Shown here: one piece after another, positions 1 through 64,000 of the stretch
Position numbering within the stretch: position 1 is the stretch's first letter
Layout: each line of letters opens with the position of its first letter
Assembly: GCA_016931935.1 (NCBI GenBank)
Contig: JAFGDW010000300.1
Coordinates: forward strand, 55,274-119,273
DNA: 64,000 bases
Direction of reading: 5' to 3'
Source of the DNA: Candidatus Zhuqueibacterota bacterium
Lineage (GTDB): Bacteria; Zhuqueibacterota; Zhuqueibacteria; Thermofontimicrobiales; Thiofontviventaceae
Program-made: the position numbers and the translations under genes
Notes under the pieces: model-generated
Database searches by the model: none
What the model was told of the DNA's origin: nothing
What the model saw: only the letters and a program-made list of their open reading frames with translations

Positions 1-119
1 TCTGCCGGGCTCCAATATTTTAACAAGTCAATTTCAATGTCACTCTGTGCAAATAAAAATGGTGTAAATGATGCCACGATGAATCCGGCACACATTATAA
101 TTCCGAATCTCTTGAACAT
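1..119 (-). CDS. Partial CDS (N-terminus only; gene runs off the window start): hypothetical secreted protein, signal-peptide-like MFKRFGIIMCAGFIVASFTPFLFAQ
   Basis: Minus-strand ATG at 119..117 lies 1 nt after the stop of the upstream gene (121..123), suggesting translational coupling. The hydrophobic N-terminus ends in an AQ-type cleavage site. Only 39 codons are visible. Confidence 0.3.
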   Translation of the reverse strand, partial: MFKRFGIIMCAGFIVASFTPFLFAQSDIEIDLLKYWSPA

Positions 120-120
120 G

Positions 121-933
121 TTACACCCTCCTGAATTGTTTATATTTTCCTGTTAATTTTTGTACTTCTTGCCACTCCTGCGGCGTGAGTTGTCCTTCCA
201 AGAATTGAATTTGAAACCGACGCTGAAATCCGTTTTTGATGCCCCATACTACTTTATCAAATTTTTTAACAGCGGGATTTATTTGCGCTATTGATATGGT
301 TCTCCGGTACAATTCCTTTGTAAATGAATTTAGATCAATACTCTTTGAATCAGAAATATAGTCGCCAATTTTCAAATGTTCAATTCCCAGCAAAATTGAT
401 CCATGCTGGAGAATTGAATTTTCAAACCGCCGCTGGGCGCTGCCGATTAATTTTTTGCCCTGACAAGCAACTTCGTATCGTGCCGAACTGGAAAAACATG
501 GAAATTGATGGTGATATTCTCCGAAATTTTCCGATGGCTTCTCCTGCAATACCGCAGGGATACCAATTGATTTCAATCCTTCAACCAATCCTTCACTGAT
601 AATATTGTATACGGACAGTGTATCAAAATCAAAATACGGAAACGATTTTGGAATAGAAAAACTATATGTCACTTCTTCGGCATGGAAAACAGCCCGGCCT
701 CCTGTTGGCCGACGAACAACATCGATGCCATCCTCCTGACATTTTTCCAAATCAACATCATTTTCGTCCTGGTTATAGCCAAGCGAAATCGCGTAGGGTT
801 CCCACCCATAAACTCTCAAAACTGGTTTATTATCGCGCGGAACACTAAACTGGCTGATCACTTCATCGATCGCCATATTAGTTGCTGCATCAAGGTGTCC
901 GGTATTGATAAATCGCCAACTTGTATTTGTCAT
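121..933 (-). CDS. Lipoate-protein ligase A / octanoyltransferase family protein (BPL_LplA_LipB catalytic domain)
   Basis: 270 aa. Contains a GGRAVFH motif and the KLIGSAQRR lysine motif typical of the LplA/LipM/LipB catalytic domain. Lies at the end of the lpx cluster. Confidence 0.7.
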   Translation of the reverse strand: MTNTSWRFINTGHLDAATNMAIDEVISQFSVPRDNKPVLRVYGWEPYAISLGYNQDENDVDLEKCQEDGIDVVRRPTGGRAVFHAEEVTYSFSIPKSFPYFDFDTLSVYNIISEGLVEGLKSIGIPAVLQEKPSENFGEYHHQFPCFSSSARYEVACQGKKLIGSAQRRFENSILQHGSILLGIEHLKIGDYISDSKSIDLNSFTKELYRRTISIAQINPAVKKFDKVVWGIKNGFQRRFQIQFLEGQLTPQEWQEVQKLTGKYKQFRRV

Positions 934-1285
934 CTGGTTGCTCGTGCTTGATGGTCATTATTGTGTCCCCCCACGGGAAAATTAGTTCAGGAATAATGTG
1001 TTTGAAAAATTGCCTTTTTTTATATCCTTTCAGTAGCGGATGGTAATGTTGACTTCGACAGGCTCAGTCAACGGTATGGCACGTACCCTGAGCTTGCCGT
1101 CTCGCAGCGGCGCACCGTTCCGATGCATCGGAACACGAACGGGTCGAAGGGTACAATCACCATCATTTATTGAATGGATACTTTTTTTGATATATACTGG
1201 TAACGAAGTGTAATTGCTTATATTTCTGAAAACTCAATTTCCAACATTCTAAAAAATAATAGACATATTAATTTATTCGACCGAT

Positions 1286-2059
1286 TTATCGAATAATACC
1301 TCGTTCACTGCCTCTGATAAAATTAACAACATGCTGGACTTCCGGGCCCATTTCCATTTCTTCTTCAATGCGGGTCAATGCCTGACTCGTATTTAATTTT
1401 GAACGATAGATAAGTTTATAGGCTTTTTTGAGATCAGACATAACTTCCGGGGTAAAACCACGCCGTCTTAAACCAACGGAATTTAAACCGCCGAACGTCA
1501 ACGGCTCTCCGACTGCCAGAATATACGGAGGAATATCTTTATCCACGCGATATCCGCCACCAACGAATGCATGTTTTCCGATTCGTACAAATTGATGAAT
1601 CGGATCCATCCCACCAACGCCAACATATTCTTCGATAAGAATATGTCCCGCCATATTTACAGCATTGGCCAGTATGACCCGATCCTGAATAACACAATCG
1701 TGCGCTACATGAACATACGCCATCAACAGGCAGTTTTTACCAATTTCGGTTTTTAAATGATCGGCTGTGCCACGATTGAGCGTGCAATATTCGCGGACGA
1801 TTGTATTATCGCCAATCTCAATATACGTCTTTTCATTCTTGTACTTAAGGTCCTGGGGATCGGTAGCAATCACGGCACCATTAAAAATTTTACAATCATT
1901 GCCAATTCTGGCGCCATCAGCAATTACCACATTGGAACCGATCACCGTTCCTTTGCCAACAACGACATCAGCTTCGACAATCGTAAACGGACCGATTTTA
2001 ACATCATCATACAGCTCAGCCTTGGGATTGATCAGAGCAGTTGGATGAATCTCTGCCAA
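1286..2059 (-). CDS. lpxA: UDP-N-acetylglucosamine O-acyltransferase
   Basis: 257 aa with a left-handed beta-helix hexapeptide-repeat N-terminus and an LpxA-type C-terminal helical domain (GLNSVGLRRRGF). Located in the lpxD-lpxC/fabZ-lpxA operon. Confidence 0.9.
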   Translation of the reverse strand: MAEIHPTALINPKAELYDDVKIGPFTIVEADVVVGKGTVIGSNVVIADGARIGNDCKIFNGAVIATDPQDLKYKNEKTYIEIGDNTIVREYCTLNRGTADHLKTEIGKNCLLMAYVHVAHDCVIQDRVILANAVNMAGHILIEEYVGVGGMDPIHQFVRIGKHAFVGGGYRVDKDIPPYILAVGEPLTFGGLNSVGLRRRGFTPEVMSDLKKAYKLIYRSKLNTSQALTRIEEEMEMGPEVQHVVNFIRGSERGIIR

Positions 2060-2091
2060 GTGTGTCTCCTTTTCTTTATTATAGCAGTCGA

Positions 2092-3492
2092 TTAACGATC
2101 GACCAGCGCCGCCATCAGTTCTGCTTCACAGACCAGATCTTCCCCCACAAAAGCTTTGCCTGCCATTTTACAAATGGATCGTCTGTATTTGACCATCTCC
2201 AGTTCGAACCGAAGCGTATCTCCCGGAACAACCGGTTTTCTAAATTTCACGTTATCGATATTGGTAAAATACACAAGTTTTTCGCCGGGTTCCATTTCCG
2301 CATTCAGCATAAGAACGCCACCGACCTGGGCCATCGCTTCGATAACAAGCACGCCCGGCATAATCGGGCGGCCCGGGAAATGCCCCATGAAGAAGGGTTC
2401 ATTCGCCGTAACATTTTTAATACCGACCACACGTTCAAGCGGTACCAAATCAAGTATTTTATCGACAAGTAAAAAAGGATATCGATGTGGCAGAATTTGC
2501 TGAATTGCATTGATATCCAAAAATACACCTTTGGTTTTCGGCTCACCGGGCTGATATTTTAACCGGATCTTTTTCTTCTCTATTTGTTTGCGCAGCATTT
2601 TCACCAATTCAATATTTGCTGCGTGCCCAGAGCGAGCCGCCATAATATTTCCGATAATTGGCACACCCAACAAAGCCAAGTCGCCAATAATATCCAGCGC
2701 TTTATGCCGGACCGGTTCATTTTTGAACCGTAACACTTTGCCATCCAAAATGCCATTTTCGCCCAACACAACATCAGCAGGAACGTTGAACATTTTCTTT
2801 AATCGATCAAATTCGCTTTCATCGAGTTTGCGGTCAATAATTACAATCGCATTATCGACATTTCCGCCTTTGATCAATCCTTGTTCTTTTAATTGTTCTA
2901 CTTCACTTAAAAAACAAAACGTACGGGTGGGTGCAAATTCCTTCACAAATTCATCTTCGAGTGAATAGAGTGCGGTGTATTGCGTTCCGAGCGCCGGATT
3001 CCGGTAATCCACCATGCACGTAATTCGGAATGTATCGGATGGAACGACAACAATATCCACGCCGCGTGGCGGATCGGTGTAGGCAATCGTGTCTTCGATT
3101 ACCAAATAATCCTTGGGGAAATCCTGTTCTTCAAACCCTACTTTGAGTAATTTTTCCACGAATGGCATTGAACTACCATCGCCGACAGGTGGTTCATTCG
3201 TGTTGATCTCGACCAGAATATTATCGATTTCCAGGCCGGCAACCGCTGCCAAGACATGTTCAACGGTATGAATGGTCGCACCGTTTTGGGTTATGGTGGT
3301 TCCTCTGGAAATATCGGTGACATGATCTATATCGGCTAAAATTTCTGGTGAATCAGCTAAATCAGTTCGTTTGAAACGAATTCCTGAATTCACAGGGGCT
3401 GGCTTAAATGTGATTGTCGACGCATTTCCGGTATGCAGCCCAATACCGGAAAGCGATATTTCACCTTTGATCGTTCGCTGATTCTTTAACAT
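2092..3492 (-). CDS. lpxC/fabZ: Bifunctional UDP-3-O-acyl-N-acetylglucosamine deacetylase / 3-hydroxyacyl-ACP dehydratase (LpxC-FabZ fusion)
   Basis: 466 aa. The N-terminal half has LpxC motifs ([16 protein letters not shown]...HVLAAVAG) and the C-terminal half a FabZ hotdog fold ([11 protein letters not shown]...[13 protein letters not shown]). This fusion is typical of Bacteroidota and Chlorobi-type genomes. Confidence 0.9.
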
Positions 3493-4521
3493 CTATCCTC
3501 CATCCTTCATTTCTTTTATCATGCGCTCCAGTTCTGCGACGCGCTTAATAAGTTCCGGTAATCGTCGCATTGCTGCTTCCTCGCGTTTAGCCTGCATGAT
3601 AGGCCGTGCCGGATATCCAAAATATACCTGATCAGCACGTAATCCTTTTGATACACCGGATTGGGCGCCAATCGTTACGTTGTCGCCAATATCAATGTGT
3701 CCGGCTATGCCAACCTGTCCGCCCATAACGACAGCCTTTCCAACCTTCGTGCTACCGGAAATACCTGACTGCGCAGCAATCACTGTATTTTCACCGATAA
3801 CGACATTATGGGCGACCTGGATCAGGTTATCCAGCTTTACCCCCTTTTTGATACGTGTCTCACCAAGCGTTGCCCGATCGATTGAACAGTTGGACCCAAT
3901 TTCAACATTATCTTCAATAACGACTGTACCCACCTGCGGAATTTTATGATAAATATCCCCTTCGCGGGCAAATCCAAAACCATCGGAGCCTACGACTGTT
4001 CCATTATGAATGATTACATTGTTACCGATCGTCACATGTTCCCGGATTGTCACATTGGGATAAAGAATTGTATCTTCACCAATTGTAACATTTTCTCCGA
4101 TAACAACTCCGGGATGAATTCGTGTACCGCCACCGATGGTACAATTCTTCCCAATATAAACAAACGGTCCGATTGCACAATCATCGTCGATCAACGAATA
4201 TTCTTCGATAACTGCAGACGGATGAATACCGGGATGTAGTGAGTCGTTATCCGGGTAGAATGTTCGTAGTACTGTTAGAAATGCAACATATGCATTTTCA
4301 GTACGAATTACTGTTTTTTGTGTAGCCGGAAAATCCTTATTCACCAATACAGCGGATGCCTGGGTGGTATCCAGAAATTTCGCGTATTTGGGATTTGAGA
4401 TAAAGGAAAGCTCACCGGGACCTGCATCTTCAATTTTGGCGATCCCGGTTATGACAGTAGCTGTTCCACCATCGACTTGCCCATTGACCAACTTGGCAAT
4501 TTCTTGAATCGTAAACTGCAT
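3493..4521 (-). CDS. lpxD: UDP-3-O-(3-hydroxyacyl)glucosamine N-acyltransferase
   Basis: 342 aa with the LpxD N-terminal domain followed by long hexapeptide repeats. Its stop abuts the lpxC/fabZ start at 3492. Confidence 0.9.
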   Translation of the reverse strand: MQFTIQEIAKLVNGQVDGGTATVITGIAKIEDAGPGELSFISNPKYAKFLDTTQASAVLVNKDFPATQKTVIRTENAYVAFLTVLRTFYPDNDSLHPGIHPSAVIEEYSLIDDDCAIGPFVYIGKNCTIGGGTRIHPGVVIGENVTIGEDTILYPNVTIREHVTIGNNVIIHNGTVVGSDGFGFAREGDIYHKIPQVGTVVIEDNVEIGSNCSIDRATLGETRIKKGVKLDNLIQVAHNVVIGENTVIAAQSGISGSTKVGKAVVMGGQVGIAGHIDIGDNVTIGAQSGVSKGLRADQVYFGYPARPIMQAKREEAAMRRLPELIKRVAELERMIKEMKDGG

Positions 4522-4681
4522 GAATTACTCTTTCTTCACCGAGTCGGTGTTCATGGTTACTCAGGTTTCAAATGTGTATTTTCTGTCTTCTCAGTCGCGT
4601 GCCCATCCGCTATGGAAACAGAGACAACCATTTTGAATTTTAGTTAGGCATTATTTTTGAATATACATTTAAATACTTGCA

Positions 4682-5227
4682 CTACTTTTGTGTTGTACTT
4701 CCTTTTTCTAACTCAGCCAGAACTTTGTCTGTCAAATCGGGCATTTTATCACTAGCATAGAGAATATTTCCTGATGCTGTATCAAAAATATAATCGTAAC
4801 CTTCTGCATCGCCAACTTTTTTAATAGCAGCATTAATTTTTTCCAGAACAGGTTCCATAAACTCTTTTTCTTTTGCAAATATTTCACCACGGCCTGGTTC
4901 CCATTTCTGCTGTTGAAATTGCTGGATTTTTAAATACAATGCCTGAATTTCCTGGGCTTTCTCGGATTTTTTGCTTTCGCTCAGCAGCAAGCTTTGTGAT
5001 TCGAATTGGTCCTGCATATCCTGCAGTTGCTTCTGCATATCCAAACCTTCTTTTTGCCATTGCTGATTCAATTCTTCCACTTTCTTTTGCGCATCAATCG
5101 CATCTTTAAATTCAGCAATGATTTTTTGTGAATGAATATAGCCGATTTTTTGTGCAAAGCTACTACCTGTTAACATCAGCACAACTGTTAAAACGATTCC
5201 GAAAACAAACATACGATTGGATTTCAT
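4682..5227 (-). CDS. skp: OmpH/Skp periplasmic chaperone
   Basis: 181 aa. Signal peptide followed by an AQKIGYI..., Q/E/K-rich coiled-coil sequence typical of the OmpH family. Lies in the conserved position between bamA and lpxD. Confidence 0.8.
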   Translation of the reverse strand: MKSNRMFVFGIVLTVVLMLTGSSFAQKIGYIHSQKIIAEFKDAIDAQKKVEELNQQWQKEGLDMQKQLQDMQDQFESQSLLLSESKKSEKAQEIQALYLKIQQFQQQKWEPGRGEIFAKEKEFMEPVLEKINAAIKKVGDAEGYDYIFDTASGNILYASDKMPDLTDKVLAELEKGSTTQK

Positions 5228-5363
5228 TCAAATCCTCCCTAAGATATTGGGTTCATAGCTTCAAGTCTAACGTTTATTTAAAATTCTGTTCTTACTTATT
5301 AACTCTACAATGTTATTTTGTGAAATACAATTCGTCGCGTAAATGTCATTAATTTCAATTCAA

Positions 5364-7679
5364 CTAGAAACTGCGGCCGAAGACAAAGTGCGGATGCCAG
5401 CTCCCGTATTTTTGTCCTGCCGAATTGATATTGTCAAAGCCGTACGCGTAATCAAAACCGATGATGCCAATCATTGGCATGTAAATCCTGGCGCCGAATC
5501 CCACGGATCGACGAAGATTAAACGGATCTACATTCGAAAGTTCAGGCCAGGCCTCACCAGCTTCTGTAAATAAAATACCAAATGTGGTTGGATTTGGAAT
5601 TATCGGGAAACGAAATTCCAACCCGTATTTGAACATCGCTTTACCACCATCCGACGAAACCACGCCCGAAAACGGATCGTTGTAGCCACGTAATGGAATC
5701 GAGCGCGACATGCCTTCGCCGCCCATGAAAAACATTTCCGTGAATGGCAAGGTTGAGTTTTTGTTGAAACCATCCATAAAACCGGCTGTGACATTTGAAT
5801 AGAGTATGAACTTCCAAATTGTCGGGAAAAACCAACCGGCTGAAATGATGTGTTTATGATACTCAACGTTCCCACCGAGTGGGCCACCCGCTACTTCAGT
5901 TGAAATTGAGAATTCAGAACCCTCCGTCGGGAATTCCGGACGGTTGAGACTATTACGTGAAATGATCTGTGTAATACTACTTGAAATGAGCGGCCGTTCC
6001 GCATATTGAACCAGATATTTATATTGCTTTAGCTGATCAATAAGATCCCAGTATTCAATCCGATCGACGCGATAAATCCAGTCACCACGGAAGAAGTTAT
6101 CGGGCCAGCGGAATCTGCGTCCCAATCGAAATGATCCGCCCGTGCTGCGTGAACTGTAACCATAGTAGTAACTGGCATCGCGTTTGGTATCATTAAACGT
6201 AAATCCGGCAAGCGTCGGTGTATCTCTCAGCCACGGCTCAGTAAATCCGATTTGGAATGCCCGGTAGTACCGACCAAAATTCCAGTCGAAACTAAGCCGT
6301 TGACCATTTCCGAACAGATTGTTCATTGCCACGCCAATACTGCCGATTAGTTTATCACGTTCACTCCATCCTGCAGACATGTTCGCTAAATCGGTAGATT
6401 TTTCTTCGACTTCAAATTTTAAATCAATTTTATCTTCGCTAACCGGCCAGTAGTCCAGCTTAACATCAGAGAAATAATTTAACACCCACACTTCGCGCTG
6501 GCTTCGTTCGAGCGCCGCTTTGCTAAATGTATCCCCCGGCAAAATACGCAGTTCGCGTCGAATAACTTTTTCACTGGTTCGGGTATTATTGGCAATGTGA
6601 ATTTTGTTTACTTTGGCAATGTTCCCTTCAAACACCGAGAAGTGAATATTCACCGTATCACTGGCGACAGGAATTTCCCGGGGGTTAATTTGCACCCAAA
6701 TGTAACCCGAATTAAAATAGACGGTGCTCAGGTGTTCAACCACTGCCTTTTGAAGTTTCTCCAGACTGTATGTATCACCGCGCTCAAAATCGACTAATGA
6801 TTTAAGCTCATCGGTTGAATATAATTTATTGCCTTCAAAACTAACATCTCCAAAATAGTATTGATGACCTTCATTAACAGTGAGATCAATAAATAAATCT
6901 TTGCGCTTATCATCGTAGTAAACAGAATCGCTTACGATTTCAGCGTCACGAAAGCCTTCATTTCGATAAAATTTAATAATAAGTTGCTTGTCTTCTTCAA
7001 ATTTTTCACGATCAAAGTCTGCGCCGCGCCACCATTTGTCTTCTTTAATTTCCTTCATTTGTTTGCGTAGTTTGCCATCTTTAAACGTTTCGTTACCAAA
7101 AAAATTTATTTTCTTTACCTGAACCTTGTTACCTTCTTTTATATTAAAACGGAGAATTTGCCGTCCTTCCTGTTCTGCCGGCGAGGTCACCGGTTCGATG
7201 TCCGCGAGCAAATACCCCTTGTCCTTGTACATGCGTTTTAATTTTTGCTTGGCTGCAAAAATGCTTTGTGCCGATAATACCTGACCTCGATAGAAATCGA
7301 GTTCTTTCTCAATCTCATCTTTTTTTATTTTTTTATTGCCATCGAGCTCTATCTTTTCAAGCCGGTCGTATTCTTTTACACGAATTGTCAAATACACACC
7401 GCTTGTTAATTCCCGGTCTATCACCACCTCAATATCCGAAAAGATGTTCAAATTCCAGAGATTTTTAATTGCTTTTTGAATGTCATCACTGGTTATCTCT
7501 TTTCCAATTGACAAGCCTGAATTTATTTTTACGATATTTGCATCAACTGTTTTAATCCCCTCAACTGAAAGGCCAAGCAGTTTCACCGATTGACGTTGCG
7601 CAAATAAGGTTAATGGTAATAAAACCAACAGACTCCCCAACACCCAACGTAATGCAATTTTGGAATTCAACATCATCAT
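5364..7679 (-). CDS. bamA: Outer membrane protein assembly factor BamA
   Basis: 771 aa. Signal peptide, POTRA-like repeats, and a C-terminal Omp85 beta-barrel ending ...GFDYAYGF...HFVFGRSF. Conserved bamA-skp-lpxD synteny. Confidence 0.85.
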   Translation of the reverse strand: MMMLNSKIALRWVLGSLLVLLPLTLFAQRQSVKLLGLSVEGIKTVDANIVKINSGLSIGKEITSDDIQKAIKNLWNLNIFSDIEVVIDRELTSGVYLTIRVKEYDRLEKIELDGNKKIKKDEIEKELDFYRGQVLSAQSIFAAKQKLKRMYKDKGYLLADIEPVTSPAEQEGRQILRFNIKEGNKVQVKKINFFGNETFKDGKLRKQMKEIKEDKWWRGADFDREKFEEDKQLIIKFYRNEGFRDAEIVSDSVYYDDKRKDLFIDLTVNEGHQYYFGDVSFEGNKLYSTDELKSLVDFERGDTYSLEKLQKAVVEHLSTVYFNSGYIWVQINPREIPVASDTVNIHFSVFEGNIAKVNKIHIANNTRTSEKVIRRELRILPGDTFSKAALERSQREVWVLNYFSDVKLDYWPVSEDKIDLKFEVEEKSTDLANMSAGWSERDKLIGSIGVAMNNLFGNGQRLSFDWNFGRYYRAFQIGFTEPWLRDTPTLAGFTFNDTKRDASYYYGYSSRSTGGSFRLGRRFRWPDNFFRGDWIYRVDRIEYWDLIDQLKQYKYLVQYAERPLISSSITQIISRNSLNRPEFPTEGSEFSISTEVAGGPLGGNVEYHKHIISAGWFFPTIWKFILYSNVTAGFMDGFNKNSTLPFTEMFFMGGEGMSRSIPLRGYNDPFSGVVSSDGGKAMFKYGLEFRFPIIPNPTTFGILFTEAGEAWPELSNVDPFNLRRSVGFGARIYMPMIGIIGFDYAYGFDNINSAGQKYGSWHPHFVFGRSF

Positions 7680-7806
7680 TTCTCCTGATAGAACCTATAA
7701 AATAATCAAAAATTATAAAATTGTAAAGAAAAAAATTAGTTATTTATTTTGGTTAATAACAACATTATTTTATCGAATAAACTCAATAACAGTTCGAATA
7801 AAACAA

Positions 7807-10800
7807 TCAATTAATCGGAAATGAATGTCGTAAAAAAATTCGCTTATCTTCCCGTTCTATAAGAAAACTATTATAGTTATACTCCATCTCGAGCAGTAGG
7901 TTCGGATTTATTCTATATTCAAGTCCTAAAGTATGTTTCAATCCCAGTTCTTCACTTTGATGCCGATAATGCCGGGCAGCATCCAACTCACCCGTATATT
8001 GTAAGAAGACTCTGTCTGCAAGATATTTTCCGATCATTACCCGGGTGCTGCGAAACAAAAAAAGTTTTGAATAGGGTTGTACGTATTCATCCCCCCATAG
8101 GTTCATTTCTATTAAATTTCGTGCAAACCGGGAACTTAATCGTACCAGATCCAACCGCAGCGTTCGCTCTAGTTGTCGTTCAAACGGACGAAACAACGGG
8201 CGAAACAATAAATTATCCGTGCTGATACCAATAATATCGGTTGCCTTTTCCTTTATATTCGAGGGTGAATACCCAAGCGAAGCCATGATTTCACCCTCGG
8301 ATCGACCAAGGTTGGGATTATCACTGGTCAACTGGAATTGGATATTATTTAGACGACCGCGAGGGCGTATCTGTCCACTTTCTTCATCCTCAAGCAGGAG
8401 CGTAAGATAAATGTAATTACGCATTCCCATTGAATCGGCAATAACGGCTTTGGCCGAACCGTAGGCAATCGGAAAAATATTGCTCTTATCGAATTCAACA
8501 CCGGCTTTTTCTATACTGAAATTAAAATCCAGATAATCAACCATACCCTCGCTGGATTCCAGTTTGCCCTCAACGTAAAATGTTTCATCAGCTATTATAC
8601 CTTGAAAATCAAGACCCCCAACGCCACTATCTATTACCAGATTGACATAGACATTATCAACACCGCTGGGTATATCCTTTTCATATCGGGCATCTTTTAT
8701 TGGTACTGCTTTAACATCCCAGTTAATGCTTTTTAGTATTCTGACAACCAGGTTATCAGTTTCTTTGGTAGCGTTTGCAAATGGAAACATTATATTTGCA
8801 TTACGTACGTTTAATTTCCCGCGCACCAGAGGATTGGAAATCGGCCCGGCGACGTAAAATGATTCGCAGCTATCTTTCCCGACTAATTCAAAATGACCGA
8901 CCTCACCATTAGCCATTAAACCCGGAATGTGTAACGGCACACCTTTGGGCGCTGTATGGATTGTAAGCACGCCAAAATCCAGTCCAAGCGCTGGTACAAA
9001 CAAGGGTTCCAGCGGATATGCATTACAGATTGACGCTGCTTTTCGATTGCTGAATTGAAAGCGATTATTTTTGACAGTACCATTTATATAATGGATTCGG
9101 ATAAATCCATCTTCATCAATAAGAACATGGGCTGTTATATTTTTTATCTTTGGCGCAACATCGGCAAGTTCCATTACACCCTGTTCAAGTTTAATTTCGC
9201 CACCGGCAAGTTGAAAATTACCGGGACTCCCTGTAAGGTGTAACTGCCAGGTACCCTGACTTTCCGTATGTTTAAAAAATGGAGTAAGATCAGGCAAGAA
9301 TGAGAGAATGTTGCCTGTGCCATCGATTTGAATATCCATGTTCTGAGATGATGAAAATGGAATGAGACCATCTCCATGCAATTTAAACTCATTTCTACGT
9401 TCGATTAATCCGTCACTAATTACCAAACCCGGAGAATTGCTATTACTGGCGCCTTCTCGATCGCCTAATTTAACATACACCGAATCAAACGGAAACCGAT
9501 TTAGTTTACCCTTGCCAATCCGGACTGTACCACCAATATTCACATTTTTAGGTGGGCCGCTAATTAACAAATCAGCATGTCCAAATCCGGAAAGAATTCC
9601 ATTGCGGTTTGCCACAGTTTGGATGAGTGTATCCAGATTAACGGAATCAGCATGAACGTTAATTGCAACCTGGTTGCTATCAAGAAAATAATTCCCATCG
9701 GCATTAAGTACAATATTCGTATCTTTGAGAACGATAAAGTGGCCGAGCTTTAAAGTATCATTAGCGACATCAAAACTTGCGTCCGCATAAAATCCATCCA
9801 CTTGATTGATGGTACCATCGACCATATGTAGTTGCCCGGAAACGACCGGCGATTTTAATTGTCCGGTAATATTAATGTCTCCTGATACTTCGCCGGAAGA
9901 AATAACAGTGGAATCAAGTGCGAAGATATTGTACCAATAATTTAAATCAGCATCCCGCAAGGAAATATTGGCATCGATTTCGTTTGGCTGGTGTGGCCGA
10001 ATAACACCGTTTGCCCTGAATAGCTTATCAAATTCAATTTTTTTTATCAGTATAGAATCGGGATTAATAATAATATCGCCACGTCCATCATAATTATGGT
10101 TGGCAAATTTTACCTGCATATGTCCGATAATTTCCCGGTTTTGGCGATTCTGCACGATACCGACATCCAACGTTCCGAATCGTGGCGGATGCTCTTTGCC
10201 ATTTTTCCAGGCATATGAACCACGAATTGTACTCGATTTTTCGTGCAGTGTGAATTCAAATTCCGAGCGGGTCCAGTCAAGAATATGTTTCAGCGGTTTG
10301 AATTCCGGTAGCTGAAAAACAGTTTCATGAAAATTATCCAACCATACCTGTGTTCCACTAGTGTTCTTATTTTCGCGAATCACAGCTTTAACCGAGCCAC
10401 CATGCTGTTTTGCATTCAGAGCAACCATTAGCTGATGATCGACATATTCAAAATCACCCCCGTAACTTGACAATTCATCATCCCCGTCATAAGCACTGAA
10501 ATCGACAACATTACCTTCGACCTGCGCAAATGTTCCTTTGAGAAAACAATCCAGCTTGTAATCGGCATTGGCTAGTGAAGGCAATGAAATGTTAAACGGA
10601 CTTTTTCCAATAGCATTTACTCGCAGTGATACATTTTCCTGCGCACCGGAATAATCGAGATGTCCCGATGCAGCAATTCCCAACTCATTAAAATTTGTTT
10701 GAAGTTTATTAACCGAAAGGATGGATCGATGAAGCGTTAATTGACTATTGATTTCCCGAAATTCTGATTTGCCGACAAATAGCTGCGGGCATCGAACTTC

Positions 10801-11913
10801 TGCAGTGACCAAAGGATCCCGAAACGAATGTTTAACATGGAGGATTAATGATGCCAATGCCGATAAATTTACGCTTGAACGGGGAAGATACTGTTTGTGA
10901 AATTTACCAATATCAAATTCAAGCGCTTCACATTTCAGGTTGAATACAGGATCGAGCAAATTCTTAATTCGGCCATTAATTTCCACCGGCGAGCCATTAA
11001 ATGTTTGGGAGCAATTATTTATGACCAAATCCCAATCCTGAATAATTGCGTCCAGATTCATATTGGAAACATATAATTCCTGATTTTTAATTTTGAACGC
11101 TCCATCAATAATTGACAGGTCGCCATCAATATCAAAACCTTCCTGATTGGGTTTCTCGGACAATGTAATATTTGCATTCACGCGGCCATCCTGAATATCG
11201 AAGTATTCAGGAACGAATAGCGGAATTTTATCTTCCCAACGATAATTAGCGAGGTTTATCTCCAGAAAATTTAACCGCGATTGTACAAGATCGATCTCAC
11301 CATTCAAGCGCAGGTTAAACCGAGATGATTGAAACAACTTGCCAACCATTCTGGCTCGAGCTTGCTGGACATCCCTTGTGACAATCCAGCCACTAATATC
11401 CTGTGCCAAATCAGTCTGTTGTCCCGCTGAATCGGCAAAAACAATCGTGCCATGCGATACTGTAATTCGCTTCAGAAAATCGAAATCCCGCATTTTATCG
11501 AGATAACGCCGGTCAAACTCCGGTCCGGAAATTGATGGTTGTACACGCTGCTTTTTCGGTATATATGTGATTGTCAGACGGGGATTAACAAACAGAATGT
11601 CTTGTGGTGATTTTTTAGGTTGGAAACCATTTTTGATCAAATTTGTAAGACTGTATCCAATACGAAGGTCTTCTATCCATAATGAATAATACTGATTTTC
11701 AGCAACAATATTTACACCCTTTAGGTGCACCGCTCCCAGTGCAATGTCCAGAGCTTCTATGTTACACTGCTCCCCCAGCACGGGCCTGATATGGTCCAGT
11801 AAATAGTTTTTTATTCTCTCGTTTGCCTTAAAAATTGTCCAGCCCTTATACAACATCAAGAAACTGACCACTATAAAACCGGCAAGAACGAGAACCCATT
11901 TTCGTGACTTCAT
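7807..11913 (-). CDS. tamB: TamB-like translocation and assembly module protein (AsmA/DUF490 family)
   Basis: 1368 aa. N-terminal signal-anchor TM (VLVLAGFIVVSFLML), a long beta-rich body and a DUF490-like C-terminus. Sits immediately upstream of bamA on the same strand. Confidence 0.7.
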   Translation of the reverse strand: MKSRKWVLVLAGFIVVSFLMLYKGWTIFKANERIKNYLLDHIRPVLGEQCNIEALDIALGAVHLKGVNIVAENQYYSLWIEDLRIGYSLTNLIKNGFQPKKSPQDILFVNPRLTITYIPKKQRVQPSISGPEFDRRYLDKMRDFDFLKRITVSHGTIVFADSAGQQTDLAQDISGWIVTRDVQQARARMVGKLFQSSRFNLRLNGEIDLVQSRLNFLEINLANYRWEDKIPLFVPEYFDIQDGRVNANITLSEKPNQEGFDIDGDLSIIDGAFKIKNQELYVSNMNLDAIIQDWDLVINNCSQTFNGSPVEINGRIKNLLDPVFNLKCEALEFDIGKFHKQYLPRSSVNLSALASLILHVKHSFRDPLVTAEVRCPQLFVGKSEFREINSQLTLHRSILSVNKLQTNFNELGIAASGHLDYSGAQENVSLRVNAIGKSPFNISLPSLANADYKLDCFLKGTFAQVEGNVVDFSAYDGDDELSSYGGDFEYVDHQLMVALNAKQHGGSVKAVIRENKNTSGTQVWLDNFHETVFQLPEFKPLKHILDWTRSEFEFTLHEKSSTIRGSYAWKNGKEHPPRFGTLDVGIVQNRQNREIIGHMQVKFANHNYDGRGDIIINPDSILIKKIEFDKLFRANGVIRPHQPNEIDANISLRDADLNYWYNIFALDSTVISSGEVSGDINITGQLKSPVVSGQLHMVDGTINQVDGFYADASFDVANDTLKLGHFIVLKDTNIVLNADGNYFLDSNQVAINVHADSVNLDTLIQTVANRNGILSGFGHADLLISGPPKNVNIGGTVRIGKGKLNRFPFDSVYVKLGDREGASNSNSPGLVISDGLIERRNEFKLHGDGLIPFSSSQNMDIQIDGTGNILSFLPDLTPFFKHTESQGTWQLHLTGSPGNFQLAGGEIKLEQGVMELADVAPKIKNITAHVLIDEDGFIRIHYINGTVKNNRFQFSNRKAASICNAYPLEPLFVPALGLDFGVLTIHTAPKGVPLHIPGLMANGEVGHFELVGKDSCESFYVAGPISNPLVRGKLNVRNANIMFPFANATKETDNLVVRILKSINWDVKAVPIKDARYEKDIPSGVDNVYVNLVIDSGVGGLDFQGIIADETFYVEGKLESSEGMVDYLDFNFSIEKAGVEFDKSNIFPIAYGSAKAVIADSMGMRNYIYLTLLLEDEESGQIRPRGRLNNIQFQLTSDNPNLGRSEGEIMASLGYSPSNIKEKATDIIGISTDNLLFRPLFRPFERQLERTLRLDLVRLSSRFARNLIEMNLWGDEYVQPYSKLFLFRSTRVMIGKYLADRVFLQYTGELDAARHYRHQSEELGLKHTLGLEYRINPNLLLEMEYNYNSFLIEREDKRIFLRHSFPIN

Positions 11914-12031
11914 ATTGTCAATTTATATGAAAATGGCGACTCCAAAAAGAATCGCCAGAATGTTCTAAAACTCTTCGGTTAATGCATCATTTATACGCAT
12001 TGAAATTTTTGAAAGTTCCTGAATAACAGGG

Positions 12032-12859
12032 CTACTGGGCTTCCAACCTGACTTGTTCGCTAATCATGCCGAAGCGTCTTTCCCGACATTGATATGCTTC
12101 GATTGCCTGATAAAACTCATATTTTCTGAAATCGGGCCACAACGTGTTGGTAATGTATATTTCAGCGTATGCTATCTGCCAGAGCATAAAATTGCTAATA
12201 CGATATTCACCGCTGGTACGGATCAACAGATCCGGGTCAGGTAATCCTGCAGTAAATAATTTGTCAGAGATTGTGGATTCGTTTATTTCTTCCGGCAATA
12301 ATCGTCCGGCTTTTACTTCTTGCGCAAGCTCTTGTACAGCTCGCGTAATTTCCATGCGACTGCTATAGTTTAATGCAAGGTTTAAAATTAGTCCGGTATT
12401 CTTGTTTAATGCGTCAATTGCAAAAAGCACGCTTTGTCTTGTCACAGCGGGAAGTTCATCTATCAAACCACTCACAACCAAACGAACATTATTGCGTTGC
12501 AAATCCGGTACTTCCTTGCGAATTGTACGGATGAGTAACTTCCACAAAGCAAGTACTTCCGTTTTGGGACGTTTCCAGTTTTCAGTGGAAAATGTATAAA
12601 ATGTAACCGCTTCAACGCCAATTTCTCCGCACACTTCCACCACATCCCGAACTGAATTAACACCTTCAATATGGCCATCCACACGTTTTAAATTCCGTTG
12701 TTTGGCCCAACGCCCATTTCCATCCATTATTATCGCAACGTGTCGTGGTATATTCTTTCTTTTAATAACTCGCTCTTTAATCTCATTTGTATCCAATCTT
12801 CCGGTCCTTCTTTCAATACAAAAATCGTTGCTATTCAGACTTTGTCTCGCGGTATTCAA
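12032..12859 (-). CDS. uppS: Isoprenyl transferase (undecaprenyl-diphosphate synthase)
   Basis: HVAIIMDGNGRWA and FSTENWKRP motifs and an FMLWQ C-terminal region. The N-terminal ~40 aa may be over-extended. Confidence 0.9.
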   Translation of the reverse strand: MNTARQSLNSNDFCIERRTGRLDTNEIKERVIKRKNIPRHVAIIMDGNGRWAKQRNLKRVDGHIEGVNSVRDVVEVCGEIGVEAVTFYTFSTENWKRPKTEVLALWKLLIRTIRKEVPDLQRNNVRLVVSGLIDELPAVTRQSVLFAIDALNKNTGLILNLALNYSSRMEITRAVQELAQEVKAGRLLPEEINESTISDKLFTAGLPDPDLLIRTSGEYRISNFMLWQIAYAEIYITNTLWPDFRKYEFYQAIEAYQCRERRFGMISEQVRLEAQ

Positions 12860-13029
12860 TTATACCGGTATCTTTTTTGTCACAGAGAGCTACGAATCAA
12901 ACTCTCTGCCCTGTTTGCGATTAACAACAATGTAAGTATCACAATTTAATCGTATTAAACGATGATCAACTTACTAAACGAAATGAAATTTACGGCAAAT
13001 TGATATAAATGTCAAGGAGAAATTACATT

Positions 13030-13066
13030 TAAAAAAAAAGAGGAACAACATGCTGCTCCTCTTTTA
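13030..13066 (-). terminator. Rho-independent terminator downstream of the TPR lipoprotein gene
   Basis: Hairpin aagagga(13039-45)/tcctctt(13057-63). On the minus strand it is followed by a run of 9 T, immediately 3' of the stop at 13091. Confidence 0.5.
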
Positions 13067-13090
13067 AAATCAAATCAGATATATTTTCTG

Positions 13091-14212
13091 TTAATTTCCA
13101 TCAGCCTTCTTAAAAGCTTCCTCACCTTTTTCCTTCATGCCTGCGTTAATATAGGCAACGCCCAGGTTCGACCAGATTGAAGGGTCATTTTTTATTGAGA
13201 CAGCTTTTTCCAAGAATGGAATTGCGTTTTTGTATTCTTCAACTGCTTCAGCAAGCATAGCTTCCGATTCTGATTTTTTCATTTGTGCGCCTTCACGTAG
13301 CGGCTTCATTTTCTGTTCCGCTAAACTCAGGTATGCATTTCCAATATTTAGCGTAGCATCATAATCATCCGGTTCAATATCAAGAACACGTTTGAATTCT
13401 TTAATGGCGTCCTCATATTTTTTTTGCAGAAACAACAGCCGTCCCAAATTAAAAATTATGTCCGGATTGTTGGGTTGTTTTTCCAACACATCATTATAGG
13501 TGGCAAAAGCTTCATCGGTCTTGCCCATTGAATCGTATGAGAATGCCTTTTGTGAAATCGCTTCGATATTATCCGGCTCGATAGCCAATATTTTATTCAT
13601 CATATCAATACATTCATCGTATTTTTTTTCATCGTAATAGATAGATCCAGCCCGCAGCATCACCTCGGTATCCTTTGGATCGATTTCCAGAATTTGACGA
13701 TAAACTTTTGCAGCGGCTGCCAGAGAATCCATCCGAATATAGACGAATGCAATATTTTTATGGGCATCAACCCGAGTTGGATCAATGATCGGGCAATCCT
13801 TAAAGCTAGCCAATGCTTCTAGCATAATTTTGTTGCGGGTTTCATCATCGGTAGCAGATTCGCTTGCTTTTACTTTATTAACACCGTTATTAAACTCTTG
13901 AACCCAGTATTTATCCTTAAGAACTTTTACTTTCTCTTCAAGTTGCGGGCTAACTTCCAATGTTGTTGCCAGTTCTTTTGACATATCTACATAATTGCCG
14001 CGACGTGCATAGGCTTCAGCCAGTAACAGATGTGCCTCAGCTTCGTTAGGATATGTGGCGACAGCTTGTTTAAGTTGTTCTTCGGCTTTGGTCCAGTCAT
14101 CTTGTTGAATGTACACTTTTGCGGAGGTCAGTTCTTTTGATTGGCATCCAAACATCATGAGTAGGACGACCAGTAATGCACTCACTAATAAAATGGAGTG
14201 AATTCTTTGCAT
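13091..14212 (-). CDS. Tetratricopeptide-repeat lipoprotein
   Basis: 373 aa. Signal peptide with a lipobox-like LMMFGC, followed by multiple TPR-like helical repeats (AEAYARRGNY..., LGRLLFLQKKYEDAIKEF...). Confidence 0.7.
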   Translation of the reverse strand: MQRIHSILLVSALLVVLLMMFGCQSKELTSAKVYIQQDDWTKAEEQLKQAVATYPNEAEAHLLLAEAYARRGNYVDMSKELATTLEVSPQLEEKVKVLKDKYWVQEFNNGVNKVKASESATDDETRNKIMLEALASFKDCPIIDPTRVDAHKNIAFVYIRMDSLAAAAKVYRQILEIDPKDTEVMLRAGSIYYDEKKYDECIDMMNKILAIEPDNIEAISQKAFSYDSMGKTDEAFATYNDVLEKQPNNPDIIFNLGRLLFLQKKYEDAIKEFKRVLDIEPDDYDATLNIGNAYLSLAEQKMKPLREGAQMKKSESEAMLAEAVEEYKNAIPFLEKAVSIKNDPSIWSNLGVAYINAGMKEKGEEAFKKADGN

Positions 14213-14280
14213 GTTACTTCTCCTTTTATGATGGTTAATTTGTTATCAAACGTGTAATATAATAGATATATCTAACTTAA

Positions 14281-15321
14281 TCAAGAAATTTTTTTTAATT
14301 TTATTAACTTTCCGTCATATGGCGGATATATAACTTCCCGCTCAGTGATGATTGCGGTAATAAGGTCGTGCGGGGTTACATCGAATGCCGGGTTATATAC
14401 ATGCACATTCTCAGGAGCCGTACGTTTTCCAAAGCCTGCAATTACCTCAATTGCGGCACGTTCTTCAATTGGAATGTCTTTGCCAGACATTATCTCGAGA
14501 TCGACGGTCGATAATGGTGCGACAATATACATTGGGATCGAATGATATTTCGCCAGGATTGCAAGATTGTACGTTCCAATTTTATTGGCTGTATCGCCAT
14601 TTCGGGCAATCCGATCAGCGCCAACAAAAATTGCATCAATTTTCCCCTGTCGCATCACTGAAGCCGCCATATTATCGCAAATCAGGGTGACATCGATTTC
14701 ATTTTGCATCAACTCCCACGCCGTCAGTCGTGCGCCTTGCAACAGCGGCCTGGTTTCATCAGCATAGACGTGAATGGTTTTGCCCTGCTCCTTGGCTGCG
14801 TAGATAACGCCAAGCGCTGTACCATAGTCTGCAGTTGCTAACGCGCCGGCATTACAGTGGGTTAAAATCGTTGCTCCGTCTTGAATAAGCACTGCACCGT
14901 TGTTTCCCATTTCCCGACAAATTCGTTTGTCCTCATTCATAATTTGCATCGCTTCATTGAACAATGCTTTTTGCGCTTTATCAATCGACGGATGATCTGC
15001 ATGTAATACATTTTTCATGCGATTCAATGCCCAGAACAAATTGACAGCCGTGGGTCGGGTTTGTGCCAGTTCATCGATAATATGATCAATGAGTGACGTC
15101 CACTCACCTAACGTTTTACAAAATGTCTTTTGAGCGCCCAGTACAACGCCAAATGCCGCGGCAATGCCAATCGCCGGTGCGCCGCGAACCTGTAATTCAC
15201 GGATTGCCTCGGCAATGACAAGATAATCATCAGTGAGATGCTCAACAAAAAAATTGGGCAGCATTGTTTGATCGATGTATTTTACTCTGCCATGTTCCCA
15301 TTTTATTGTTTCAACTGGCAT
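14281..15321 (-). CDS. mtnA: S-methyl-5-thioribose-1-phosphate isomerase (eIF-2B alpha/beta/delta-like family)
   Basis: 346 aa. Has IDQTMLP near the N-terminus, a VRGAPAIGIAAAFG motif and a GADRIARNGDTANKIGT motif. A GGAG RBS lies upstream of the ATG at 15321. Confidence 0.8.
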   Translation of the reverse strand: MPVETIKWEHGRVKYIDQTMLPNFFVEHLTDDYLVIAEAIRELQVRGAPAIGIAAAFGVVLGAQKTFCKTLGEWTSLIDHIIDELAQTRPTAVNLFWALNRMKNVLHADHPSIDKAQKALFNEAMQIMNEDKRICREMGNNGAVLIQDGATILTHCNAGALATADYGTALGVIYAAKEQGKTIHVYADETRPLLQGARLTAWELMQNEIDVTLICDNMAASVMRQGKIDAIFVGADRIARNGDTANKIGTYNLAILAKYHSIPMYIVAPLSTVDLEIMSGKDIPIEERAAIEVIAGFGKRTAPENVHVYNPAFDVTPHDLITAIITEREVIYPPYDGKLIKLKKIS

Positions 15322-15647
15322 GAATGAAACGATCTCCTGTTTTATCTTTTATATCCCGAAGCCGGTATCGACATTTTGATTGAAATATTAAATCATTAAA
15401 AATGAATTTTGTCCCAGTTTGTTTAAAACTGTTCGGAGAAAAACGTCTCAGATGCCTGGCACCAAGTCGTCTTTAGCTAACGCGTGAATTGCCAAGAAGC
15501 TTATTGTTTGTGTCGGGTGATTATTTTAGGGAAGGAGGAATCATTGCCAAGCAGGTCAAACCCTCATACGACAATCACCATACGTTTGCGAAATATTATC
15601 ATCAGAACTGGTTATGATGTTCAATTTCACCAGGGAATAAGCAGGCT

Positions 15648-16967
15648 TTATTCAGCTACTCCTGTCTTTTCGCTCGTATGCCGCAAATACCCTGCGATTA
15701 CGTCGACTGTCTTTTCGGCAGCACCGGCATGAGCCATCACCAAATTACGGGCGGCCTCTCCCATTCGCTGACATAATTCAGGATTTTCCAACAAATCAAT
15801 AATAACATCTGCCATATCATCAACGTTGTGGACAACTCGCCCACCCTGGGAATCGGCCAGGATGACTGCCTCAGCCTGCGTGTCGTAGCACGGACCAAAC
15901 AGAACCGGGATGCCATGAGCCGCTGGCTCCAGCACATTATGTACTTTCTGTTCCATACTCCCGCCGACAAATGCAATCGTACCAATACCATAAATATGTG
16001 CCAATAATCCGATTACATCAATTATTAAAATTTGATATCGCGTTCTACAGTCCCATTGGGAATAACGTACAGTTGAGATTTTCAATTTTTCACATTGCTC
16101 TTCAAAATCAGCGAGGTGAGATTCGGTTATCTCGTGCGGAGCAATGATCATTTTAAATTCAGGAAATTTACGAATTACTTTGGTGTATGCCGGTAGAATA
16201 TGTTTCTCATCCGAGGGCCAACTGCTACCAACAACCCAGACCGGTACATTCTGTAACCGCTTATCGTTAACCAGATCGCTAATTTTTTCCATATCAGCCG
16301 CACGCCGTATCACCTGATCGTATTTGGTATCACCGGTAATAGTCATTTCTACTTCATTGCCAAGAATTGACTGGAAGCGCTGTTTTTCGTCATTCGAAAT
16401 CGGTAAAATGGCAGAGAATTGTTTAAATAATGTTTTGTTCATTCCCCGCAAAATCGGCCATAAGCGTGATGATGTTGCCGGAATAGAAGCATCCATTAAT
16501 ACTGTGGGAATATCACGTGCAGTGAGCTCATGCAGAAAATTGGGCCAAATATCATGACGAACGATGATAGCAATGGCCGGCTTCACGATTTCGATAAATT
16601 GTTGGGCATTGCTTTTTGTATCAAACGGCAGGTAACAAATATAATCCACAGGAGGCGCTAGCGGAATATATTCGTAGGCTGACGGTGAAAAGAAAGTTAC
16701 AACGATAGATATTTTAGGATACTGGATTTTTAAACGTTCCAGCACAGGACGTGCCTGTTCAAATTCGCCATAGGATGAGCTATGAATCCAAACACGGGGG
16801 TGGGGTAATTTAAAAATTTCTGAGACAAGTTGCTTTTGCCAGTGTCGCCGACCGACGATCCCCCGTTTGATTTTTGAATTAAACACACCCGCGAATCGAA
16901 AAACAACATACAAAAACGGTATGGCAATCAGGTTGTATAATAAATACATAGGAAAACAGTTCGGCAA
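15648..16967 (-). CDS. waaA: 3-deoxy-D-manno-octulosonic acid transferase
   Basis: 439 aa. N-terminal membrane helix MYLLYNLIAIPFLYVV, VWIHSSSYGEFEQARPV motif (matches WaaA IWxHAxSVGE) and a GT-B fold C-terminus. Start could instead be the internal Met at 16949. Confidence 0.8.
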   Translation of the reverse strand: MPNCFPMYLLYNLIAIPFLYVVFRFAGVFNSKIKRGIVGRRHWQKQLVSEIFKLPHPRVWIHSSSYGEFEQARPVLERLKIQYPKISIVVTFFSPSAYEYIPLAPPVDYICYLPFDTKSNAQQFIEIVKPAIAIIVRHDIWPNFLHELTARDIPTVLMDASIPATSSRLWPILRGMNKTLFKQFSAILPISNDEKQRFQSILGNEVEMTITGDTKYDQVIRRAADMEKISDLVNDKRLQNVPVWVVGSSWPSDEKHILPAYTKVIRKFPEFKMIIAPHEITESHLADFEEQCEKLKISTVRYSQWDCRTRYQILIIDVIGLLAHIYGIGTIAFVGGSMEQKVHNVLEPAAHGIPVLFGPCYDTQAEAVILADSQGGRVVHNVDDMADVIIDLLENPELCQRMGEAARNLVMAHAGAAEKTVDVIAGYLRHTSEKTGVAE

Positions 16968-17281
16968 AATTGTGTGTTAGTCATTGGTCCATATAAATTC
17001 GAACCGGCTTATTTAAACGTATGGTGCTAACCGTACACAAACCAAATCTATTGCGATTTCGGTTATTGTATCATTTTATTGTAAACTGATTTTAAAAAGT
17101 TATTCGTGCAGACTTACGTTACATGAATTGCGGCATTGTTTTTTGATATACCACTTCGCAGTAGCTTTTTCATATTTTCTTTCAATTATTTACATGTCAA
17201 CGTAATCAATCGATTTCCGTGTTATAAAAATTTGCTTTGTATTTAAGTAGTGGATATCGTCATACAAAACAACAGTTGGTT

Positions 17282-17770
17282 TTATTGAAATGCTTTTAAA
17301 TTCTGGTAGTCAGTCCCAATGATAATTGTCACATCAGCATTACGCGCATCGCTGATTTGCGGAAAAATGTTTCGAGATGAAATTCCTGCAAACTGCCCCA
17401 CTTTTTTAGCTCGTTTCATATCCATCGAAACCCGGTCAATTACCAAAGTTTCCGGAATATCAAATCGGTCGTAATCAGTAAAATCAACGACATCAAATTC
17501 CTGATTTGTGCGGAGATAGTTTGTCAAATTGAGCGCCAGACGATTCACACCACATCCATTTAGCACTTCAATATGAATTGTCTTTGTATTTGGGACGCCA
17601 CCGACAATATTCAATCCTGTTTGTTCCGGCTGCTCACCTTTTGCCCGTATTTCATGAAATGTCCAGGAAACAATAAACAGTAACAGCGCCGCAAACAATA
17701 CAACATTAAGCACAAACAGTGAACCGGACTTAAATTTTTCTTTAACGGTTGCCGTTTTCGTTTTCTCCAT
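17282..17770 (-). CDS. LytR_C (LytR/CpsA/Psr C-terminal) domain-containing membrane protein
   Basis: 162 aa. N-terminal TM followed by IHIEVLNGCGVNRLALNLTNYLR, which resembles the LytR_C domain. Confidence 0.5.
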   Translation of the reverse strand: MEKTKTATVKEKFKSGSLFVLNVVLFAALLLFIVSWTFHEIRAKGEQPEQTGLNIVGGVPNTKTIHIEVLNGCGVNRLALNLTNYLRTNQEFDVVDFTDYDRFDIPETLVIDRVSMDMKRAKKVGQFAGISSRNIFPQISDARNADVTIIIGTDYQNLKAFQ

Positions 17771-17774
17771 TGAT

Positions 17775-17810
17775 CAAAAAAGAATGACCGAGCAGTAAGG
17801 CTCGGTCAAT
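17775..17810 (-). terminator. Hairpin terminator between the 17849..18337 gene and the LytR_C gene
   Basis: tgaccgagc(17785-93)/gctcggtca(17800-08). On the minus strand it is followed by a T-run (the A-run 17775-82 on plus). Confidence 0.45.
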
Positions 17811-17848
17811 TTATATTTTTTTCACGTAAACTGATTAAATCCTATGGA

Positions 17849-18337
17849 TTACTCGTCAGCATCCCACAACGTTGAACCACGAAAATTCCGATAACTACCG
17901 GGATAATAATAGCTACTATTAGGTAGTGCGCTGTATTCAAATTTCACAGAAAATTTATCCGATGGTTGATATTTTAATTGCATGCCTGAAAAGACAAATC
18001 CGCTTTGAAATGCCGGATGATCGGGACTAAACGTGCTGTATGGAAAACTTTGAATACCCCATTGCATTTTTAATGACAATGGATCGGAAAGTTGATAAGA
18101 AATCGTGTTCAAATATAAACTTTGGCTAACGGCCATATCGCCCATGGATTGATACGAAAGCGAATAACTGTGACTCATATGAATTTTGGATAAATCGATT
18201 AAACCCAGATATTTTCCATTATCTGATTGCAACAATCCGCTTCTGATATCCACCGGGGCGTTTTGTTTCTTAAGTTGGCCAAATACCAATGCCGGCATCA
18301 GCACAACAATCATAACAATCCAATGTATTCGCTTCAT
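17849..18337 (-). CDS. Hypothetical secreted protein (possible small beta-barrel / outer-membrane protein)
   Basis: 162 aa with a signal peptide MKRIHWIVMIVVLMPALVFGQ and an aromatic/S/Y-rich sequence with alternating hydrophobics. Confidence 0.45.
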   Translation of the reverse strand: MKRIHWIVMIVVLMPALVFGQLKKQNAPVDIRSGLLQSDNGKYLGLIDLSKIHMSHSYSLSYQSMGDMAVSQSLYLNTISYQLSDPLSLKMQWGIQSFPYSTFSPDHPAFQSGFVFSGMQLKYQPSDKFSVKFEYSALPNSSYYYPGSYRNFRGSTLWDADE

Positions 18338-18419
18338 ATTTTCACCTCCTGATAAATGCGAGACGAACAGTTTAATTAACTAAATATTTTGCAGAAAGTC
18401 AACATCTTTTTCAGATGGC

Positions 18420-19532
18420 TCAGGCGATATGATCGCTGGTTATAATGCCTCCGCCAAGCACTTGTTCATCATCAAAAAACACTGCTGACTGACCGGGCGT
18501 AACAGCTTGAACCGGTTCGTGAAATTCAACCCGGACGATGTTTTCTGAAATTAATTTAATGCTGGCTGGTTTCCCCTTATCGTTGTAACGAATCCGCACT
18601 ATCGCCTCAAACGGCACTTCCGGCTGCGCAATACTCACCCAATTCACCCGATCAGCAAATAATGTATGGCGTTTTAAATCGTCCTGATCACCGACAACAA
18701 TCCGGTTGCGCTGCACATCAATATCGACTACATATATTGGACGACCAACAGCAACTCCAAGTTTACGCCGTTGTCCGATGGTGAAATACGGATACCCATT
18801 ATGGTAACCGAGCACATTGCCATCGGTATCGACAATTTCACCATTCTTCAGATCTGCAATTTTTTCGGGAGCCCGCTCCTGGATGAATCGCCTGTAATTA
18901 TTATCGGGAATGAAGCAGATTTCCTGACTTTCACTCTTCTGAAATGTCTTTAGTCCGAACCGTTCCGCCAGTTCACGCACCTGTGGTTTTGTGTAAATCC
19001 CGAGGGGTAACAGCGTGCGGGCAAGCTGATCCTGTGTCAATGCCCATAAAGCATATGATTGATCTTTTTGCAGATCAATCCCTTTTACAAGATGGAAACG
19101 CTGTTTTTTATCGTCAAATATAATTTGAGCGTAGTGGCCGGTCGATATCAGGCCAAATCCCAATTGGTCGGCTTTCTGCATCAACACCGACCATTTCATC
19201 ATCGAATTGCATAATACGCACGGATTCGGCGTGCGGCCGCTCAGATATTCGGATACAAAATTCCCAATCACGTGTTGCTCAAACTCCCGGCGGACATCCA
19301 CGGTATAATGCGGAATACCAATTTGATCGCAGACATGCCGGGCATCATGAATATTATCAATGGAACAACAACTGGTTTCATGATGCACGTTACCACCCAC
19401 ACTATCGAAATTCCACAGGTGCATAGTTAAGCCAACAACATCGTATCCTTGTTCTTTCAATAATGCTGCTGCCACAGAACTATCGATGCCACCACTCATT
19501 GCAATGGCGACTTTTTGTCTATTTGCACTCAT
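18420..19532 (-). CDS. mnmA: tRNA-specific 2-thiouridylase
   Basis: 370 aa. SGGIDSS PP-loop, catalytic Cys motifs and a C-terminal beta-barrel; classic MnmA. Confidence 0.9.
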   Translation of the reverse strand: MSANRQKVAIAMSGGIDSSVAAALLKEQGYDVVGLTMHLWNFDSVGGNVHHETSCCSIDNIHDARHVCDQIGIPHYTVDVRREFEQHVIGNFVSEYLSGRTPNPCVLCNSMMKWSVLMQKADQLGFGLISTGHYAQIIFDDKKQRFHLVKGIDLQKDQSYALWALTQDQLARTLLPLGIYTKPQVRELAERFGLKTFQKSESQEICFIPDNNYRRFIQERAPEKIADLKNGEIVDTDGNVLGYHNGYPYFTIGQRRKLGVAVGRPIYVVDIDVQRNRIVVGDQDDLKRHTLFADRVNWVSIAQPEVPFEAIVRIRYNDKGKPASIKLISENIVRVEFHEPVQAVTPGQSAVFFDDEQVLGGGIITSDHIA

Positions 19533-19652
19533 ATGAAGATTCTATTTTGATAAAAACATACATGTATATTTGGCAAAGAGCAAAGCGAAGATATTTTCGC
19601 CTCAATTTCGTTTTACTCTACATACTACTCTTTGTGCAGAAAATACCATGGT

Positions 19653-20807
19653 TTACGCCAATGGAGACATTGCCCGTAAGCGTTTTATGATTTCCGGTAG
19701 AATTTCCACTGCGTAATCCACTTCTTCCATTGTGTTATAGCGACCGAGTGTAAATCGAATTGCTGATTGGCCAAGTTCGGGCCTGATGCCCATCGCCATC
19801 AGCACATGCGATGGCTCCACACTGCCCGACGTACACGCTGATCCGCTGGACGCTGCAATCCCTTTCATATCCATACTCAGCAGGATCGACTCCCCTTCCA
19901 CAAATTCAAATGATAGATTCAAATGTCCGGCCAAACGTTTTTCCGGATGGCCATTTAAATAAATCTTCGGAATCGATTGCTGCAAGCGTTCGTGAAAAGT
20001 ATCTCGCAACTGACGGATATGTTGTTCATCCTGAACCATTCGCTGACGACAAATATCGACGGCTTTGGCAAGTCCGACAATACCAGCAACATTTTCCGTA
20101 CCGGCGCGGCGGTTACGTTCGTGTGCACCACCATGCAGCAAATTTGTCAGTTTCACACCTTTGCGGATAAATAATCCGCCCGTTCCTTTTGGTCCATAAA
20201 TTTTATGGGCTGAAAAACTGATTAAATCAACCGGCAATTCTTTTACGTTAATTGGCAACTTGCCAAACGACTGCACAGCATCCGTATGAAACCGTATATT
20301 ATTTTCCCGGGCGAGTTGGGCAATCTCACCGATCGGATTGATCGTTCCGACTTCGTTATTCGCATGCATAATTGAAATCAGAATCGTTTTATCGGTAATT
20401 GCTTCTGCGACTGACTCTGCTGATACCATCCCGTACTGATCGGGTTTGAGATACGTCACGTTAAATCCGTGCGCTTCCAAATATTCGCATGTATGGATAA
20501 CGGCGTGATGCTCCGGTTTGGATGTAATAATGTGATTGCCTTTTTCACAGAATTGTACGGCCACGCCCTTGATTGCCATATTGTCGGCTTCAGTGCCACC
20601 GCTGGTAAAGAACAATTCGGTTGCTTCGGCACCAATAAAAGCCGCCACCCGTTCCCGCGCGTCCTCCAATGCTACTTTGGCATTCCGGCCAAAAGCATGA
20701 ATGCTGCTCGGATTTCCAAAATTCTCTTTGAAATACGGCAGCATTGCATCGAGTACATCAGGATCAATCGGGGTGGTAGCGCTATGATCGAAGTAGACTC
20801 GCTTCAT
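19653..20807 (-). CDS. Cysteine desulfurase (NifS/IscS class V aminotransferase)
   Basis: 384 aa. FDHSATTPIDPDV N-terminus, PLP-lysine region SFSAHKIYGPKG and the active-site loop SSGSACTSG. Adjacent to mnmA, consistent with a sulfur relay. Confidence 0.9.
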   Translation of the reverse strand: MKRVYFDHSATTPIDPDVLDAMLPYFKENFGNPSSIHAFGRNAKVALEDARERVAAFIGAEATELFFTSGGTEADNMAIKGVAVQFCEKGNHIITSKPEHHAVIHTCEYLEAHGFNVTYLKPDQYGMVSAESVAEAITDKTILISIMHANNEVGTINPIGEIAQLARENNIRFHTDAVQSFGKLPINVKELPVDLISFSAHKIYGPKGTGGLFIRKGVKLTNLLHGGAHERNRRAGTENVAGIVGLAKAVDICRQRMVQDEQHIRQLRDTFHERLQQSIPKIYLNGHPEKRLAGHLNLSFEFVEGESILLSMDMKGIAASSGSACTSGSVEPSHVLMAMGIRPELGQSAIRFTLGRYNTMEEVDYAVEILPEIIKRLRAMSPLA

Positions 20808-20833
20808 GAATTTCTAAATTTCCCCGTAATGAT

Positions 20834-21778
20834 TTAAAAAATGTATGTGAAAGATACCCGATTTAGCGATCCCACTTCTCCCAATGATGAGATTGCGTAA
20901 TCGAGATGATATTCATTCCTGTTAAAACCAAATCCCGCTGATACACCGGCAAGCTTGTCCAAATCACTGTTGACATGGGCGTCGCGGCCAATCGAGTCAA
21001 AACCGAAACGCAAAAAAACACCAGTCGCCACGTTCAGTTCTCCGCCGACTACAAACTGGAAATCTTCATCGTTCGAGACTTTGTATCCATTCAAATTAAA
21101 CAGTAGCGGTAAATGTGCTAATTGTTTGGAAAATCCGGCCACAATTTTTTGAGGCAATTTACTTTTCTCTTCGATAAATGCAGACATAGTATTGCCGATA
21201 TTCAATACCGACAGACCGATATCCAAATCTTCGGTGAACGGCACACGGTAAATAACACCAACATCGACAGCCGCTGCAGTCGAACTAAATGACTGAATGA
21301 CCGAACGAATATATTTTGCACTCACCCCAACAAACATATTCTCGATGACTGCCTGTCTGGCATATGAAGCCGTGAGCACCATCGTATTCGCATTAAACGT
21401 TGTGCCAAGTTTCTCACCCTGACTATCGGTTTCATCAAACTCACCATAGTCGATATAATTGATCCCCAATGCAAACACACTGTTTTGTTTGAGCGATTGT
21501 GCATACCCGACAAATCCCGATTGAAAATCGATCAGGTGTTTTAAATAAGTAACACTCCCCACACGGCCTTCAATGGTTGCCAGTCCGGCGGGATTGTAAT
21601 ACAGGGCGTGGAGATCCCCTGTATGTGCAACAGCAGCACCCGCTAATGCGGATTGTCGGGCTCCCACATTTGTTTGCAGAAAATGAAAGCCTGTAGGTTC
21701 AACAGCCGTAATCCGTGCTGGTGAAATGAATAATAAGATTAAAAGAAGTGCACAAATACCTGCATACAGTTTATTCAT
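20834..21778 (-). CDS. PorV/PorQ-family (UPF0164-like) outer-membrane beta-barrel protein
   Basis: Signal peptide MNKLYAGICALLLILLFIS, then GARQSALAGAAVAHTGDLHALYYNPAGLA, matching the family N-terminal signature GAR..A.GGA...D..A..NPAGLA. Alternating beta-strand pattern ending ...SFTYIF. Start placed at the internal Met (the track ORF extends to 21850). Confidence 0.45.
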   Translation of the reverse strand: MNKLYAGICALLLILLFISPARITAVEPTGFHFLQTNVGARQSALAGAAVAHTGDLHALYYNPAGLATIEGRVGSVTYLKHLIDFQSGFVGYAQSLKQNSVFALGINYIDYGEFDETDSQGEKLGTTFNANTMVLTASYARQAVIENMFVGVSAKYIRSVIQSFSSTAAAVDVGVIYRVPFTEDLDIGLSVLNIGNTMSAFIEEKSKLPQKIVAGFSKQLAHLPLLFNLNGYKVSNDEDFQFVVGGELNVATGVFLRFGFDSIGRDAHVNSDLDKLAGVSAGFGFNRNEYHLDYAISSLGEVGSLNRVSFTYIF

Positions 21779-22018
21779 GGTTGCTCCTGTTTCCTGATCC
21801 GATTTGTTTGATAAGTTAAACTGAGAGCGATTTTTAATGGTTCCCATCAAAGTGAATTTCTTTTCGCGTGAAGATGTTTCTTTTATAAAACAAACGTTTG
21901 AAATAGTCGTGAAATTTTATAAGTCGAATGAAAAATCATGAACGAGCTGTCGTGTTACTCATTGTCTTTTGAACTTGCGTCCGTTGGCCATTGTCCGTTA
22001 TCCGTTATCCGTTCATCT

Positions 22019-22366
22019 CTATCCATCAAGGTATCGTTGAAACTGATTTGTTTCATCCACAAGTATCACTTTCGGCTGAACAGGCTGGTCTGTTAATTCA
22101 AATCCCATAATAATAATTTCTTCACCGGGACCAATTAAATGTGCAGCAGCGCCATTCATGCAAATTTCACCGGAATTTGCTTCGCCTTCAATCACATACG
22201 TTTCCAACCGTGCACCGGACGTATTGCTTGCGACCAACACTTTTTCACCAGGCCATAGATCGACCATTTCCATCAACGTTTTATCAATCGTTATGCTGCC
22301 AACATATTCAACATCTGCTTCGGTCACAGTAGCTTTATGAATTTTGGAACGTAACACCCAACGCAT
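22019..22366 (-). CDS. panD: Aspartate 1-decarboxylase
   Basis: 115 aa. MLRSKIHKATVT-like N-terminus and a GSITID pyruvoyl-forming serine motif. Confidence 0.9.
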   Translation of the reverse strand: MRWVLRSKIHKATVTEADVEYVGSITIDKTLMEMVDLWPGEKVLVASNTSGARLETYVIEGEANSGEICMNGAAAHLIGPGEEIIIMGFELTDQPVQPKVILVDETNQFQRYLDG

Positions 22367-22368
22367 GG

Positions 22369-23208
22369 CTAAACCTCAACTTCCATATTGTCGATCAAAC
22401 GAACACTGTCAATAAATACTGCCATTGATATCAATACTTTTCTTTCAATCGTTTCCAATTCATTCAAATTATCCGGGTTGGCTATACTGATATAATCAAT
22501 CGTCGCGCGATCGTGTTTCAGAACAATATCGGTCATTTCACGACGGACATTCGTAGCTGTACGTTCACCTGCATCTATTAACTCTTTTCCCCTGACAAGT
22601 GATTGATACAGACATGTCGCCTGTTGCCGCCCTTCCGCGCTCAAATTGACATTACGTGAACTCATCGCCAATCCATCAGCTTCTCTAACGATTGGACACG
22701 GCACAAGTTCAATCGGAAAATTTAAATCATTCACCATCTGGCGAATCACAGCCAATTGCTGATAATCCTTTTGTCCCAAATAGGCACGGTGTGGTTGGAA
22801 CATATTGAACAGTTTGGCCACAACAGTGGTCACTCCCAGGAAATGGCCGGGACGTGTGGCGCCTTCCAGCACCTGCGTAATTTTTTCAACCGCCACATGG
22901 GTTTGAAACCGGGGTGGATATACAATTTCTTTCGGTGGTGTCCATACGAGATCAACATCTTCATCTTCGAGCAGCATCAAATCGCGTTCCACAGTCCGTG
23001 GATATTTTTCCAAATCGTCCGGATTGTTGAACTGAATCGGATTAACGAAAATACTCACGGCAACCCGCTCGTTTTCCGCCCGGGCGCGCCGGACCAGACT
23101 CATGTGGCCTTCATGTAATGCGCCCATCGTCGGGACGAGTCCCCAGGTTTTAGATTGTTCAGCAGCCCGGATTTTTCGTATATTTTCGATATCCTGAAAT
23201 GTTTGCAT
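22369..23208 (-). CDS. panC: Pantoate--beta-alanine ligase
   Basis: 279 aa. PTMGALHEGH HIGH-type motif and a PanC fold. The panD start lies 3 nt downstream. Confidence 0.9.
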   Translation of the reverse strand: MQTFQDIENIRKIRAAEQSKTWGLVPTMGALHEGHMSLVRRARAENERVAVSIFVNPIQFNNPDDLEKYPRTVERDLMLLEDEDVDLVWTPPKEIVYPPRFQTHVAVEKITQVLEGATRPGHFLGVTTVVAKLFNMFQPHRAYLGQKDYQQLAVIRQMVNDLNFPIELVPCPIVREADGLAMSSRNVNLSAEGRQQATCLYQSLVRGKELIDAGERTATNVRREMTDIVLKHDRATIDYISIANPDNLNELETIERKVLISMAVFIDSVRLIDNMEVEV

Positions 23209-23611
23209 GTAACTCTCGTCATTAAGCTTTCAGCAATCTGTTGTCAGATGTGGTAACTATTCAGTGGAACATGTCATTCCGGTTTTGATCCACTGTTTTT
23301 GTGGATCAAATTCCGGAATCTCCTTCATCTAAACGTAAATATTAAGGAGATTCCAGCCCACAGGACTTCCCTGGGAAACGGATTGCATTCCTTCCGCAGA
23401 AAACGCGGAATCCAGTCGTAGATGCGCCGTGGCGTGCCGGAATGAAAGTACGGCTGAATGGACACCAGATGTTAATAGTATGTAACTGTGTCCACTGGTT
23501 TTAACACGCCTAAAAAATATCTATTTTTTAGAACCACGAAATACACAAAACACACAACATATATTTGTTCATGTGGTTCGTGGGTGCAAAATCTCTTTGA
23601 ATCAGATTAAT

Positions 23612-24451
23612 TCATTTTCCCGACTCAAACTCATCCAACTCTTTCGCATCCATCGGATAACTGTGCGTTTCATCCGGATATGCGCCGGATTCCACATCAT
23701 CCCGGTAATTTTGAATGGCGCTGACTATTTGCGGCCACAACTGTGCATATTGCTTTACATACTTTGGCACAAATTGGTCATACAGCCCCAAAATATCATG
23801 AAACACCAACACCTGGCCATCACAACCGGGGCCAGCGCCGATTCCAATCGTGGGAATCTCTAATTTTTCCGAAATTGTTTTCGCAACCGGAGCCGGGAGC
23901 GCTTCCAATACGATGGCAAAACAGCCTGCATCCTGCAACGCCAGCGCATCATTCAGCAGACGACGCGCATCCGCTGCTTTTTTTCCCTGCACATGATAGC
24001 CGCTCAATTTGGTGATTGATTGTGGCGTTAATCCGATATGCCCCATCACAGGAATGCTAGCGTTTACCAATGCCTTAATAGTACCAGTCACTGCTTCGCC
24101 GCCCTCAAGTTTTATCGCGTCCATCTGGGCTTCTTTAATGAAACGGCCAGCGTTTTGGATGGCTTCAGGAATACTTGTCTGATAGGATAAAAATGGCATG
24201 TCGCCAATTAAAAAGGTATCCGGCGCCCCGCGCGATACGGCCTTACAATGGTGCAGCATTTCATCCATTGTTACACTGACAGTCGATTTATGACCAAGCA
24301 TGGTCATCGCCAGTGAATCGCCAATGAGAATAATATCAATTCCTGCTTCGGCTACCATTTTGGCGCTGGGATAATCGTAAGCGGTCAACATAGTAATCGG
24401 CCGCTTCTCGATCTTTTTTTGATGTAAATCATGTATGGTTAATTTTTTCAT
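23612..24451 (-). CDS. panB: 3-methyl-2-oxobutanoate hydroxymethyltransferase
   Basis: LTAYDYPSA...GDSLAMTMLGH motifs. Start set at the internal MKKLTIHDL (the track ORF extends to 24511). Confidence 0.9.
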   Translation of the reverse strand: MKKLTIHDLHQKKIEKRPITMLTAYDYPSAKMVAEAGIDIILIGDSLAMTMLGHKSTVSVTMDEMLHHCKAVSRGAPDTFLIGDMPFLSYQTSIPEAIQNAGRFIKEAQMDAIKLEGGEAVTGTIKALVNASIPVMGHIGLTPQSITKLSGYHVQGKKAADARRLLNDALALQDAGCFAIVLEALPAPVAKTISEKLEIPTIGIGAGPGCDGQVLVFHDILGLYDQFVPKYVKQYAQLWPQIVSAIQNYRDDVESGAYPDETHSYPMDAKELDEFESGK

Positions 24452-24758
24452 GATCGTACTCCGTACAACGAAATGAACCAACAATATAACCGGGTTCATT
24501 TTAAATAGCAAGTTTTTTTTACAAAAAATTGAATTCAGGGATGACTTTAGTGTTCACCGTTTTTGCTACGTCTTTATAAAATCCAATATTTAATATGAAT
24601 GACCAGTTGAAAATAGCGATTAGTTGAAATTTAACGAGTTATCACGATTCGACGGAGTATATCCTGAGCTAACCGAAGGGTTCACCGTGAAGTGTGCTCT
24701 TCAGCCTGAGTCCCGACGAGTCGGGAAAGGCGATTATTTTAACTGGTCATTCGTATAC

Positions 24759-25709
24759 TCATACATAATTCCGCAGCATCAACTCCAACGGATGCGGATG
24801 TAGATATACTTGTCGCAACAGATAATTTTCCTGATACTTCCGCGTATAGTGATTCAGTAGCGTCACTGGAACAATCAGCGGCACCAAACCCTGATGATAG
24901 GATGAAATCACATCCAGCAGTTCCTGCTTTTCATCGCTCGAAATTTGTTTTTTAAAATAGCCCATAATATGCTGCAACACATTGACATTTTTTTTAATCG
25001 TGGCAGATAGTTTTAACGATTTCATTAATAATGCCAGATAATCACTAAATAAAACTTCGCGGTCAATTTGTTTATGCCGGGCGACCATACTTCCCAATTC
25101 GTACAACGTTCTCGGGTTGTGCGCCATAATAAGCAGCTTATGATCAGTATGAAATTCCACCAGGCCTTTGATGCTAGCATCCCCTGTCACAAAGTTACGC
25201 CAACGATGATACACAAAAATCCGCGTGATAAAACTATCCCGCAATCCGGAATCATTCAACCTTCCTTCATCTTCCACCGGCATCAGCGGAAATCGTTCCA
25301 TAAATACCCGGGCAAACATCCCGACACCTTTACCAGTTGGCAATCCCTTTTCGTTGTACACTTTGATATCACGCATGCCAGAGCTTGGCGATTTTGCTTT
25401 GAACACATAGCCACACAGGTTTTCACGTTCAAGCTCATCCAACCGTTTTACGGCCCAGCTCTGCATACGTTGAGTGTGATCAATGCCGGTCTTTTGCGTC
25501 ATGAGCTTGGGATTCTCCGGGTCACCAACCAGTCGGATTGCTTCACGGGGAATTGGCAAACCGCATTCCACCTCCGGACAGACCGGGACATAGTCGACAA
25601 ATTGTCCCAACGTATCGCGGAGGTATTTATCCAGTTTATGCCCGCCATCGTAGCGGACATTTTCACCCAATAGGCAGGTGCTGATGCCGAGTTTTGGTTT
25701 TTGCATCAT
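24759..25709 (-). CDS. DUF523/DUF1722 fusion protein (TudS-like [4Fe-4S] domain plus YbgA-like domain)
   Basis: 316 aa. GISTCLLGENVRYDG...CPEVECGLPIPRE cysteine motifs of DUF523, followed by a DUF1722-like helical C-terminus. Confidence 0.6.
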   Translation of the reverse strand: MMQKPKLGISTCLLGENVRYDGGHKLDKYLRDTLGQFVDYVPVCPEVECGLPIPREAIRLVGDPENPKLMTQKTGIDHTQRMQSWAVKRLDELERENLCGYVFKAKSPSSGMRDIKVYNEKGLPTGKGVGMFARVFMERFPLMPVEDEGRLNDSGLRDSFITRIFVYHRWRNFVTGDASIKGLVEFHTDHKLLIMAHNPRTLYELGSMVARHKQIDREVLFSDYLALLMKSLKLSATIKKNVNVLQHIMGYFKKQISSDEKQELLDVISSYHQGLVPLIVPVTLLNHYTRKYQENYLLRQVYLHPHPLELMLRNYV

Positions 25710-25933
25710 TCATTCCCTTCAATAAAAACTATAAATAATTCAGAAGAATATGAATCGATTCCACTGTAAAGATTTCAAGTTTTCATACTATTCAAGTACG
25801 TATTATACAAATTTTTCCAATTTTTTTCAAGCTGTTTATCTTCAACAGGAACCTGGAATTGTGTATTATTGAAGATATTTGGCATAAATTTTTTCTTGCA
25901 TCTGTGAAACTTTTTCACTATACTCCGTTTAAG

Positions 25934-25954
25934 AAAATGACTATCAGTCATTTT
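25934..25954. promoter_or_regulatory. Candidate TetR operator: perfect 9-bp inverted repeat aaaatgact-atc-agtcatttt
   Basis: Palindrome ~55 bp upstream of the tetR start, in the divergent promoter region with the DUF523 gene. Confidence 0.4.
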
Positions 25955-26007
25955 TTTGATTAACGTTTATTTTTTTATCGACTGATTAGTTTATAGGAGA
26001 GTGTAAA

Positions 26008-26646
26008 ATGGGCATTAATGAACGTCGTGAACGCGAAAAAGAACAACGCACGAACGATATTATCGATGCTGCCGAACGGGTATTCGCCGAAAAAGGGGTT
26101 AGTGCGGCAACCATGGATGACGTGGCAACTGAAGCGGAGCTAAGTAAGGGCACACTTTACCTTTATTTTAAAAGCAAAGAAGAACTGTATCGCGCCATCA
26201 ATGTCAGGGGATTTATGAAACTCATCGAATTGTTCAGGGAAGCAATTCAATCTGAATCAACGGGGCTGCAGCAGGTACGGGCAATTGGCCGAGCCTATCT
26301 GAATTATTCCAAGGATTACCCGGATTATTTTAACGCAATGCTGCATTTCGAATCCAGCGATATGGTTCCAGACTTCGAAGCTGGCAGTATCGAAGCAAAT
26401 TGTGTCGCAAAAGGACATGATGCACTGGATTTGGTCGTTGAGGCACTAAACAATGGCATTGCCGACGGCAGCATCCGCAAGGACGTGAATCCACAAAAAA
26501 CCGCTGTCATATTATGGGGATTTTGCACTGGATTCATTCAGCTTATTGCAAAGAAAGGTGAGCATTTCGAGGATTACCATCATTTGAATACAGATGATTT
26601 AATCACTGAGTCGTTTCTACTCATAAAACGTTCGTTAGAAACCTAA
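26008..26646 (+). CDS. TetR/AcrR-family transcriptional regulator
   Basis: 212 aa. N-terminal HTH (IIDAAERVFAEKGVSAATMDDVATEAELSKGTLYLYFKSKEELY). Lies directly upstream of the RND efflux genes. Confidence 0.85.
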   Translation: MGINERREREKEQRTNDIIDAAERVFAEKGVSAATMDDVATEAELSKGTLYLYFKSKEELYRAINVRGFMKLIELFREAIQSESTGLQQVRAIGRAYLNYSKDYPDYFNAMLHFESSDMVPDFEAGSIEANCVAKGHDALDLVVEALNNGIADGSIRKDVNPQKTAVILWGFCTGFIQLIAKKGEHFEDYHHLNTDDLITESFLLIKRSLET

Positions 26647-26675
26647 CATCGTAACATTTAGCCGAAGGACACACT

Positions 26676-28034
26676 ATGAAGCAGAAATTATTAACCACAT
26701 TATGTATATTGTTTATTTGTAGCACTGCCAGAGCAGATATACTTGATTCCTATATAGCTCAGGGACTATCAAACAATCTGGCGTTAAAACAAAAATCTAT
26801 TTCACTGGAGCAATCGATTCAGGCTTTACATCAGGCGCGTGGTATGTTTTTGCCATCAGTTTCATTGGATGCCCGTTATTCCCGCGCAGGCGGAGGCCGC
26901 ATGATTGAAATTCCGATTGGTGATTTGATGAATCCTGTGTACAGCACTCTGAATCAATTACTCACGCAGGTAGGGCAACCGGCGCTATTTCCGGAAAATC
27001 TACAAAATCAATCAGTGCCGTTTTTGCGGGAAAAAGAACAAGATACAAAAATCCGTGTTGTGCAGCCGTTATTTCAGCCGGCGATTTATCGGAATTATAA
27101 AATCCGCTCCGATCAACGCGGCATGCAGGAAGCAGAAGTTGGCATATTCAAACGCCAATTAATTTCGGATATTCATGAGGCGTATTTCAACTATCTAAAA
27201 ACCGTTCGAGTGGTTGCACTGTTGGATCAAACAAACAACTTATTAAAAGAGAATGTGCGTGTAAGTGAATCGCTGTTTCGGAATCAGAAAATTACTGAAG
27301 AAGGTGTGTTCAGTGCCCGCGCAGAATTGAGTGCGCTCGAACAACAGCGCGCCGATGCACAAAAATCACAAACCATGGCCGCCGCATATTTCAATTTTTT
27401 ATTGAATCGTCCATTGGATGTATCGATCGATATTCTGGACGTTGAAGCTGATAACGCATTTAAGTTAATTCCCCTGGCTGACGCTCTGGCACTGGCACGA
27501 TCACATCGCGAAGAATTTCAATTAGTGAATCACGGAATCGATGCTGCGTATCATGGCGTGCGACTAGCCGGCAGTTCATTTTTGCCTGGCGTTACCGGCG
27601 TATTTGACTATGGCTATCAGGGAGAAAAGTACAAATTCACTCCAGATGATGATTACTGGATGGCATCGGTGGTATTAAACTGGAATTTCTTTAACGGATT
27701 TCAGGATAAAGCCAAACGTAATCAGGCAGTGTTGGAGAAGACAAAGTTGGAAACTCAATTAATGGAACTGGAAAATCAAATCCAGCTTCAGGTGAAGGAA
27801 GCCCATGAGAATGTTCGGGTTGCTCAACTGGCAATTGCATCCACCAGAGATCGTGTTACAAGTGCACGCAAATCGTTCCAATTGACACAAAAAAAATATA
27901 CTCTGGGAATGGTCCCGCCAATTGAATATCGCAATGCCCGCCACGATCTAACCGAGGCAGAATTGCAGGCAATTATTGCGGTGTATGATTATCATATACA
28001 AGCAGCACGGTTTGAACGCGTGATTGCAAAGTAA
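26676..28034 (+). CDS. TolC-family outer-membrane efflux protein
   Basis: 452 aa. Signal peptide plus the two-repeat OEP architecture (Q-rich coiled coils). First gene of the efflux operon. Confidence 0.85.
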   Translation: MKQKLLTTLCILFICSTARADILDSYIAQGLSNNLALKQKSISLEQSIQALHQARGMFLPSVSLDARYSRAGGGRMIEIPIGDLMNPVYSTLNQLLTQVGQPALFPENLQNQSVPFLREKEQDTKIRVVQPLFQPAIYRNYKIRSDQRGMQEAEVGIFKRQLISDIHEAYFNYLKTVRVVALLDQTNNLLKENVRVSESLFRNQKITEEGVFSARAELSALEQQRADAQKSQTMAAAYFNFLLNRPLDVSIDILDVEADNAFKLIPLADALALARSHREEFQLVNHGIDAAYHGVRLAGSSFLPGVTGVFDYGYQGEKYKFTPDDDYWMASVVLNWNFFNGFQDKAKRNQAVLEKTKLETQLMELENQIQLQVKEAHENVRVAQLAIASTRDRVTSARKSFQLTQKKYTLGMVPPIEYRNARHDLTEAELQAIIAVYDYHIQAARFERVIAK

Positions 28035-28050
28035 ATAAAGTGTATCCATC

Positions 28051-28156
28051 GTTTCCAGCGTCCCGCTGGAAATACATAAATTGCGGCTCTGCCGCGAGTT
28101 TAAAGTTACAAGGCAGAGCCTTGATATATACGTTCCCAGCGGGACGCTGGAAACGA
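28051..28156. repeat. Nested palindromic element: two hairpin-forming 23-bp arms in inverted orientation flanking a third hairpin
   Basis: Arm cgtttccagcgtcccgctggaaa (28051-73) has its reverse complement at 28134-56 (20/20 nt identical core). Each arm is itself a 9-bp palindrome (tttccagcg/cgctggaaa). Between them sits the hairpin ggctctgcc(28086-94)...ggcagagcc(28113-21). Confidence 0.5.
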
Positions 28157-28199
28157 TTACTAATTCGAATCCAACCACTTTGTAATAAGGAGAATCTCT

Positions 28200-29255
28200 A
28201 TGAAAATTAGGGCCATTATTTTTGGTCTGACAATAATCGTAGGTATCATTATCGTCGGACTCACCATACAGGCAAAATCGGATACAACATCTGCAGATAA
28301 TACCGAAAAAATCCCGGTCAATGTAAGTCCGGTATTGCAAAAGCAATTGTCTTTTCCTATTAAAAGTAGTGGTCGGTTAGCGCCAAAATCAGAGAGTAAA
28401 CTGTCGTTTAAAATTGGCGGAATCATTCAATCGATTAATGTAGATGAAGGGCAACGTGTACAAAAAGGTCAATTGCTGGCCCAGCTTAATCAGGCAGAAA
28501 TTCAGGCAAATGTTCAGCAGGCGCAGAGTGGATTTGATAAAGCCACCCGCGATTTGCAGCGAGTAAAAAAACTTTATGCTGACAGTGTCGCCACGCTCGA
28601 GCAGGTGCAAAACGCCACGACCGGGTTGAACATTGCCGAGGCCAATCTTAACATTGCCAAATTTAATCTGCAATATGCCTCAATTCACGCGCCAATGGAT
28701 GGCACAATTCTCAAGCGATTCAACGAACCCAACGAACTTATTTCCGCAGGCATGCCGGTGATTCTATTCAGTGGGCTGAATAAGGACTGGGTCGTCCGTA
28801 TCGGCGTGAGCGACCGCGATATTCTTCGTGTGCAGCCGGGCGACTCGGCGCTGGTTACCATCGATGCGTTTCGCGATTCCATATTCACTGCACAAGTAAG
28901 CGAAATTGCCGAGGCCGCCGATCCAATGAGTGGAACATTTGAAATTGAAGTCCGGCTCGAAAATCCCTCGCTCCAATTGAAAGCAGGATTTGTGGCGTCG
29001 GTGACAATTATTCCTTCCCGAAAAGAATTGGCCTGGATTGCCCCGGTAGAAGCATTGGTCGAAGGGGAAAAAAATCGTGGATTTGTCTATGTGGTCGATC
29101 AGGATCATGCACGAAAGACACCGGTAGAAATTATACACCTGCTGGGAAAAACAATGGCGCTTAAAGCTGACTTTTCAACAACAACTCGCGTGGTTACAGA
29201 AGGCGCGCCGTACGTTACTGATCAGGCGTTGATCACGATCGCATCTAAAATGTAA
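28200..29255 (+). CDS. Efflux RND transporter periplasmic adaptor subunit (HlyD/MFP family)
   Basis: 351 aa with an N-terminal TM, coiled-coil hairpin and beta-barrel/MP domains. Between tolC and the RND pump. Confidence 0.85.
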   Translation: MKIRAIIFGLTIIVGIIIVGLTIQAKSDTTSADNTEKIPVNVSPVLQKQLSFPIKSSGRLAPKSESKLSFKIGGIIQSINVDEGQRVQKGQLLAQLNQAEIQANVQQAQSGFDKATRDLQRVKKLYADSVATLEQVQNATTGLNIAEANLNIAKFNLQYASIHAPMDGTILKRFNEPNELISAGMPVILFSGLNKDWVVRIGVSDRDILRVQPGDSALVTIDAFRDSIFTAQVSEIAEAADPMSGTFEIEVRLENPSLQLKAGFVASVTIIPSRKELAWIAPVEALVEGEKNRGFVYVVDQDHARKTPVEIIHLLGKTMALKADFSTTTRVVTEGAPYVTDQALITIASKM

Positions 29256-29426
29256 ACAAGAAAAATATCGTTCCACCGGTATCAGTCCAGGCTAAGACAA
29301 CATTTTTTTTATCAAATACAAATCCTATAATACTGGTCGAAGAGCGACCGTACTTCATTCTGCCAGAGACTGGCGGAACAAAATTAACTAAATCTTATAA
29401 TTTCACTTTTTATATACAGGTAAACA

Positions 29427-32400
29427 ATGCGACTACCAAAATTGGCAATAGAAAATTACCAGTTCACTCTCATCATAATATTGATACTGGTTTCTCTTGG
29501 AGCGGTCTCGTTTATGACCATGCCTCGCTCCGAAGATCCACAGGTTTCGCCACCGGGAGCGACAATCTTTGCAATTTATCCCGGCGCCACACCGGCCGAT
29601 CTGGAACAGCTTGTTGTCGATCCGATTGAAGAAGCGCTTAATGAACTGGACGATGTGAAGCTCATTGATTCCAATATGAAAGACGGTCTGGCGCTGACGA
29701 CAATTGAATTTGTTGTTGGTTCGAATGCCGAAAAGAAATACGACGATGTGGTACAGAAAGTCAATACTGTGCTTCCACAACTGCCCAAGGAAATCTGGCA
29801 GCTAAGCACCGTAAAGTGGTCGATTACCGATGTAAATATTCTGCAAATGGCGCTGGTGTCAGATTCTGCAAATTATTCAACACTCGAAAAAGAGGCAGAA
29901 CGACTGAAGGATATGCTGGAAAAAATCGCCGGCGTCAAACGCGTGGAAACGCTGGCATATCCCCAACAGGAAGTTCGGGTTGAACTGCGTACGGAAAAAA
30001 TGGCGCAAAACGGACTATCACTCAGTCAGGTCACCGGCGCAATTCAAGCCGCGAATATGAATATTCCCGGCGGCTACGTGGATTTAGGCAGCAAGCGCTT
30101 CAATATCCAGACCAGCGGTGATTATCAATCACTTGACGACATTCGCAACACGATTGTGCATTCCAGCGGCGCCAAATTGGTTTATCTGAAAGACATCGCC
30201 AATGTGACAATGTCATACGAAGATCAACAATATAAGGCGCGGTTTAACGGTCACCGTGCGGTGTTTGTAAATTTGAAGCAGAAGCCGCATACCAATATTT
30301 TCATGATCATTGAAAATATCGAGCAAAAGCTGGCTAAATTTAAACAGACATTGCCAGTGAATATCTCGATGCACTATGTGTTCAATCAGGCAGATAGTGT
30401 GCATCATCGCATCAGTAATTTCATTTCTAACCTGTTGCAGGGAATTGTGCTGGTCGGTGTGGTGATGTTCCTGTTTCTTAGCTTTCGCGCCTCAATGATT
30501 GTGATGATGGCAATTCCGATCTCCATACTCATCGGTATTGGTTTTGTGGACATGACCGGCTATGGACTACAGCAGATGACAATTGCCGGATTGGTGATCG
30601 TCCTGGGTATTCTGGTAGATAATGCGATTGTAGTAGCGGAAAATGTTTCCCGCTTCATCAAAATGGGCTATTCCAATATTGAAGCTGCTGTGGAAGGCAC
30701 AAAACAGATTGGCTGGGCGATTGTCAGCGCAACTGCAACAACGTTGCTGGCATTCGTGCCAATTATGATGATTGGTGATATGACCGGAGACTTCATCCGT
30801 AGCATGCCGGTGACAGTTGTATATACATTAAGCGCATCGTTACTGGTCGCACTTATTTTTACACCATTTCTGGCTAGCCGTTTTCTAAGCGCTAATAAAA
30901 TCCAGCATGGGAATCGCGTCCAAAACAGTATGATGAAATTTGTCGAGGGACCATACAGAAAAACGCTGAAATATGCATTGGGTCATCGCAAGCTCGTGAT
31001 CATTTTGGCATTAGTTGCATTTATGCTTAGTTTACTATTATTTAAAGTGGTCGGCACCAGCCTGTTTCCCAAGGCTGAAAAACCACAATTTCTGATTAAT
31101 ATCCAAACTCCGCAGGGCACCAATCTGGACCGAACCGGAGAGATTGCCACGAACGTTGAATCCTTACTTCTGGCGCGTGATGACGTGGAACGGGTCGCGA
31201 CGAATATCGGGCATAGCAATCCGCGCATCTACTACAACATTGCAGAGGAACGGGAACAGAGCACGCATGCTCAGCTTTTCATTCAATTAAAGAAATACAA
31301 TCGAAAGCGGATGGCAGCGACGATCGATGCACTTCGTGCCACGTTTAAAACATGGCCCGGCGCCGTTATCGAAGTGAAGGAATTGGAACAAGGCCCGCCG
31401 GTGGAAGCGCCGGTTGCCGTGAAAATAATTGGCCCCAATCTGGATGAACTACGGCAATATGCCCTCACGGTTGAAAAAATTGTACGCAGCGCTGAAGGTA
31501 CCGTGAATGTGAAAAATCCGCTACAGACAAACAAAACCGATTTGCATGTGGACATCAATCGGGAGAAAGCCGGCCTGTTTGGTGTGCCGTTGGTGGAGAT
31601 CGACCGAACCGTGCGCACCTGCCTGACTGGCATGCCAGTGTCGATTTATCGCGATGCTAATGGCGATGATTACAACATCGTACTGCGATTGCCGATTGAA
31701 GGATCACCACAGTTGAGTGATTTTGACCGGATATTTGTATCGTCCCTGACAGGTACACAAATTCCACTGAAACAGTTGGCTACCATCGAGTTCATCGAGA
31801 GTCCGATGGAGATCAATCATTTCAAGCTTGAGCGTGATGTGACCATCACCGCGGATGTGATGAGTGGCTACCTCGTCAGCGATGTAACGCAGCAGGTCGT
31901 TTCCAAACTGGATGACATTAAATTGGCGCCGGATTATCGGTTTCACATTGGCGGCGAGCAGGAGCATCAACAGGAAGCATTTGGCGGCATGATGAAGGCG
32001 ATTATCATTGCAGCGATTGGCATTATTGGCGTGCTCGTATTGCAATTCCGGTCGTTCTTACAACCGATGATTGTGATCACGGCGTTTCCGTTGGCCATTA
32101 TCGGCGCAACGCTGGCGTTGTTGATTACCGGTTACAGTTTTTCATTCACCGCGTTTGTCGGATTAGCCAGTCTCGTTGGCATTGTAGTTAACAATTCGAT
32201 CATTCTGGTTGATTATACAAATCAATTGCTTGCTCAGGGCCGCAGCATCGATGATGCAGTGCAGGAGGCCGGCGAAACCCGCTTCCGTCCGATTGTACTC
32301 ACCACAGGCACTACTATCGGTGGCTTACTACCACTCACGTTAAGTGGCGGCACACTCTGGGCGCCGATGGGCTGGGTAATTATCGGAGGCCTCACTGTTT

Positions 32401-32468
32401 CAACGATTTTGACGTTGGTGATTGTGCCGGTGTTGTACAAAATATTTACACCAAATGGTTCTCGATAA
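29427..32468 (+). CDS. Efflux RND transporter permease (AcrB/CzcA superfamily)
   Basis: 1013 aa with 12 TM and two large periplasmic loops; canonical RND architecture. Confidence 0.9.
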   Translation: MRLPKLAIENYQFTLIIILILVSLGAVSFMTMPRSEDPQVSPPGATIFAIYPGATPADLEQLVVDPIEEALNELDDVKLIDSNMKDGLALTTIEFVVGSNAEKKYDDVVQKVNTVLPQLPKEIWQLSTVKWSITDVNILQMALVSDSANYSTLEKEAERLKDMLEKIAGVKRVETLAYPQQEVRVELRTEKMAQNGLSLSQVTGAIQAANMNIPGGYVDLGSKRFNIQTSGDYQSLDDIRNTIVHSSGAKLVYLKDIANVTMSYEDQQYKARFNGHRAVFVNLKQKPHTNIFMIIENIEQKLAKFKQTLPVNISMHYVFNQADSVHHRISNFISNLLQGIVLVGVVMFLFLSFRASMIVMMAIPISILIGIGFVDMTGYGLQQMTIAGLVIVLGILVDNAIVVAENVSRFIKMGYSNIEAAVEGTKQIGWAIVSATATTLLAFVPIMMIGDMTGDFIRSMPVTVVYTLSASLLVALIFTPFLASRFLSANKIQHGNRVQNSMMKFVEGPYRKTLKYALGHRKLVIILALVAFMLSLLLFKVVGTSLFPKAEKPQFLINIQTPQGTNLDRTGEIATNVESLLLARDDVERVATNIGHSNPRIYYNIAEEREQSTHAQLFIQLKKYNRKRMAATIDALRATFKTWPGAVIEVKELEQGPPVEAPVAVKIIGPNLDELRQYALTVEKIVRSAEGTVNVKNPLQTNKTDLHVDINREKAGLFGVPLVEIDRTVRTCLTGMPVSIYRDANGDDYNIVLRLPIEGSPQLSDFDRIFVSSLTGTQIPLKQLATIEFIESPMEINHFKLERDVTITADVMSGYLVSDVTQQVVSKLDDIKLAPDYRFHIGGEQEHQQEAFGGMMKAIIIAAIGIIGVLVLQFRSFLQPMIVITAFPLAIIGATLALLITGYSFSFTAFVGLASLVGIVVNNSIILVDYTNQLLAQGRSIDDAVQEAGETRFRPIVLTTGTTIGGLLPLTLSGGTLWAPMGWVIIGGLTVSTILTLVIVPVLYKIFTPNGSR

Positions 32469-32527
32469 ATAATATTGGAATTGCTAACGATTATAAAATT
32501 TTCGTATAAAGTCCCTTTCATTAAAAT

Positions 32528-32562
32528 GCAGGCTCTGCCGTTGGTGGGCCTGTATTTTTTTA
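32528..32562 (+). terminator. Putative rho-independent terminator after the RND operon
   Basis: GC hairpin caggc...gcctg (32529-52) followed by a T-run (32555-62). Confidence 0.4.
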
Positions 32563-32743
32563 TTATCTTCATTTTATCTTCATTGTCATTTATTATTATC
32601 CGATCAATATTCGATGGACACTATTATTACATATTATTTTATCATTTAACTTGATTTTATCCTCATAATTTTGTAACATGTTTACTTTATTTTTCACTAT
32701 TTTAAACAATCACGTTTATCATTTTCAATAACAATTTTGAACC

Positions 32744-33337
32744 ATGACACTTGAACATTTCATCAGCCAATACGGCTATCTGGCATTGTTTCTTGGCATT
32801 TTACTAGAAGGCGAAATGGTGCTCATTATCGCCGGGATAGCAGCCCGTCAGGAATTTTTAAGTCTTTTTAACGTCATAATGGTCGCTTATATGGGGGCAT
32901 TTCTTAGCGATCAGTTTTTTTTCTTTCTGGGACGGTTGAAAGGAAATTCACTAATTGTCAATCGCCCGGCCTGGCGTTGGCGTGCCCGTAAAGTTCAGCG
33001 AATGTTGAAAAAATACCAAAACTGGGCAATTTTAGGATTCCGATTTTTCTATGGAACGCGTATCATCGCCCCGTTTGTGATTGGAACTAGCAAAGTTACG
33101 GTTCGCCGATTTGTTATATTAAACGTTATTTGTGTCGGCGTATGGGCAAGCATTATTGCCTCGGGCGGTTATTTGTTCGGTCACGCCGTTGAAACGCTGT
33201 TTAAGGATGTGCAACATTATCAAAAATATGCGATCCTTGGATTTGTGTTGCTTGGATTTATTCTATGGTTAATCCAATCCATCAGAACAAAACGGATACA
33301 AAAAAATAATAGAATTTCGGAAACGGATGATATCTAA
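32744..33337 (+). CDS. DedA/SNARE-associated (TVP38/TMEM64) family membrane protein
   Basis: 197 aa. YGYLALFLGILLEGE start and a GxxxF...FFYGTRIIAPFVIG signature. Confidence 0.8.
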   Translation: MTLEHFISQYGYLALFLGILLEGEMVLIIAGIAARQEFLSLFNVIMVAYMGAFLSDQFFFFLGRLKGNSLIVNRPAWRWRARKVQRMLKKYQNWAILGFRFFYGTRIIAPFVIGTSKVTVRRFVILNVICVGVWASIIASGGYLFGHAVETLFKDVQHYQKYAILGFVLLGFILWLIQSIRTKRIQKNNRISETDDI

Positions 33338-33626
33338 ATATGTAATACTACCATGAAACGTAATAAAGCTAACCGCAGTGAGCAGTGGCAAAACCGATTA
33401 CCGATCTCTGCTTGCCGATTATTAATGATTCGGTTAATTAGATGTCTGTCCGGAAATCGTTGACTTCGTAACGCAATCATCTTGATTGCAAGTTAAATAT
33501 TGAAGTTATATATGAAATTATACAAGCTGGAAGCTTATCGTACTTTCCCTGACATCAACAGAGTGATTAGTGCATATTTAAACTAAAACACTCGTTCTCG
33601 ATTTTTAACCCGGAGTTTATAAAATA

Positions 33627-35093
33627 ATGACACATAATATATCAACAATTGACTATAGCCGTAAATGGTGGGTGATGGCCGTATTAGGCATGGGAATATT
33701 TTTAGCAACGATCGATGGCAGTATCGTCAACATTGCTTTACCAACATTAGTAAAACAGTTCGACGCACGGTTTGAAACTGTACAATGGGTGGCGCTAAGT
33801 TACATGCTTACGCTGGCTACACTAATGCTTAGTATAGGCCGGCTAGCGGATATGGTTGGGAAAAAACCAATTTACTTTATTGGAATGATTTTATTCACAC
33901 TGGGCTCTTTAATGTGTGGGCTTTCACAGACTATCTACCAATTAATTGCGTTTCGTATATTTCAAGCCATAGGCGCTTCCATGATGTTGGCGCTGGGTAT
34001 TGGTATTTTGACAGAATCGTTTCCGCCACAAGAACGTGGCAAAGCCCTGGGAATTTCGGGCGCAATTGTTTCCATCGGTATCATTCTCGGCCCAACACTT
34101 GGTGGTATGCTTATCGATCTGATTTCATGGCACTGGATTTTCTTTGTCAATCTGCCAATCGGGATTGTTGGCTCTTTTATGGTCATTCGTATTCTCCCGA
34201 ATACGAAAGGTGCAGCCGGCCAAAAATTTGATTTTCCGGGCGCTGTAGCACTTTTTGTCAGTTTACTGGCGTTTCTGTTGGCGCTAACAGTTGGACAAAA
34301 AATTGGCTTCACCCATCCGATTATTCTAAGCTTGTTGGGAACCTGGTTCATCTTTTTCATTATATTTCTTGTCGCGGAAATTAAAACCAATCATCCGATG
34401 GTCGACCTGCGGCTGTTTCGCAATCAATTGTTCAGCCTCAGCCTGTTTACCGGCTTTATCACATTCGTCTGTACCGGGGGCATTGTGTTGCTCATGCCAT
34501 TTTATCTGGAAAATGTGCTGCACTACGATCCCCATCAGGCAGGCTTACTGATGGCCATTGTCCCGGTCAGCGCCGGAATTATCAGTCCACTATCAGGATC
34601 GTTGTCAGATCGATTTGGCACCCGGCCCGTAGCAATTGTCGGATTGATCTTTATGCTTATCGGCTATTCAAGTCTGCTCAGTCTAAGCGCCACAACAACA
34701 ACCATCGGCTATTTGATCCGATTTTTCCCGGTCGGATTGGGCATCGGTGTTTTCCAATCTCCAAACAACAGCGCCATTATGGGCACTGCCTCAAAAGAAA
34801 AATTGGGCGTTGTTTCCAGCTTGCTTTCGCTCACGCGCACACTCGGTCAAACTTCCGGCATTGCCGCGCTTGGTGCGTTCTGGGCATTCCGCGTTGCCGC
34901 CCATTCACATCAGGCATTCGATTTCAGCGCCGCCAATACCGATCCAATTGCTCAGGTCTCCGGCCTATTTGATACATTTATCATTGCGGTCGGGTTTACG
35001 GCGATTGCCCTGGCGTTAAGTGTAATCAGTTGTGTACGGGAAAAGGCCTGTGTTATTGGGAAATCCATGATTGTTGATGGGGCGGTTTCGTAG
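33627..35093 (+). CDS. MFS transporter, DHA2 (14-TMS drug:H+ antiporter, EmrB/QacA-like)
   Basis: 488 aa, 14 predicted TMs. MFS motif A region GRLADMVGKK. Confidence 0.8.
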   Translation: MTHNISTIDYSRKWWVMAVLGMGIFLATIDGSIVNIALPTLVKQFDARFETVQWVALSYMLTLATLMLSIGRLADMVGKKPIYFIGMILFTLGSLMCGLSQTIYQLIAFRIFQAIGASMMLALGIGILTESFPPQERGKALGISGAIVSIGIILGPTLGGMLIDLISWHWIFFVNLPIGIVGSFMVIRILPNTKGAAGQKFDFPGAVALFVSLLAFLLALTVGQKIGFTHPIILSLLGTWFIFFIIFLVAEIKTNHPMVDLRLFRNQLFSLSLFTGFITFVCTGGIVLLMPFYLENVLHYDPHQAGLLMAIVPVSAGIISPLSGSLSDRFGTRPVAIVGLIFMLIGYSSLLSLSATTTTIGYLIRFFPVGLGIGVFQSPNNSAIMGTASKEKLGVVSSLLSLTRTLGQTSGIAALGAFWAFRVAAHSHQAFDFSAANTDPIAQVSGLFDTFIIAVGFTAIALALSVISCVREKACVIGKSMIVDGAVS

Positions 35094-35461
35094 TTATATT
35101 GCAATGATATTCCATTATGAATATTCCGGTAGAGAAAATTCATACCATATCCAGTTTCCCTATCCTCCCAACAAATCTCATATCCACCAATCGCCAAATA
35201 AGGCATTCCCAAATCGATAATAGTTTATAATTTTATCCAACATCTTCAGGTAATTCTTTCATCTATCTTCTGCCATACGGACGTTTCCTCCATTAATTAA
35301 AAAATCTTCATTTTGTTCAACAATTGTTATTTTTTCAATTCGAAAAACGATGAAGTATAAATGGAAGCATATCCGAATTACCAAATCAATGTCGGTTTCT
35401 GCAATTTTTTCTTGTGGGAAGCAGAACTGCTTATTTACTAATCAGAGGAGGCGCTACGATC

Positions 35462-38400
35462 ATGCAACAGTACAAAAAATTATTCATAATTACTCTTGTG
35501 TTATTGAGCACGATATTTTCAATGCAGATTGCGCTGGTTGCCCAGGGACAGCCACCGGAGTCGCCCAAAGGCCCGATGGGCATCCCCTTTATGCTTGCAT
35601 TTATGCCTGGCGACAGTGCTAAAATCCCGGTTGAATTTTTTGAATCCGTACCTGCCGATTCGCAGGTCAGCGGTTTTGCCTTTACGTTAGTAAAGAATTC
35701 CAGTGATCTTAAATTTCACGGAGTTGACACAGCAGCTACTGCGCTGAGCCATTGGACAGTTGATTACACCATGTCTGGTGACTCAATTCGAGTACAAGCA
35801 AACGCTCCGGGTGGAGTTTACTTTACGAAACCAGACGGCCCTCCAGCATTGCTTTGTGCTATCCGAGGCATGATCTATCAGGGCGCTGCCGTAGGTGACA
35901 GCATTGGCCTGCAGATTCGCCATGTGTCGATAGTAAAGAAGGGCCAGACGGTGGCGCTACCGGATTCAATGTTTGGCCCATCGATGATAAAATTACAGAC
36001 AGGCGATACTCCTCCACAGCCAGGAAATACAATCGCGTTTACATTTCTCGATACCCAATCGTGGCCTGATTCCAGCTTTAGCATTGATTTTGCCGTTACC
36101 GAGCCGGTTCCTGCGGATTCACAGGTTAGTCGCATTCGCGGAGTGATGGAAGCGATACCAAACGAAGTCATGTGGTCCAGCAGCGAAAGCATGTTGTCGC
36201 CCCAATTCAGTGGCTGGTCACTTATCGTTACACCCGAAAGCGGCCTCGTTGAGTTCGATCTCGAAGCGCCGAATGGAACATATCTCGTCCATGATGGGAA
36301 CGATCCATTTGTTATCTTCAGTCTTGGTGGGAATATATTGTCAACATCGATGCCCGGGACTAATATTGAAGTGCAAGCAGACCGATTATTTCTGACAATT
36401 AAAGGTACAGAATTGGTGACGGATCCGGATAAGGTGCATTCCGGTTTTATCAAGATCATGGGCGATGAACCGCCTCCACCTCCGCCGGGGAACGAATTGT
36501 CATTTTCGTTTGGCCATAGCTTTTCCAAACCGGACTCAGGCTTTGGTTTGGATTTCATGATAACGCAACCGATTCCCGCTGATTCCCAACTTATTCGAAT
36601 TCATGCGAAAGTTGTTGCCAATCCGACCGAGGTCATTTGGACATCCAACGGTCAAATTTTGGCGCCTGAATTATCAAATTGGGCATTAGACATCATCCCC
36701 GGTGATGAATTTGTCGAATTCGAATTAATGTCTATCGATGGTTCCCCGCTTGTGCATGATGGGCAAGATCCATTTATTGTGTTTAATCTTACGGGCGTCG
36801 TTAAGGGTTACGCCACTCCGGATCATGCGATTGAAGTAGTCGCAACTGAACTCGAGCTTGAAGTCAATAATAAAGTCGTAACTGCCGATCCACAAATAAT
36901 CATGCCCGGCAAAATTATGTTGGATGATGGCGAAAATCCGCCTCCACCACCCGATCACGGATACTTATTTTCGTTTAATGAAGCCATATCGGACCCCGGA
37001 TCTTATTTTAATTTAATGTTCGCGTTAACAAGCCCGGTGCCACCGGATTCGCAATTAAGCCGTATCCGCATGGTTGTGCAGAGCATGCCGCCAGCGTTAA
37101 ACTGGGCCGAAACAGGGCATTCACTTCAACCAATTATGAGTGATTGGACATTAACGGTGACACCGGGACCGGAAGCCACCGAATTTGATCTTGTCGCTCC
37201 GCCGGGCGTTTTCCTGGCAACTGATTCATCCATGTCTGGGTTGAATTTAGTTCTGTTTAGCGGTGAAGTCGCACCAGATGCGCCGGCTCAGGGGATGGTT
37301 GATGTTCAGGCCAAAGAACTGTTCCTGACACTCAATGGCGTCGAAAAGACGATCGATCCGATAACTGTTCAACCGGGAAAAGTTTTACTCGGCAATGGCG
37401 AAGAACCACCACCAGGGCAACAATCCCTGTTTGCATTTTTCGATACATTCTCCAAACCGGATTCCAACTTTGCAATGGAATTTGCCATTACACAACCAAT
37501 TCCCGCCGACTCACAGTTAAGCCGGATTTGTGCAGTCGTTCGGGCGATGCCACAGGAGCTGGATTGGTCGCCAACCGGGCACATGCTAGCACCAGGCATG
37601 GAAAGCTGGAGCTTGAATGTAACGGTAGGCAATGATTCGATGATGTTCGATATCCAGGCGCCAACCGGCCAATTCATCACACATGATGCGATGGTGCCGC
37701 TCGTGCTTGCAACATTCGTGGGGGGTGTTCGCCCGTCAGCATCGGTTGAACAGAATATTGAAGTCAAAGCGGAAAATCTAAAGCTGACCATCAAGGGTAT
37801 AGAACATGAGTTTGATCCCGGAATGATTCAACCGGGCAAAGTGCGGTTGAATAATAATCCCGATGGTCCGCCACCGGGAGGGGAATCACTGTTCATATTC
37901 TTCGATACAAACGCTGAACCCGGAACTGATTTTCTGCTTGATTTTGCCGTTGCCATGCCGGTTCCGGCAGATTCAGAAATTAGTCGCTTACAGATCGGCT
38001 TAAAAATTGAACCGAATTTATTGGTGTGGAACGCCGATGAATCAAAAGTCGCCGAGGAGCTTGCGGATTGGACGCTTACATCCACTGCGGCAGGAGATTC
38101 AATGGAGTTCGATTTGCAGTCGACAAGTGGCAGCTTTCTGGTGCATGATGGATTCGATCCATATCGGATTGCTACGTTAGCCGGTTCTGTTCAGGCAAGC
38201 GCACCACAAAATGCCATTATTCAATTAACAGCGACAAAAATTTATGTAACTATGCACGGTGTTGTAACATCAATACCACCGACGTCCATCCCCCCGGTAA
38301 AAATTATGCTCGGTGGTCATGTTGGTCCACCTCCGCCGCCTCCACCGCCTCCGCCTCCAACACCAATTTCATCGGGCGATGGCCGCATGAATCTTGGATT

Positions 38401-40858
38401 ATACGGCGGTTCGGTAGCAGATATGGCCTACGATGAAGTACACGACATCGTTCTGGCAGCATTGAGCGCGCCGCAATCCGTATTTATTTCCGCTGACAGT
38501 GGTTTAACCTGGACGGCTGCATTCCCATATGATTCGTTGGAATTCTGGACCGGCCAGGAACGTCGCGGCTTTGGTGGCCGGGCTGACCAGGTACAAGCTT
38601 CCCTCGGATATTGTTATGCCAAAACCAGTCAGGAAGCTGGTACACTTACCGGTTCCCAGGTATCGTTTGATGGTATTAACTGGAAAACCCTGCTTGATCC
38701 ATACATGGTTGGCAATCTGTTAGGTACAACTTTTCCGGGACAAGCCAATGGTCAATATGCCATCGGCTCACTGTCAACGTATGGCCCGGTAGCGCTTGTA
38801 AGCGCGATGAATTTCGTATTTCGCACTACTGACGCCGGACAAACGTGGGATATTAGTGTCGTGCCAAATTCAACGGCATTTAATACAGATAAAACCATCA
38901 CGACAGTCGAATTATGTCGGGATGATCCGACGGGGCGCAGTTTTTATGTGGTGTTAACCGGTAATAACGGCTCATCCAATCCGGAATTCTATCGCACCCA
39001 TGATGGGGTTGATTTCAGTCGAATCTTTATCGTCTCCGGCGCTGATACAGTTCACAACGTTATGGGCATCACAACACATCCGTATGCCAGCGATACTTTA
39101 TGGGCAGCAGCTGTTGATGAAGGCAAGCCGACACTCGGCGGATTGTGGCGATCATACGACGCCGGAGCCAATTGGACAATGATTTACCCGGGCGGGAATC
39201 CCCATAATGCACCAATGGCAACAATTTATGAAGACATCAGCTATCCGGGACCAAATAATCTCCGAATTTTCATTGTCGGCGAAAACAAATATTCTGACGA
39301 TTTAGGCACCACCTGGGTAGAATTCAGTCCGCAAACTGATCCATATGTAGATCGTGGATCAAACGCCAGAGCGGGTATCGGTCATGTGACCAACACCGAT
39401 ATTTATTTTGCCATGGGTGACGGTGCGCCATCGCGCTCAACGACGGGTATTGATGGCTACTATCTGTTTGTGCCAACCGGACTTGAAGGCATAAATATCT
39501 GGGACATTGCCCAGGTACCTAACCAGGTTGATAAAGTCTATCTGGCAACAAGTGTCGGTATTGCCTATACATCCGAGTTTACGAATACCGCATTAACTTC
39601 CACGCAAAAATGGGCATCACCCTATGGCAATTATCCGATCAATCCGGCGCAAGGCGGTAATACCGGATTTACTGCGATTGAAATTGATCCGAACAATACG
39701 TTGCATGTTGTGGCAGCCAATGGCAATGCAATTTTTGTAACGATGAACGGCGGCTTTACCAATAACGATTGGGATGCCACCCAATATAGCGAAGTTAGCG
39801 GATTGGACGAATCCGAGTTTAAAGGACGTGGCGGCCAGGTCAGCCAGATTACATTTATCACCAGCGACACGTTGATCGCCTCTGTATTTTGTGAACATTC
39901 GCTTTATGGCGTGCTCATGCAAAGCACCGATGGTGGCTACACCTGGTCAACAATGCCACAAGCCGGTGAACATGCGTTCCGTACTGTTATTGCCGCGTGG
40001 AATAGTGCACAGGATTCGGTTGTGCTCTATGCCGGTGGAGGCCATGTTACAGAAGATGTGTTTACTCATGCCACCCTGATCGATTCGGGTGCAGTCTATC
40101 GTTCCGAAGATCGGGGCGCGACATGGTCACAAGTCTCCACGGCTCCACATGGTGTATTCAATCCCGCGCCGTATCCGTTGCCGATTAACAATATGATGGC
40201 AAAACCGGGCAGCCTGGATACGCTGTACATGGCGTGCGGTGAAAATTTGAGCAATGCCATTGTCCGAACGTTTGACGGTGGCGTCACGCTCGAATCGTTG
40301 AGCATGGCCGCAGTCGGCATGTTTGAGGGCGCGTTTGAAGCGGTGGCGATCAACAAGAATCATCCCGATAGCGTGTACTTTGCCGTTCGTCGTGATATTT
40401 TGGTGTACGATGCTGCTTCAAACACCACAGCCACAATGTTCCGCGGCTACCCGGGTGAATTGACCCACGCATTGTTATTTGATGAGTTGACAATGGGATC
40501 ATCATCCGGTTTCTACCAATTGACAGCGCCAACGAATACCGATCCCAGTGCGCTTGATGGTAAGAAAGCAACAATTCCGACACGAGTGGAACTGGCGCAG
40601 AACTATCCGAATCCGTTTAATCCATCTACCAGCATTATTTTCTCACTACCGCAGGACGGTAACGTGAAGCTGGAAGTATTCAACCTGATCGGCCAGCGAG
40701 TCGCCACGCTGCTTTCCGAACCACGGAAAGCCGGTGAACATCGCATCAGCTACCAGGCGGATGATCTGGCCAGCGGTATCTATTTCTATCGGCTACAGGT
40801 CACCTTTGCCAACGGACAGAAGCGAATTCTGTCGAAGAAGTTGATGGTGATCAAGTAG
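35462..40858 (+). CDS. Giant secreted protein: N-terminal Ig/cohesin-like domain, 5 tandem ~155-aa novel repeats with poly-Pro linkers, BNR/Asp-box-like beta-propeller region, and a T9SS type-A C-terminal sorting domain
   Basis: Start set at MQQYKK (signal peptide; AGGAGG RBS at ~35444). Repeats span aa 206-975 of the track ORF with a conserved F.F......PDS.F...FA.T.P.PADSQ.SRI core, ...LVHDG.DPF... and IEV.A..L.L. Followed by PPPPPPPPPPPTP. Then six or more SxDxGxTW Asp-box motifs (SADSGLTWT, TTDAGQTWD, SYDAGANWT, SDDLGTTWV, STDGGYTWS, SEDRGATWS). C-terminus QNYPNPFNPSTSIIFSLPQDGNVKLEVFNLIGQRVATL...SGIYFYRL matches the Por-secretion CTD signature. Confidence 0.8.
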   Translation: MQQYKKLFIITLVLLSTIFSMQIALVAQGQPPESPKGPMGIPFMLAFMPGDSAKIPVEFFESVPADSQVSGFAFTLVKNSSDLKFHGVDTAATALSHWTVDYTMSGDSIRVQANAPGGVYFTKPDGPPALLCAIRGMIYQGAAVGDSIGLQIRHVSIVKKGQTVALPDSMFGPSMIKLQTGDTPPQPGNTIAFTFLDTQSWPDSSFSIDFAVTEPVPADSQVSRIRGVMEAIPNEVMWSSSESMLSPQFSGWSLIVTPESGLVEFDLEAPNGTYLVHDGNDPFVIFSLGGNILSTSMPGTNIEVQADRLFLTIKGTELVTDPDKVHSGFIKIMGDEPPPPPPGNELSFSFGHSFSKPDSGFGLDFMITQPIPADSQLIRIHAKVVANPTEVIWTSNGQILAPELSNWALDIIPGDEFVEFELMSIDGSPLVHDGQDPFIVFNLTGVVKGYATPDHAIEVVATELELEVNNKVVTADPQIIMPGKIMLDDGENPPPPPDHGYLFSFNEAISDPGSYFNLMFALTSPVPPDSQLSRIRMVVQSMPPALNWAETGHSLQPIMSDWTLTVTPGPEATEFDLVAPPGVFLATDSSMSGLNLVLFSGEVAPDAPAQGMVDVQAKELFLTLNGVEKTIDPITVQPGKVLLGNGEEPPPGQQSLFAFFDTFSKPDSNFAMEFAITQPIPADSQLSRICAVVRAMPQELDWSPTGHMLAPGMESWSLNVTVGNDSMMFDIQAPTGQFITHDAMVPLVLATFVGGVRPSASVEQNIEVKAENLKLTIKGIEHEFDPGMIQPGKVRLNNNPDGPPPGGESLFIFFDTNAEPGTDFLLDFAVAMPVPADSEISRLQIGLKIEPNLLVWNADESKVAEELADWTLTSTAAGDSMEFDLQSTSGSFLVHDGFDPYRIATLAGSVQASAPQNAIIQLTATKIYVTMHGVVTSIPPTSIPPVKIMLGGHVGPPPPPPPPPPPTPISSGDGRMNLGLYGGSVADMAYDEVHDIVLAALSAPQSVFISADSGLTWTAAFPYDSLEFWTGQERRGFGGRADQVQASLGYCYAKTSQEAGTLTGSQVSFDGINWKTLLDPYMVGNLLGTTFPGQANGQYAIGSLSTYGPVALVSAMNFVFRTTDAGQTWDISVVPNSTAFNTDKTITTVELCRDDPTGRSFYVVLTGNNGSSNPEFYRTHDGVDFSRIFIVSGADTVHNVMGITTHPYASDTLWAAAVDEGKPTLGGLWRSYDAGANWTMIYPGGNPHNAPMATIYEDISYPGPNNLRIFIVGENKYSDDLGTTWVEFSPQTDPYVDRGSNARAGIGHVTNTDIYFAMGDGAPSRSTTGIDGYYLFVPTGLEGINIWDIAQVPNQVDKVYLATSVGIAYTSEFTNTALTSTQKWASPYGNYPINPAQGGNTGFTAIEIDPNNTLHVVAANGNAIFVTMNGGFTNNDWDATQYSEVSGLDESEFKGRGGQVSQITFITSDTLIASVFCEHSLYGVLMQSTDGGYTWSTMPQAGEHAFRTVIAAWNSAQDSVVLYAGGGHVTEDVFTHATLIDSGAVYRSEDRGATWSQVSTAPHGVFNPAPYPLPINNMMAKPGSLDTLYMACGENLSNAIVRTFDGGVTLESLSMAAVGMFEGAFEAVAINKNHPDSVYFAVRRDILVYDAASNTTATMFRGYPGELTHALLFDELTMGSSSGFYQLTAPTNTDPSALDGKKATIPTRVELAQNYPNPFNPSTSIIFSLPQDGNVKLEVFNLIGQRVATLLSEPRKAGEHRISYQADDLASGIYFYRLQVTFANGQKRILSKKLMVIK
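35546..38340 (+). repeat. Tandem in-frame coding repeats (~465-480 bp unit, ~6 copies counting the diverged first domain) inside the giant CDS
   Basis: Periodic protein motif (PADSQ[VL]SRI) recurs every ~155 aa. Units are separated by Pro-rich linkers (PPPPPPGN, PPPPPDHG, EPPPGQQ, GPPPGGE, PPPPPPPPPPPTP). Diverged at ~30-40% aa identity, so ancient rather than recent duplications. Confidence 0.6.
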
Positions 40859-40868
40859 TATAGTTTAA

Positions 40869-40901
40869 TTGGCAAGCGGGAGATTTTCTTCCGCTTGCCA
40901 A
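40869..40901 (+). terminator. Perfect 11-bp hairpin immediately after the giant CDS stop
   Basis: ttggcaagcgg(40869-79)/ccgcttgccaa(40891-901). No clear T-run, so possibly rho-dependent or an RNA-stability element. Confidence 0.35.
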
Positions 40902-41020
40902 TACCCCAACTATCTCAAAGAACTCCAACTTCAATAGTTAAATAATTTCACCTTGATTTTCTCCTAACTTTTTCGTAATATTACCGAATCCTTCCCTACA
41001 CTTAATCTAAAAAAAACTTC

Positions 41021-41057
41021 ATTGAATTTTGAGTTTTGAATGTTGAATTTTGAATGG
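41021..41057. repeat. Left inverted repeat of the four-helix-bundle gene cassette (ttgaatg / gttttgaat-rich)
   Basis: attgaattttgagttttgaatgttgaattttgaatgg. Its imperfect reverse complement lies at 41511-41543. Confidence 0.5.
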
Positions 41058-41130
41058 AAAAATTATAGCACTTTGTTCCAGCCATTATCGAGTAAACATT
41101 TGTTACTAAATTTCAAAGGGAAAACATTGA

Positions 41131-41484
41131 ATGAAAGACAATATTATTCGGGATAGAAGTTTTGAATTTGCATTGGCGATTATTAATCTCTACCAGTCAC
41201 TGATCTAAGATAAGGAATTTGTGTCGTCCAAACAACTACTTCGAAGTGGGACAAGTATAGGGGCAAACATTGAAGAATCAGGTGCCGCCCAAAGCAAGCG
41301 GGATTTTCTATCAAAAATGTCAATTGCCTCAAAAGAAGCGCGAGAAGCAAAGTATTGGCTACGATTATTGAACGAAAACAAATTAATCCAAATTAATGTC
41401 GATGAATATCTCGGTGAAATTGATCAGATTATAAATATCTTGACCAGAATTGTCAAAACAACATCACAAAATTTAAAAAATTAG
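41131..41484 (+). pseudogene. Four-helix-bundle protein (TIGR02436; '23S rRNA intervening-sequence protein' family) interrupted by an in-frame TAA at 41206..41208
   Basis: Reading from the ATG at 41131 gives MKDNIIRDRSFEFALAIINLYQSLI*DKEFVSSKQLLRSGTSIGANIEESGAAQSKRDFLSKMSIASKEAREAKYWLRLL... The family-defining LLRSGTSIGANI..E..G..SK.DF and KEARE..YWL motifs are intact on both sides of the stop. The ORF track only reports the downstream GTG-initiated fragment 41221..41484. Confidence 0.6.
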
Positions 41485-41510
41485 CACACCATGAGGCGTT
41501 ATTTTTTTCT

Positions 41511-41543
41511 AATTCAAAACTCAACATTCAACATTCAAAATTT
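41511..41543. repeat. Right inverted repeat of the four-helix-bundle gene cassette
   Basis: aattcaaaactcaacattcaacattcaaaattt. Its reverse complement aaattttgaatgttgaatgttgagttttgaatt matches the left repeat's motif content. Confidence 0.5.
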
Positions 41544-41551
41544 AGTACTAA

Positions 41552-42775
41552 ATGTCTAAGCAACTTCGCACTCTCTACGACAACGAAAATGCAGTCTCAT
41601 TCCTCATTTGCATGCTCATTTTCGGTATATCGGGCGGACTAAACTCCGGATCGCTGAATAATTACCTGCACGAGGTATTGGCTATTTCCCAGGTGGAACG
41701 TGGTATAGTGGAATTCCCACGGGAACTACCAGGCTTACTGCTAATGTTCATCATCGCCATTCTGTCACGATTTTCCGAGCTGAAAGTCATGAATTTCGCG
41801 TTGCTGATTTCCATGACCGGCATGATCGGTCTGGGATTTGTGGGTGATACACGAACGATGGCCATTGTCTCCATCATTCTTTTCAGCACCGGTGAGCACA
41901 TGTTGATGCCGATCAAACAATCGGTTGCCATGCACATGGCACGAAATGGCAAGGAAGGGTTGGCCATGGGCGGTGTCAGCAGCCTGGAAAATATCGGACA
42001 ATTGATTGGGCAATACACGATTCCCGTACTATTTTTGATTGTTGGTTTTATCATCCCAGGCGTCAGTGTTTATGGAAAATTCCGCCATGTATTTCTGCTG
42101 GCTGCCATCGTGCTGTTTGGCGCGTTTGTCATTGCGTCACGAATCCGTGAAACCCATGGACATATCGAACGAAAGAAAATTTATTTTCGGAAGAAATTCA
42201 CCAAATACTATATTCTGGAAATGTTCTTTGGCGCACGTAAACAGGTATTTCTCACATTCGCACCGTATGTGCTGGTTCTAAATTATGGGGCAAAAACCGA
42301 ATACGTAGCATTTCTCTACGGCTTGTGGTCGTTTATCAACATTTTTCTTGGTCCGTTAATGGGACGACTGATCGACAGGCTTGGCTATAAACTTATCATT
42401 GTAATCGATACGATTGTGCTTGTCGGATTGTGCTTCCTGTACGGATTTAGTCATCGTTTATTCCCACATCCGATTGCATTTGCTATCATATCCGTTGTGT
42501 TTGTGCTCGATGCTATTTTATTCATGGTCGGCATGGCGCGGGCAGTGTATGTGAAATCAATTTCCAATTCGAAAGCAGAAATCACTACCGTACTTTCAAC
42601 CGGCGTTTCCATCAATCATGTGGTTAGCATTGCGATTGCTATTGCTGGTGGTATTATCTGGCAAAAAATCGGAATCGAAGGCTTATTTTCGTTGGCGGCA
42701 GTATTTGGAATTGGGTCATTTTTATTTGCATTGACATTGCCTTCACCAAGCACAATTTCAGCAATACGGTCATGA
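41552..42775 (+). CDS. MFS transporter (12 TMS)
   Basis: 407 aa. 12 hydrophobic segments and MFS-like loop motifs. Confidence 0.75.
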   Translation: MSKQLRTLYDNENAVSFLICMLIFGISGGLNSGSLNNYLHEVLAISQVERGIVEFPRELPGLLLMFIIAILSRFSELKVMNFALLISMTGMIGLGFVGDTRTMAIVSIILFSTGEHMLMPIKQSVAMHMARNGKEGLAMGGVSSLENIGQLIGQYTIPVLFLIVGFIIPGVSVYGKFRHVFLLAAIVLFGAFVIASRIRETHGHIERKKIYFRKKFTKYYILEMFFGARKQVFLTFAPYVLVLNYGAKTEYVAFLYGLWSFINIFLGPLMGRLIDRLGYKLIIVIDTIVLVGLCFLYGFSHRLFPHPIAFAIISVVFVLDAILFMVGMARAVYVKSISNSKAEITTVLSTGVSINHVVSIAIAIAGGIIWQKIGIEGLFSLAAVFGIGSFLFALTLPSPSTISAIRS

Positions 42776-42977
42776 AATGACACTAATTAGTGTTTGAACG
42801 AAAACGCCCAAACATGTCATTCCGAGTCGCTTTTTGACGAGGAATCTATGACCTCACAACGCTTATAGAACCAAAGTAATAGTGGTCGCAAATTTTTCGT
42901 CGCTTCACTCATTAAAATGACAAAAAATGAGTTTTTGTTCAGACTATAATTAACAATCATAATTTATGAGGGAGAAT

Positions 42978-43640
42978 ATGAAAAAAATAATCATACGGAT
43001 GCTTCTTATCGTCGTCCTGCTGGTGGTCGCAATCTTCGTTTACGGCCTCATTCTTGTGAAACAAGCCGCTGTAATCTCTGAAGGCGCACTTATTCCCAAT
43101 TACGAAAATCCGGAGGCAGCGCTGCTGGTGATTGATATTCAGGAAGGCACGTCCGGTCGCTCCTCGATGATTGAAGGACTCATCGAGCAATCGGATTCGC
43201 TTATCCGAACCGTGAATCATGTCATCGATATTGCTGATTCTAACGGTATGCCAGTCATTTACATTACGCAGGAAAACGAAAACTGGCTGGTGAATTTGGC
43301 AAGCGGAAAGACTATGGCGAAGGGCAGTCCCGGCGCTGATATCGACAGGCGGGTGAATGTGGTTTCGGACAATCGTTTTTCAAAGACTAAACAGGATGCA
43401 TTCAGCAATCCGAATCTGGAAAAATTTTTACGCGACTATCAAGTCGCGGCGCTATTTATCACCGGACTGGATGCGGCGTATTGTGTGAATTCGACATCGT
43501 TTGCTGCTTTAAATCGTGGATATAAAGTTAACATCATTCAGGATGCCATTATTGCCAGCGAGGCAGAAATAAAGAATCAAAAGATCGCTGAATTCAAAAA
43601 AGCTGGTATGAATATCATTTCCTCAAAAGAATTTCATTAA
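42978..43640 (+). CDS. Isochorismatase-family cysteine hydrolase with N-terminal membrane anchor
   Basis: N-terminal TM (IIRMLLIVVLLVVAIFVYGLIL), then ALLVIDIQEG...ITGLDAAYCVNSTSFAALNRGYKV (catalytic Cys-containing motif). Start chosen at the second ATG, which has a GAGGGA RBS. Confidence 0.7.
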   Translation: MKKIIIRMLLIVVLLVVAIFVYGLILVKQAAVISEGALIPNYENPEAALLVIDIQEGTSGRSSMIEGLIEQSDSLIRTVNHVIDIADSNGMPVIYITQENENWLVNLASGKTMAKGSPGADIDRRVNVVSDNRFSKTKQDAFSNPNLEKFLRDYQVAALFITGLDAAYCVNSTSFAALNRGYKVNIIQDAIIASEAEIKNQKIAEFKKAGMNIISSKEFH

Positions 43641-43805
43641 ATTTTTGGCATAAAGTTAATTTCATAAAAAATCGGACGATGGTGTTGTAACCGACAAAGA
43701 GCCAGTAATTGTACGCACACGCAATAACCACTCACTATCCCGAACCTCTTTACTGGATTGAAAATTAAACTGAATCCGAATCCGACGCTAATTAATAGTT
43801 CGCTT

Positions 43806-46148
43806 ATGAAACAACGATTTATATCCGGCATTTGTCTATGCCTCTGGACGATTTTATTCCTGAATTTTTCAGGGATATTTGCCGAACCAAACACATCGAA
43901 GCATATGAGTGAAACGCGCGCGCTGTGGGTTACTCGTTGGGATTTTACCTCCCCGGATGATATAAAAACGATTATGCGCAATGCGGCGGCGTACCACTTC
44001 AATACTGTTTTCTTTCAGGTGCGAGGTGCGGGGACAGTTTATTTCAAATCAAGGTATGAACCGCCGGCATTTAACGGTTCGCAATTCTGGGATCCGCTGG
44101 ATGTCGCAATCAAAGCGGCACACCAGCACAATATGCAATTGCATGCGTGGGTCAACGTCTATCCTGGCTGGGCAGGTACCTCACCACCGGAACATCCGGG
44201 ACAGCTCTGGAACGAGCATCCCGATTGGTTCATCACCGATGCCGAGCGTAATCCAATGACGCTCAATCGGCATTACGTCTGGCTGTCACCAACTCATCCG
44301 GATGCACGACTGCACCTGACGCAGCTTTTTTGCGAACTTATCAGTCGCTATGATATCGACGGTCTCCATTTCGATTACATCCGTTTTCCCGGACCAGGCT
44401 ATTCCTACGATTCATTGTCCGTTGCTCGTTTCAAAAATCAAACAATAGATTATGCCGGAAATATTCACGAACTATGGGATCAGTATCGACGCGATGGCAT
44501 CACGCAACTGGTAAAGGCCATTTATGGATACACGCGCGAACAAAAACGGAATGTGATTCTTTCCAGTGCAGTGATGCGAAATCGTGATATTGGGCGGCGC
44601 CTGTATATGCAGGATGGCCATCGCTGGCTGGCGGAAGGCGCGACGGATTTTCTCGCGCCCATGCTATACACCACAAATGCATTGCTGTTTGAAAACATGC
44701 TGAATGATCATTTGCGGAACGCGCACGAACGTTATATTTTCCCCGGCATCAACATCACCGACGGCCCAAAGGTTGAAGCACAAATCATGCTCTGCCGGTC
44801 GCATGGTATTCCCGGGCACTGTCTGTTTTCATATGAGGAGTTGTTTCCCGGTCACAGACCGAATGGCACTGCAAATTATTTGCTAAAATCGGTGTACGTC
44901 GAGCCTGCAGACCCCGCCCAATTGGAATGGAAAAAAGATCATACGGAACGAATGGTGATTCATACGGTCGAAACGCTTCCTGATGAGGTTCTCGGTCAGC
45001 AGCCGTTCAATGTTCGCTGCACCGTTTCCAATCTGCAGGAAAAATCGTCGATTTATGCCGCCTGGAGTTTGCAGCCGGATCATTTCCCCATCAAATTCCG
45101 GCGGCCGATGACACGGCTAAATGGCAATTCCAATCAATTTATTACATCCTATCCAATTCCTGCCTTTCCCAAAGGAAGTATCATTTACATGAAAGTAATA
45201 ACGGCGGACAGCTCAAGCGTTAGTGATGTTATCCCGGTGATTGTGCAAACCAGTCAGAAAACATATCAGCAGGAAAAACTATTCGGCCCATTATTATCCA
45301 ATGCGCAGTATGCGGTGACCGATACTTTGGGGCAAACATGGGTGTGTGAACAGGGGAAGCGACAAATCCGCGTGTTTGCTTATATGGGGAATGAACTGCC
45401 ATTTTCACCGATTTCCATCGGGCGCAGTCCCTCGAGTAATTTTGAGTCGCTGCCGAAACCGTGCGGTTTGGCGATCAATCAGTACGGAATTGTGCATGTC
45501 TCAGCCAATTCCGGACGTAACGCGATTTATCGCTACAAATGCCAAACCGGCGCAGCAGCGTCTGCGATTCAGCTCACTTTCTGGCCGGGTGATCTCGATA
45601 TTGATGGCCAGGGCAATATTTTTGTGATTGAATCGGATGGCAATGGCTGGCATATTCTGAATAGCAATGGAAAGGAATTGCGACACAGTCCGATGTTCGG
45701 AGCCCATATGAGCCAGGGAATTGCTGTTAATAAGGAAGGCACACGCGTGTACATTGCCTGTCGTGCTGAGGGAACGGTTCACTGCTGGCAGGGCAGCATT
45801 ATTGGCGATGAAGCAATTTACGAGCAGATGGATGACTTGCCGGTCACAGATGTCGGTCTCGGCGCTGTTGATGTCGGCCCCGACGGACGGGTTTACGTCT
45901 CCCAATGTGACATTGGCACAATTTCGATTTTTAATAAAAATCATGAATTTATTGAATATTTACGTGGCGATGATCCCCCAATTACTGCACCCCGTGGTGT
46001 GGCAATCGCTCCCAACGGACAATATCTGACCGTTGCCGAATGGGGGATTGACAGTCCGCTCTTTATGCAGCGGTGGGAAATTCGGCAGGAAAAGGAATTT
46101 TTAAAAACTGTAAACGGTAACCGGAAAATGGAAAACGTCATCCGGTGA
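43806..46148 (+). CDS. Glycoside hydrolase-like family 10 (GHL10, YngK-like) domain protein with C-terminal NHL-repeat beta-propeller
   Basis: Signal peptide MKQRFISGICLCLWTILFLNFSGIFA. N-terminal ~400 aa resemble the GHL10 TIM-barrel (RALWVTRWDF...NTVFFQVRGAG...LHFDYIRFP). The C-terminal ~350 aa have 5-6 NHL-like blades (PCGLAINQYGIVHV, GNIFVIESDG, GIAVNKEGTRVYIA, GRVYVSQCDIGTISIF, PRGVAIAPNGQYLTVAE). Confidence 0.6.
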   Translation: MKQRFISGICLCLWTILFLNFSGIFAEPNTSKHMSETRALWVTRWDFTSPDDIKTIMRNAAAYHFNTVFFQVRGAGTVYFKSRYEPPAFNGSQFWDPLDVAIKAAHQHNMQLHAWVNVYPGWAGTSPPEHPGQLWNEHPDWFITDAERNPMTLNRHYVWLSPTHPDARLHLTQLFCELISRYDIDGLHFDYIRFPGPGYSYDSLSVARFKNQTIDYAGNIHELWDQYRRDGITQLVKAIYGYTREQKRNVILSSAVMRNRDIGRRLYMQDGHRWLAEGATDFLAPMLYTTNALLFENMLNDHLRNAHERYIFPGINITDGPKVEAQIMLCRSHGIPGHCLFSYEELFPGHRPNGTANYLLKSVYVEPADPAQLEWKKDHTERMVIHTVETLPDEVLGQQPFNVRCTVSNLQEKSSIYAAWSLQPDHFPIKFRRPMTRLNGNSNQFITSYPIPAFPKGSIIYMKVITADSSSVSDVIPVIVQTSQKTYQQEKLFGPLLSNAQYAVTDTLGQTWVCEQGKRQIRVFAYMGNELPFSPISIGRSPSSNFESLPKPCGLAINQYGIVHVSANSGRNAIYRYKCQTGAAASAIQLTFWPGDLDIDGQGNIFVIESDGNGWHILNSNGKELRHSPMFGAHMSQGIAVNKEGTRVYIACRAEGTVHCWQGSIIGDEAIYEQMDDLPVTDVGLGAVDVGPDGRVYVSQCDIGTISIFNKNHEFIEYLRGDDPPITAPRGVAIAPNGQYLTVAEWGIDSPLFMQRWEIRQEKEFLKTVNGNRKMENVIR

Positions 46149-46190
46149 CCGATATTTCTGTTTTCCTTGCTCCGTTCTCCGTTTTCCATT

Positions 46191-47582
46191 CTATCCACTT
46201 TGCTTGCTCCGCTCTCCATTTTCCGTTTCTGCCTGGTTTTCAATGCGCTGTAGCGTAAACAGGGCACGAATATCACGGAACGCAAACAGTGCACTCAACG
46301 TATCTCTAATTCGCCAATCATCAACCGGCTCCAGCCGCCGAGTTAGGAAAATAATCGGGAGACACACAACAAAAATTATGGCGAAATAGAGCCGGTAGAT
46401 ATTTAAATCAGCAAATCCCACATAACGCAATCCCTGCAACAAACCTCCGCCCATAAAAGTCCCAATGAATCCCGCGAGCACACCGGAAATCATGTACATG
46501 AAAATATTCACACCAACCCGATCACCATCAGTAGTAATAGTCAAAAAATAATGTGTCAATGATGTCTCATTTCCTGATCGGCAGGCGCCGAAGATCAGAA
46601 AAATCACCGCCGGATATACAACAATTAGCTGCGCTGGCGCCACAATCCAAAGCGCACAAATCGCAACAAAACCGGCATTGAAAATCACCAGCATTGGCCG
46701 TGGCCCAAAACGGTCGAGAATGATTCTGTTAATATACGATACAGTGATGCTGCCAACGACCTGCACCAGCGTAAAAAACAACGCATTCCGATCGGAAATT
46801 AAATAGCCGCGCTTCAATGCCACGATAGAAAATGGACCGATCAGTACAATCGCCGCACCAGATGCCGTCCAGGCAAACAGCAGCTTACGGATTCGCGGTG
46901 TATGAATCGTGCGAAAGAAGGCCTCCCGGATGGATTTGTGGGCGGAAAGTTTAGGACCATTCGTTTCCGGCACCCGACTGATAATTGAAGCAGCCAACAG
47001 TCCGAAAATGATACCGAACGTAATAATGCCCTGGAACACCGGAATCGATTCGTTATAATTCAAAACGAAAATCAGGCTGCCGACTGTTATCAGCAGCATA
47101 ATATGGAAATACATCCAGTTACTGGCTAAATATTGTCCCCTTGATTTTTGATCGGTAATCTCACCCAAAATCGGTGTATTTGCGGTAATTCCCATACTGC
47201 GAAAACTAAAAAATCCGAAGATGCTAAATACAAGCAGGCCCAATCCCGCATGCGTTCCCCATGTGCGAATGACCAGTGGCACCAATAACAACAACGACGC
47301 ACACATTTTGCGCAGAACCCACACCAAACCATACGTTCGTGCAGCGCCAATACGTTTGACAAACGCCTTTCCGACAAACATAAACGGCATTGTCAGGTAA
47401 AAGAACGATGACAGCAAACCGATAACAAATTCATTCGCACCGTTTTTCAACGCGTAAAGAATGAGAATACTATCGGCCAGGCAGGCAAACGAGACCGCGT
47501 TCATGCGCGTGAACCATAAGTAACGGCTGCGGCCAATGTGCTGCTGTTGGAGTGTTAATTTATCGTGAATCTGGTCAGACAT
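46191..47582 (-). CDS. MFS transporter
   Basis: 463 aa with ~12 TMs. Confidence 0.75.
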   Translation of the reverse strand: MSDQIHDKLTLQQQHIGRSRYLWFTRMNAVSFACLADSILILYALKNGANEFVIGLLSSFFYLTMPFMFVGKAFVKRIGAARTYGLVWVLRKMCASLLLLVPLVIRTWGTHAGLGLLVFSIFGFFSFRSMGITANTPILGEITDQKSRGQYLASNWMYFHIMLLITVGSLIFVLNYNESIPVFQGIITFGIIFGLLAASIISRVPETNGPKLSAHKSIREAFFRTIHTPRIRKLLFAWTASGAAIVLIGPFSIVALKRGYLISDRNALFFTLVQVVGSITVSYINRIILDRFGPRPMLVIFNAGFVAICALWIVAPAQLIVVYPAVIFLIFGACRSGNETSLTHYFLTITTDGDRVGVNIFMYMISGVLAGFIGTFMGGGLLQGLRYVGFADLNIYRLYFAIIFVVCLPIIFLTRRLEPVDDWRIRDTLSALFAFRDIRALFTLQRIENQAETENGERSKQSG

Positions 47583-47807
47583 TTTATTCCTTTAGCAAAC
47601 AAAACACAAAATAGGAAGCATAGTCATCGCTATGCACTATGCGCCATGCTCTATGCGATAATCACAATTTGCAAGCGCATAATATACATAATAATCCCCA
47701 ATTTTGCAACCGGCAAACTGCACATGTTAAAAATATGTTGCAAATCATTTTGTAAATGCTTATATTTTACAGTAATTAACCACACGTATAACCCAGGGAG
47801 GAAAACC

Positions 47808-48596
47808 ATGAAACAGCTGCTCGGTGTATTTACACTCTTGTTGCTTTCTGTTTCTGTGACATTCGGACAAACACTTTTGGAACAAGCCGATTCGCTGTAC
47901 GATCTGCGAGCGCATGGATTTGACGCAGCGCAATTACTGGCTGATGTAACACCAATTAATAACGCGATTGAAATGTATCAACAGGCGTTGCAAGCGGATG
48001 ATGGGGCGAATAAAGAAGAAATTACCTGGAAATTAATTCGCGCTATTTATTTTAAGGGACGCTATACAACCAAAGATAGCGAAATGAAAAAGAAAATTTA
48101 TGATGAGGGTAAAAATATCGGTGAAGCTGCACTGAAAGAGTTACCCAATTCTGCTGGTATCAATTTATATACGGCGATTGTCTGGGGTGTCTGGGGTGAG
48201 GAGTACGGAATTTTGAAAGCCGCGAAGGAAGGCGTTGCCGGAAAAATCAAAGACTATTGCGAACGCTCCATTGATGCTGATCCGGCTTTTGATGAGGCAG
48301 GCGGTTACCGTGTGCTCGGCCGCGTCTATTTCAAAGCGCCGAAAATCTGGCCGATCTTGCGTTGGCCATCCAAATCCGAGGCTGTGAAAATTTTAGAAAA
48401 AGGCCGTGAACTTGCACCCGAAAATTTGGCCACCCAGCAATTTCTGGCGGAAGCGCTTCATGCTGAAGATCAGAAAGATCGCGCCGTGGATATGCTTGAA
48501 GAAATTCTGGCTGTGGATGACGTAAGGGAAGGGATTGTGGAAGACGCGGTTTTAAAGGACGAGGTAAAAGGTATTCTTGCCGATTGGCAAAAATAA
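47808..48596 (+). CDS. Hypothetical secreted alpha-helical (TPR-like) protein
   Basis: Start moved to the internal MKQLLGVFTLLLLSVSVTFGQ (signal peptide; GGGAGG RBS at 47795-800). The 81 codons upstream in the track ORF lack any coding signature. Confidence 0.5.
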   Translation: MKQLLGVFTLLLLSVSVTFGQTLLEQADSLYDLRAHGFDAAQLLADVTPINNAIEMYQQALQADDGANKEEITWKLIRAIYFKGRYTTKDSEMKKKIYDEGKNIGEAALKELPNSAGINLYTAIVWGVWGEEYGILKAAKEGVAGKIKDYCERSIDADPAFDEAGGYRVLGRVYFKAPKIWPILRWPSKSEAVKILEKGRELAPENLATQQFLAEALHAEDQKDRAVDMLEEILAVDDVREGIVEDAVLKDEVKGILADWQK

Positions 48597-48632
48597 TTAG
48601 TTTGGTTTTCAAAATAGAGTTGTGGATTGATA

Positions 48633-48669
48633 AACCAGGTTTCTTATAGAAGCCTGGTTTTTATTTTTT
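48633..48669. terminator. Bidirectional rho-independent terminator between convergent genes
   Basis: aaaccaggtttc(48633-44)/gaagcctggttt(48649-60) hairpin with one G·U pair. T-runs on both strands. Confidence 0.5.
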
Positions 48670-49638
48670 ATCTCCCCTGCCGCATAAATGATCAAATATC
48701 TTCACTGCCTGATCGCGGGAATTTTCAATTAAGTATTTGCCCGTACGCATACCGCCACAAACAACGCCCGCAAGATAACAACCCGGAACGTTCGTCTCAT
48801 GTGTCCCCGGATGAAAAGCCGGCGCCTTTATATCATCGTTGGAAATTTCAATTCCGATCGATGTTAGCAATTGATAATCCGGATGATAACCGGTTAATGC
48901 CAACACAAAATCATTCTCCAGTGTGAATACACCGTTTGGTCCATTCACATCGATTGTCTTCTCATGAATCGCTGTCACCTCCGTATTGTAATATGCTTTA
49001 ATACGGCCTTCTTCAATACGATTAAGAATATCAGGACGAATCCAGTATTTTATGCCGTGACTTAATTCAGCCTCGCGTACAATCAACGTCACATCCACTA
49101 ACCGACGGCAGCCTTCAAGCGCGGCTTGCGCTGCCGAATTGGCGCCGCCAATGATTGCCAGTTTTTGAAACGCATACGGATGAACATCCCGAAAATAGTG
49201 ACTCACCTTCGGCAACTGTTCTCCGGGAATACCCAACATATTCGGCTGATCGTAAAAGCCGGTAGCAATTATCACAGCGTTCGCTCGGTAGCTCCCGTTG
49301 TCCGATTCAATTTCAAAGCCATCATCACTTCGTTTGACTCTAATTACTCTCTCATAAGAATGGATATTCAATTGCCACGCGGCTGCCACACGCCGATAAT
49401 ATTCCAGCGCTTCGCTACGTACCGCTTTATCACCATGGGAAACAAACGGAATATCGCCAATTTCCAATCGATCCGAAGTAGAGAAAAAAATCATGTTCGT
49501 AGGGAAATGATACAGCGAATTGACCAGGCACCCTTTTTCAAGAATCAGATGAGAACGCTTTCTCCGTTTCGCCTCAATGCCGCAGGTCAGGCCGATCGGC
49601 CCGGCGCCGATAATAATAATGTCATATTTCACAGTCAC
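48661..49638 (-). CDS. YpdA-family putative bacillithiol disulfide reductase (FAD/NAD(P)-binding pyridine nucleotide-disulfide oxidoreductase)
   Basis: 325 aa. YDIIIIGAGPIGLTCGIEAKRR Rossmann fold, EKGCLVNSLYHFPTNMIFFSTSDRLEIGDIPF (YpdA-type signature), a second GxGxxA site (IIGGANSAAQAA), and ~325 aa length. Confidence 0.65.
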   Translation of the reverse strand: MTVKYDIIIIGAGPIGLTCGIEAKRRKRSHLILEKGCLVNSLYHFPTNMIFFSTSDRLEIGDIPFVSHGDKAVRSEALEYYRRVAAAWQLNIHSYERVIRVKRSDDGFEIESDNGSYRANAVIIATGFYDQPNMLGIPGEQLPKVSHYFRDVHPYAFQKLAIIGGANSAAQAALEGCRRLVDVTLIVREAELSHGIKYWIRPDILNRIEEGRIKAYYNTEVTAIHEKTIDVNGPNGVFTLENDFVLALTGYHPDYQLLTSIGIEISNDDIKAPAFHPGTHETNVPGCYLAGVVCGGMRTGKYLIENSRDQAVKIFDHLCGRGDKK

Positions 49639-49767
49639 ATCCTGAATGTTTGTTTACGATAATTTTCATGGATTAAAATTTCATGCAAAGTCAAGCGACG
49701 GTATCTCATCAAGCGAGACTATCACTTAATTTCCTTTATTAAAAATTGAATCATATCAAGCTTATTA

Positions 49768-49812
49768 AACAAAAAAGCATGGCCGCAGGTTCATTTTCCC
49801 CTTGGCCATGCT
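49768..49812 (-). terminator. Rho-independent terminator downstream of the first PilX-like gene
   Basis: agcatggcc(49776-84)/ggccatgct(49804-12), 9-bp GC-rich stem. On the minus strand it is followed by ttttttgttt. Confidence 0.55.
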
Positions 49813-49841
49813 TATAAAATTCGCTGTATTTATAAAATAAT

Positions 49842-50762
49842 TTAATCGTTCCAGGAAAGTATTTTCATTATTTTTTTACTGCCGCCTACATCACCAAACA
49901 ATTCCAGGTACTCCGGATTATATTGAATCGACACATGATTTCCGGTACCGGAAATGTCACCATTGGCCAAAATGCCGCCTACAACAGAACTCTCTGATGG
50001 AGAACCTCCACCGGTAAAATCCATTTCATAAATAACTTCTGATGTCGGATTTAACATATAAAGTACGCCTTCTACACGTGCAGATCCATTAATAACTATA
50101 TCTTTTTCCACGATAAAAATGCCATAAATATGTGTTCCACCACTGACTTTCATATCGCCTTTAATGTAGGTAATATTGGGAATTCCGGCTGCAGAATCGG
50201 CGTAAAAACTGCCATTGGGATATCCATCAGGAGGTTTGACCAGATCATTTGGATCGCCAAAATAATGCCCCTGAGAATCTGCCTTTGTTGCGAGGCCAAG
50301 AATATCAATGTATGGCATTTCACTGGCATTTGTCACCATGAGTGTGCTGTCGACATTGCGATTTTCGTCGAGCGGGGTAACTTTGTCAACATCACCGGTA
50401 GCATAAATTGCTTGCAGACCGACTTCAGATGTCAATTTCAAATCAACAGATACCTGATTCGTATAACTAGCCACATGTCCGACAGAAGTAAGACGCACAA
50501 GCGAATCCATATCATTGATACTTACTTCAAACGAGCCCTCATTACTGGACGTTTCATCGTACCCATCCCGCCAGTTAAAATTGCGTGAGATTTTTGAGAG
50601 TGCAAGGTTCATTCCGGATGTTGCCATATTCAAAGCGCCAATCTGTCCATATTCTTCAACCATTTGTTCGTGCTGCATTGACATACGATTTTGCTGGGTC
50701 ATCAATCCGGATGTAATTGTAAAGCTGATCCCTGCTAAAATGAGGAGTATTGCTTTTCCCAT
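49842..50762 (-). CDS. PilX-like (type IV pilus minor-pilin/assembly, PilX_N-like) membrane-anchored protein, paralog A
   Basis: 306 aa. N-terminal anchor MGKAILLILAGISFTITSGLM, followed by ...ALNMATSGMNLALSKI (PilX_N-like A..AEaG..A helix). C-terminus VEGVLYMLNP...GGGSPSESSVVGGILANGDISGTGNHVSIQYNPEYLE is typical of PilX-like proteins. No prepilin-peptidase G/FTLIE motif. Confidence 0.4.
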   Translation of the reverse strand: MGKAILLILAGISFTITSGLMTQQNRMSMQHEQMVEEYGQIGALNMATSGMNLALSKISRNFNWRDGYDETSSNEGSFEVSINDMDSLVRLTSVGHVASYTNQVSVDLKLTSEVGLQAIYATGDVDKVTPLDENRNVDSTLMVTNASEMPYIDILGLATKADSQGHYFGDPNDLVKPPDGYPNGSFYADSAAGIPNITYIKGDMKVSGGTHIYGIFIVEKDIVINGSARVEGVLYMLNPTSEVIYEMDFTGGGSPSESSVVGGILANGDISGTGNHVSIQYNPEYLELFGDVGGSKKIMKILSWND

Positions 50763-51203
50763 AACACGTCCCCCTTGAGTTTACCAAACACCATTATCAT
50801 TTTTTGTGTGTTTAAATTACAAAACGATAAATTTGATTGTGAATATCATTAATTACCATTTATTTAGACACAATTTAAGAATCGACTTCGAATGGTTACT
50901 AAATCACAACCTGTTTTCATTTTGCCATTGCTATTCAAAATTAAAACATAATGGGACACCATTTTGCTGTAATGGGAAAAGCGAAAAAATGTGGACTGCC
51001 ATTTTAAAACAATTAATTGAGCTGATTTTATAAATGACAGAAAGCAGTACTATCATTATGCCTTAAGGTCGCGCTTAAATTCACCTCCCTTCGCTGAATG
51101 GATCATTGGCTTTTACGGAATTTAAAATTATCAATTAAAATACATAATCATAACCTAGCAAGTAACGCCTAGTCGACTTAATAAACATTTGTAATAATTA
51201 TGA

Positions 51204-52118
51204 TTAATCTTTCCAGGTAAGAATTTGCATAACTCTCTTGCTCTGCCCAATCGAGCCAAATAATTCCATGTATTCTGGCTTATATTGTACCGAAATATGA
51301 CTTCCAGTTCCGGATACATTGGCGTTTGCCAATACCCCACCAACCACAGAGCTCTCTTCAGGGGTACCACCACCTAATGCTGTCAAATCGTAATAAACTT
51401 TTGCGGTAGGATTAAGTAAATACAAAACTCCTTCGACACGAGCTGATCCGTAAAGGATAATATCCTTTTCAACAAGAAAAATTCCGTATATTCTACTTCC
51501 ACCCTGAACTTTCAGAGTACCTTTGATATATGTAACATTCGGAACGTTCCCGACCTTATAAAAACTCCAGTTTGGGTAGCCGTCGTAAGGTTTGATTATA
51601 GCAGACGGGTCTCCAAAAAATTGGTATTGACTTACTGATAATTGTATCAACGGGACCAGATTTAACAATGGCATGGCATCGGCATCCTGAATCAATAAGG
51701 TGCTATCGACATTTCGATGCTCATCCAAAGGTATGACGTTATCTACCGTCGCCGTCGAATAAATCGCATATCGTCCGGCTTCTGTGGTTAATCGTACATC
51801 CACCTGAACTTTATTGCTAGCACCTGATGAATGACCTGTCGACGTAATCCTTACGAGTGAATCCATGTCATTGACTTGCACATCAAATGACCCTGATGAA
51901 ACTGAAGTCTCGCTATAACCTTCCCGCCACGTATAATCACGTTTAATTTTAGAAAGCGCCAGATTCATCCCCGAAGTTGCCAAATTCTTTGCGGCTAATT
52001 CTTCGTATTGTTCAACAACAATTTCATTTTGTTCGCTGATCTGTTTTTGGTGATTTACCAATCTGGTTGAAAAAGTAAAACCAAGACCAGCAATTATCAT
52101 TAACATTGCTTTGCCCAT
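51204..52118 (-). CDS. PilX-like membrane-anchored protein, paralog B (~55% aa identity to paralog A)
   Basis: 304 aa, same architecture. Shares LATSGMNLALSKI..., SGSF.V.VNDMDSLVR.TS.GH, NVDSTL, NVTYIKG.LKV.GG..IYGIF.VEKDI...GSARVEGVLY.LNPT and ESSVVGG.LAN...SGTG.H.S.QY.PEY.ELFG with paralog A. Confidence 0.4.
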   Translation of the reverse strand: MGKAMLMIIAGLGFTFSTRLVNHQKQISEQNEIVVEQYEELAAKNLATSGMNLALSKIKRDYTWREGYSETSVSSGSFDVQVNDMDSLVRITSTGHSSGASNKVQVDVRLTTEAGRYAIYSTATVDNVIPLDEHRNVDSTLLIQDADAMPLLNLVPLIQLSVSQYQFFGDPSAIIKPYDGYPNWSFYKVGNVPNVTYIKGTLKVQGGSRIYGIFLVEKDIILYGSARVEGVLYLLNPTAKVYYDLTALGGGTPEESSVVGGVLANANVSGTGSHISVQYKPEYMELFGSIGQSKRVMQILTWKD

Positions 52119-52399
52119 AACCGACCCCCATCTTCTTCACGACAATGTTATTATTTTTAGTATCTTCTCAATATGTAATGGAGTGAACCTGCTTAATATT
52201 CACATTTCCAAACAAAATAGTGAGTGAAACGTGAGACGAAAAAATCATTCCGAAATTCACGTAACCGCCAAATATTGAAAAGATACAAATTCGTTAATCT
52301 TTAAAAGAACAGTGTATTCAGCATTTATTTGCCGAAGATATCCTGGAAACATGAACACTTTAACTATACAGACAAACTGTCGAGGTTGCGAAGTTATAT

Positions 52400-53071
52400 T
52401 TAGTTAACATTTGTATTCGTCAATGGTACGAAGACTGTATCATGCACCGACTTATAAATATAAATACAATCGCGGTAGACGGTATCGGTTTCCGCTTTAA
52501 TATATTCTACCATTTTATCCGGTAGTCGCGCTGCCTGGTCAGGTATTTCCATCAGGCGATTTTCATTATAACTCCACAACTCAAAAATCACCGTTGAGGT
52601 ATCCCGTTCAAACCGGATTTTAATAGGATAATCTTTGTAATTCTTGTTCAGGCCAGTAAGAATCGATCCGAAAATATTGTACGCCGGTCGATTATTTTCA
52701 TAATCTTCCAAAATACTAATATCTTTATTTTGAGCGGTGATTTGAAAGTTCGCAGTAAATTTCCACTGGTTCATTTTCGCCTGTGCCTTATCGCTGACAT
52801 ACTGAAGAAAATAAATTTGATCCGATGGATACAGCCGTACAATATCATTTTCCCCAAAACCATTCAGGCTGACGTCGATGATATCCATGCGCGTCACCAG
52901 CGTTTCGGGAATAAAAAATTCATCGAGAAAAAATTTGATAAGCTTACCGTCTTGAATCGTGACCAACGGTACACTGGTTTGATTGACAATTAATTCATCG
53001 CCGGCGTGAACCGAAATTGTTTGAATCAAGAATATAGTACTAATAAAAAAAAGTACGATCATTGATCGCAT
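52400..53071 (-). CDS. Hypothetical secreted protein (last gene of the exbBD-containing operon)
   Basis: Start set at MRSMIVLFFISTIFLIQTISVHA (signal peptide), 10 nt after the upstream gene's stop. The track ORF extends 43 codons further into the neighbouring gene. Confidence 0.45.
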   Translation of the reverse strand: MRSMIVLFFISTIFLIQTISVHAGDELIVNQTSVPLVTIQDGKLIKFFLDEFFIPETLVTRMDIIDVSLNGFGENDIVRLYPSDQIYFLQYVSDKAQAKMNQWKFTANFQITAQNKDISILEDYENNRPAYNIFGSILTGLNKNYKDYPIKIRFERDTSTVIFELWSYNENRLMEIPDQAARLPDKMVEYIKAETDTVYRDCIYIYKSVHDTVFVPLTNTNVN

Positions 53072-53081
53072 TTCGTGCTCC

Positions 53082-54119
53082 TTATCGCATGGTTTTCGTT
53101 TTTGCAGTTGTCCACCATGATAAAAATATTTTATAAAAATCTTCGGTGACTTCAGGGGTGGGTGTTTTTTGTTGGGAAATAAATGATGAAATCGTGCCAT
53201 CAGCAGCCCGTTTGATTGAGCCCAGCCGTAAGTAGTTGCTTTTCTCTTTCAATCCGCTATCGATGAGCAGCGTTAAATTATTTCGTTCGATTAAACAAAT
53301 TCGAATTTCCAAAATATTTATTTTGCACAGCAAAAACAACTCGTATACTTTTGAATTTATTTCAAACCGCGTATGTGACGTAAGATTTCCCGGCTCATAA
53401 TTTAAAAACCGTTTAAACACACTGCTAAATACCACGGGATTCGATTGCATCCACTGAATCAATTCGTGAATAATTGGCGATAAATCCTTTTCGTTTTCCT
53501 TAATGTCATCCGGGCGCAATTCAATTTTTATAATTTCCGCATCGGGGATTGCCTTGTCTACTTCCAATTTGTTAAATTGCGTTGGTGCAACAAACCGGAA
53601 TGCCTGCAAATCCAGCGGGGTGTCATCCGGCAAATCGACGATAATTTGTGGCACCTGTCCGGCTTCGGGAAACGGCACATCGTGCAGACTGGCGTATTCG
53701 GCCTGCTGCATCGAGACATTTACCTGATTCTTTGGCTGTTGATGCCGGGCGAACTGCATTTGCCGATCCACTCGCTCAGTCTGTGGAACAGCCAGCGCCT
53801 GGTATGTTTTACGGGGAAGGTCCAGCTTGCTGGTGATGTCCGCATCCAGCGATTCAATTGACGGGATAATAATTGCATTGTCGCGGTATCGCGTGATTTT
53901 GTCATCGGGCTGCGGTAATCGTGAATGGCCGGTTTTCTTTGGCGTTGTTTCTTCAATATGAAAAATTGTCCAGTCGATTTCTTTCTGTGGTGCACGAAAC
54001 AGATACTTCCCCGGAGATACCCGGATTCCGGCGAGTAACAAGTAGGTAAAAATCAACCCGATCATTAATATAAGATCGCAGATGCGTTTTTCTATTTTAA
54101 CACGATCACTAAATTTCAT
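53082..54119 (-). CDS. Membrane-anchored hypothetical protein in the TonB position of an exbB-exbD-exbD operon, with no recognisable TonB C-terminal domain
   Basis: 345 aa. N-terminal TM ICDLILMIGLIFTYLLLAGI and a modestly Pro/Gln-rich middle. Its start overlaps the exbD stop by 11 nt. Confidence 0.45.
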   Translation of the reverse strand: MKFSDRVKIEKRICDLILMIGLIFTYLLLAGIRVSPGKYLFRAPQKEIDWTIFHIEETTPKKTGHSRLPQPDDKITRYRDNAIIIPSIESLDADITSKLDLPRKTYQALAVPQTERVDRQMQFARHQQPKNQVNVSMQQAEYASLHDVPFPEAGQVPQIIVDLPDDTPLDLQAFRFVAPTQFNKLEVDKAIPDAEIIKIELRPDDIKENEKDLSPIIHELIQWMQSNPVVFSSVFKRFLNYEPGNLTSHTRFEINSKVYELFLLCKINILEIRICLIERNNLTLLIDSGLKEKSNYLRLGSIKRAADGTISSFISQQKTPTPEVTEDFYKIFLSWWTTAKTKTMR

Positions 54120-54510
54120 AATGAATGCTCTTGGGAATGCCGTTCATTTCACACAGGTCAATCAGATCGACGGTTGTTTGAATCATTGTATTTTCGTCCG
54201 GGTAGATTATCACCATCATATCCATGCCCTGCGCACGCCAATCGTCACGCACACGCTGGATCAATGCATCGACATCGGATATTTTGGTGATCAATGGCCA
54301 AAAGGTATCACCGCATGATAGCTGGAATTCGGTATCGCTATTAACGCGAATGGTTAATACCTGTCGTTTGACAATCGCCGGACTTTCGTTTCCACCGGTA
54401 GGAAGTTTAATTTGGGTTTTGACAGTAAAATCGGAAATACCGATAAAACCGAGTAATAATATCAACACAACATCAATTAACCGAATGATGAGACCACCTT
54501 TGCTGAACAT
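54109..54510 (-). CDS. exbD: ExbD/TolR biopolymer transport protein
   Basis: 133 aa. GGLIIRLIDVVLILLLGFIG TM plus an ExbD periplasmic domain. Confidence 0.8.
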   Translation of the reverse strand: MFSKGGLIIRLIDVVLILLLGFIGISDFTVKTQIKLPTGGNESPAIVKRQVLTIRVNSDTEFQLSCGDTFWPLITKISDVDALIQRVRDDWRAQGMDMMVIIYPDENTMIQTTVDLIDLCEMNGIPKSIHYEI

Positions 54511-54567
54511 ATGTAAATGACTCCTGATATTGTCTATTTAATATTTCACAGATACAAAATGCCCGAC

Positions 54568-54966
54568 TCATTTCCCTTTCCGAATCACATCAATGCCTTT
54601 CAGCAACTGCCGCTGATCACAAAGGTTTGCCAGTGCGATGGTGTATTTTATCGGCGTATCCCAATTCGCGCGAATTTGCACCCGTGGCCGTTTTTCAGAA
54701 TCTTCCAGGCCAGCGAGCTGTTTGTCTATATAGCCAACAAGTTCATCATGGGACGTGAGCGTTTGCGTTTCATTGTCCACAAGAAAATTCCCATCCCGAT
54801 TAATCCCGATAATTAAGGTTTCCCCGTTTGACGGATTGGTAAGTGGCGTGGCTTCACTCGTTGGCAGCTCAATTTGACTATGCCGACTGATTTCACTAAT
54901 GGAAATAAAACCAAATAACAGAATCAGCACCACATCAATCAGCCGAACGATTATTCCACCTTTTTG
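54568..54966 (-). CDS. exbD: ExbD/TolR biopolymer transport protein (second copy)
   Basis: Start at MQKGGIIVRLIDVVLILLFGFISI. Paralog of the downstream exbD. Confidence 0.8.
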   Translation of the reverse strand, partial: QKGGIIVRLIDVVLILLFGFISISEISRHSQIELPTSEATPLTNPSNGETLIIGINRDGNFLVDNETQTLTSHDELVGYIDKQLAGLEDSEKRPRVQIRANWDTPIKYTIALANLCDQRQLLKGIDVIRKGK

Positions 54967-54970
54967 CATG

Positions 54971-56473
54971 CTATTGCCCCAATACTTCAAATTCTATTTT
55001 GGAACGACGCAAGCCCTTGGCGGTCACAACGATTGAATTGAATCCCGGCTCGGTATTCAGTGTGAAATAACTTTTGGCATATCCGTTTGAATCGGTTTGT
55101 GCAACATAACTATTGCGATTGCCCGGGAAGTACCCTTTCCCCATTTTGACTTTAAAAAGCACAGTTTCATTGGGAATCGGATTCTTGAAACAATCGAGTA
55201 ACTGGACAACAAACGGTTCACCAATTTCCCGACCTGCGGGTAAATTTTGATGATTCCCGGATACATATTTTAGCTCGGATGGATCTGCCGGACGCCCCAG
55301 TGCTTCAAACTGGACAAATTTACCGTTATTGTTCAGCCGGGCATTCACAATATTAGTACCGGCAACATTGCCCAGTGTCAGATATGTTTCCGCCAGCCCT
55401 GCTTCATCGGTCAAAATTTCTTCAACTTTATTGCCGTTTTTAAATGTACCGTTGCCATTTTCAATTTTGAAAGTAACCAGTTGATGGATCATACTGTTTC
55501 CGTCTTCATCGTGTACTTTTACCTGCAACGGTTTTTTAAGACGTGTATTCACGGGCGCCGCCTGATGATCTCCGGCCAGCGGTGCAATTGTCAGGTGCTT
55601 CGGCACGGATTCCGGTTCCGGCGTGACTTTTTTCTCGGAAGTAAATAAGTTCTCATCTTCAAAATCATTAATCTCTGCTGCTTCATGTTGCGGCGCTTGA
55701 TAGCGGAAACCTTGTTGCTGGGAGATGAGCAACCGCAATCTCAATTCTTCACCTTTAGTCAGAATCGTATCCATCTGTTTGCGAAATGCACCCTGCAATT
55801 GGGTTGAGAAAAAATTCAAAACAATACTGACGACCAATCCCATCAACGTGGTGACGAGCGCCAGTCCCATTCCATGGAGTATCACTTGATTGTCGAGATT
55901 TCCACGGAAAAATGTAACGAACATTCCCCAGACAGTTCCCAACAAACCGAGCGCCCCGGCGGTATCCGATAAGAACGATATTTTCGATTGGAATGTGCTG
56001 AATTTATCCTGCTGTAACTGAACATGATTGGTTATTTCGTAATGGGCATCGACCGCCGAATTTGTCGAGCGATACACATTCAGCATGTTCATGTATAGCT
56101 GATGGAGTAAATTATTCGGTGTATTTTGTACTGTCTGTTCGATATGCCGGAGCGATGCCGCTTTTGTATTCAATTCTAGAATATCTTTTGATCGGCGTTT
56201 GTCCATAAGTAAATCGGCATATCTGTAAAGCATTGTGGCTAAGCCAGCGACCAAAACCAGGATAATCACCCAGCGTAATCCACCAGCCAGTCGGGTGATT
56301 TCCCAAATCGATTTAAAATCGGATAACCGGGTTAAAGAGCCGGGATCGACCACTTGAGCAGCGGCAACATCGAGCGTCGAATCGATTGCTGCTGCCGCCG
56401 GGGCGTCCTGGCAGAATCCTTGTGAAGTCACAAGGATTATAAACATCATGAATAGAAATGCAACGCGCTGCAT
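54971..56473 (-). CDS. MotA/TolQ/ExbB proton-channel family protein with a ~230-aa C-terminal extension containing two Ig-like (Big/invasin-like) domains
   Basis: Start at MQRVAF (signal peptide). Three TMs with the ExbB signature AGALGLLGTVWGMFVTFF / GMGLALVTTLMGLVVSIVLNFF. C-terminus LQVKVHDEDGNSMIHQLVTFKIENGNGTF...EILTDEAGLAETYLTLGNVAGTNIV... and a second similar unit ...TVLFKVKMGKGYF...AQTDSNGYAKSYFTL...NSIVVTAKG resemble Big_1-type beta-sandwiches. Confidence 0.7.
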   Translation of the reverse strand: MQRVAFLFMMFIILVTSQGFCQDAPAAAAIDSTLDVAAAQVVDPGSLTRLSDFKSIWEITRLAGGLRWVIILVLVAGLATMLYRYADLLMDKRRSKDILELNTKAASLRHIEQTVQNTPNNLLHQLYMNMLNVYRSTNSAVDAHYEITNHVQLQQDKFSTFQSKISFLSDTAGALGLLGTVWGMFVTFFRGNLDNQVILHGMGLALVTTLMGLVVSIVLNFFSTQLQGAFRKQMDTILTKGEELRLRLLISQQQGFRYQAPQHEAAEINDFEDENLFTSEKKVTPEPESVPKHLTIAPLAGDHQAAPVNTRLKKPLQVKVHDEDGNSMIHQLVTFKIENGNGTFKNGNKVEEILTDEAGLAETYLTLGNVAGTNIVNARLNNNGKFVQFEALGRPADPSELKYVSGNHQNLPAGREIGEPFVVQLLDCFKNPIPNETVLFKVKMGKGYFPGNRNSYVAQTDSNGYAKSYFTLNTEPGFNSIVVTAKGLRRSKIEFEVLGQ

Positions 56474-56489
56474 GTCAATCTCCTTAATT

Positions 56490-58193
56490 TCATTGCCGTT
56501 TCGCATGTCGCACTGCAGGGAGTGACTGAGCCTCCTGCTGTAATTCCGGTGTCATGACCGCCGGCTCAGTCGAAAAGTCAATGCTCGTTCGTTGATGTCG
56601 AGTCACAATTACAAGCTGCCCTTTTGCGGAACGTTGAATATTTTTATTGTCATAAGTCCAGGTGAACTGATAAGAATATACGCCAGGGCGCAGCTTTTCC
56701 ATGATCGGTTTGTCCAGTTCCCATACAATCCGTGAAGGAATCCGGCCAATACCATCAAACCATTGGATGCCCAGCCCCTTGTCATCCTGGATTATCAAAT
56801 GCCACGATTTTGCCCGGCCACGTCGTCCTTTAATGCGGAATTCGATGCGGTCAGGGTTACATTTATAAGATTCGTTCGATTGATTGGTTAATTTCTGATC
56901 ATTTTTTCCCGGCATTGGTAATTTTTCACGGCGGATTCGGGCAGTCGGGATCGCCTCGAGCAACTCGTCCGCTACCTTTGTGGAGTCACGCATTAAAATC
57001 TCCGCGATGCCGTTCGCCGGATCGATCACATGCTGTCCAACCTTTTGTAATGATTGCTGATATGCCGCTGTCAAGATTTCTGTTGAATCCTTTGAACCAC
57101 CAATAAAAACGATATACCGTGTTTGCGATTCTGGAGCAACGGGTTTATTTATTTCAGTTTTTAATGCGGTGGTCAAATGCCGCCACTCACGTTTGTTCAA
57201 TTTTTCATCGACACGCTCTTCAGAACAAATTCGTTGAACCTCAATCTGCTTTACCGAAGCGTCTACCTGAAGCAGTGCATCTTCTACCGGTGGTGCGGCT
57301 TTATAATTGATGATTGGACGTTCATCACCAAAAGCAAATACCAGACCAACCTGATGCGAACCGATGCTGAAATCCTGAAATTCATTCGTCGGATAGTCGT
57401 ACGTGTAGAACATTTGCATACGATCGGCAACACTCAGTCGTCCCTCGAATTCAATACCATCGGACGTATAACCAAAACGTAATATGCCGCGATCGTTAAT
57501 TTTATAGTCAAGCATTCCGCCGAGCGTTTCCTGATCCAGCAGTGTGATACCAGCAGCGAAACTGCCACGCATATAGCTAATGCCAACATCGAGACGATAA
57601 GGCAGGCGCGCGTCACCGCCGACAAGCGATAAATTTGGCTCGGTTAAATTACTCATGCCGACACCGATCCGCAAATCATAGCGCGGCTGAAACAATAAAC
57701 CAACGCCTACACTATGCGCCAGCGATTGCACGCCATTGGCAAATAACGGATCGTTCGCATCACCCAACTGAAACTGATCCTGCTGATACGACTGATAGAA
57801 GATTTGCCACGATGCTCCCACACTTAGCGATTCCAGCAACCGATAGGCTGTCTGTGCCTGAATGTGTGACTGCTGGTACATCGCAATGCCAAATTGCTGC
57901 CCGTTGATACCAATCACCCACTCACGATCCAACAGGAACGGACTGGTAATATTGAAATAATTCGCCCGCAAGCCAAACTTGTCCTGCTCAAGAAAGCCAA
58001 CGTGCAGCATCTTAACACCCAGCGATACATGCCACGGCTGCAGTGCAATCACAGCCGGATTAATCAGCGAACTGCGGCAATCAAACACATCCGCCGGATT
58101 GCTGTCAATCCAATGTTGGGCTTTCAGCGGCCCGACTGCCACAAGTATGCTGATGGTGACAAGAATGAATGTTTTCGGACGATTTAATTTCAT
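56490..58193 (-). CDS. PorP/SprF-like T9SS outer-membrane protein with ~270-aa C-terminal extension
   Basis: 567 aa. Signal peptide MKLNRPKTFILVTISILVAVGPLKAQ. The N-terminal ~290 aa carry ...SSLINPAVIA (family NPAxxG/A motif) and an alternating beta-strand pattern. It lies directly downstream of a type-B-CTD cargo gene, which is the classic sprB-sprF arrangement. The C-terminal part (WHLIIQDDKGLGIQWFDG...PGVYSYQFTWTYDNKNIQRSAKGQLVIV) is beta-sandwich-like. Confidence 0.5.
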   Translation of the reverse strand: MKLNRPKTFILVTISILVAVGPLKAQHWIDSNPADVFDCRSSLINPAVIALQPWHVSLGVKMLHVGFLEQDKFGLRANYFNITSPFLLDREWVIGINGQQFGIAMYQQSHIQAQTAYRLLESLSVGASWQIFYQSYQQDQFQLGDANDPLFANGVQSLAHSVGVGLLFQPRYDLRIGVGMSNLTEPNLSLVGGDARLPYRLDVGISYMRGSFAAGITLLDQETLGGMLDYKINDRGILRFGYTSDGIEFEGRLSVADRMQMFYTYDYPTNEFQDFSIGSHQVGLVFAFGDERPIINYKAAPPVEDALLQVDASVKQIEVQRICSEERVDEKLNKREWRHLTTALKTEINKPVAPESQTRYIVFIGGSKDSTEILTAAYQQSLQKVGQHVIDPANGIAEILMRDSTKVADELLEAIPTARIRREKLPMPGKNDQKLTNQSNESYKCNPDRIEFRIKGRRGRAKSWHLIIQDDKGLGIQWFDGIGRIPSRIVWELDKPIMEKLRPGVYSYQFTWTYDNKNIQRSAKGQLVIVTRHQRTSIDFSTEPAVMTPELQQEAQSLPAVRHAKRQ

Positions 58194-58240
58194 AATTAGT
58201 ACTTGAAACGTACAATTGTTCTATCAATTTCTGTGCATGG

Positions 58241-58357
58241 ACATCCCCCTGATTCCATCTCGCTGCCCGCAAGCGGGGCGAGGTAGAATATTCCCCCTTC
58301 GAAGGGAGACGATCTCATTTCGCCGCTTGCGGCAACGAAACGGGATCAGGGGGATGT
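58241..58357. repeat. Compound palindromic element in the adhesin-porP spacer
   Basis: Outer 13-bp inverted repeat acatccccctgat(58241-53)/atcagggggatgt(58345-57). It encloses three internal palindromes: ctcgctgcccgcaagcggggcgag, cccttcgaaggg and gccgcttgcggc. Confidence 0.45.
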
Positions 58358-58382
58358 TCGCACTAAACAATTTTAAACTTCA

Positions 58383-61300
58383 TTACCGCGCCAATACCAC
58401 ATATCCCCGCGATACATGGCGATCTCCGTCCTGGAGTACGTACAAATACACGCCCGGTAAAACTAATTGTCGGTCGCGGTTCATTCCATCCCAGACAAAT
58501 GTTGATGCGGATGGGGTATGTAACGTAATGACCGGTCGCCCCTGCATATCAAATACTTTTAATGAAGGGTGACTTAGCTGGAACCGTGAAAAATCAAATT
58601 CCACTTCGTCGTTAAATCCATCATTATTCGGGGTGAACGGATTGCTGCTAAGCCGCAATTCACCTTCGTTGACACGGATATAGATATCCACGACATTGTT
58701 CGTCTCATCAGATTCGGTGATACGATTGTCCGGATCGACGGTAAAACGAATCAGGTGTCTGCCAATTGTATCAAATTGCACGGCTGCATCCATCCTCTGT
58801 TCAAAAGACACTGGCAGATTATTCACTGTTTCCGCGTCGATGATTTCACCTTTGTGTTCAAACTTCATATCGAATGGCTGCTCCACGTCAACTTCGTTCG
58901 CGATCACCTGTCCGTGAACATTCACAGATGAATGAACAAGCAAAGTGGTGCTGTCCGCTGAAATCGACGCCACCAAATCGGGTAACGCTTCACGAATAAA
59001 AAAATACGATTGCCAATTTTGCAGACAATTTGCCGGTTCGCTGAGATCGCATGCATCAACGCGTACAGTCACTTTTTCTCCTGATGCAAAACCTGTATCC
59101 GGTGTGTATTCAATTATAAATTCATTCGGAGTACCGGAAATATCAGGTGTTACATCAATATTATTCACCTGCACCTGAATGCTCTCCTGCGATACGCCTG
59201 CAACATCATCCAATAATCGAAATAGTATCGTCGGTCGGTTCAGTACATTGGTTTCGCCTGGTGCAGGTTGCATATCGACGATGTAGGGCGCAATAGTATC
59301 AACACGCGTCCAAAAAATAAATTCAGCATCGCTTTTGTTCGGCGGCACGATCAAATCGGCTGCATTCGCTGAAATACGGATTTGCTGATTGTATGCAAAG
59401 CGATTTTCGGGCTTCCATTCAACCGTTGTGTATTTGGGTGTTCCAGCAATATTGGGTTGGACAATTTCATTATTCACTCGTAACTGAATCGAACCAGCGT
59501 CCACTCCACTTTGCGTGTCCGTAATTTCAAACTGAAGTGAACTGGTAACAGGAACTTCAACGGCAGAATCGCCGGGTGAAATAAATCGAATAACCGGCGG
59601 CTGCACATCTGTTTCGGGATAAAATACGTATTTTTCCGTCGGCATTATGTTAGGAGTATCCGCAAGGTCAGCAGCGTCAATTTCCACTGTTACGCTGTCG
59701 CCATAAGAAAATGGCGTCGCTGGTTTGTACATTAATTGATAATCATAAACAAAACCGTTAATCATCGGTCTGACTGACCGGCCATTGATGCGCATTTTAA
59801 TTGATTGTAGATCGACACCCGACTGCAAATCCGCCAGATGCACGGCGACGGAATCAGTAATCCGGACATTCGTTTGTCCGGGCGTCGGATGGTGGCCGTA
59901 AGTAAACGGCGCTTGTCTGTCACGTCGGTCAGTCAACTTGAACGTGTAGGTTGAATCCAACAAATTTGCCGGATGTGAAAGATCGCGTGCATGAATCCGA
60001 ACACGAATTTGCTGGCCATGCGCCTGATTGGGTGGCATGTGTGACGACACAAACCAAACATCCCCTTCGCGATGCATTTCCAACACCGATGCCATTGAAA
60101 CGTCGTTCACCACAATCCCAACCGCCGATGTATCGACGCCGGCGACAGCATCCGTTAATCGGAAGGCAATATGGGCGGATGGTAGCACGCCTGTATCTCC
60201 CGGTGCAGGCGTTAAATAGCTCAAAATCGGCGGCTGCTTGTCTTCTATGATTGAAAATGAATAATCATCGGGATTCATCTGATTGGGATGCCGGGCATAA
60301 TCCTGTGCGGTCAGCCGGACAGAGACAATTTGATTGTACTGAAATAGTGTATCCGGTTGCCAGCTTATCCGATACCCCTGACTGAGTTTCTGAAATGATG
60401 GCACGACACTCCCGCCATTCACGCGGAGATTGACGAAACTGGTGTCGACACCGCTCATATCGTCCTGAATAGTCATCGAAATGGCTGTATTTCTGGGCAC
60501 CTGCTCAGCCGACTTTGCCGGTTGGTGCGCCGATGTCCAGGGCGGAAGCGAATCCCGCAATGTATAAAACTGATACTTCAATTCAGATGCATTTCCCGGC
60601 TGGGCCCTATCCTTTGCGGTAATGCGGATATTGATAGTATCATTTTCCATAAATTGCTGTGCTGGGTGAAATGTCAGTGTGCTGCCATCCACAAGCAGCG
60701 GTTCTGCATTTTTGGCATCGACATACAAACGCACATCGGCAACACCCGTGCGATCATCCGTTACTTTGAAAGAAATATTCGTATTCAGTGGGACATTCGT
60801 TTGACCTGCTGTTGGCGATACCGGTGCTATCACCGGTCCCAATGTGTCCTGTGCAATAAAGAATCGATAGAAATAAGGTGGCTGAATCGCATTCGGCGGA
60901 TTTGATTTATCGGCTGCAGCTACTGTGACACTCACGGTATCATTATAGGCAAACGACAATTCGGGCATCAAAATCCGTGTATGCAACATATCGCCATCAA
61001 TTGTCGTTGGCACAAGCGGATTATTCTGCACGTGCACCTGTATCGTGTTCCAATCCACACCAGCGATTGTATCCGCCAGCATAAATTGAATGGCGAGCTG
61101 TTTCACATCATTGGTCGAATTTGCGAGTGGATAAACAGGCACAACCCGGGGGGGCGTCACATCACGTTGCAGGGAAAATTGATACGATTCATCCATAGCA
61201 TTTGGCGTGTATGCCATATCCTGTGCTGTTACACGAACAGTCACATGATTATTGAATAAAAACGGAGTATTCGGCTGCCAGGTGAGCGTAATTATTTTGT

Positions 61301-63224
61301 TCTCAGCGCCAATCTGCATTGCTGGCATCACCGGTGCGTTATTGACCCACATGTGAATCGAATTCACCTCGACGCCACGATAATCATCATGTACCTCGAC
61401 GATAATTGGTTTATCCAGGGGCGCATCCAATGCATCGGCTAATGGTTGCACAGGATTAAGGTAAGGCGCAACCGAATCCGGAAGCATTTTGCCGAGCCCA
61501 TAATACGTAATCAATGTCTTGGATTCACCTGCCTGCATAAACACCGGTTCCCACCACATGGCGACAGCGCTATCGAACGTAATTCTGCTGGTATCGTTAA
61601 GGGTGTAATCCCATGGTTGGCGGAAGATATCGCGCCAGCGCAAAATCGCGAAACGGTCGGGAACCGTCGCATCGTATTTTTTTAGCGTTCCCTGTGCGGA
61701 AAAAATCGTACGGGTTGGATCGCCCTCAATCGCCGTCCACCACTCGGGAATTGCTGCCCCAATAAACTCCTGCTCCATCTGGACAAAATCACCATCCGCA
61801 GTTTTGATGGGCGCACCATCATTTTCACCAAGCATGGTATCAAACAAAATCCGTAACCCAATAACTCTGCCAGCCCCGTTATTGGTAATTGTGTATCTGA
61901 GCTCAGCCGTATCTTCGATTCTATCCACCGACCACTCACTACGCGTCAGCGAAATTGTTTGATCAACACGTACATTCTTGTATGTCCAACTCCAGGTAAC
62001 GGCCGGATCGCCATTTCCCAGTTGAATAGCTGTCGGAATGCTTCGTTGACCGTTAGTCACCACAGCCTCACCCTGGTCCGATCCGAACACTGCCACTTCA
62101 TCTTCAACTTTGAGGGTTGTATATGATGTATGCGGCCAGGGATGGCCGAACAGCAACGGCTTGTTATCGTCCCAGAATGTATTTGGGAGACCTTCCAGCG
62201 TTTGCATGGAGAAATTTGTGCCCGGATATTTATCCGTGACCATCACCTCAATAAATTCATTTTGAATTTTTGTATAAGTCACCGGTGTCAATGAAAAATT
62301 GATATTGGGGATGGTATCACCTGAAGTCACGACAACCGGATATGGAATTTCGGCGGTATGATATTTTGTTGGGTCGACACTGAAAATATATATACGATAA
62401 TTTCCGGGAGCTAATCCTGCTGCACAGTATTCACCGGTTTTCCAGCTACTATTGGCTTCGGAACACCACTGATGCGTTTCCCAATCTTCGACAACCACCC
62501 AGGCAGATATAGGCGCAGCAGGCTGGCCATCGTCCAGTACAAGCCCTTTTATTGCCCCACCTTTAGCCAACTGAAAATCAATATCATCGACCGTGTCACC
62601 AACTGTGACCGTTACCGGATAGGCCATATCCCACGTCGGCGAATTTTTATAGTACGTGGTAATGTAACCGAGTCCCGGATTTCCGGCCAGGATAATATGG
62701 CGTCCCGCTGGCAATGCCGGACTGATATATTCTCCCTGTCGGTTATTCATCGCATAGCCACGATCGATTTTTTCCCGGGCATCATAAAAACCAACATTAA
62801 TCGCATCACGAACTATGTCACCGTTGGGCGTACGTATAATACCCCGGATAAAACCGCCCTGATCGAGATGGAAATCGATACCAGTGATAATACTTTCCGG
62901 ACTTATTTTGATGGTTACAGCATCCGCCGGATTCAGAACGTTATTATAGTACTCATCCACATAATCATCCACATTAACGACTCGAACAATATATTCGCCA
63001 GTCGCGATGGATTGAATACGGTAATGACCGGAGGCGTCTGTTCTGGCGTCATAGTCAAAATGCGTGCCGGCACTCTGCTTGGCGCGAACCACGACATCCG
63101 CTAACGTACGACCATCATAGCTGTATACTGTGCCTTCAATAGTGCCTGCGTGTGCAAATTCATATGAATATAGCATGGCCACGACACCCAAAAGCACACC
63201 GATTCGATGCAAGTGCATTTTCAT
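58383..63224 (-). CDS. SprB-like giant cell-surface adhesin with T9SS type-B C-terminal sorting domain
   Basis: Start at MKMHLHRIGVLLGVVAMLYSYEFAHA (signal peptide). N-terminus has three carboxypeptidase-regulatory-like domains (GTIEGTVYSYDGRTLADVVVRA...TDASGHYRI). Eight ~95-aa SbsA/Big_5-like Ig repeats follow, with consensus D..PP.I....P..G.TNV.....I.F...D..SGVD..SI...VN. C-terminus NPFTPNNDGFNDEVEFDF...VFDMQGRPVITL...WDGMNRDRQLVLPGVYLYVL matches the gliding-motility type-B CTD. Confidence 0.75.
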   Translation of the reverse strand: MKMHLHRIGVLLGVVAMLYSYEFAHAGTIEGTVYSYDGRTLADVVVRAKQSAGTHFDYDARTDASGHYRIQSIATGEYIVRVVNVDDYVDEYYNNVLNPADAVTIKISPESIITGIDFHLDQGGFIRGIIRTPNGDIVRDAINVGFYDAREKIDRGYAMNNRQGEYISPALPAGRHIILAGNPGLGYITTYYKNSPTWDMAYPVTVTVGDTVDDIDFQLAKGGAIKGLVLDDGQPAAPISAWVVVEDWETHQWCSEANSSWKTGEYCAAGLAPGNYRIYIFSVDPTKYHTAEIPYPVVVTSGDTIPNINFSLTPVTYTKIQNEFIEVMVTDKYPGTNFSMQTLEGLPNTFWDDNKPLLFGHPWPHTSYTTLKVEDEVAVFGSDQGEAVVTNGQRSIPTAIQLGNGDPAVTWSWTYKNVRVDQTISLTRSEWSVDRIEDTAELRYTITNNGAGRVIGLRILFDTMLGENDGAPIKTADGDFVQMEQEFIGAAIPEWWTAIEGDPTRTIFSAQGTLKKYDATVPDRFAILRWRDIFRQPWDYTLNDTSRITFDSAVAMWWEPVFMQAGESKTLITYYGLGKMLPDSVAPYLNPVQPLADALDAPLDKPIIVEVHDDYRGVEVNSIHMWVNNAPVMPAMQIGAENKIITLTWQPNTPFLFNNHVTVRVTAQDMAYTPNAMDESYQFSLQRDVTPPRVVPVYPLANSTNDVKQLAIQFMLADTIAGVDWNTIQVHVQNNPLVPTTIDGDMLHTRILMPELSFAYNDTVSVTVAAADKSNPPNAIQPPYFYRFFIAQDTLGPVIAPVSPTAGQTNVPLNTNISFKVTDDRTGVADVRLYVDAKNAEPLLVDGSTLTFHPAQQFMENDTINIRITAKDRAQPGNASELKYQFYTLRDSLPPWTSAHQPAKSAEQVPRNTAISMTIQDDMSGVDTSFVNLRVNGGSVVPSFQKLSQGYRISWQPDTLFQYNQIVSVRLTAQDYARHPNQMNPDDYSFSIIEDKQPPILSYLTPAPGDTGVLPSAHIAFRLTDAVAGVDTSAVGIVVNDVSMASVLEMHREGDVWFVSSHMPPNQAHGQQIRVRIHARDLSHPANLLDSTYTFKLTDRRDRQAPFTYGHHPTPGQTNVRITDSVAVHLADLQSGVDLQSIKMRINGRSVRPMINGFVYDYQLMYKPATPFSYGDSVTVEIDAADLADTPNIMPTEKYVFYPETDVQPPVIRFISPGDSAVEVPVTSSLQFEITDTQSGVDAGSIQLRVNNEIVQPNIAGTPKYTTVEWKPENRFAYNQQIRISANAADLIVPPNKSDAEFIFWTRVDTIAPYIVDMQPAPGETNVLNRPTILFRLLDDVAGVSQESIQVQVNNIDVTPDISGTPNEFIIEYTPDTGFASGEKVTVRVDACDLSEPANCLQNWQSYFFIREALPDLVASISADSTTLLVHSSVNVHGQVIANEVDVEQPFDMKFEHKGEIIDAETVNNLPVSFEQRMDAAVQFDTIGRHLIRFTVDPDNRITESDETNNVVDIYIRVNEGELRLSSNPFTPNNDGFNDEVEFDFSRFQLSHPSLKVFDMQGRPVITLHTPSASTFVWDGMNRDRQLVLPGVYLYVLQDGDRHVSRGYVVLAR

Positions 63225-63720
63225 GATGCTTTGGTGCAATAATCTTGTTTTGGATTTTTTAAAGATAAATAGGATGGACGAAATTATCCTATGTTCCCTT
63301 TCCACGGCTGCAAATATAGGATGGCTTCCTCCATTTGAACTGCTTTATCAACTGGAGGTTTGTAACAAAGATGATAGAACTTGCGACTACATTATAGCAA
63401 AAGGTTGGCTAAAATGCAAGTTTTTTTTACTAAACAGAGATAATTTTATCAATAAATATATTATCTTTATGGGATTATAATAAAATCAAATATATCATTT
63501 CAATAGATACAAAATGTTAACCCAATATTCTCAACCACTAATACGCATCAAAAAAATGTCACCATTCTATCAATATTGTAACTTTTCTTGAATTACCGGA
63601 TTGTAATTCATAAAAAACAATATAGCTATGAAAGATAATTTGTAATCGTTCACAGGGTTTCAGAATGGTACTCCAATTTTTGGTGCCCTACATACTGTCT
63701 TCAGGAAACAGTTGATCAGA

Positions 63721-63787
63721 CAAGGAGATGGGGCGACAAGGTGACAGGGAGAAACAATAAATTGTTTATCATCTCCCCATCTCCTTG
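63721..63787. repeat. Hairpin with 13-bp stem enclosing an AT palindrome, in the 5' region of the adhesin gene
   Basis: caaggagatgggg(63721-33)/ccccatctccttg(63775-87). Inner palindrome aacaataaattgtt(63753-66). Confidence 0.35.
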
Positions 63788-64000
63788 TCACCCTGTCTCC
63801 CACTCTCGATGCCTGGTGTTCTAATATTACGACCGAGCCACGAAAATATTGCCTTCATACACCTGTGAACGGTTACGATAATTTGTATTTTTCAATTAAT
63901 GATGAAGCGAACTTGCTACACCTTATTATTTCAAAATCAGATAGTACGTTTAACGTCAGCGAGCCGTCAAACGGGATGCGCAAGTCAGACAACTTAGTCC

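Follow-up and report, generated by a model that had tools for sequence, protein, structure and literature searches.

In the 64,000-nucleotide stretch of DNA that was analysed (hereafter the window), an ExbB/TolQ homologue is fused to two C-terminal Ig-like domains that are predicted to lie in the cytoplasm. The fusion, here designated ExbB-Ig, is unusual and constitutes the motor subunit of a previously undescribed gene cluster; a literature search retrieved no description of either the fusion or the cluster. We lean slightly towards the view that the cluster encodes a dedicated motor driven by the PMF, which would be coupled via the bitopic protein X345 to a type-B cargo protein and in which the Ig pair would serve as an accessory cytoplasmic protein-binding module.

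The minus strand contains at positions 54971..56506 an ORF of 511 aa if the first ATG of the ORF listing is used. The start at 56473, which corresponds to Met12 of this ORF, is likelier than the upstream ATG at 56506 because an AAGGAG motif is located 6 nt upstream of it and because the resulting 500-aa product is identical to the database protein P0001. An earlier sequence-only reading had given the gene the same extent and start, and both can be retained. Its strand had to be corrected to minus and the additional C-terminal part comprises about 240 rather than about 230 residues, namely a linker of about 34 residues and two domains of about 103 residues each. The features of the fusion and of its gene cluster are compiled in Table 1.

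Table 1. Features of ExbB-Ig and of the surrounding gene cluster (window positions)
Feature	Position	Strand	Evidence or remark
ExbB-Ig gene	54971..56473	-	500 aa + stop; single ORF
Signal peptide or uncleaved TM0, residues 1-22	56408..56473	-	hydropathy peak 1.86
ExbB/TolQ-class core, residues ~45-259	55697..56341	-	PF01618, invariant columns, AF2 helices
Acidic disordered linker, residues 260-293	55595..55696	-	pLDDT <50
Ig-like domain 1 (Big_1), residues 294-396	55286..55594	-	Pfam, pLDDT >95, Foldseek
Ig-like domain 2 (Big_1), residues 397-500	54974..55285	-	Pfam, pLDDT >95, Foldseek
ExbD paralogue 1	54568..54990	-	Pfam ExbD (PF02472) 44.7 bits
ExbD paralogue 2	54109..54510	-	Pfam ExbD (PF02472) 47 bits; same RLIDVVLILL TM motif
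X345, bitopic inner-membrane protein in "TonB position"	53082..54119	-	
X266, signal-peptide protein, family-less	52400..53071	-	homologues in 50/52 loci
Extended PorP/SprF outer-membrane protein, 567 aa	56490..58193	-	PF11751 35 bits vs 22.3
Surface-protein cargo, 1640 aa	58383..63305	-	CarboxypepD_reg, Big_5, CARDB, T9SS type-B sorting domain
Stop-rich non-coding region upstream of operon	63306..64000	-	

The relationship to ExbB/TolQ and the arrangement of a signal peptide followed by a core with three TM segments, both proposed previously from the letters alone, were borne out by the analysis. In Pfam, MotA_ExbB (PF01618) matches residues 155-247 with 54.4 bits (cut-off 22.9). Hydropathy analysis revealed only four hydrophobic segments, which are the signal peptide (15-33) and three TM segments (75-93, 182-200 and 215-233; numbering of the 511-aa ORF), and hydrophobic N-termini equivalent to the signal peptide are also present in homologues. 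An AlphaFold2 (AF2) model, which is based on a 45-sequence alignment and has a mean pLDDT of 86, places the helices of the core at residues 66-94, 141-189 and 195-259. The core consists of a periplasmic amphipathic helix, TM1, a cytoplasmic helical loop, the TM2-TM3 hairpin and a cytoplasmic continuation of the TM3 helix. The hairpin carries the invariant motifs GALGLLGTVWGMF and GMG.AL.TT. Moreover, T180 in the GTVWG motif of TM2 as well as T208 and T209, which form the TT of TM3, are invariant in the 45 sequences; we take these residues to be the counterparts of the pore-lining threonines T148 and T181 of E. coli ExbB.

Beyond the core, the AF2 model shows disorder at residues 260-293 and two beta-sandwiches at residues 294-395 and 398-500 with pLDDT values above 95. 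Thus, the possibility raised beforehand that the extension might be disordered applies to the linker only, and the remainder is folded into the two Ig-like domains that had been suspected from the sequence. Big_1 (PF02369) matches two stretches with 48.5 bits (cut-off 34.9), and the best Foldseek matches of the Ig part are intimin D0-D1, invasin, InvD, InvE and FdeC, with E-values of 5.5e-10 for 6tpl and 1.8e-8 for 1cwv. The two domains share 31% identity with each other (E = 4e-13) and the second ends in a conserved C-terminal strand (...FEALGQ). The linker is the least conserved region of the protein (0.89 bits); in the family its length varies between 23 and 185 aa and its composition is net acidic. 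When the Ig pair alone was used as a query, the best 150 matches were all giant multi-repeat proteins and no other motor fusion was among them. The closest relatives are repeats in proteins of 1,000-5,800 aa (30-37% identity), which points to the giant multi-repeat proteins as the probable origin of the domains.

The location of the Ig pair depends on the topology of the core. No fourth TM helix was detected by hydropathy analysis in the window protein, in which no KD19 value exceeds 0.77 beyond residue 260, nor in any of the 69 homologues checked, for which the maximum KD19 after the core is 1.36. Furthermore, K/R-rich flanks follow TM1 and TM3 throughout the family, and in the AF2 model the long canonical TM3 helix extends 37 residues past the membrane before the linker begins. 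Since no TM segment follows TM3 in the protein or its 69 relatives, a cytoplasmic location is predicted for the Ig pair, in agreement with what had been deduced from standard ExbB topology. If the topology were non-canonical, the Ig domains would be periplasmic and could touch periplasmic partners from the cluster. This would suit the fact that all other cluster proteins are periplasmic or outer-membrane proteins, that Big_1 domains are normally periplasmic and that the closest relatives of the Ig pair belong to giant, presumably extracellular proteins. However, the missing fourth hydrophobic segment, the positive-inside rule and the canonical ExbB arrangement of the AF2 model speak against it, as do out-of-frame Ig segments from Balneolales that possess neither a signal peptide nor a start codon (see below), and we therefore regard a periplasmic Ig pair as quite improbable. 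The Big_1 domains of intimin and invasin belong to the same Pfam family and have the same fold, but they are extracellular spacers, whereas an inner-membrane channel subunit carries the pair described here on what is predicted to be its cytoplasmic side. A cytoplasmic role of Big_1 is without precedent in the family.

The search for homologues with the same fusion and operon partners was productive. The fusion is present in more than 100 protein clusters (90% identity) and in about 75 species-level genomes from KSB1/Zhuqueibacterota, Calditrichota, Balneolales, Rhodothermales, Gemmatimonadota and Ignavibacteria, and it occurs in 75 of 83 related loci; its gene always lies in the same cluster. 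The matches listed include at least 120 relatives, most of which have a length of 490-550 aa and combine MotA_ExbB with Big_1. It might be argued that exbB was joined to a separate Ig protein by a miscalled gene or by a frameshift from sequencing or assembly, because a frame change at a homopolymer does separate the two parts in seven Balneolales MAGs. However, the ORF in the window is continuous, with neither a frameshift nor an internal stop, and its longest homopolymer is A6. Moreover, the more than 100 protein clusters are independent of each other and derive from NCBI, JGI, ENA and Logan assemblies, including the genomes of the isolates Rhodohalobacter sp. 8-1 and Balneolaceae ANBcel3. 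An artefact is thus refuted for practical purposes and its residual probability is negligible.

The natural variants of the fusion are informative about the role of the Ig pair. The information content of the two Ig domains (1.97 and 2.17 bits) shows that they are as conserved as the cytoplasmic loop of ExbB (2.15 bits) and far more conserved than the linker. Nevertheless, ExbB proteins without Ig domains are encoded in the same cluster at four loci (L060, L062, L067 and L080) and forms with one Ig domain also occur. In the seven Balneolales species, a conserved A10-11 run precedes the Ig part, which lies in another frame. As this part lacks a start codon and a signal peptide, it could only be produced as a C-terminal extension of ExbB, which also argues against a separate periplasmic Ig protein next to exbB, the other way in which the proposed fusion could have failed. 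The dN/dS of the Ig part is 0.15-0.25 even where it is out of frame, indicating that the out-of-frame part is under purifying selection. Because variants with no or one Ig domain exist and the out-of-frame Ig part of the Balneolales is still selected, the Ig tail appears to be a selected yet dispensable accessory. Likewise, as the number of Ig domains in the cluster ranges from zero to two and one clade could obtain the Ig form only by recoding, we infer that the Ig pair lies outside the torque-generating core.

The gene cluster comprises seven to nine genes in a compact operon, in the order T9SS type-B-CTD surface protein, extended PorP/SprF barrel, ExbB-Ig, two ExbD paralogues, X345 and X266. 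Two TPR lipoproteins are added in most genomes and are missing from the cluster in the window. The components were recovered at high frequency over the loci (extended SprF, 71/78; CHU_C cargo, 66/72; two ExbD, 70/73; X345, 63/65; X266, 50/52), and the cluster is conserved across the FCB superphylum from KSB1 to Rhodothermales. The likely start of ExbD1 is the ATG at 54969, 1 nt past the ExbB-Ig stop, and ExbB-Ig thus seems to be translationally coupled to two ExbD paralogues with a TM aspartate, which is conserved within the RLIDVVLILL motif of the TM helix. The two paralogues recur as orthologous pairs across the loci. X345 consists of a TM helix (residues 3-31), about 160 disordered residues and a C-terminal alpha/beta domain (200-345), according to an AF2 model built on a shallow 9-sequence alignment. 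The C-terminal domain matched no known family, and in some relatives the disordered spacer is Pro-rich. X266, which encodes a periplasmic protein, closes the conserved part of the cluster and probably starts at the ATG at 53071, which is preceded by a Shine-Dalgarno sequence. Two paralogous genes further downstream, encoding proteins of 304 and 306 aa, were considered as cluster members and rejected, as none of the 83 other loci contains them.

Upstream of exbB-Ig, the PorP/SprF protein contains a barrel (~94-288) and, after it, a conserved extension of about 280 aa at the C-terminus; it is homologous over its full length to the neighbours in the loci L001-L003 and reaches 40.8 with TIGR03519, which is under the cut-off of 90.55. 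The CHU_C sorting domain of the cargo (residues 1554-1637; ~58395-58646) matches PF13585 with 34.9 bits (cut-off 27), while the score with the NCBIfam model TIGR04131 is 28.5 and thus under the cut-off of 35. Across the loci, only the CTD of the cargo is conserved. PorV-family and Por_Secre_tail proteins are encoded elsewhere in the window, and the organism therefore appears to use a T9SS; synteny suggests that the motor cluster is linked to it. In the non-coding region upstream of the operon, the best sigma-70-like site is located at 63474-63503 and is a mere consensus match at 11 of 12 positions. The promoter and terminator scan did not yield more sites than expected from shuffled sequences. 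Rfam and tRNA scans of the window returned nothing.

The cluster does not encode a cytoplasmic partner for the Ig pair. All other cluster proteins bear a signal peptide, a lipobox or a TM segment and are thus envelope proteins, which suggests that the partner is encoded outside the cluster. A role of the TPR proteins as cytoplasmic partners was considered but is contradicted by the lipoprotein signal sequences of both families and by the absence of these proteins from the cluster in the window.

With ExbB/TolQ proteins, ExbB-Ig shares PF01618, three TM segments, a periplasmic N-terminus, long cytoplasmic helices, a GTVWG-type TM2, the TM3 threonine and adjoining ExbD partners with a TM aspartate. 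However, it is very divergent. Profile matches of the core to the solved structures of ExbB (6ye4/7ajq) and TolQ (9avi) are weak, with an E-value of about 2e-3 for ExbB, and the scores with the equivalog models for ExbB (TIGR02805, 32.8 vs 135.35; TIGR02797, 20.1 vs 206.2) and TolQ (TIGR02796, 25.2 vs 221) are far under the cut-offs. It also differs by the linker and the Ig domains and by its neighbours. The cluster could represent an ordinary Ton system, in which ExbB, two ExbD proteins and TonB drive TonB-dependent nutrient uptake and the extension is a neutral decoration. Indeed, ExbB-ExbD-ExbD followed by a bitopic protein is the usual Ton layout in FCB bacteria, exbB2 is the best NCBIfam match and some relatives of X345 have the Pro-rich spacers mentioned above. 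Yet the protein in the TonB position is neither TonB nor TolA: X345 has no detectable similarity to the C-terminal domains of TonB or TolA and no conserved TM histidine, and was rejected as an ordinary Ton partner. In addition, no TonB-dependent transporter belongs to the conserved cluster; the syntenic outer-membrane protein is PorP/SprF and it is accompanied by T9SS cargo. An ordinary Ton system is accordingly an improbable explanation. A Tol-Pal system does not fit either, given the low TolQ score and the lack of a TolB- or Pal-like gene in the cluster.

Parallels in organisation also exist with further motor systems. Like GldL/PorL, ExbB-Ig would be a subunit of an inner-membrane PMF motor with a sizeable cytoplasmic C-terminal region, which in GldL comprises aa 59-189 (PMC8986121), and it has, as they do, genetic and presumably also functional ties to a PorP/SprF-family protein and to CTD cargo; binding and anchoring of type-B CTD proteins is a known property of PorP-like proteins (PMC9143113). 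However, the proteins are unrelated in sequence, GldL, which has two TM segments, pairs with GldM rather than with ExbD, and the cytoplasmic module of the ExbB-type protein is a pair of Big_1 domains. ZorA is also a pentamer subunit of the MotA/ExbB family with a long C-terminal cytoplasmic extension outside the ion-conducting core (PMC11946911), but this tail is a long helical bundle and not a pair of Ig domains on a flexible linker. Zorya and other defence systems were rejected as an assignment: the ZorA HMM matches only the TM2-TM3 core at E = 1e-4 to 1e-3, none of the neighbours gave a match, ZorB, ZorC and ZorD are absent, and the context is an envelope/T9SS cluster and not a defence island.

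The Agl-Glt machinery for gliding of Myxococcus consists of AglR/AglQ/AglS, GltG/J, TPR proteins, outer-membrane barrels and the adhesin CglB. Its parts list resembles that of the cluster, with one TolQ-like and two TolR-like proteins, TonB-shaped periplasm-spanning proteins, TPR proteins, an outer-membrane barrel and a surface adhesin. However, lineage and proteins differ, and the outer-membrane part of the cluster is PorP/SprF with T9SS type-B cargo. Moreover, the TPR proteins of the ExbB-Ig clusters are lipoproteins and not cytoplasmic. AglR is not known to carry Ig domains.

In the preferred reading, ExbB-Ig, ExbD1 and ExbD2 would assemble into a PMF-driven motor of the 5:2 type; its competence is suggested by the invariant GTVWG and TT motifs of ExbB-Ig and by RLIDVVLILL in both ExbD proteins. 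X345 would span the periplasm and link the motor to the PorP/SprF-anchored type-B cargo, a transducer role that we infer from its position and architecture. The motor could thereby energise the handling, anchoring or movement of the surface protein, as GldLM/PorLM are linked to PorP/SprF. The Ig pairs, up to five per motor, would be tethered cytoplasmic protein-binding modules through which the motor is positioned or a regulator brought in, much as might be the case for the cytoplasmic domains of GldL/PorL and the ZorA tail. Regulation or positioning of a dedicated PMF motor by the tethered Ig pair is considered the most likely function.

GldM rotating within GldL is the proposed precedent for a different role of the extension. 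The five tethered Ig pairs might grip a static cytoplasmic structure or add drag, so that the ExbB pentamer is held still while the ExbD dimer and X345 rotate and torque crosses the periplasm. Such an anchor would fit the conservation of the Ig domains, the adjoining PorP/SprF protein and type-B cargo, which recall the GldLM-dependent SprB/SprF (PMC9143113), and the cytoplasmic domain that GldL likewise possesses (PMC8986121). However, a disordered and poorly conserved linker of such variable length would make a poor rigid anchor, Ig-less ExbB proteins occur in otherwise identical clusters, and in the seven Balneolales species most of the product would lack the Ig part. We therefore consider this role unlikely. 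A bolder version of the dedicated motor is tentative, though it has an appreciable probability. The cluster may encode an unrecognised trans-envelope machine, composed of an ExbBD-type motor, the TonB-shaped transducer X345 and the extended PorP/SprF barrel, which drives or gates a type-B-CTD protein without GldLM. The cytoplasmic Big_1 pair would then be the regulatory or anchoring handle of the motor, and in the one Balneolales clade programmed slippage at the conserved A10-11 tract would set the ratio of Ig-bearing to Ig-less subunits.

The cluster bears on the question of how energy from the inner membrane is delivered to PorP/SprF-anchored type-B cargo, of which gliding adhesins are an example. 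In the cluster described here, a motor, a candidate transducer, an outer-membrane anchor and the cargo are encoded together in one compact operon, and the question becomes genetically testable because the cluster occurs in the two cultured strains named above. With the GldL domain and the ZorA tail as the first two, the cytoplasmic Ig pair would also represent the third case of a 5:2-motor pentamer with a cytoplasmic appendage. If its predicted location is true, the habitat of Big_1 would be widened to the cytoplasm and adhesin-type Ig domains would for the first time be found in use inside the cell. For such studies, forms with no, one or two Ig domains exist in nature and, like the recoded ones, can readily be compared.

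The longest open reading frame of ExbB-Ig, a protein with an ExbB/TolQ-type core followed by a linker and two Big_1 domains (Ig1 and Ig2), starts at 56506. The start codon at 56473 is the better choice because AAGGAG is located 6 nt upstream and because the resulting 500-aa product is identical to the database protein P0001. The sequence-only reading of 54971-56473 turned out to be accurate, except for the strand, which is minus. It had proposed a signal peptide and a three-TM ExbB core, and this is what was found by hydropathy analysis (one signal-peptide-like segment and three TM segments) and by the Pfam match to MotA_ExbB (54.4 bits; threshold 22.9). Moreover, two stretches match Big_1 (48.5 bits; threshold 34.9). 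ExbB-Ig belongs to PF01618 and its C-terminal extension to PF02369. An AlphaFold2 model based on a 45-sequence alignment (mean pLDDT 86) has a helical core, the last helix of which (residues 195-259) extends well beyond the membrane. The extension, for which disorder had been considered as an alternative to an Ig-like fold, forms two beta-sandwiches (294-395 and 398-500; pLDDT > 95 for both), and only residues 260-293 are disordered. The best Foldseek matches of the Ig pair in the PDB are intimin D0-D1, invasin, InvD, InvE and FdeC. Ig1 and Ig2 are 31% identical, indicating an internal duplication. When the Ig pair was used as query in an exhaustive phmmer search (E <= 1e-3), 9,920 representatives were recovered; the best 150 are without exception 1,000-5,800 aa long and have 5-28 matching stretches at 26-37% identity. 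Because these matches are all multi-repeat giants, the Ig pair derives from the Big_1 repeats that are common in giant surface proteins, an origin that makes an intracellular location unusual.

Such a location had been predicted, with a different topology as the alternative. Beyond residue 260 of the window protein, the hydropathy measure KD19 never exceeds 0.77, and none of the 69 ExbB-Ig proteins from the related loci has a hydrophobic stretch after the core that comes near TM grade (maximum KD19 of 1.36). Furthermore, TM1 and TM3 are each followed by a K/R-rich segment, both in the window protein and in the whole alignment, and the AlphaFold2 core shows the canonical ExbB arrangement. A cytoplasmic Ig pair on a flexible tether is the best-supported prediction from these features, the rival being an unexpected periplasmic topology. 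The linker is net acidic, varies in length from 23 to 185 aa across the family and is the least conserved part of ExbB-Ig (0.89 bits per column). Conservation of the Ig domains (1.97 and 2.17 bits) matches that of the ExbB cytoplasmic loop (2.15 bits).

A word-indexed protein search uncovered 228 relatives of ExbB-Ig. Among the 120 listed, most have 490-550 aa and contain both MotA_ExbB and Big_1; their source assemblies (NCBI, JGI, ENA and Logan) represent KSB1 bacteria, Balneolales and unclassified bacteria. With one genome scanned per species, 106 loci were detected and 80 of them kept. Their hosts belong to KSB1/Zhuqueibacterota, Calditrichota, Balneolales, Rhodothermales, Gemmatimonadota and Melioribacteraceae, and two are isolates (Rhodohalobacter sp. 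8-1 and Balneolaceae bacterium ANBcel3). This is a genuine and ancient fusion; an artefact, such as the frameshift or sequencing error that had been considered, is ruled out by its recurrence across assemblies, lineages and two isolates.

The gene cluster around ExbB-Ig was defined by look-ups of three distant relatives, followed by profile searches over all ORFs in 83 loci, across which it is strongly conserved. It encodes a TPR lipoprotein (~340 aa), a cargo protein of 154 to 2,079 aa that ends in a CHU_C/type-B T9SS sorting domain (only the CTD is conserved), SprF-ext (a PorP/SprF-family protein of ~600 aa with full-length homology, including a C-terminal extension of ~280 aa), ExbB-Ig, two ExbD proteins, X345 (a bitopic protein of ~350 aa in the TonB position), TPR505 (a TPR lipoprotein of ~505 aa) and the secreted protein X266. 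The operon partners recur beside ExbB-Ig: in loci with enough flank, SprF-ext is present in 71/78, the cargo in 66/72, two ExbD in 70/73, X345 in 63/65, X266 in 50/52 and TPR505 in 45/52. Across the FCB lineages, the cluster comprises seven to nine genes, and the TPR lipoproteins occur in most lineages. The window and its closest relatives (L004-L007 and L009) have the seven-gene version, which lacks both TPR lipoproteins. In the window, the genes overlap or are tightly packed: the ATG of ExbD1 follows the ExbB-Ig stop after 1 nt, the X345 ATG lies within the end of ExbD2, and X266 has its own Shine-Dalgarno sequence 10 nt after the X345 stop. The window cargo passes the Pfam threshold for CHU_C (34.9; threshold 27), as does the SprF-like protein for PF11751 (35; threshold 22.3). 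The conserved SprF-ext extension past the barrel cross-matches the CHU_C profile built from cargo CTDs in several loci; thus, the anchor itself may contain a CTD-like domain.

The TM aspartate is kept in both ExbD paralogues (RLIDVVLILL) and the TM2/TM3 motifs of ExbB are invariant in the alignment; the cluster therefore contains the parts required for proton-driven action. The motor probably works like a Ton or Tol-Pal system. An ordinary Ton system was considered as a rival. ExbB-Ig scores far below the cut-offs of the ExbB/TolQ equivalog models, and by the criteria tested the cluster is thus neither a Ton nor a Tol-Pal system. Nor does it fit the criteria tested for Zorya. A signal peptide, a lipobox or a TM helix is present in every other protein of the cluster, and thus no cytoplasmic partner of the Ig pair is encoded there.

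ExbB is modular in its number of Ig domains (0, 1 or 2), because the same cluster also occurs with core-only ExbB (8 loci) and with one-Ig ExbB (about a dozen loci; the single domain resembles Ig1 in one KSB1 group and Ig2 in Gemmatimonadota). Seven species-level MAGs of Balneolales encode the core and the Ig part in different frames. At the junction is a 'C AAA AAA AAA (A)' run that is conserved, codon phase included (A10; A11 in L074), with the zero-frame stop 6-13 nt 3' of the run. One added A generates a stop-free fusion of 515-552 aa in five of the seven MAGs; in L075 the product is shorter (406 aa), and L069 requires the opposite shift. The out-of-frame Ig region has neither a start codon nor a signal peptide in these MAGs, and its dN/dS is 0.15-0.25 at a dS of about 0.9-2.2. 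This pattern fits the A-run as a candidate site of programmed slippage, transcriptional or ribosomal, by which a minority of long subunits would be made, in which case both short and long ExbB would be produced. Genomic phase variation at the run is a poorer fit, given that each of the seven genomes is 'off'. The linker of the window gene has an in-frame A6 at about the position of the Balneolales A10 run, which in the window is too short to suggest slippage. Taken together, the zero-Ig, one-Ig and out-of-frame variants show that the Ig pair is under selection yet dispensable to the core motor, which favours an accessory role (regulation, recruitment or positioning) over torque generation. As a rival, the Ig pairs could act as anchor or drag, making the ExbD dimer the rotor.

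Coordinates of features in the window and in related loci (locus:positions)
Feature	Position	Strand	Remarks
Outer-membrane biogenesis block	1286-11913	minus	LpxA-like, LpxC-FabZ fusion, LpxD, OmpH/Skp, BamA, TamB-like protein
PorV-family protein	20834-21850	minus	PF19572, 30.6 bits vs 27
Type-A T9SS tail protein (Por_Secre_tail)	35414-40858	plus	1,814 aa
Tandem paralogue	49842-50762	minus	306 aa
Tandem paralogue	51204-52118	minus	304 aa
Gene cluster	52400-63305		seven genes
ExbB-Ig, longest ORF	54971..56506	minus	511 aa, ORF listing
A6 in ExbB-Ig linker	55631-55636		gene nt 840; GAGAAAAAAGTC, 'EKK'
SprF-ext	56490-58193	minus	
SprF-ext in related loci, examples	L004:8008-9780, L006:7670-9448, L052:5376-7265		
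Zero-Ig ExbB, examples	L060:3904-4809, L062:9842-10741, L067:9644-10462, L080:9788-10618		
One-Ig ExbB, examples	L003:10001-11305, L051:1558-2976		
Out-of-frame sites	L064:7040-7100, L069:10780-10830, L071:5320-5360, L072:4540-4575, L073:2985-3020, L074:5080-5115, L075:5690-5725		Balneolales MAGs

A mechanism can be proposed beyond the anatomy, conservation, synteny, predicted topology and accessory nature of the Ig pair established for ExbB-Ig. ExbB-Ig, ExbD1 and ExbD2 would form a PMF-driven 5:2-type motor, which X345 would connect through the periplasm to the extended PorP/SprF barrel holding the type-B cargo. It has been described that type-B cargo is bound by PorP-like proteins (PMC9143113). 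The motor could power the handling, anchoring or movement of the type-B surface protein, and the tethered Ig pairs might bind a factor encoded elsewhere, thereby regulating or placing the motor. In such a role, the tethered Ig pair would resemble the GldL cytoplasmic domain (PMC8986121) or the tail of ZorA (PMC11946911).

Full-text literature searches revealed no description of the fusion, the cluster or bacterial cytoplasmic Ig-like domains. None of the three is described in a 2025 survey of periplasmic force transducers, in a 5:2-motor review or in the PorP-like/type-B paper (PMC9143113). The relatives bear generic database names ('MotA/TolQ/ExbB proton channel family protein', 'Ig-like domain-containing protein'). 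The motor family is known; the predicted cytoplasmic appendage and the widely conserved T9SS-associated cluster are new. The fusion is unexpected for specialists in Ton, Tol and T9SS motors and can be tested in cultured Balneolales.

The window host is a KSB1 bacterium, and the PorV-family and Por_Secre_tail proteins in the window are signs that it uses T9SS-type sorting. The whole 64-kb window (1-64000) contains no Rfam family at the gathering threshold and no tRNA or tmRNA genes. Directly downstream of the cluster are two tandem paralogues (57% identical). Each carries a hydrophobic, pilin-like segment at the N-terminus and lacks a Pfam match, and neither occurs in any of the 83 related loci. 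The outer-membrane biogenesis block, in which BamA has four POTRA matches and Omp85 and the TamB-like protein has 1,368 aa, is ordinary.

Follow-up and report, generated by a model that had tools for sequence, protein, structure and literature searches.

Cognate pairs of type B cargo proteins and their shuttles are encoded side by side, with the shuttle gene located directly downstream of the cargo gene (PMC12618676, PMC9143113). The route by which inner-membrane energy reaches T9SS carriers and gliding adhesins was clarified only in 2025, and only for the Bacteroidota: SprF is connected to a PMF-energised apparatus through its periplasmic C-terminal end (PMC12635249, PMC9143113), and the short C-tail involved bears an invariant Cys-X-Cys that is disulfide-bonded to GldK of the GldKLMN-driven track (PMC12635249). 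In the PorP-PorE-PG1035 system of Porphyromonas gingivalis, the carrier that keeps a type B CTD protein on the cell surface is a 14-strand PorP barrel (PMC9143113). Novel inner-membrane-anchored force transducers have also been described, and these are encoded downstream of one tolQ-like and two tolR-like genes (PMC12204202). Here, we describe a PorP/SprF-family gene, long PorP, from a Candidatus Zhuqueibacterota bacterium. Its product already carries the name PorP/SprF at NCBI; what is new here is its C-terminal tail and its genomic context. Long PorP and the Exb cassette beside it suggest, from their sequences, an undescribed way of powering PorP/SprF carriers, and the literature, as far as our incomplete coverage of it extends, describes no such cassette under PorP with ExbB/ExbD or under KSB1 or Zixibacteria with T9SS or gliding.

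The gene, its parts and its neighbours are listed by their positions in the window, that is, the whole 64,000-nucleotide stretch of DNA that was analysed:

58383..63305, minus strand: presumed cargo, a 1640-aa surface protein (Pfam CHU_C, Big_5, CARDB)
56490-58193, minus strand: long PorP gene, an ORF of 567 aa
58116..58193, minus strand: long PorP residues 1-26, signal peptide with a hydrophobic core and the ending ...PLKAQ (hydrophobic segment at residues 8-26)
57327..58115, minus strand: long PorP residues 27-289, N-terminal hatch (N45-P46-A47) and barrel
56886..57326, minus strand: long PorP residues 290-436, predicted charged periplasmic spacer (from pLDDT and family identity)
56571..56885, minus strand: long PorP residues 437-541, terminal beta-sandwich (from AF2, family identity and hhalign)
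56490..56570, minus strand: long PorP residues 542-567 and stop codon, poorly conserved C-terminal end lacking Cys-X-Cys
54971..56506, minus strand: MotA/ExbB-family proton-channel protein, 511 aa (Pfam MotA_ExbB, Big_1)
54568..54990, minus strand: ExbD paralogue 1 (ExbD1 lineage), with the transmembrane Asp in RLIDVVLILL (Pfam ExbD, 44.7 bits)
54109..54510, minus strand: ExbD paralogue 2 (ExbD2 lineage), transmembrane Asp conserved (Pfam ExbD, 47.0 bits)
53082..54119, minus strand: u345, a bitopic inner-membrane protein with a transmembrane helix at residues 16-34 (orthologues in L002, L003 and L005)
52400..53200, minus strand: u266, a secreted protein conserved in the cassette (orthologues in L002, L003 and L005, E 1e-22 to 3e-29)

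The structure of long PorP was modelled by AF2 on a nine-sequence alignment, a two-sequence alignment having given an unusable model with a mean pLDDT of 34. Residues 54-288 form a barrel of FadL/PorV class in this model, and PorV and FadL are its top structural matches; the barrel has 14 strands, within the 12-16 that a sequence-only reading of this DNA had expected. The hatch motif N45-P46-A47 is invariant in the long-PorP family, and the end of the barrel is marked by an equally invariant G278-S279-H280. The PorP_SprF profile (PF11751) matches long PorP at 35.0 bits (gathering threshold 22.3; E 1.5e-8), aligning residues 94-285 to profile positions 67-272 of 273. Other family members score 63 (P0028), 46.9 (P0035), 45.8 (P0015) and 35 bits (P0030), while P0016 and P0036 miss the threshold and P0020 gives no match to this profile. 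The NCBIfam model TIGR03519 reaches 40.8 bits and does not pass its curated cut-off of 90.55, so long PorP is to be regarded as a divergent PorP/SprF member, assignable at the superfamily or Pfam level only. The features by which PorP/SprF proteins are recognised are all present, namely a 14-strand outer-membrane barrel of FadL/PorV class and ~270-300 residues, preceded by a signal peptide and a hatch with the NPA motif, and the identity of long PorP as a PorP/SprF-family outer-membrane carrier is well supported by sequence and model together. The PorP/SprF-like barrel proposed from the sequence is upheld by PF11751, the predicted fold, the NPA motif and the canonical gene position just downstream of a type B CTD gene, and not by TIGR03519.

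Beyond the barrel, the sequence-only reading of a 567-aa protein with a long charged tail was correct: the tail comprises 278 aa, divided into a sequence-variable, length-conserved spacer and a conserved terminal beta-sandwich. Because the number of barrel strands is even, the tail is predicted to reach into the periplasm. The spacer consists of a Pro-rich linker, a hairpin (residues 308-328) and a low-confidence alpha/beta region, with a pLDDT of 37-58 outside the hairpin in the nine-sequence model. The terminal sandwich, also anticipated in that reading, is modelled with a pLDDT of 81-89 over residues 437-541 and contains the invariant residues W464, G481, P486, W491 and Y506. Mean family identity is 0.15-0.18 in the spacer and 0.27 in both the barrel and the sandwich. 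The shared architecture of nine clusters, together with a sandwich as conserved as the barrel, suggests that the tail is under selection; the same architecture in nine independent clusters also led us to reject a gene fusion artefact or frameshift as its origin. The Cys-X-Cys motif is found in none of the nine members, and P0015, P0030 and P0036 contain no cysteine at all; SprF-like disulfide coupling was rejected on these grounds.

The terminal sandwich is likely related to the FlgD_ig/CHU_C superfamily, to which the type B sorting domain belongs. An exhaustive search with a profile of the tail matched FlgD_ig/CHU_C repeats with E-values down to 6.5e-13, and hhalign paired the sandwich profile with the type B CTD profile of the cargo at 94.6% (E 7e-8). 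The latter match spans the second half of the CTD only and leaves the NPFTPNGDG motif region outside. Generic Ig-fold likeness was rejected as its cause, since the Big_1 and CARDB controls gave 0.1-0.3%. Among the nine members, sub-cut-off Pfam matches were obtained to FlgD_ig (PF13860) in three, with a best E of 5e-4, and to CHU_C (PF13585) in two; the window protein's own sandwich has no direct Pfam match, and its tail, whole or in parts, matches no Pfam family at E<=10. A PDB sequence search returned nothing for the tail or its segments, and the best PDB sequence match of the terminal sandwich, to the PorU CTD, is weak.

A gene for a giant surface protein, the adjacent presumed cargo of the sequence-only reading, lies directly upstream and ends 189 nt before the long PorP start. 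Its product contains CarboxypepD_reg, multiple Big_5 Ig-like repeats (103 bits), CARDB (35.4 bits) and a C-terminal CHU_C domain (PF13585; 34.9 bits against a cut-off of 27, residues 1554-1637); an alternative start at 63224 would give 1613 aa. The type B T9SS sorting domain occupies residues 1554-1640, with the motif NPFTPNNDGFND...VVLAR, and TIGR04131 scores 28.5 bits, just under its cut-off of 35. The C-termini of the cargo proteins from eight loci align well, and the pattern NPFTPNGDGxND...LAR is common to the eight orthologues. From gene position, this CHU_C protein is presumed to be the cognate cargo of long PorP.

Only nine clusters with the long-PorP architecture were recovered by an exhaustive HMMER search of 1.84 billion proteins, and they derive from KSB1, Zixibacteria and Bacteroidetes-labelled MAGs. 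These relatives are 19-26% identical and carry different candidate phylum labels, yet those whose contigs extend downstream share a gene order: CHU_C cargo, long PorP, ExbB, ExbD1, ExbD2, a novel ~350-aa membrane-anchored protein and a ~230-aa protein. Within this small sample of nine clusters and six informative contigs, ExbB is the next gene after long PorP in all six contigs that reach downstream (L001, L002, L003, L005/6, L007). The cargo gene is directly upstream in L001, L002, L005/6, L007, L008 and L009 and is located inside the cassette in L003. The two ExbD proteins and the ~350-aa and ~230-aa proteins are orthologous wherever a locus extends far enough to include them, and neighbouring genes of the cassette in the window abut or overlap. 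A related-loci search across 185,579 species genomes with the closest pair turned up no relative, and one with P0053 only that protein's own MAG; promoter and terminator scans were at chance level.

The downstream genes encode the parts of a proton-channel motor of the Exb type. The ExbB gene overlaps or abuts the PorP stop codon, depending on whether translation begins at the listed start or at 56473 (500 aa), and its product matches MotA_ExbB at 54.4 bits (threshold 22.9) and Big_1 at 48.5 bits. Two C-terminal Big_1 Ig-like domains are present on this ExbB, and most family members have the extra Big_1 pair. Both ExbD paralogues exceed the Pfam ExbD cut-off of 25.4 bits, orthology across loci is lineage-specific for each, and the Asp within R-L-I-D-V is found in 8/8 ExbD sequences. 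The NCBIfam equivalog models for ExbB, TolQ, ExbD and TolR all score far under their cut-offs on these genes, which precludes assigning them as Ton or Tol orthologues.

The protein u345 has a TonB-like arrangement, in which an N-terminal transmembrane helix is followed by a low-complexity linker and a conserved, novel C-terminal domain of ~125 aa. Four orthologues gave no Pfam match at E<=10 and no PDB profile match, the helix contains a His in 0/4 of them, and hhalign against the genome's own TonB_C protein gave 0.1%. A true TonB was rejected on the basis of this value and of the missing TonB_C (PF03544) and transmembrane His. Because u345 lacks the TonB_C domain and the conserved transmembrane His of TonB/TolA, it is a candidate force transducer by analogy only. 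The start of u266 is probably at 53071, giving a protein of 223 aa, and it has no Pfam match.

These observations lead us to propose, with a probability of about 0.5, that long PorP carries type B cargo and is linked through its fused periplasmic tail to a dedicated Exb-type motor, the coupling being read from conserved gene order. Long PorP would collect its giant type B CTD cargo at the T9SS translocon, as in the Bacteroidota, and would keep it anchored on the cell surface. The ~280-residue tail would cross the periplasm and dock onto an envelope-spanning machine encoded directly downstream, the parts of which would be the ExbB proton channel, two distinct ExbD proteins, the ~350-aa protein of TonB-like layout and the ~230-aa secreted protein. 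Proton-motive force might thereby be passed to the carrier-cargo complex for extraction from the translocon, movement or a conformational change. A synteny that persists to 19-26% identity across phyla would be unlikely if long PorP were not functionally linked to the motor genes. A more ambitious version, which we consider quite unlikely, sees in the cassette a complete and hitherto undescribed surface machine of uncultured FCB-group bacteria that is driven by protons, in which an ExbB/ExbD1/ExbD2 stator and the u345 family, as a new class of inner-membrane transducer, pull on the PorP tail and so move or actuate a giant adhesin. Such a machine would constitute an Exb-powered alternative to the GldLM/GldK track behind SprF-SprB gliding in the Bacteroidota, and the cassette may then stand, in evolutionary terms, between the Ton/Tol-type and the T9SS/gliding-type energisation of outer-membrane proteins.

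The tail could instead be a PorE-like tether or spacer built into the carrier, fixing carrier and cargo to peptidoglycan or a periplasmic scaffold. The ExbB/ExbD, ~350-aa and TPR proteins would then form an envelope system, Tol-Pal-like or other, that shares its regulation with the carrier and is mechanically independent of it. Non-mobile type B cargo in the Bacteroidota has been proposed to be wall-anchored through PorP-PorE complexes (PMC9143113), and TPR proteins are encoded in most cassettes. Outside the family, the sandwich finds its best matches in ~1000-aa proteins with a C-terminal peptidoglycan-binding OmpA domain, where the matched regions are tandem FlgD_ig/CHU_C-like repeats, a kinship that fits a tether and a motor coupling equally well. 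However, no OmpA_C or other peptidoglycan-binding domain is found in the long PorP tail, and a tether leaves unexplained why ExbB and two ExbD genes with an intact proton-relay Asp are invariably the next genes; we view this explanation as possible though somewhat unlikely.

The motor genes might also be coincidental neighbours, constituting a general Ton system for TonB-dependent nutrient uptake, while the tail would act in folding, oligomerisation or docking to the translocon. The ExbB-ExbD-ExbD gene trio is the usual Ton layout in the FCB group. FSU_2400-2403 provides an example (PMC6851124). In the source genome, a 198-aa TonB_C protein is encoded ~770 bp upstream of the cargo, where a TPR-SH3 protein is also encoded, and the ExbBD proteins of the window might therefore serve ordinary TonB-dependent uptake. 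No TonB_C gene, however, occurs within 10 kb in L002, L003, L005/6 or L007, where the order from PorP through ExbB and both ExbD genes to the ~350-aa and ~230-aa proteins nevertheless persists, and no cassette contains a gene for a TonB-dependent receptor. With conserved synteny across phyla also to be accounted for, an accidental neighbourhood appears distinctly improbable. The suggestion of the sequence-only reading that the tail couples cargo to the ExbB/ExbD motor thus gains indirect backing from gene order, with the nearby TonB_C gene leaving room in this genome for a general Ton system.

The sandwich, as a homologue of the cargo's type B sorting domain, might also occupy the CTD-binding site of a carrier or of the translocon as a decoy or placeholder, in cis or in trans, and so regulate cargo loading, which we consider very improbable. 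In its favour are the profile match to the cargo CTD, with its clean controls, and the weak PDB match to PorU. The match to the cargo CTD, however, concerns a domain half without the NPFTPNGDG motif region, and secretion needs all five conserved type B motifs (PMC12618676). The CTD is understood to sit on the outer face of its carrier (PMC9143113), whereas the sandwich is predicted to be periplasmic, and the motor cassette would be left unexplained.

Coupling of the tail to an Exb-type motor would mean that type B cargo carriers are not tied to a single kind of motor; a new family of periplasmic force transducers would be established, along with a compact module of 7-8 genes open to reconstitution or modelling. 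Should the coupling prove false, there would still be a conserved subfamily of long PorPs with a clear definition, always accompanied by two conserved proteins without an assigned function. A large folded module is predicted to occupy the same periplasmic end of the carrier as the SprF C-tail, and the carrier is consistently paired with a Ton/Tol-type motor and an unclassified membrane-anchored partner.

A close counterpart is SprF, the carrier of the gliding adhesin SprB in Flavobacterium johnsoniae, likewise a PorP/SprF barrel whose gene directly follows that of a very large type B CTD protein. In canonical PorP/SprF proteins the periplasmic C-tail is short, whereas the C-terminus of long PorP is extended by ~280 residues that end in a folded sandwich and lack the Cys-X-Cys of SprF, and its adjoining genes are of ExbB/ExbD rather than GldL/GldM type. 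The PorP-PorE-PG1035 complex resembles the present locus in that its periplasmic side is joined to a multidomain partner with TPR and Ig-like modules (PMC9143113). PorE, however, is a lipoprotein in its own right and attaches to peptidoglycan by an OmpA_C-like domain, whereas the module of long PorP is fused, has no OmpA_C and has motor genes as neighbours. With TonB-ExbB-ExbD, TolQRA and the newer inner-membrane-anchored transducers (PMC12204202), the cassette shares one MotA/ExbB and two ExbD/TolR genes with a transmembrane Asp, and downstream of these a single-pass inner-membrane protein in which a long linker leads to a globular C-terminal domain; a TPR gene often lies nearby. It differs in that u345 has neither TonB_C nor the conserved transmembrane His, and in that its outer-membrane partner is presumed to be a PorP-type carrier bearing the sandwich at its C-terminus and not a TonB-dependent transporter with an N-terminal TonB box. 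The Agl-Glt gliding machinery of Myxococcus xanthus spans the envelope and is powered by one TolQ-like and two TolR-like proteins; among its components are TonB-like inner-membrane proteins, TPR proteins, outer-membrane barrels and a surface adhesin. No homology to Agl-Glt was detected for the barrel, adhesin or transducer components of the cassette, and its cargo differs in bearing a T9SS type B signal and should therefore depend on a T9SS translocon.

The gene for the long PorP, a PorP/SprF-like barrel with a C-terminal tail, occupies 56490..58193 on the minus strand, exactly where the sequence-only reading had placed it, and encodes 567 residues from an ATG start. An identical NCBI entry already bears the annotation 'type IX secretion system membrane protein PorP/SprF [candidate division KSB1 bacterium]'. 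The Pfam profile PF11751 (PorP_SprF) matches residues 94-285 with a score of 35.0 bits against a cut-off of 22.3, covering positions 67-272 of the 273 in the profile, whereas NCBIfam TIGR03519 gives 40.8 bits over these residues, far short of its cut-off of 90.55. The earlier family call thus holds for the first profile and fails for the second, which makes the protein a divergent member that can be accepted only at Pfam level. An AlphaFold2 model, built on the nine sequences only of the family alignment (mean pLDDT 68), predicts 14 beta-strands at residues 54-288, mostly at pLDDT 77-93; 14 is also the strand number given for the PorP barrel (PMC9143113). The top Foldseek match in the PDB is 8gl6_F, from the T9SS translocon complex of F. 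johnsoniae, and the next are FadL, TodX and OmpG. The N-terminal NPA motif noticed earlier is N45-P46-A47, the counterpart of the hatch motif in FadL-class barrels, and its N45 and P46 are invariant across the family; an invariant G278-S279-H280 ends the barrel. The two outcomes named beforehand as fatal to the family call, no HMM hit and no barrel, therefore did not arise, given the PF11751 match and the modelled strands.

Residues 290-567 form the tail, 278 amino acids of which 29% are charged compared with 16% for the barrel, in agreement with the charged extension first described. The tail has no Pfam match even at E<=10 and no PDB sequence match. In the AlphaFold2 model, residues 290-436 are of low confidence (pLDDT 37-58) except for a hairpin at 308-328, and residues ~438-541 are confidently predicted as a beta-sandwich of seven to eight strands (pLDDT 81-89), as had been suspected. 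When 1.84 billion cluster representatives were searched exhaustively by HMMER with a tail profile, 41 proteins were found, among which the whole tail was matched only in the window protein and P0002 (42% identical). The final ~90 residues also turn up in two different contexts. One is the C-terminus of seven more clusters (568-604 amino acids), all of which align through the barrel; four exceed the PorP_SprF cut-off, two fall below it and one has no match. Long PorPs therefore constitute a small family of nine clusters, from MAGs named KSB1, Zixibacteria, 'bacterium' and 'uncultured Bacteroidetes bacterium', and no close relatives were found among 185,579 species-representative genomes. The same ~90 residues form 5-9 tandem repeats, labelled both FlgD_ig and CHU_C by Pfam, in ~1000-aa OmpA-family proteins (P0003-P0007 and P0009, one of them from Elusimicrobia), where a peptidoglycan-binding OmpA domain follows; CTD-like sandwiches are thus periplasmic building blocks outside T9SS substrates. 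Mean pairwise identity among the nine long PorPs is 0.27 in both the barrel and the terminal sandwich and only 0.15-0.18 over the intervening ~150 residues, yet the length of this segment is conserved. The protein is thus laid out as a membrane anchor and a conserved terminal module with a variable spacer between them.

When aligned by hhalign, a profile of the nine sandwiches matched that of the cargo type B sorting domain with 94.6% probability (E 7e-8, 59 columns), compared with 0.1-0.3% for Big_1 and CARDB controls from the same cassette and 39% for a single type A CTD. Direct Pfam scans gave sub-threshold matches to FlgD_ig in three of the nine members (best E 5e-4) and to CHU_C in two, and the best PDB sequence match of the sandwich, a weak one, is the C-terminal sorting domain of PorU. 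These profile comparisons make it likely that the sandwich belongs to the FlgD_ig/T9SS-CTD superfamily, at a level above the single family. Genuine type B signals contain an NPFTPNGDG region, which the sandwich lacks.

The presumed cargo does adjoin the PorP gene. Directly upstream, 58383..63305 (minus strand) encodes a 1640-aa protein with CarboxypepD_reg, several Big_5 repeats, CARDB and a C-terminal CHU_C domain (34.9 bits, cut-off 27; TIGR04131 28.5, cut-off 35), an order that matches the canonical cargo-then-shuttle arrangement (PMC12618676). A CHU_C cargo gene lies directly upstream of the long PorP in six loci and within the cassette in a seventh, L003, where a type B CTD protein of only 279 aa (L003:13035-13874) is encoded between exbB and exbD; cargo position and size are therefore flexible. 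There is good support both for identifying the barrel and for pairing it with this cargo. Downstream, the coding regions of the following cassette abut or overlap:

54971-56506, minus strand: MotA/ExbB protein with two C-terminal Big_1 domains, first gene downstream of PorP
next after MotA/ExbB: two ExbD genes
53082-54119, minus strand: u345, 345 aa; a single TM helix at the N-terminus is joined by a low-complexity linker to a conserved C-terminal domain of ~125 aa
52400-53200, minus strand: u266, secreted, ~223-266 aa (~223 from the probable start at 53071), no Pfam match

Contigs were recovered for six other family members, and in all six contigs that reach past the long PorP (the window, L001, L002, L003, L005/6 and L007), the only ones on which downstream synteny rests, the next gene is MotA/ExbB. 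The longer contigs continue with ExbD, ExbD, a ~313-358-aa u345 orthologue (L002:13441-14382, L003:14830-15906, L005:14242-15297), usually a TPR protein, and a u266 orthologue at the cassette end (L002, L003 and L005; E 1e-22 to 3e-29). BLASTP confirmed this orthology, including two separate ExbD lineages maintained across loci, and the transmembrane Asp is kept in 8/8 ExbD sequences. The ~125-aa domain of the u345 family, with conserved LIQWM...NP and FY.IF.SWW, has no Pfam or PDB match. TonB_C was not matched at E<=10, hhalign with a genuine TonB_C protein gave a probability of 0.1%, and the TM helix contains no His, so identity with TonB was rejected; from its TonB-like layout, the family is a candidate for a new periplasmic force transducer. 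The ExbB encoded in the window is extended at its C-terminus by ~270 residues that contain two Big_1/Invasin-like Ig domains, and no further TM helix follows residue ~233. This extension is present in L001, L005/6 and L007 and absent from the L002 (Zixibacteria) and L003 orthologues. Such domains are normally extracytoplasmic, but the canonical topology of ExbB would place them in the cytoplasm.

The remaining window genes encode diderm housekeeping functions (lpxA, lpxC-fabZ, lpxD, skp, bamA, tamB, uppS) and transporters. Within the lpxD/lpxC-fabZ/lpxA/skp/bamA/tamB envelope-biogenesis cluster, a single 466-aa ORF (2092-3492, minus strand) joins LpxC (residues 5-300) to a FabA/FabZ-like dehydratase domain (334-458). 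One further T9SS substrate, encoded at 35414-40858 (plus strand), has 1814 residues, a Sortilin/BNR-like region and a type A sorting domain that scores 30 bits with Por_Secre_tail; it points to use of the general PorV-type T9SS route by this organism as well. Tandem paralogues of 304 and 306 aa (51204-52118 and 49842-50762, minus strand; 57.5% identical) share an N-terminal hydrophobic helix (MGKAxLxIxAG...), have no Pfam match and are absent from the other cassettes. On the source contig just past window position 64000, two genes on the strand of the cargo gene lie immediately upstream of it (L010:1888-3253); they code for a TPR+SH3_3 protein of 252 aa and a true TonB_C protein of 198 aa, and the other loci conserve neither of them.

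In Bacteroidota, every type B substrate remains attached to a PorP/SprF-like carrier of its own (PMC9143113, PMC12618676). The long PorP gene is consistently linked to an ExbB/ExbD1/ExbD2/u345 cassette, and its tail is predicted to be periplasmic from the even number of barrel strands. We propose, with a probability of roughly one half, that the tail is an adaptor through which the Exb-type motor would act on the carrier-cargo complex; contact between tail and motor, and the use of energy, are what we infer from conserved gene order only. A static, PorE-like tether is a less probable explanation, one favoured by the relatedness of the sandwich to the repeats of OmpA-family proteins; it leaves the invariably adjacent motor unexplained. 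It is improbable that the motor genes belong to a general Ton system lying there by coincidence: a true TonB_C gene does lie just beyond the window, ~770 bp from the cargo on its upstream side, but at the other loci none occurs within 10 kb, and TonB-dependent receptor genes are absent from every cassette. We give very little credence to a regulatory role in which the tail mimics a CTD.

Full-text literature searches found no description of an extended PorP or a PorP-ExbB/ExbD cassette. In Bacteroidota, PorP can be linked to the cell wall via PorE (PMC9143113), a separate periplasmic protein, whereas the spacer and terminal domain of the long PorP are fused to the barrel. SprF, likewise in Bacteroidota, is tied to a PMF-driven track by a Cys-X-Cys in its short periplasmic C-tail, disulfide-bonded to GldK (PMC12635249). 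This mechanism is excluded for the long PorP, because no family member has Cys-X-Cys and three have no cysteine at all; at the same periplasmic end it carries instead the fused spacer and a conserved binding-type domain. Judged from gene order in uncultured organisms, the adaptor cassette would be a concrete alternative, open to testing, to the coupling of SprF with GldK that was discovered recently.

Follow-up and report, generated by a model that had tools for sequence, protein, structure and literature searches.

In P. gingivalis, porP adjoins porK-porL-porM-porN, and PorP is reportedly part of a trans-envelope PorKLMNP core complex, as the title of a 2017 study by Vincent et al. (cited in PMC12635249) has it. 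In PorKLMNP/GldKLMN, a PorP-family barrel is linked to a proton-driven motor of the 5:2 type, which makes up an energy chain between the two membranes, inner and outer (PMC12635249, PMC9389320). Type B substrates secreted by the type IX system (T9SS) stay on dedicated carriers, and ejection of carrier and substrate from the translocon is the energy-requiring step (PMC12635249, PMC9143113, PMC12618676). The SprF barrel both carries its dedicated cargo and anchors it, and a tail in the periplasm connects the barrel to the energy source (PMC12635249, PMC9143113), the Cys-x-Cys motif of this C-terminal tail being disulfide-bonded to GldK (PMC12635249). Type B cargo and dedicated carriers are known to be encoded in this way, with a PorP/SprF-class gene adjacent to the cargo gene (PMC9143113, PMC12618676, PMC12635249). 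In sets of type B cargo, PorP-like and PorE-like proteins, the third envelope component decides what becomes of the complex (PMC9143113, PMC12618676).

The locus described here was identified in a 64-kb stretch of DNA (in the following, the window) from an uncultured host which, unlike Flavobacterium johnsoniae, belongs to KSB1/Zhuqueibacterota and not to the Bacteroidota. Like SprB/SprF of F. johnsoniae, it encodes a large repetitive surface protein whose C-terminal domain (CTD) is of type B, together with a PorP/SprF-family barrel. It is also similar to static sets such as P. gingivalis PG1035-PorP-PorE or F. johnsoniae Fjoh_3952-3951-3950, in which cargo and PorP-like carrier are joined by a further envelope component; however, the additional components here are an ExbB/ExbD motor, the proteins p345 and p223 and, in most lineages, a TPR lipoprotein instead of a PorE-like peptidoglycan-binding lipoprotein. 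The sprB operon is without ExbB/ExbD motor genes, whereas the module described here includes its own. We favor, with reasonable confidence, the explanation that a T9SS-exported adhesin heads a trans-envelope module of 7-8 genes with a dedicated ExbB/ExbD motor. A description of this module was not found in the literature searched, and a gene set pairing adhesins and their carrier with a dedicated ExbB/ExbD motor is apparently undescribed. A paper on Fibrobacter ExbB and T9SS (PMC6851124) was considered as a prior description and rejected, as it deals with an ordinary Ton cluster.

The cargo is an adhesin-like protein with a type B CTD

The first gene of the module encodes the following features:

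58383..63224, minus strand: cargo adhesin gene, 1613 aa, secreted and adhesin-like, with Pfam and NCBIfam matches and ~33 orthologues of the same architecture
63147..63224, minus strand: cargo signal peptide, aa 1-26, ending ...EFAHA/G, read by inspection and from a helix at aa 2-24 in the AlphaFold2 model
62286..63149, minus strand: three tandem CarboxypepD_reg-like beta-sandwiches, aa 26-313 (PF13620 and AlphaFold2 model)
61485..62282, minus strand: all-beta 'head' domain, aa 315-580, 265 aa, galactose-mutarotase-like supersandwich
58989..61478, minus strand: eight Ig repeats resembling Big_5, spanning aa 583-1412 with a period of ~104 aa
58689..58982, minus strand: CARDB domain, aa 1415-1512 (PF07705, 35.2 bits, cutoff 22.7)
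58386..58646, minus strand: type B T9SS CTD, aa 1527-1613, NPFTPNNDGFND...WDG...PGVYLYVL...GYVVLAR (CHU_C, TIGR04131)

The gene is a single open reading frame on the minus strand between an ATG at 63224 and a stop at 58383; it can be mechanically extended to a GTG at 63305, and public gene calls place the start at 63224. By inspection, the N-terminus MKMHLHRIGVLLGVVAMLYSYEFAHA is a putative Sec signal peptide with a charged start, a hydrophobic core and AHA/G. It is followed by the three CarboxypepD_reg-like domains proposed in the initial annotation (aa 26-122, 123-221 and 222-313), which were recovered as full-length alignments to PF13620, the first above the cutoff of 32.3 (39.4 bits) and the second and third below it (15.0 and 20.8 bits), and as three beta-sandwiches in the AlphaFold2 model with pLDDT values mostly >85. 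The eight Big_5-like repeats start at aa 583, 688, 793, 891, 995, 1102, 1206 and 1309. The units span 98-107 aa, and their period of ~104 aa replaces the ~95 aa given previously. All eight repeats are homologous to each other: at a mean pairwise identity of 29% (n=8), each scored 59-91 bits against an HMM built from the other seven, while shuffled repeats (50 shuffles per repeat) reached a maximum of 8.3 bits. The entire protein scored 103.2 bits against Pfam Big_5 (PF13205). When the repeats were scanned as single units, seven of the eight matched Big_5 end to end (r3, and six more at 16-26 bits), and r5 alone gave no Big_5 match.

The passenger can be read as a row of three Ig-like spacers, followed by a supersandwich head of glycan-binding type and a stalk composed of the eight Big_5 repeats and CARDB, the latter preceding the CTD in most cargoes across the module loci. 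The head is the best conserved portion of the adhesin family and likely binds glycans, judged by fold similarity in a model of uneven confidence. The initial annotation included neither the head (aa 315-580) nor CARDB, and it mentioned neither that the PorP-like protein is unusually long nor that motor genes follow the carrier. A Pfam scan of the cargo at E<=0.01 returned Big_5, CarboxypepD_reg, CARDB, CHU_C, SdrD_B and fn3_3 only. As no SprB-repeat family occurred among these matches and the passenger domains differ from those of SprB, homology to SprB was rejected, and the former designation as SprB-like holds in the sense of a large, repeat-rich surface protein ending in a type B CTD but not in that of common descent.

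The CTD was assigned by CHU_C (PF13585), which aligned residues 1527-1610 of 1613 to profile positions 4-85 of 86 with 35.0 bits (cutoff 27). The type B model TIGR04131 gave 28.5 bits, below its cutoff of 35, and was the highest-scoring CTD model when set against the type A model TIGR04183, which gave 20.5 bits (cutoff 23). Among full-length orthologues, TIGR04131 matched 30 of 30 at E<=1e-3 and TIGR04183 only five of 30. A type A CTD was therefore rejected, and the comparison that had been proposed as the decisive one came out in favor of type B. The CTD is nearly invariant within the adhesin family and the most conserved element of the cargoes. The same window contains a PorV-like gene and a protein with a type A CTD, which, as far as genes can tell, indicate an active T9SS in the organism. 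Based on the CTD, the adjacent PorP-like gene, the PorV-like gene and the type A cargo, we infer that the adhesin depends on a T9SS.

The adjacent carrier is a long, divergent member of the PorP/SprF class

The gene next to the cargo encodes:

56490..58193, minus strand: long PorP/SprF-class carrier, 567 aa, with a PorP_SprF match, 189 nt after the cargo stop
57324-58106, minus strand: 14-strand barrel of the carrier, followed by an alpha/beta middle domain
56574-56882, minus strand: C-terminal CTD-like beta-sandwich of the carrier, homologous to the cargo CTD

A PorP/SprF partner had been noted immediately downstream of the cargo, and a gene matching PF11751 (PorP_SprF) does follow at this distance, with 35 bits at a cutoff of 22.3; 42 of 46 relatives match as well. 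However, assignment to the SprF type is not supported by its length, by the lack of a Cys-x-Cys motif or by the NCBIfam PorP model TIGR03519, against which it scored 40.8 bits and thus far under the cutoff of 90.55. By sequence, the carrier is a member of a divergent PorP/SprF subfamily. It exceeds the ordinary-length PorP/SprF-like relatives recovered (~300-380 aa) by ~200 aa. The barrel has the 14-strand FadL/PorV-class fold, with FadL as the top structural match besides PorV, and the carrier is an outer-membrane beta-barrel of the T9SS carrier class. Where SprF has its Cys-x-Cys tail, the long PorP has folded periplasmic domains, the alpha/beta domain and then the sandwich; even at E<=10, the extension matched no Pfam family, and PDB sequences gave no credible match either. 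Cys-x-Cys was found after the barrel in none of 46 long PorPs, nor was there a conserved Cys column, so that a tether of the SprF-GldK type is unavailable. Word-indexed protein searches with the carrier, either as a single sequence or as a 5-sequence profile, retrieved only 2-3 proteins, and an exhaustive profile search 332 representatives. Given the gene pair, the open reading frame is very probably a type B cargo with its cognate carrier encoded alongside; the adjacency of the two is conserved, and they would be predicted to bind to each other.

Motor and accessory genes follow the carrier gene

Behind the carrier gene, five further genes complete the module in the window:

54971..56473, minus strand: ExbB/TolQ/MotA-type proton channel with two C-terminal Big_1 Ig domains, 500 aa (PF01618, PF02369)
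54568..54969, minus strand: ExbD/TolR paralogue 1, 133 aa (PF02472, 44.7 bits)
54109..54510, minus strand: ExbD/TolR paralogue 2, 133 aa (PF02472, 47.0 bits)
53082..54119, minus strand: p345, 345 aa, with an N-terminal membrane anchor, a variable linker and, at the C-terminus, a conserved domain of ~150 aa
52400..53071, minus strand: p223, 223 aa, secreted, with a signal peptide; last gene of the module

The channel protein, ExbB-Big_1, matched PF01618 with 54.4 bits and PF02369 with 48.5 bits over two stretches, and the fusion is kept to the C-terminus across phyla. It has a signal peptide and three transmembrane segments, and a K/R-rich stretch after the third, together with this topology, places the Big_1 domains in the cytoplasm. 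Both ExbD proteins possess the transmembrane proton-relay Asp (RLIDVV). Against the equivalog models for exbB, tolQ, tolR and motA, the motor proteins scored far below the cutoffs, indicating that they are not orthologous to any named system. As in PorKLMNP/GldKLMN, a PorP-family barrel is thereby linked, at the level of genes, to a proton-driven motor and to periplasmic or lipoprotein partners. In contrast to GldL/GldM, the motor is true ExbB/ExbD by sequence; in addition, no FGE-sulfatase-type protein comparable to GldK/PorK was seen in the module, and the accessory proteins are without detectable similarity to PorM/PorN.

The set resembles ExbB-ExbD-TonB and TolQ-TolR-TolA more directly in its ExbB channel with conserved Thr-rich helices and its two ExbDs retaining the Asp, in a subsequent gene for a membrane helix, linker and globular domain, and in an outer-membrane beta-barrel as the likely target. 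It differs from these systems in the two cytoplasmic Big_1 domains of ExbB, and in that it presumably acts on a PorP/SprF carrier bearing a CTD-like domain in the periplasm rather than on a TonB-box receptor. The start of the p345 gene overlaps the end of the second exbD by 11 nt, and its position corresponds to that of tonB in exbB-exbD-exbD-tonB clusters. p345 is conserved in at least 34 module loci; no Pfam or PDB match was obtained even at E<=10, and no TonB_C. Transducers with C-terminal domains other than that of TonB have newly been proposed, and an SHLS motif is typical of TonB/TolA (PMC12204202). p345 differs from TonB/TolA in lacking TonB_C and the SHLS His, the latter being absent from the membrane helix in the three orthologues inspected. 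By gene position and TonB-like topology, p345 is a candidate force transducer. p223 is present in at least 28 loci and shares 60% identity with the protein at the same position in locus L004 and 41% with that in L005. It had no Pfam match at E<=10 and no credible PDB match; matches to CENP-N (E ~0.004) look like chance and were set aside.

Module order is conserved across several phyla

The genes occur in the order cargo, long PorP, ExbB-Big_1, ExbD, ExbD, p345, p223, to which most lineages add a TPR lipoprotein that the clade of the window is without. From PorP to p223, neighboring genes overlap or are spaced by <=10 nt, save for the exbD pair, whose members lie 57 nt apart. A comparative search for orthologues and partners, as suggested in the initial annotation, yielded the cargo-long PorP pair and the entire module order in four of four cargo orthologue contexts and also in L002. 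In total, at least about 45 loci had this order, their sources being KSB1/Zhuqueibacterota, Calditrichota, Balneolota and MAGs labelled as Rhodothermales, counts that are samples and not a census, since the loci were retrieved by short peptide patterns. Two retrieval routes were used, ExbB-Big_1 and an alignment of four Balneolales PorP sequences; first pattern scans from a PorP pair alignment had zero matches in genome and metagenome contigs. The ExbB-Big_1 route recovered at least about 35 GTDB species loci, nearly all with the full module order and with the TPR lipoprotein being optional. In the reverse direction through the long PorP, ExbB was the next gene in six of seven metagenome loci with enough downstream DNA. 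A distant long PorP (L096) had no ExbB nearby, and L042-L044 are module variants without Big_1, L042 (labelled 'Acetofilamentum sp.') being high in GC with ambiguous ORF calling.

Flanks and passenger domains vary between the loci and the type B CTD is constant. Elsewhere, passengers consist of FG-GAP or PQQ propellers or Ig arrays without a supersandwich head, and some cargoes comprise only ~160 aa. Several MAGs carry two modules with different cargo (L011/L029, L012/L019 and L016/L030), and one locus (L041) belongs to a cultured isolate, Balneolaceae bacterium ANBcel3. Across the whole window, Rfam identified no RNA family, and the numbers of promoter-like (27 vs 27 expected) and terminator-like sites (14 vs 12 expected) were uninformative on an operon. 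The module is most likely one functional unit.

Proposed function and alternative explanations

According to the explanation that we favor, the adhesin would pass the inner membrane by Sec and would then be routed by its type B CTD through the T9SS, remaining surface-bound to the cognate long PorP/SprF-class barrel. The proton-driven ExbB/ExbD motor would engage the periplasmic extension of the carrier via p345, as an inner-membrane-anchored protein of TonB-like topology, and p223, as a periplasmic component, and would thereby deliver mechanical energy to the carrier-adhesin complex. This energy might serve to pull the complex from the T9SS translocon, or else to move or tension the adhesin within the outer membrane. 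That the motor energizes the complex is suggested by the genes and is proposed tentatively, its chances being just short of even; if the genomes also encode gldKLMN/sprA, the canonical chain may provide enough energy.

Clusters of the type exbB-exbD-exbD-tonB occur commonly in the FCB group. The locus could accordingly consist of an ordinary type B adhesin with a SprF-like carrier, as in Bacteroidota gliding, next to an unlinked TonB-type nutrient uptake system comprising ExbB, ExbD and p345, all the more so as the Pfam matches of ExbB and ExbD are conventional and this clade has a separate TonB_C gene upstream. However, the module is without a TonB_C domain or a TonB-dependent receptor, its genes overlap, and its order persists over several phylum-level lineages despite changing flanks. 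Since, in addition, searches starting from either side found the unusual ExbB-Big_1 together with the equally unusual long PorP, an unlinked neighborhood appears unlikely. We consider it equally improbable that the cargo is exported or anchored independently of a T9SS in a two-partner-like fashion, with the long PorP inserting or translocating the cargo and ExbB/ExbD providing power through p345. Ton-powered secretion has a precedent in the TonB-dependent Oar/PopC of Myxococcus (PMC6434023), and the module looks self-contained in comprising motor, periplasmic parts, barrel and surface protein, while the shortest cargoes would also fit such a route. This is opposed by a CTD that constitutes a genuine T9SS signal of type B, a barrel with the fold of FadL/PorV-class carriers and of no known translocon, and the window's PorV-like gene and type A cargo, which point to an active T9SS.

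Slightly less probable still is an envelope tether or stabilizer resembling Tol-Pal, anchored on the PorP-class barrel and carrying the adhesin as a passenger instead of an energy target. The composition would fit, with a channel like TolQ, proteins like TolR, an anchored protein like TolA and a TPR lipoprotein similar to CpoB, and unrecognized motor-driven tethering systems have been argued to exist in this superphylum (PMC12204202). Yet the type B cargo gene always comes first and the CTD is the element on which conservation of the cargoes centers, the clade of the window is devoid of the TPR lipoprotein, and the two modules with different cargo in several genomes are more in keeping with machines for individual cargoes than with a housekeeping tether. 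The least probable of the explanations is a device for capture and uptake by analogy to SusC/D or TonB-dependent transport, in which the surface protein binds a polymer and the energized FadL-like barrel imports the product. The carbohydrate-enzyme-type supersandwich fold of the head, the structural match of the barrel to the transporter FadL and a glycosyl-hydrolase-like gene and MFS transporters elsewhere in the window are in line with uptake. Nevertheless, the module contains neither a catalytic domain nor a periplasmic binding protein, the propeller and Ig-array passengers of other lineages have no such head, and the sequence family of the barrel is PorP/SprF.

Returning to the T9SS-exported adhesin with its own motor, a broader and more doubtful proposal is that several FCB phyla other than Bacteroidota (KSB1/Zhuqueibacterota, Calditrichota, Balneolota and lineages labelled as Rhodothermales) may own an undescribed trans-envelope machine. 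It would combine one ExbB/ExbD rotary motor per type B adhesin and carrier with cytoplasmic Ig domains on a stator-like pentamer and novel transducers, the CTD-like tail of the carrier serving as a handle. In Bacteroidota, GldLM/GldKN act on a disulfide-tethered SprF; here, ExbB/ExbD might provide an alternative to the GldLM/GldKN track for adhesin export, gliding-like surface movement or force-bearing adhesion.

The energization of type B cargo and carriers has so far been worked out in Bacteroidota only, where SprF is disulfide-tethered to the GldLM-driven GldK track. A tether-less carrier whose gene is joined to those of a classical ExbB/ExbD motor suggests that sister phyla have a second solution of modular design. 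Its compact and self-contained set of 7-8 genes allows cargo, carrier, transducer and motor to be investigated side by side. As at least one cultured isolate, Balneolaceae bacterium ANBcel3, has the module, this idea is directly testable. It bears on the evolutionary origin of the T9SS and the gliding energy chain, on the breadth of outer-membrane processes powered by 5:2 motors, and on the surface biology of uncultured bacteria that are widespread in sediments and hot springs.

The cargo adhesin and its secretion route

The cargo adhesin is encoded by a single long ORF, and the repeats and C-terminal region of its product comprise the following:

58383-63224, minus strand: cargo adhesin, 1613 aa (ATG at 63224, stop at 58383)
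aa 583, 688, 793, 891, 995, 1102, 1206 and 1309 of the cargo: starts of eight tandem repeats
aa 1415-1512 of the cargo: CARDB domain (Pfam)

The start at 63224 is also that of public gene calls on an identical contig; in NCBI the product is recorded, for a candidate division KSB1 bacterium, as a carboxypeptidase regulatory-like domain protein. By reading, the N-terminus was judged a probable Sec signal peptide ending in AHA, followed by G. The CarboxypepD_reg profile aligned end-to-end with the three N-terminal units at 39.4, 15.0 and 20.8 bits, one above and two below the cutoff of 32.3, and an AlphaFold2 model from 31 sequences (mean pLDDT 82) predicts all three as confident beta-sandwiches, supporting the three domains of this kind proposed in the initial annotation. 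The eight Big_5-like repeats proposed there were recovered as well, with a period of ~104 aa (units of 98-107 aa) rather than ~95 aa. Their pairwise identity averages 29%, and all are mutually homologous: each scored 59-91 bits when tested with an HMM built from the remaining seven, compared to a maximum of 8.3 bits in 50 shuffles per repeat. Big_5 matched the whole protein with 103 bits, and seven of the eight single repeats (the third and six more at 16-26 bits) spanned the full profile, the exception being repeat 5. The CARDB domain had not been noticed before, and the adhesin, labelled 'SprB-like', is no SprB homologue.

The C-terminal domain (CTD) of the cargo matched CHU_C with 35.0 bits (cutoff 27). 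The type B model TIGR04131 scored 28.5 bits (cutoff 35) versus 20.5 bits (cutoff 23) for the type A model TIGR04183, and full-length orthologues matched the type B model in 30 of 30 cases and the type A model in 5 of 30. A type B CTD, as originally claimed, is therefore favored over type A. Two further genes of the window concern secretion:

20834-21850, minus strand: PorV-like gene, 338 aa (PF19572, 30.6 bits, cutoff 27)
35414-40858, plus strand: protein of 1814 aa, type A CTD (Por_Secre_tail, 30 bits), Sortilin/BNR-like region

The window host is a diderm, since LpxC, LpxD, BamA and TamB are present. The PorV-like protein, which also weakly matches the barrel HMM of the long PorP, is probably the general type IX secretion (T9SS) carrier for type A cargo. 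As both this gene and the type A CTD protein occur in the window, the organism appears to use type IX secretion. The 1814-aa protein constitutes a second T9SS cargo, different from the adhesin.

A long PorP carrier with a CTD-like tail

The gene following the cargo encodes an unusual carrier, for which a model was built on 46 relatives (pLDDT 81.6):

56490-58193, minus strand: long PorP, 567 aa, 189 nt downstream of the cargo, with a PorP_SprF match
aa 54-288 of the long PorP: predicted barrel of 14 strands (pLDDT above 90), followed by a predicted disordered linker and a less confidently modelled alpha/beta middle domain
aa 438-540 of the long PorP: confidently predicted beta-sandwich

PorP_SprF matched residues 94-285 with 35 bits (cutoff 22.3), whereas the NCBIfam PorP model remained below its cutoff (40.8 versus 90.55 bits). 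An exhaustive profile search with the long PorP yielded 332 cluster representatives (E<=1e-3), in which ordinary-length PorP/SprF-like proteins have about 300-380 aa. Barrel and C-domain were both present in 107 of the best 150 representatives, and the protein thus belongs to a sizeable subfamily and is no one-off.

In profile-profile comparison, the C-terminal sandwich matched the type B CTD of the cargo with 96.6% probability (E 5.9e-10, 52 columns), and both share the signature W-D-G...P-G-x-Y-x-Y. Judged from sequence, the sandwich and the CTD of the cargo are homologous. A few relatives match FlgD_ig or CHU_C directly, and PDB profile matches to the PorU CTD and FlgD are weak. In Bacteroidota, SprF is joined to the moving GldK track by disulfide (PMC12635249, PMC9143113, PMC12618676), the tether being a conserved Cys-x-Cys of its periplasmic tail (PMC12635249). 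In contrast, none of the 46 long PorPs has Cys-x-Cys, nor is any Cys conserved among them. The PorP/SprF partner expected directly downstream of the adhesin is there as a PorP_SprF-class protein, but it lacks the tether of SprF and falls short of the NCBIfam PorP model.

Motor genes and accessory proteins

From the long PorP through p223, neighboring genes overlap or are separated by 10 nt at most; the two exbD genes alone lie farther from each other (57 nt):

54971-56473, minus strand: ExbB/TolQ/MotA-type channel with two fused Big_1 domains (ExbB-Big_1)
54568-54969, minus strand: ExbD/TolR paralogue 1, transmembrane Asp kept
54109-54510, minus strand: ExbD/TolR paralogue 2, transmembrane Asp kept
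53082-54119, minus strand: p345, 345 aa (single N-terminal membrane helix, variable linker, conserved C-domain)
52400-53071, minus strand: p223, a secreted protein of 223 aa

In ExbB-Big_1, a signal peptide precedes three membrane segments, the last of them followed by a K/R-rich stretch; this predicted topology would place its two invasin/intimin-type Ig domains in the cytoplasm, an unusual location for Big_1. The fusion is kept across phyla to the last residues (C-terminal motif ...AKGLRR.KIEFE.LGQ). The Big_1 domains would be carried, on the cytoplasmic side, by a stator-like pentamer. The p345 gene occupies what we take to be the place of tonB in exbB-exbD-exbD-tonB clusters. Neither p345 nor p223 had a credible match among Pfam and PDB sequences. 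The topology of p345 resembles that of TonB, but it lacks both TonB_C and the His-containing SHLS motif, a feature of TonB/TolA (PMC12204202).

Conservation of the module

The full cargo architecture is common to ~33 proteins of 30-37% identity, with KSB1 and Candidatus Zhuqueibacterota as named sources, the latter being the name proposed for KSB1 (PMC11683472). The order cargo, long PorP, ExbB-Big_1, ExbD was kept in all four contexts of cargo orthologues (loci L003, L004, L005 and L006) and on the contig of the closest PorP orthologue (L002), although the outer flanks differ among these loci. In L003 (CP070762.1, a 'complete' genome), masked N runs at ~18400-18500 and 20600-20700 lie in exbD and neighboring genes; its module looks truncated (a single ExbD followed by convergent genes), possibly as an artefact of assembly or masking.

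Short peptide patterns for ExbB-Big_1, scanned against one genome per GTDB species, identified at least ~35 full-length loci; counts from such pattern scans are samples. Their record titles, which for MAGs are unreliable taxonomic labels (e.g., 'uncultured Cytophagia', 'Deferribacteres bacterium JdFR-76'), name KSB1/Zhuqueibacterota, Caldithrix/Calditrichaeota, the JdFR-76 lineage, and Balneolales/Balneolaceae and Rhodothermales/Rhodothermaceae MAGs; one cultured Balneolaceae isolate is included. By HMM scan over all six-frame ORFs, nearly all loci contain the same ordered set as far as the contig reaches: a protein ending in a type B CTD, usually together with CARDB, then long PorP with C-domain, ExbB-Big_1, ExbD, ExbD, p345, a TPR-repeat lipoprotein (~520 aa, at least 25 loci) and p223. 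A CHU_C domain occurred in every module cargo sampled; the passenger varied freely, some being of this adhesin type, others combining FG-GAP or PQQ propellers and ASH/HYDIN Ig arrays, and some cargoes having hardly any passenger. Several MAGs contain a pair of modules that differ in cargo. A cargo ORF of 162 aa, essentially a type B CTD plus a short stretch N-terminal to it, occurs in three Balneolales loci (L036, 3933-4418; L039, 2194-2679; L040, 2562-3047), suggesting that the conserved module function does not require a large passenger.

In the reciprocal direction, long-PorP patterns retrieved at least 10 loci from JGI metagenome contigs. Seven of these extend far enough downstream, and in six of them ExbB adjoins PorP, the exception being L096, a distant long PorP of 795 aa that lacks a nearby ExbB. 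As a control, weaker ExbB matches (Planctomycetota and others) aligned to no part of the query beyond ExbB. In the variants L042-L044, ExbB lacks Big_1 domains, and in L043 a 623-aa protein with the p345 C-domain sits between PorP and ExbB. The association of PorP and type B cargo with ExbB/ExbD may reach beyond the Big_1-fused form.

The flanks of the module include:

49842-50762 and 51204-52118, minus strand: two paralogous proteins of ~305 aa, directly downstream
63642-63876: nested inverted repeats, intergenic, upstream of the adhesin gene
L001 1-3253 (past the window's right end) and L004 1-9581: Bat operon and TonB_C region

Both ~305-aa paralogues carry a hydrophobic segment at the N-terminus (MGKA(I/M)L(L/M)I(L/I)AG...), have no Pfam match and occur at this locus only among the loci compared. 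An AT-rich spacer of 770 nt separates the upstream TonB_C gene from the adhesin gene. Here, an inner inverted repeat (18-nt arms, 94% complementary, 35 nt apart) is flanked by an outer one (15-nt arms, 205 nt apart); they may terminate the operon upstream, form a regulatory structure or represent a small mobile element. In this clade, a Bat (aerotolerance-type) operon (MoxR, DUF58, VWA/BatA, BatD, TPR/SH3) and the TonB_C protein precede the module, a neighborhood missing from the other lineages compared.

A motor for the adhesin-carrier complex?

Homology and adjacency make it very probable that the adhesin is a type B cargo with the long PorP as its cognate carrier. In Bacteroidota, type B substrates traverse the SprA translocon and remain on a dedicated PorP/SprF-like surface-anchoring carrier, the energy-requiring step being ejection of the carrier-substrate complex from the translocon (PMC12635249, PMC9143113, PMC12618676). 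Coupling of the motor to this complex is a more tentative proposal, suggested by synteny, to which we give slightly less than even chances. The conserved module would encode a dedicated proton-driven ExbB/ExbD motor, whose output would pass through p345 and p223, and the TPR lipoprotein where present, to the folded periplasmic extension of the carrier, with the CTD-like sandwich as candidate handle. This route would stand in for the missing cysteine tether, and the energy may serve to free the complex from the translocon, to move the adhesin laterally or to put it under tension.

That an ordinary Ton system lies by chance beside an adhesin/carrier pair is contradicted, because the module order is kept reciprocally and across phyla and the module contains neither a TonB_C domain nor a TonB-dependent receptor. 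Ton-powered export independent of T9SS, for which Oar/PopC provides a precedent (PMC6434023), is improbable here, and we likewise assign low probability to a Tol-Pal-like tether or a device for capture and uptake.

The adhesin set itself, which pairs a type B adhesin and a PorP-like protein, is of a kind already known. A description of the module was not found in the literature searched (full text; T9SS and force-transducer papers), which is no proof of absence. The module as a whole unites the long PorP and its CTD-like tail, the ExbB-Big_1 fusion, two ExbDs and two or three uncharacterized envelope proteins, a combination that sits behind type B cargo in all sampled modules and that we regard as a variant on a kind already known.
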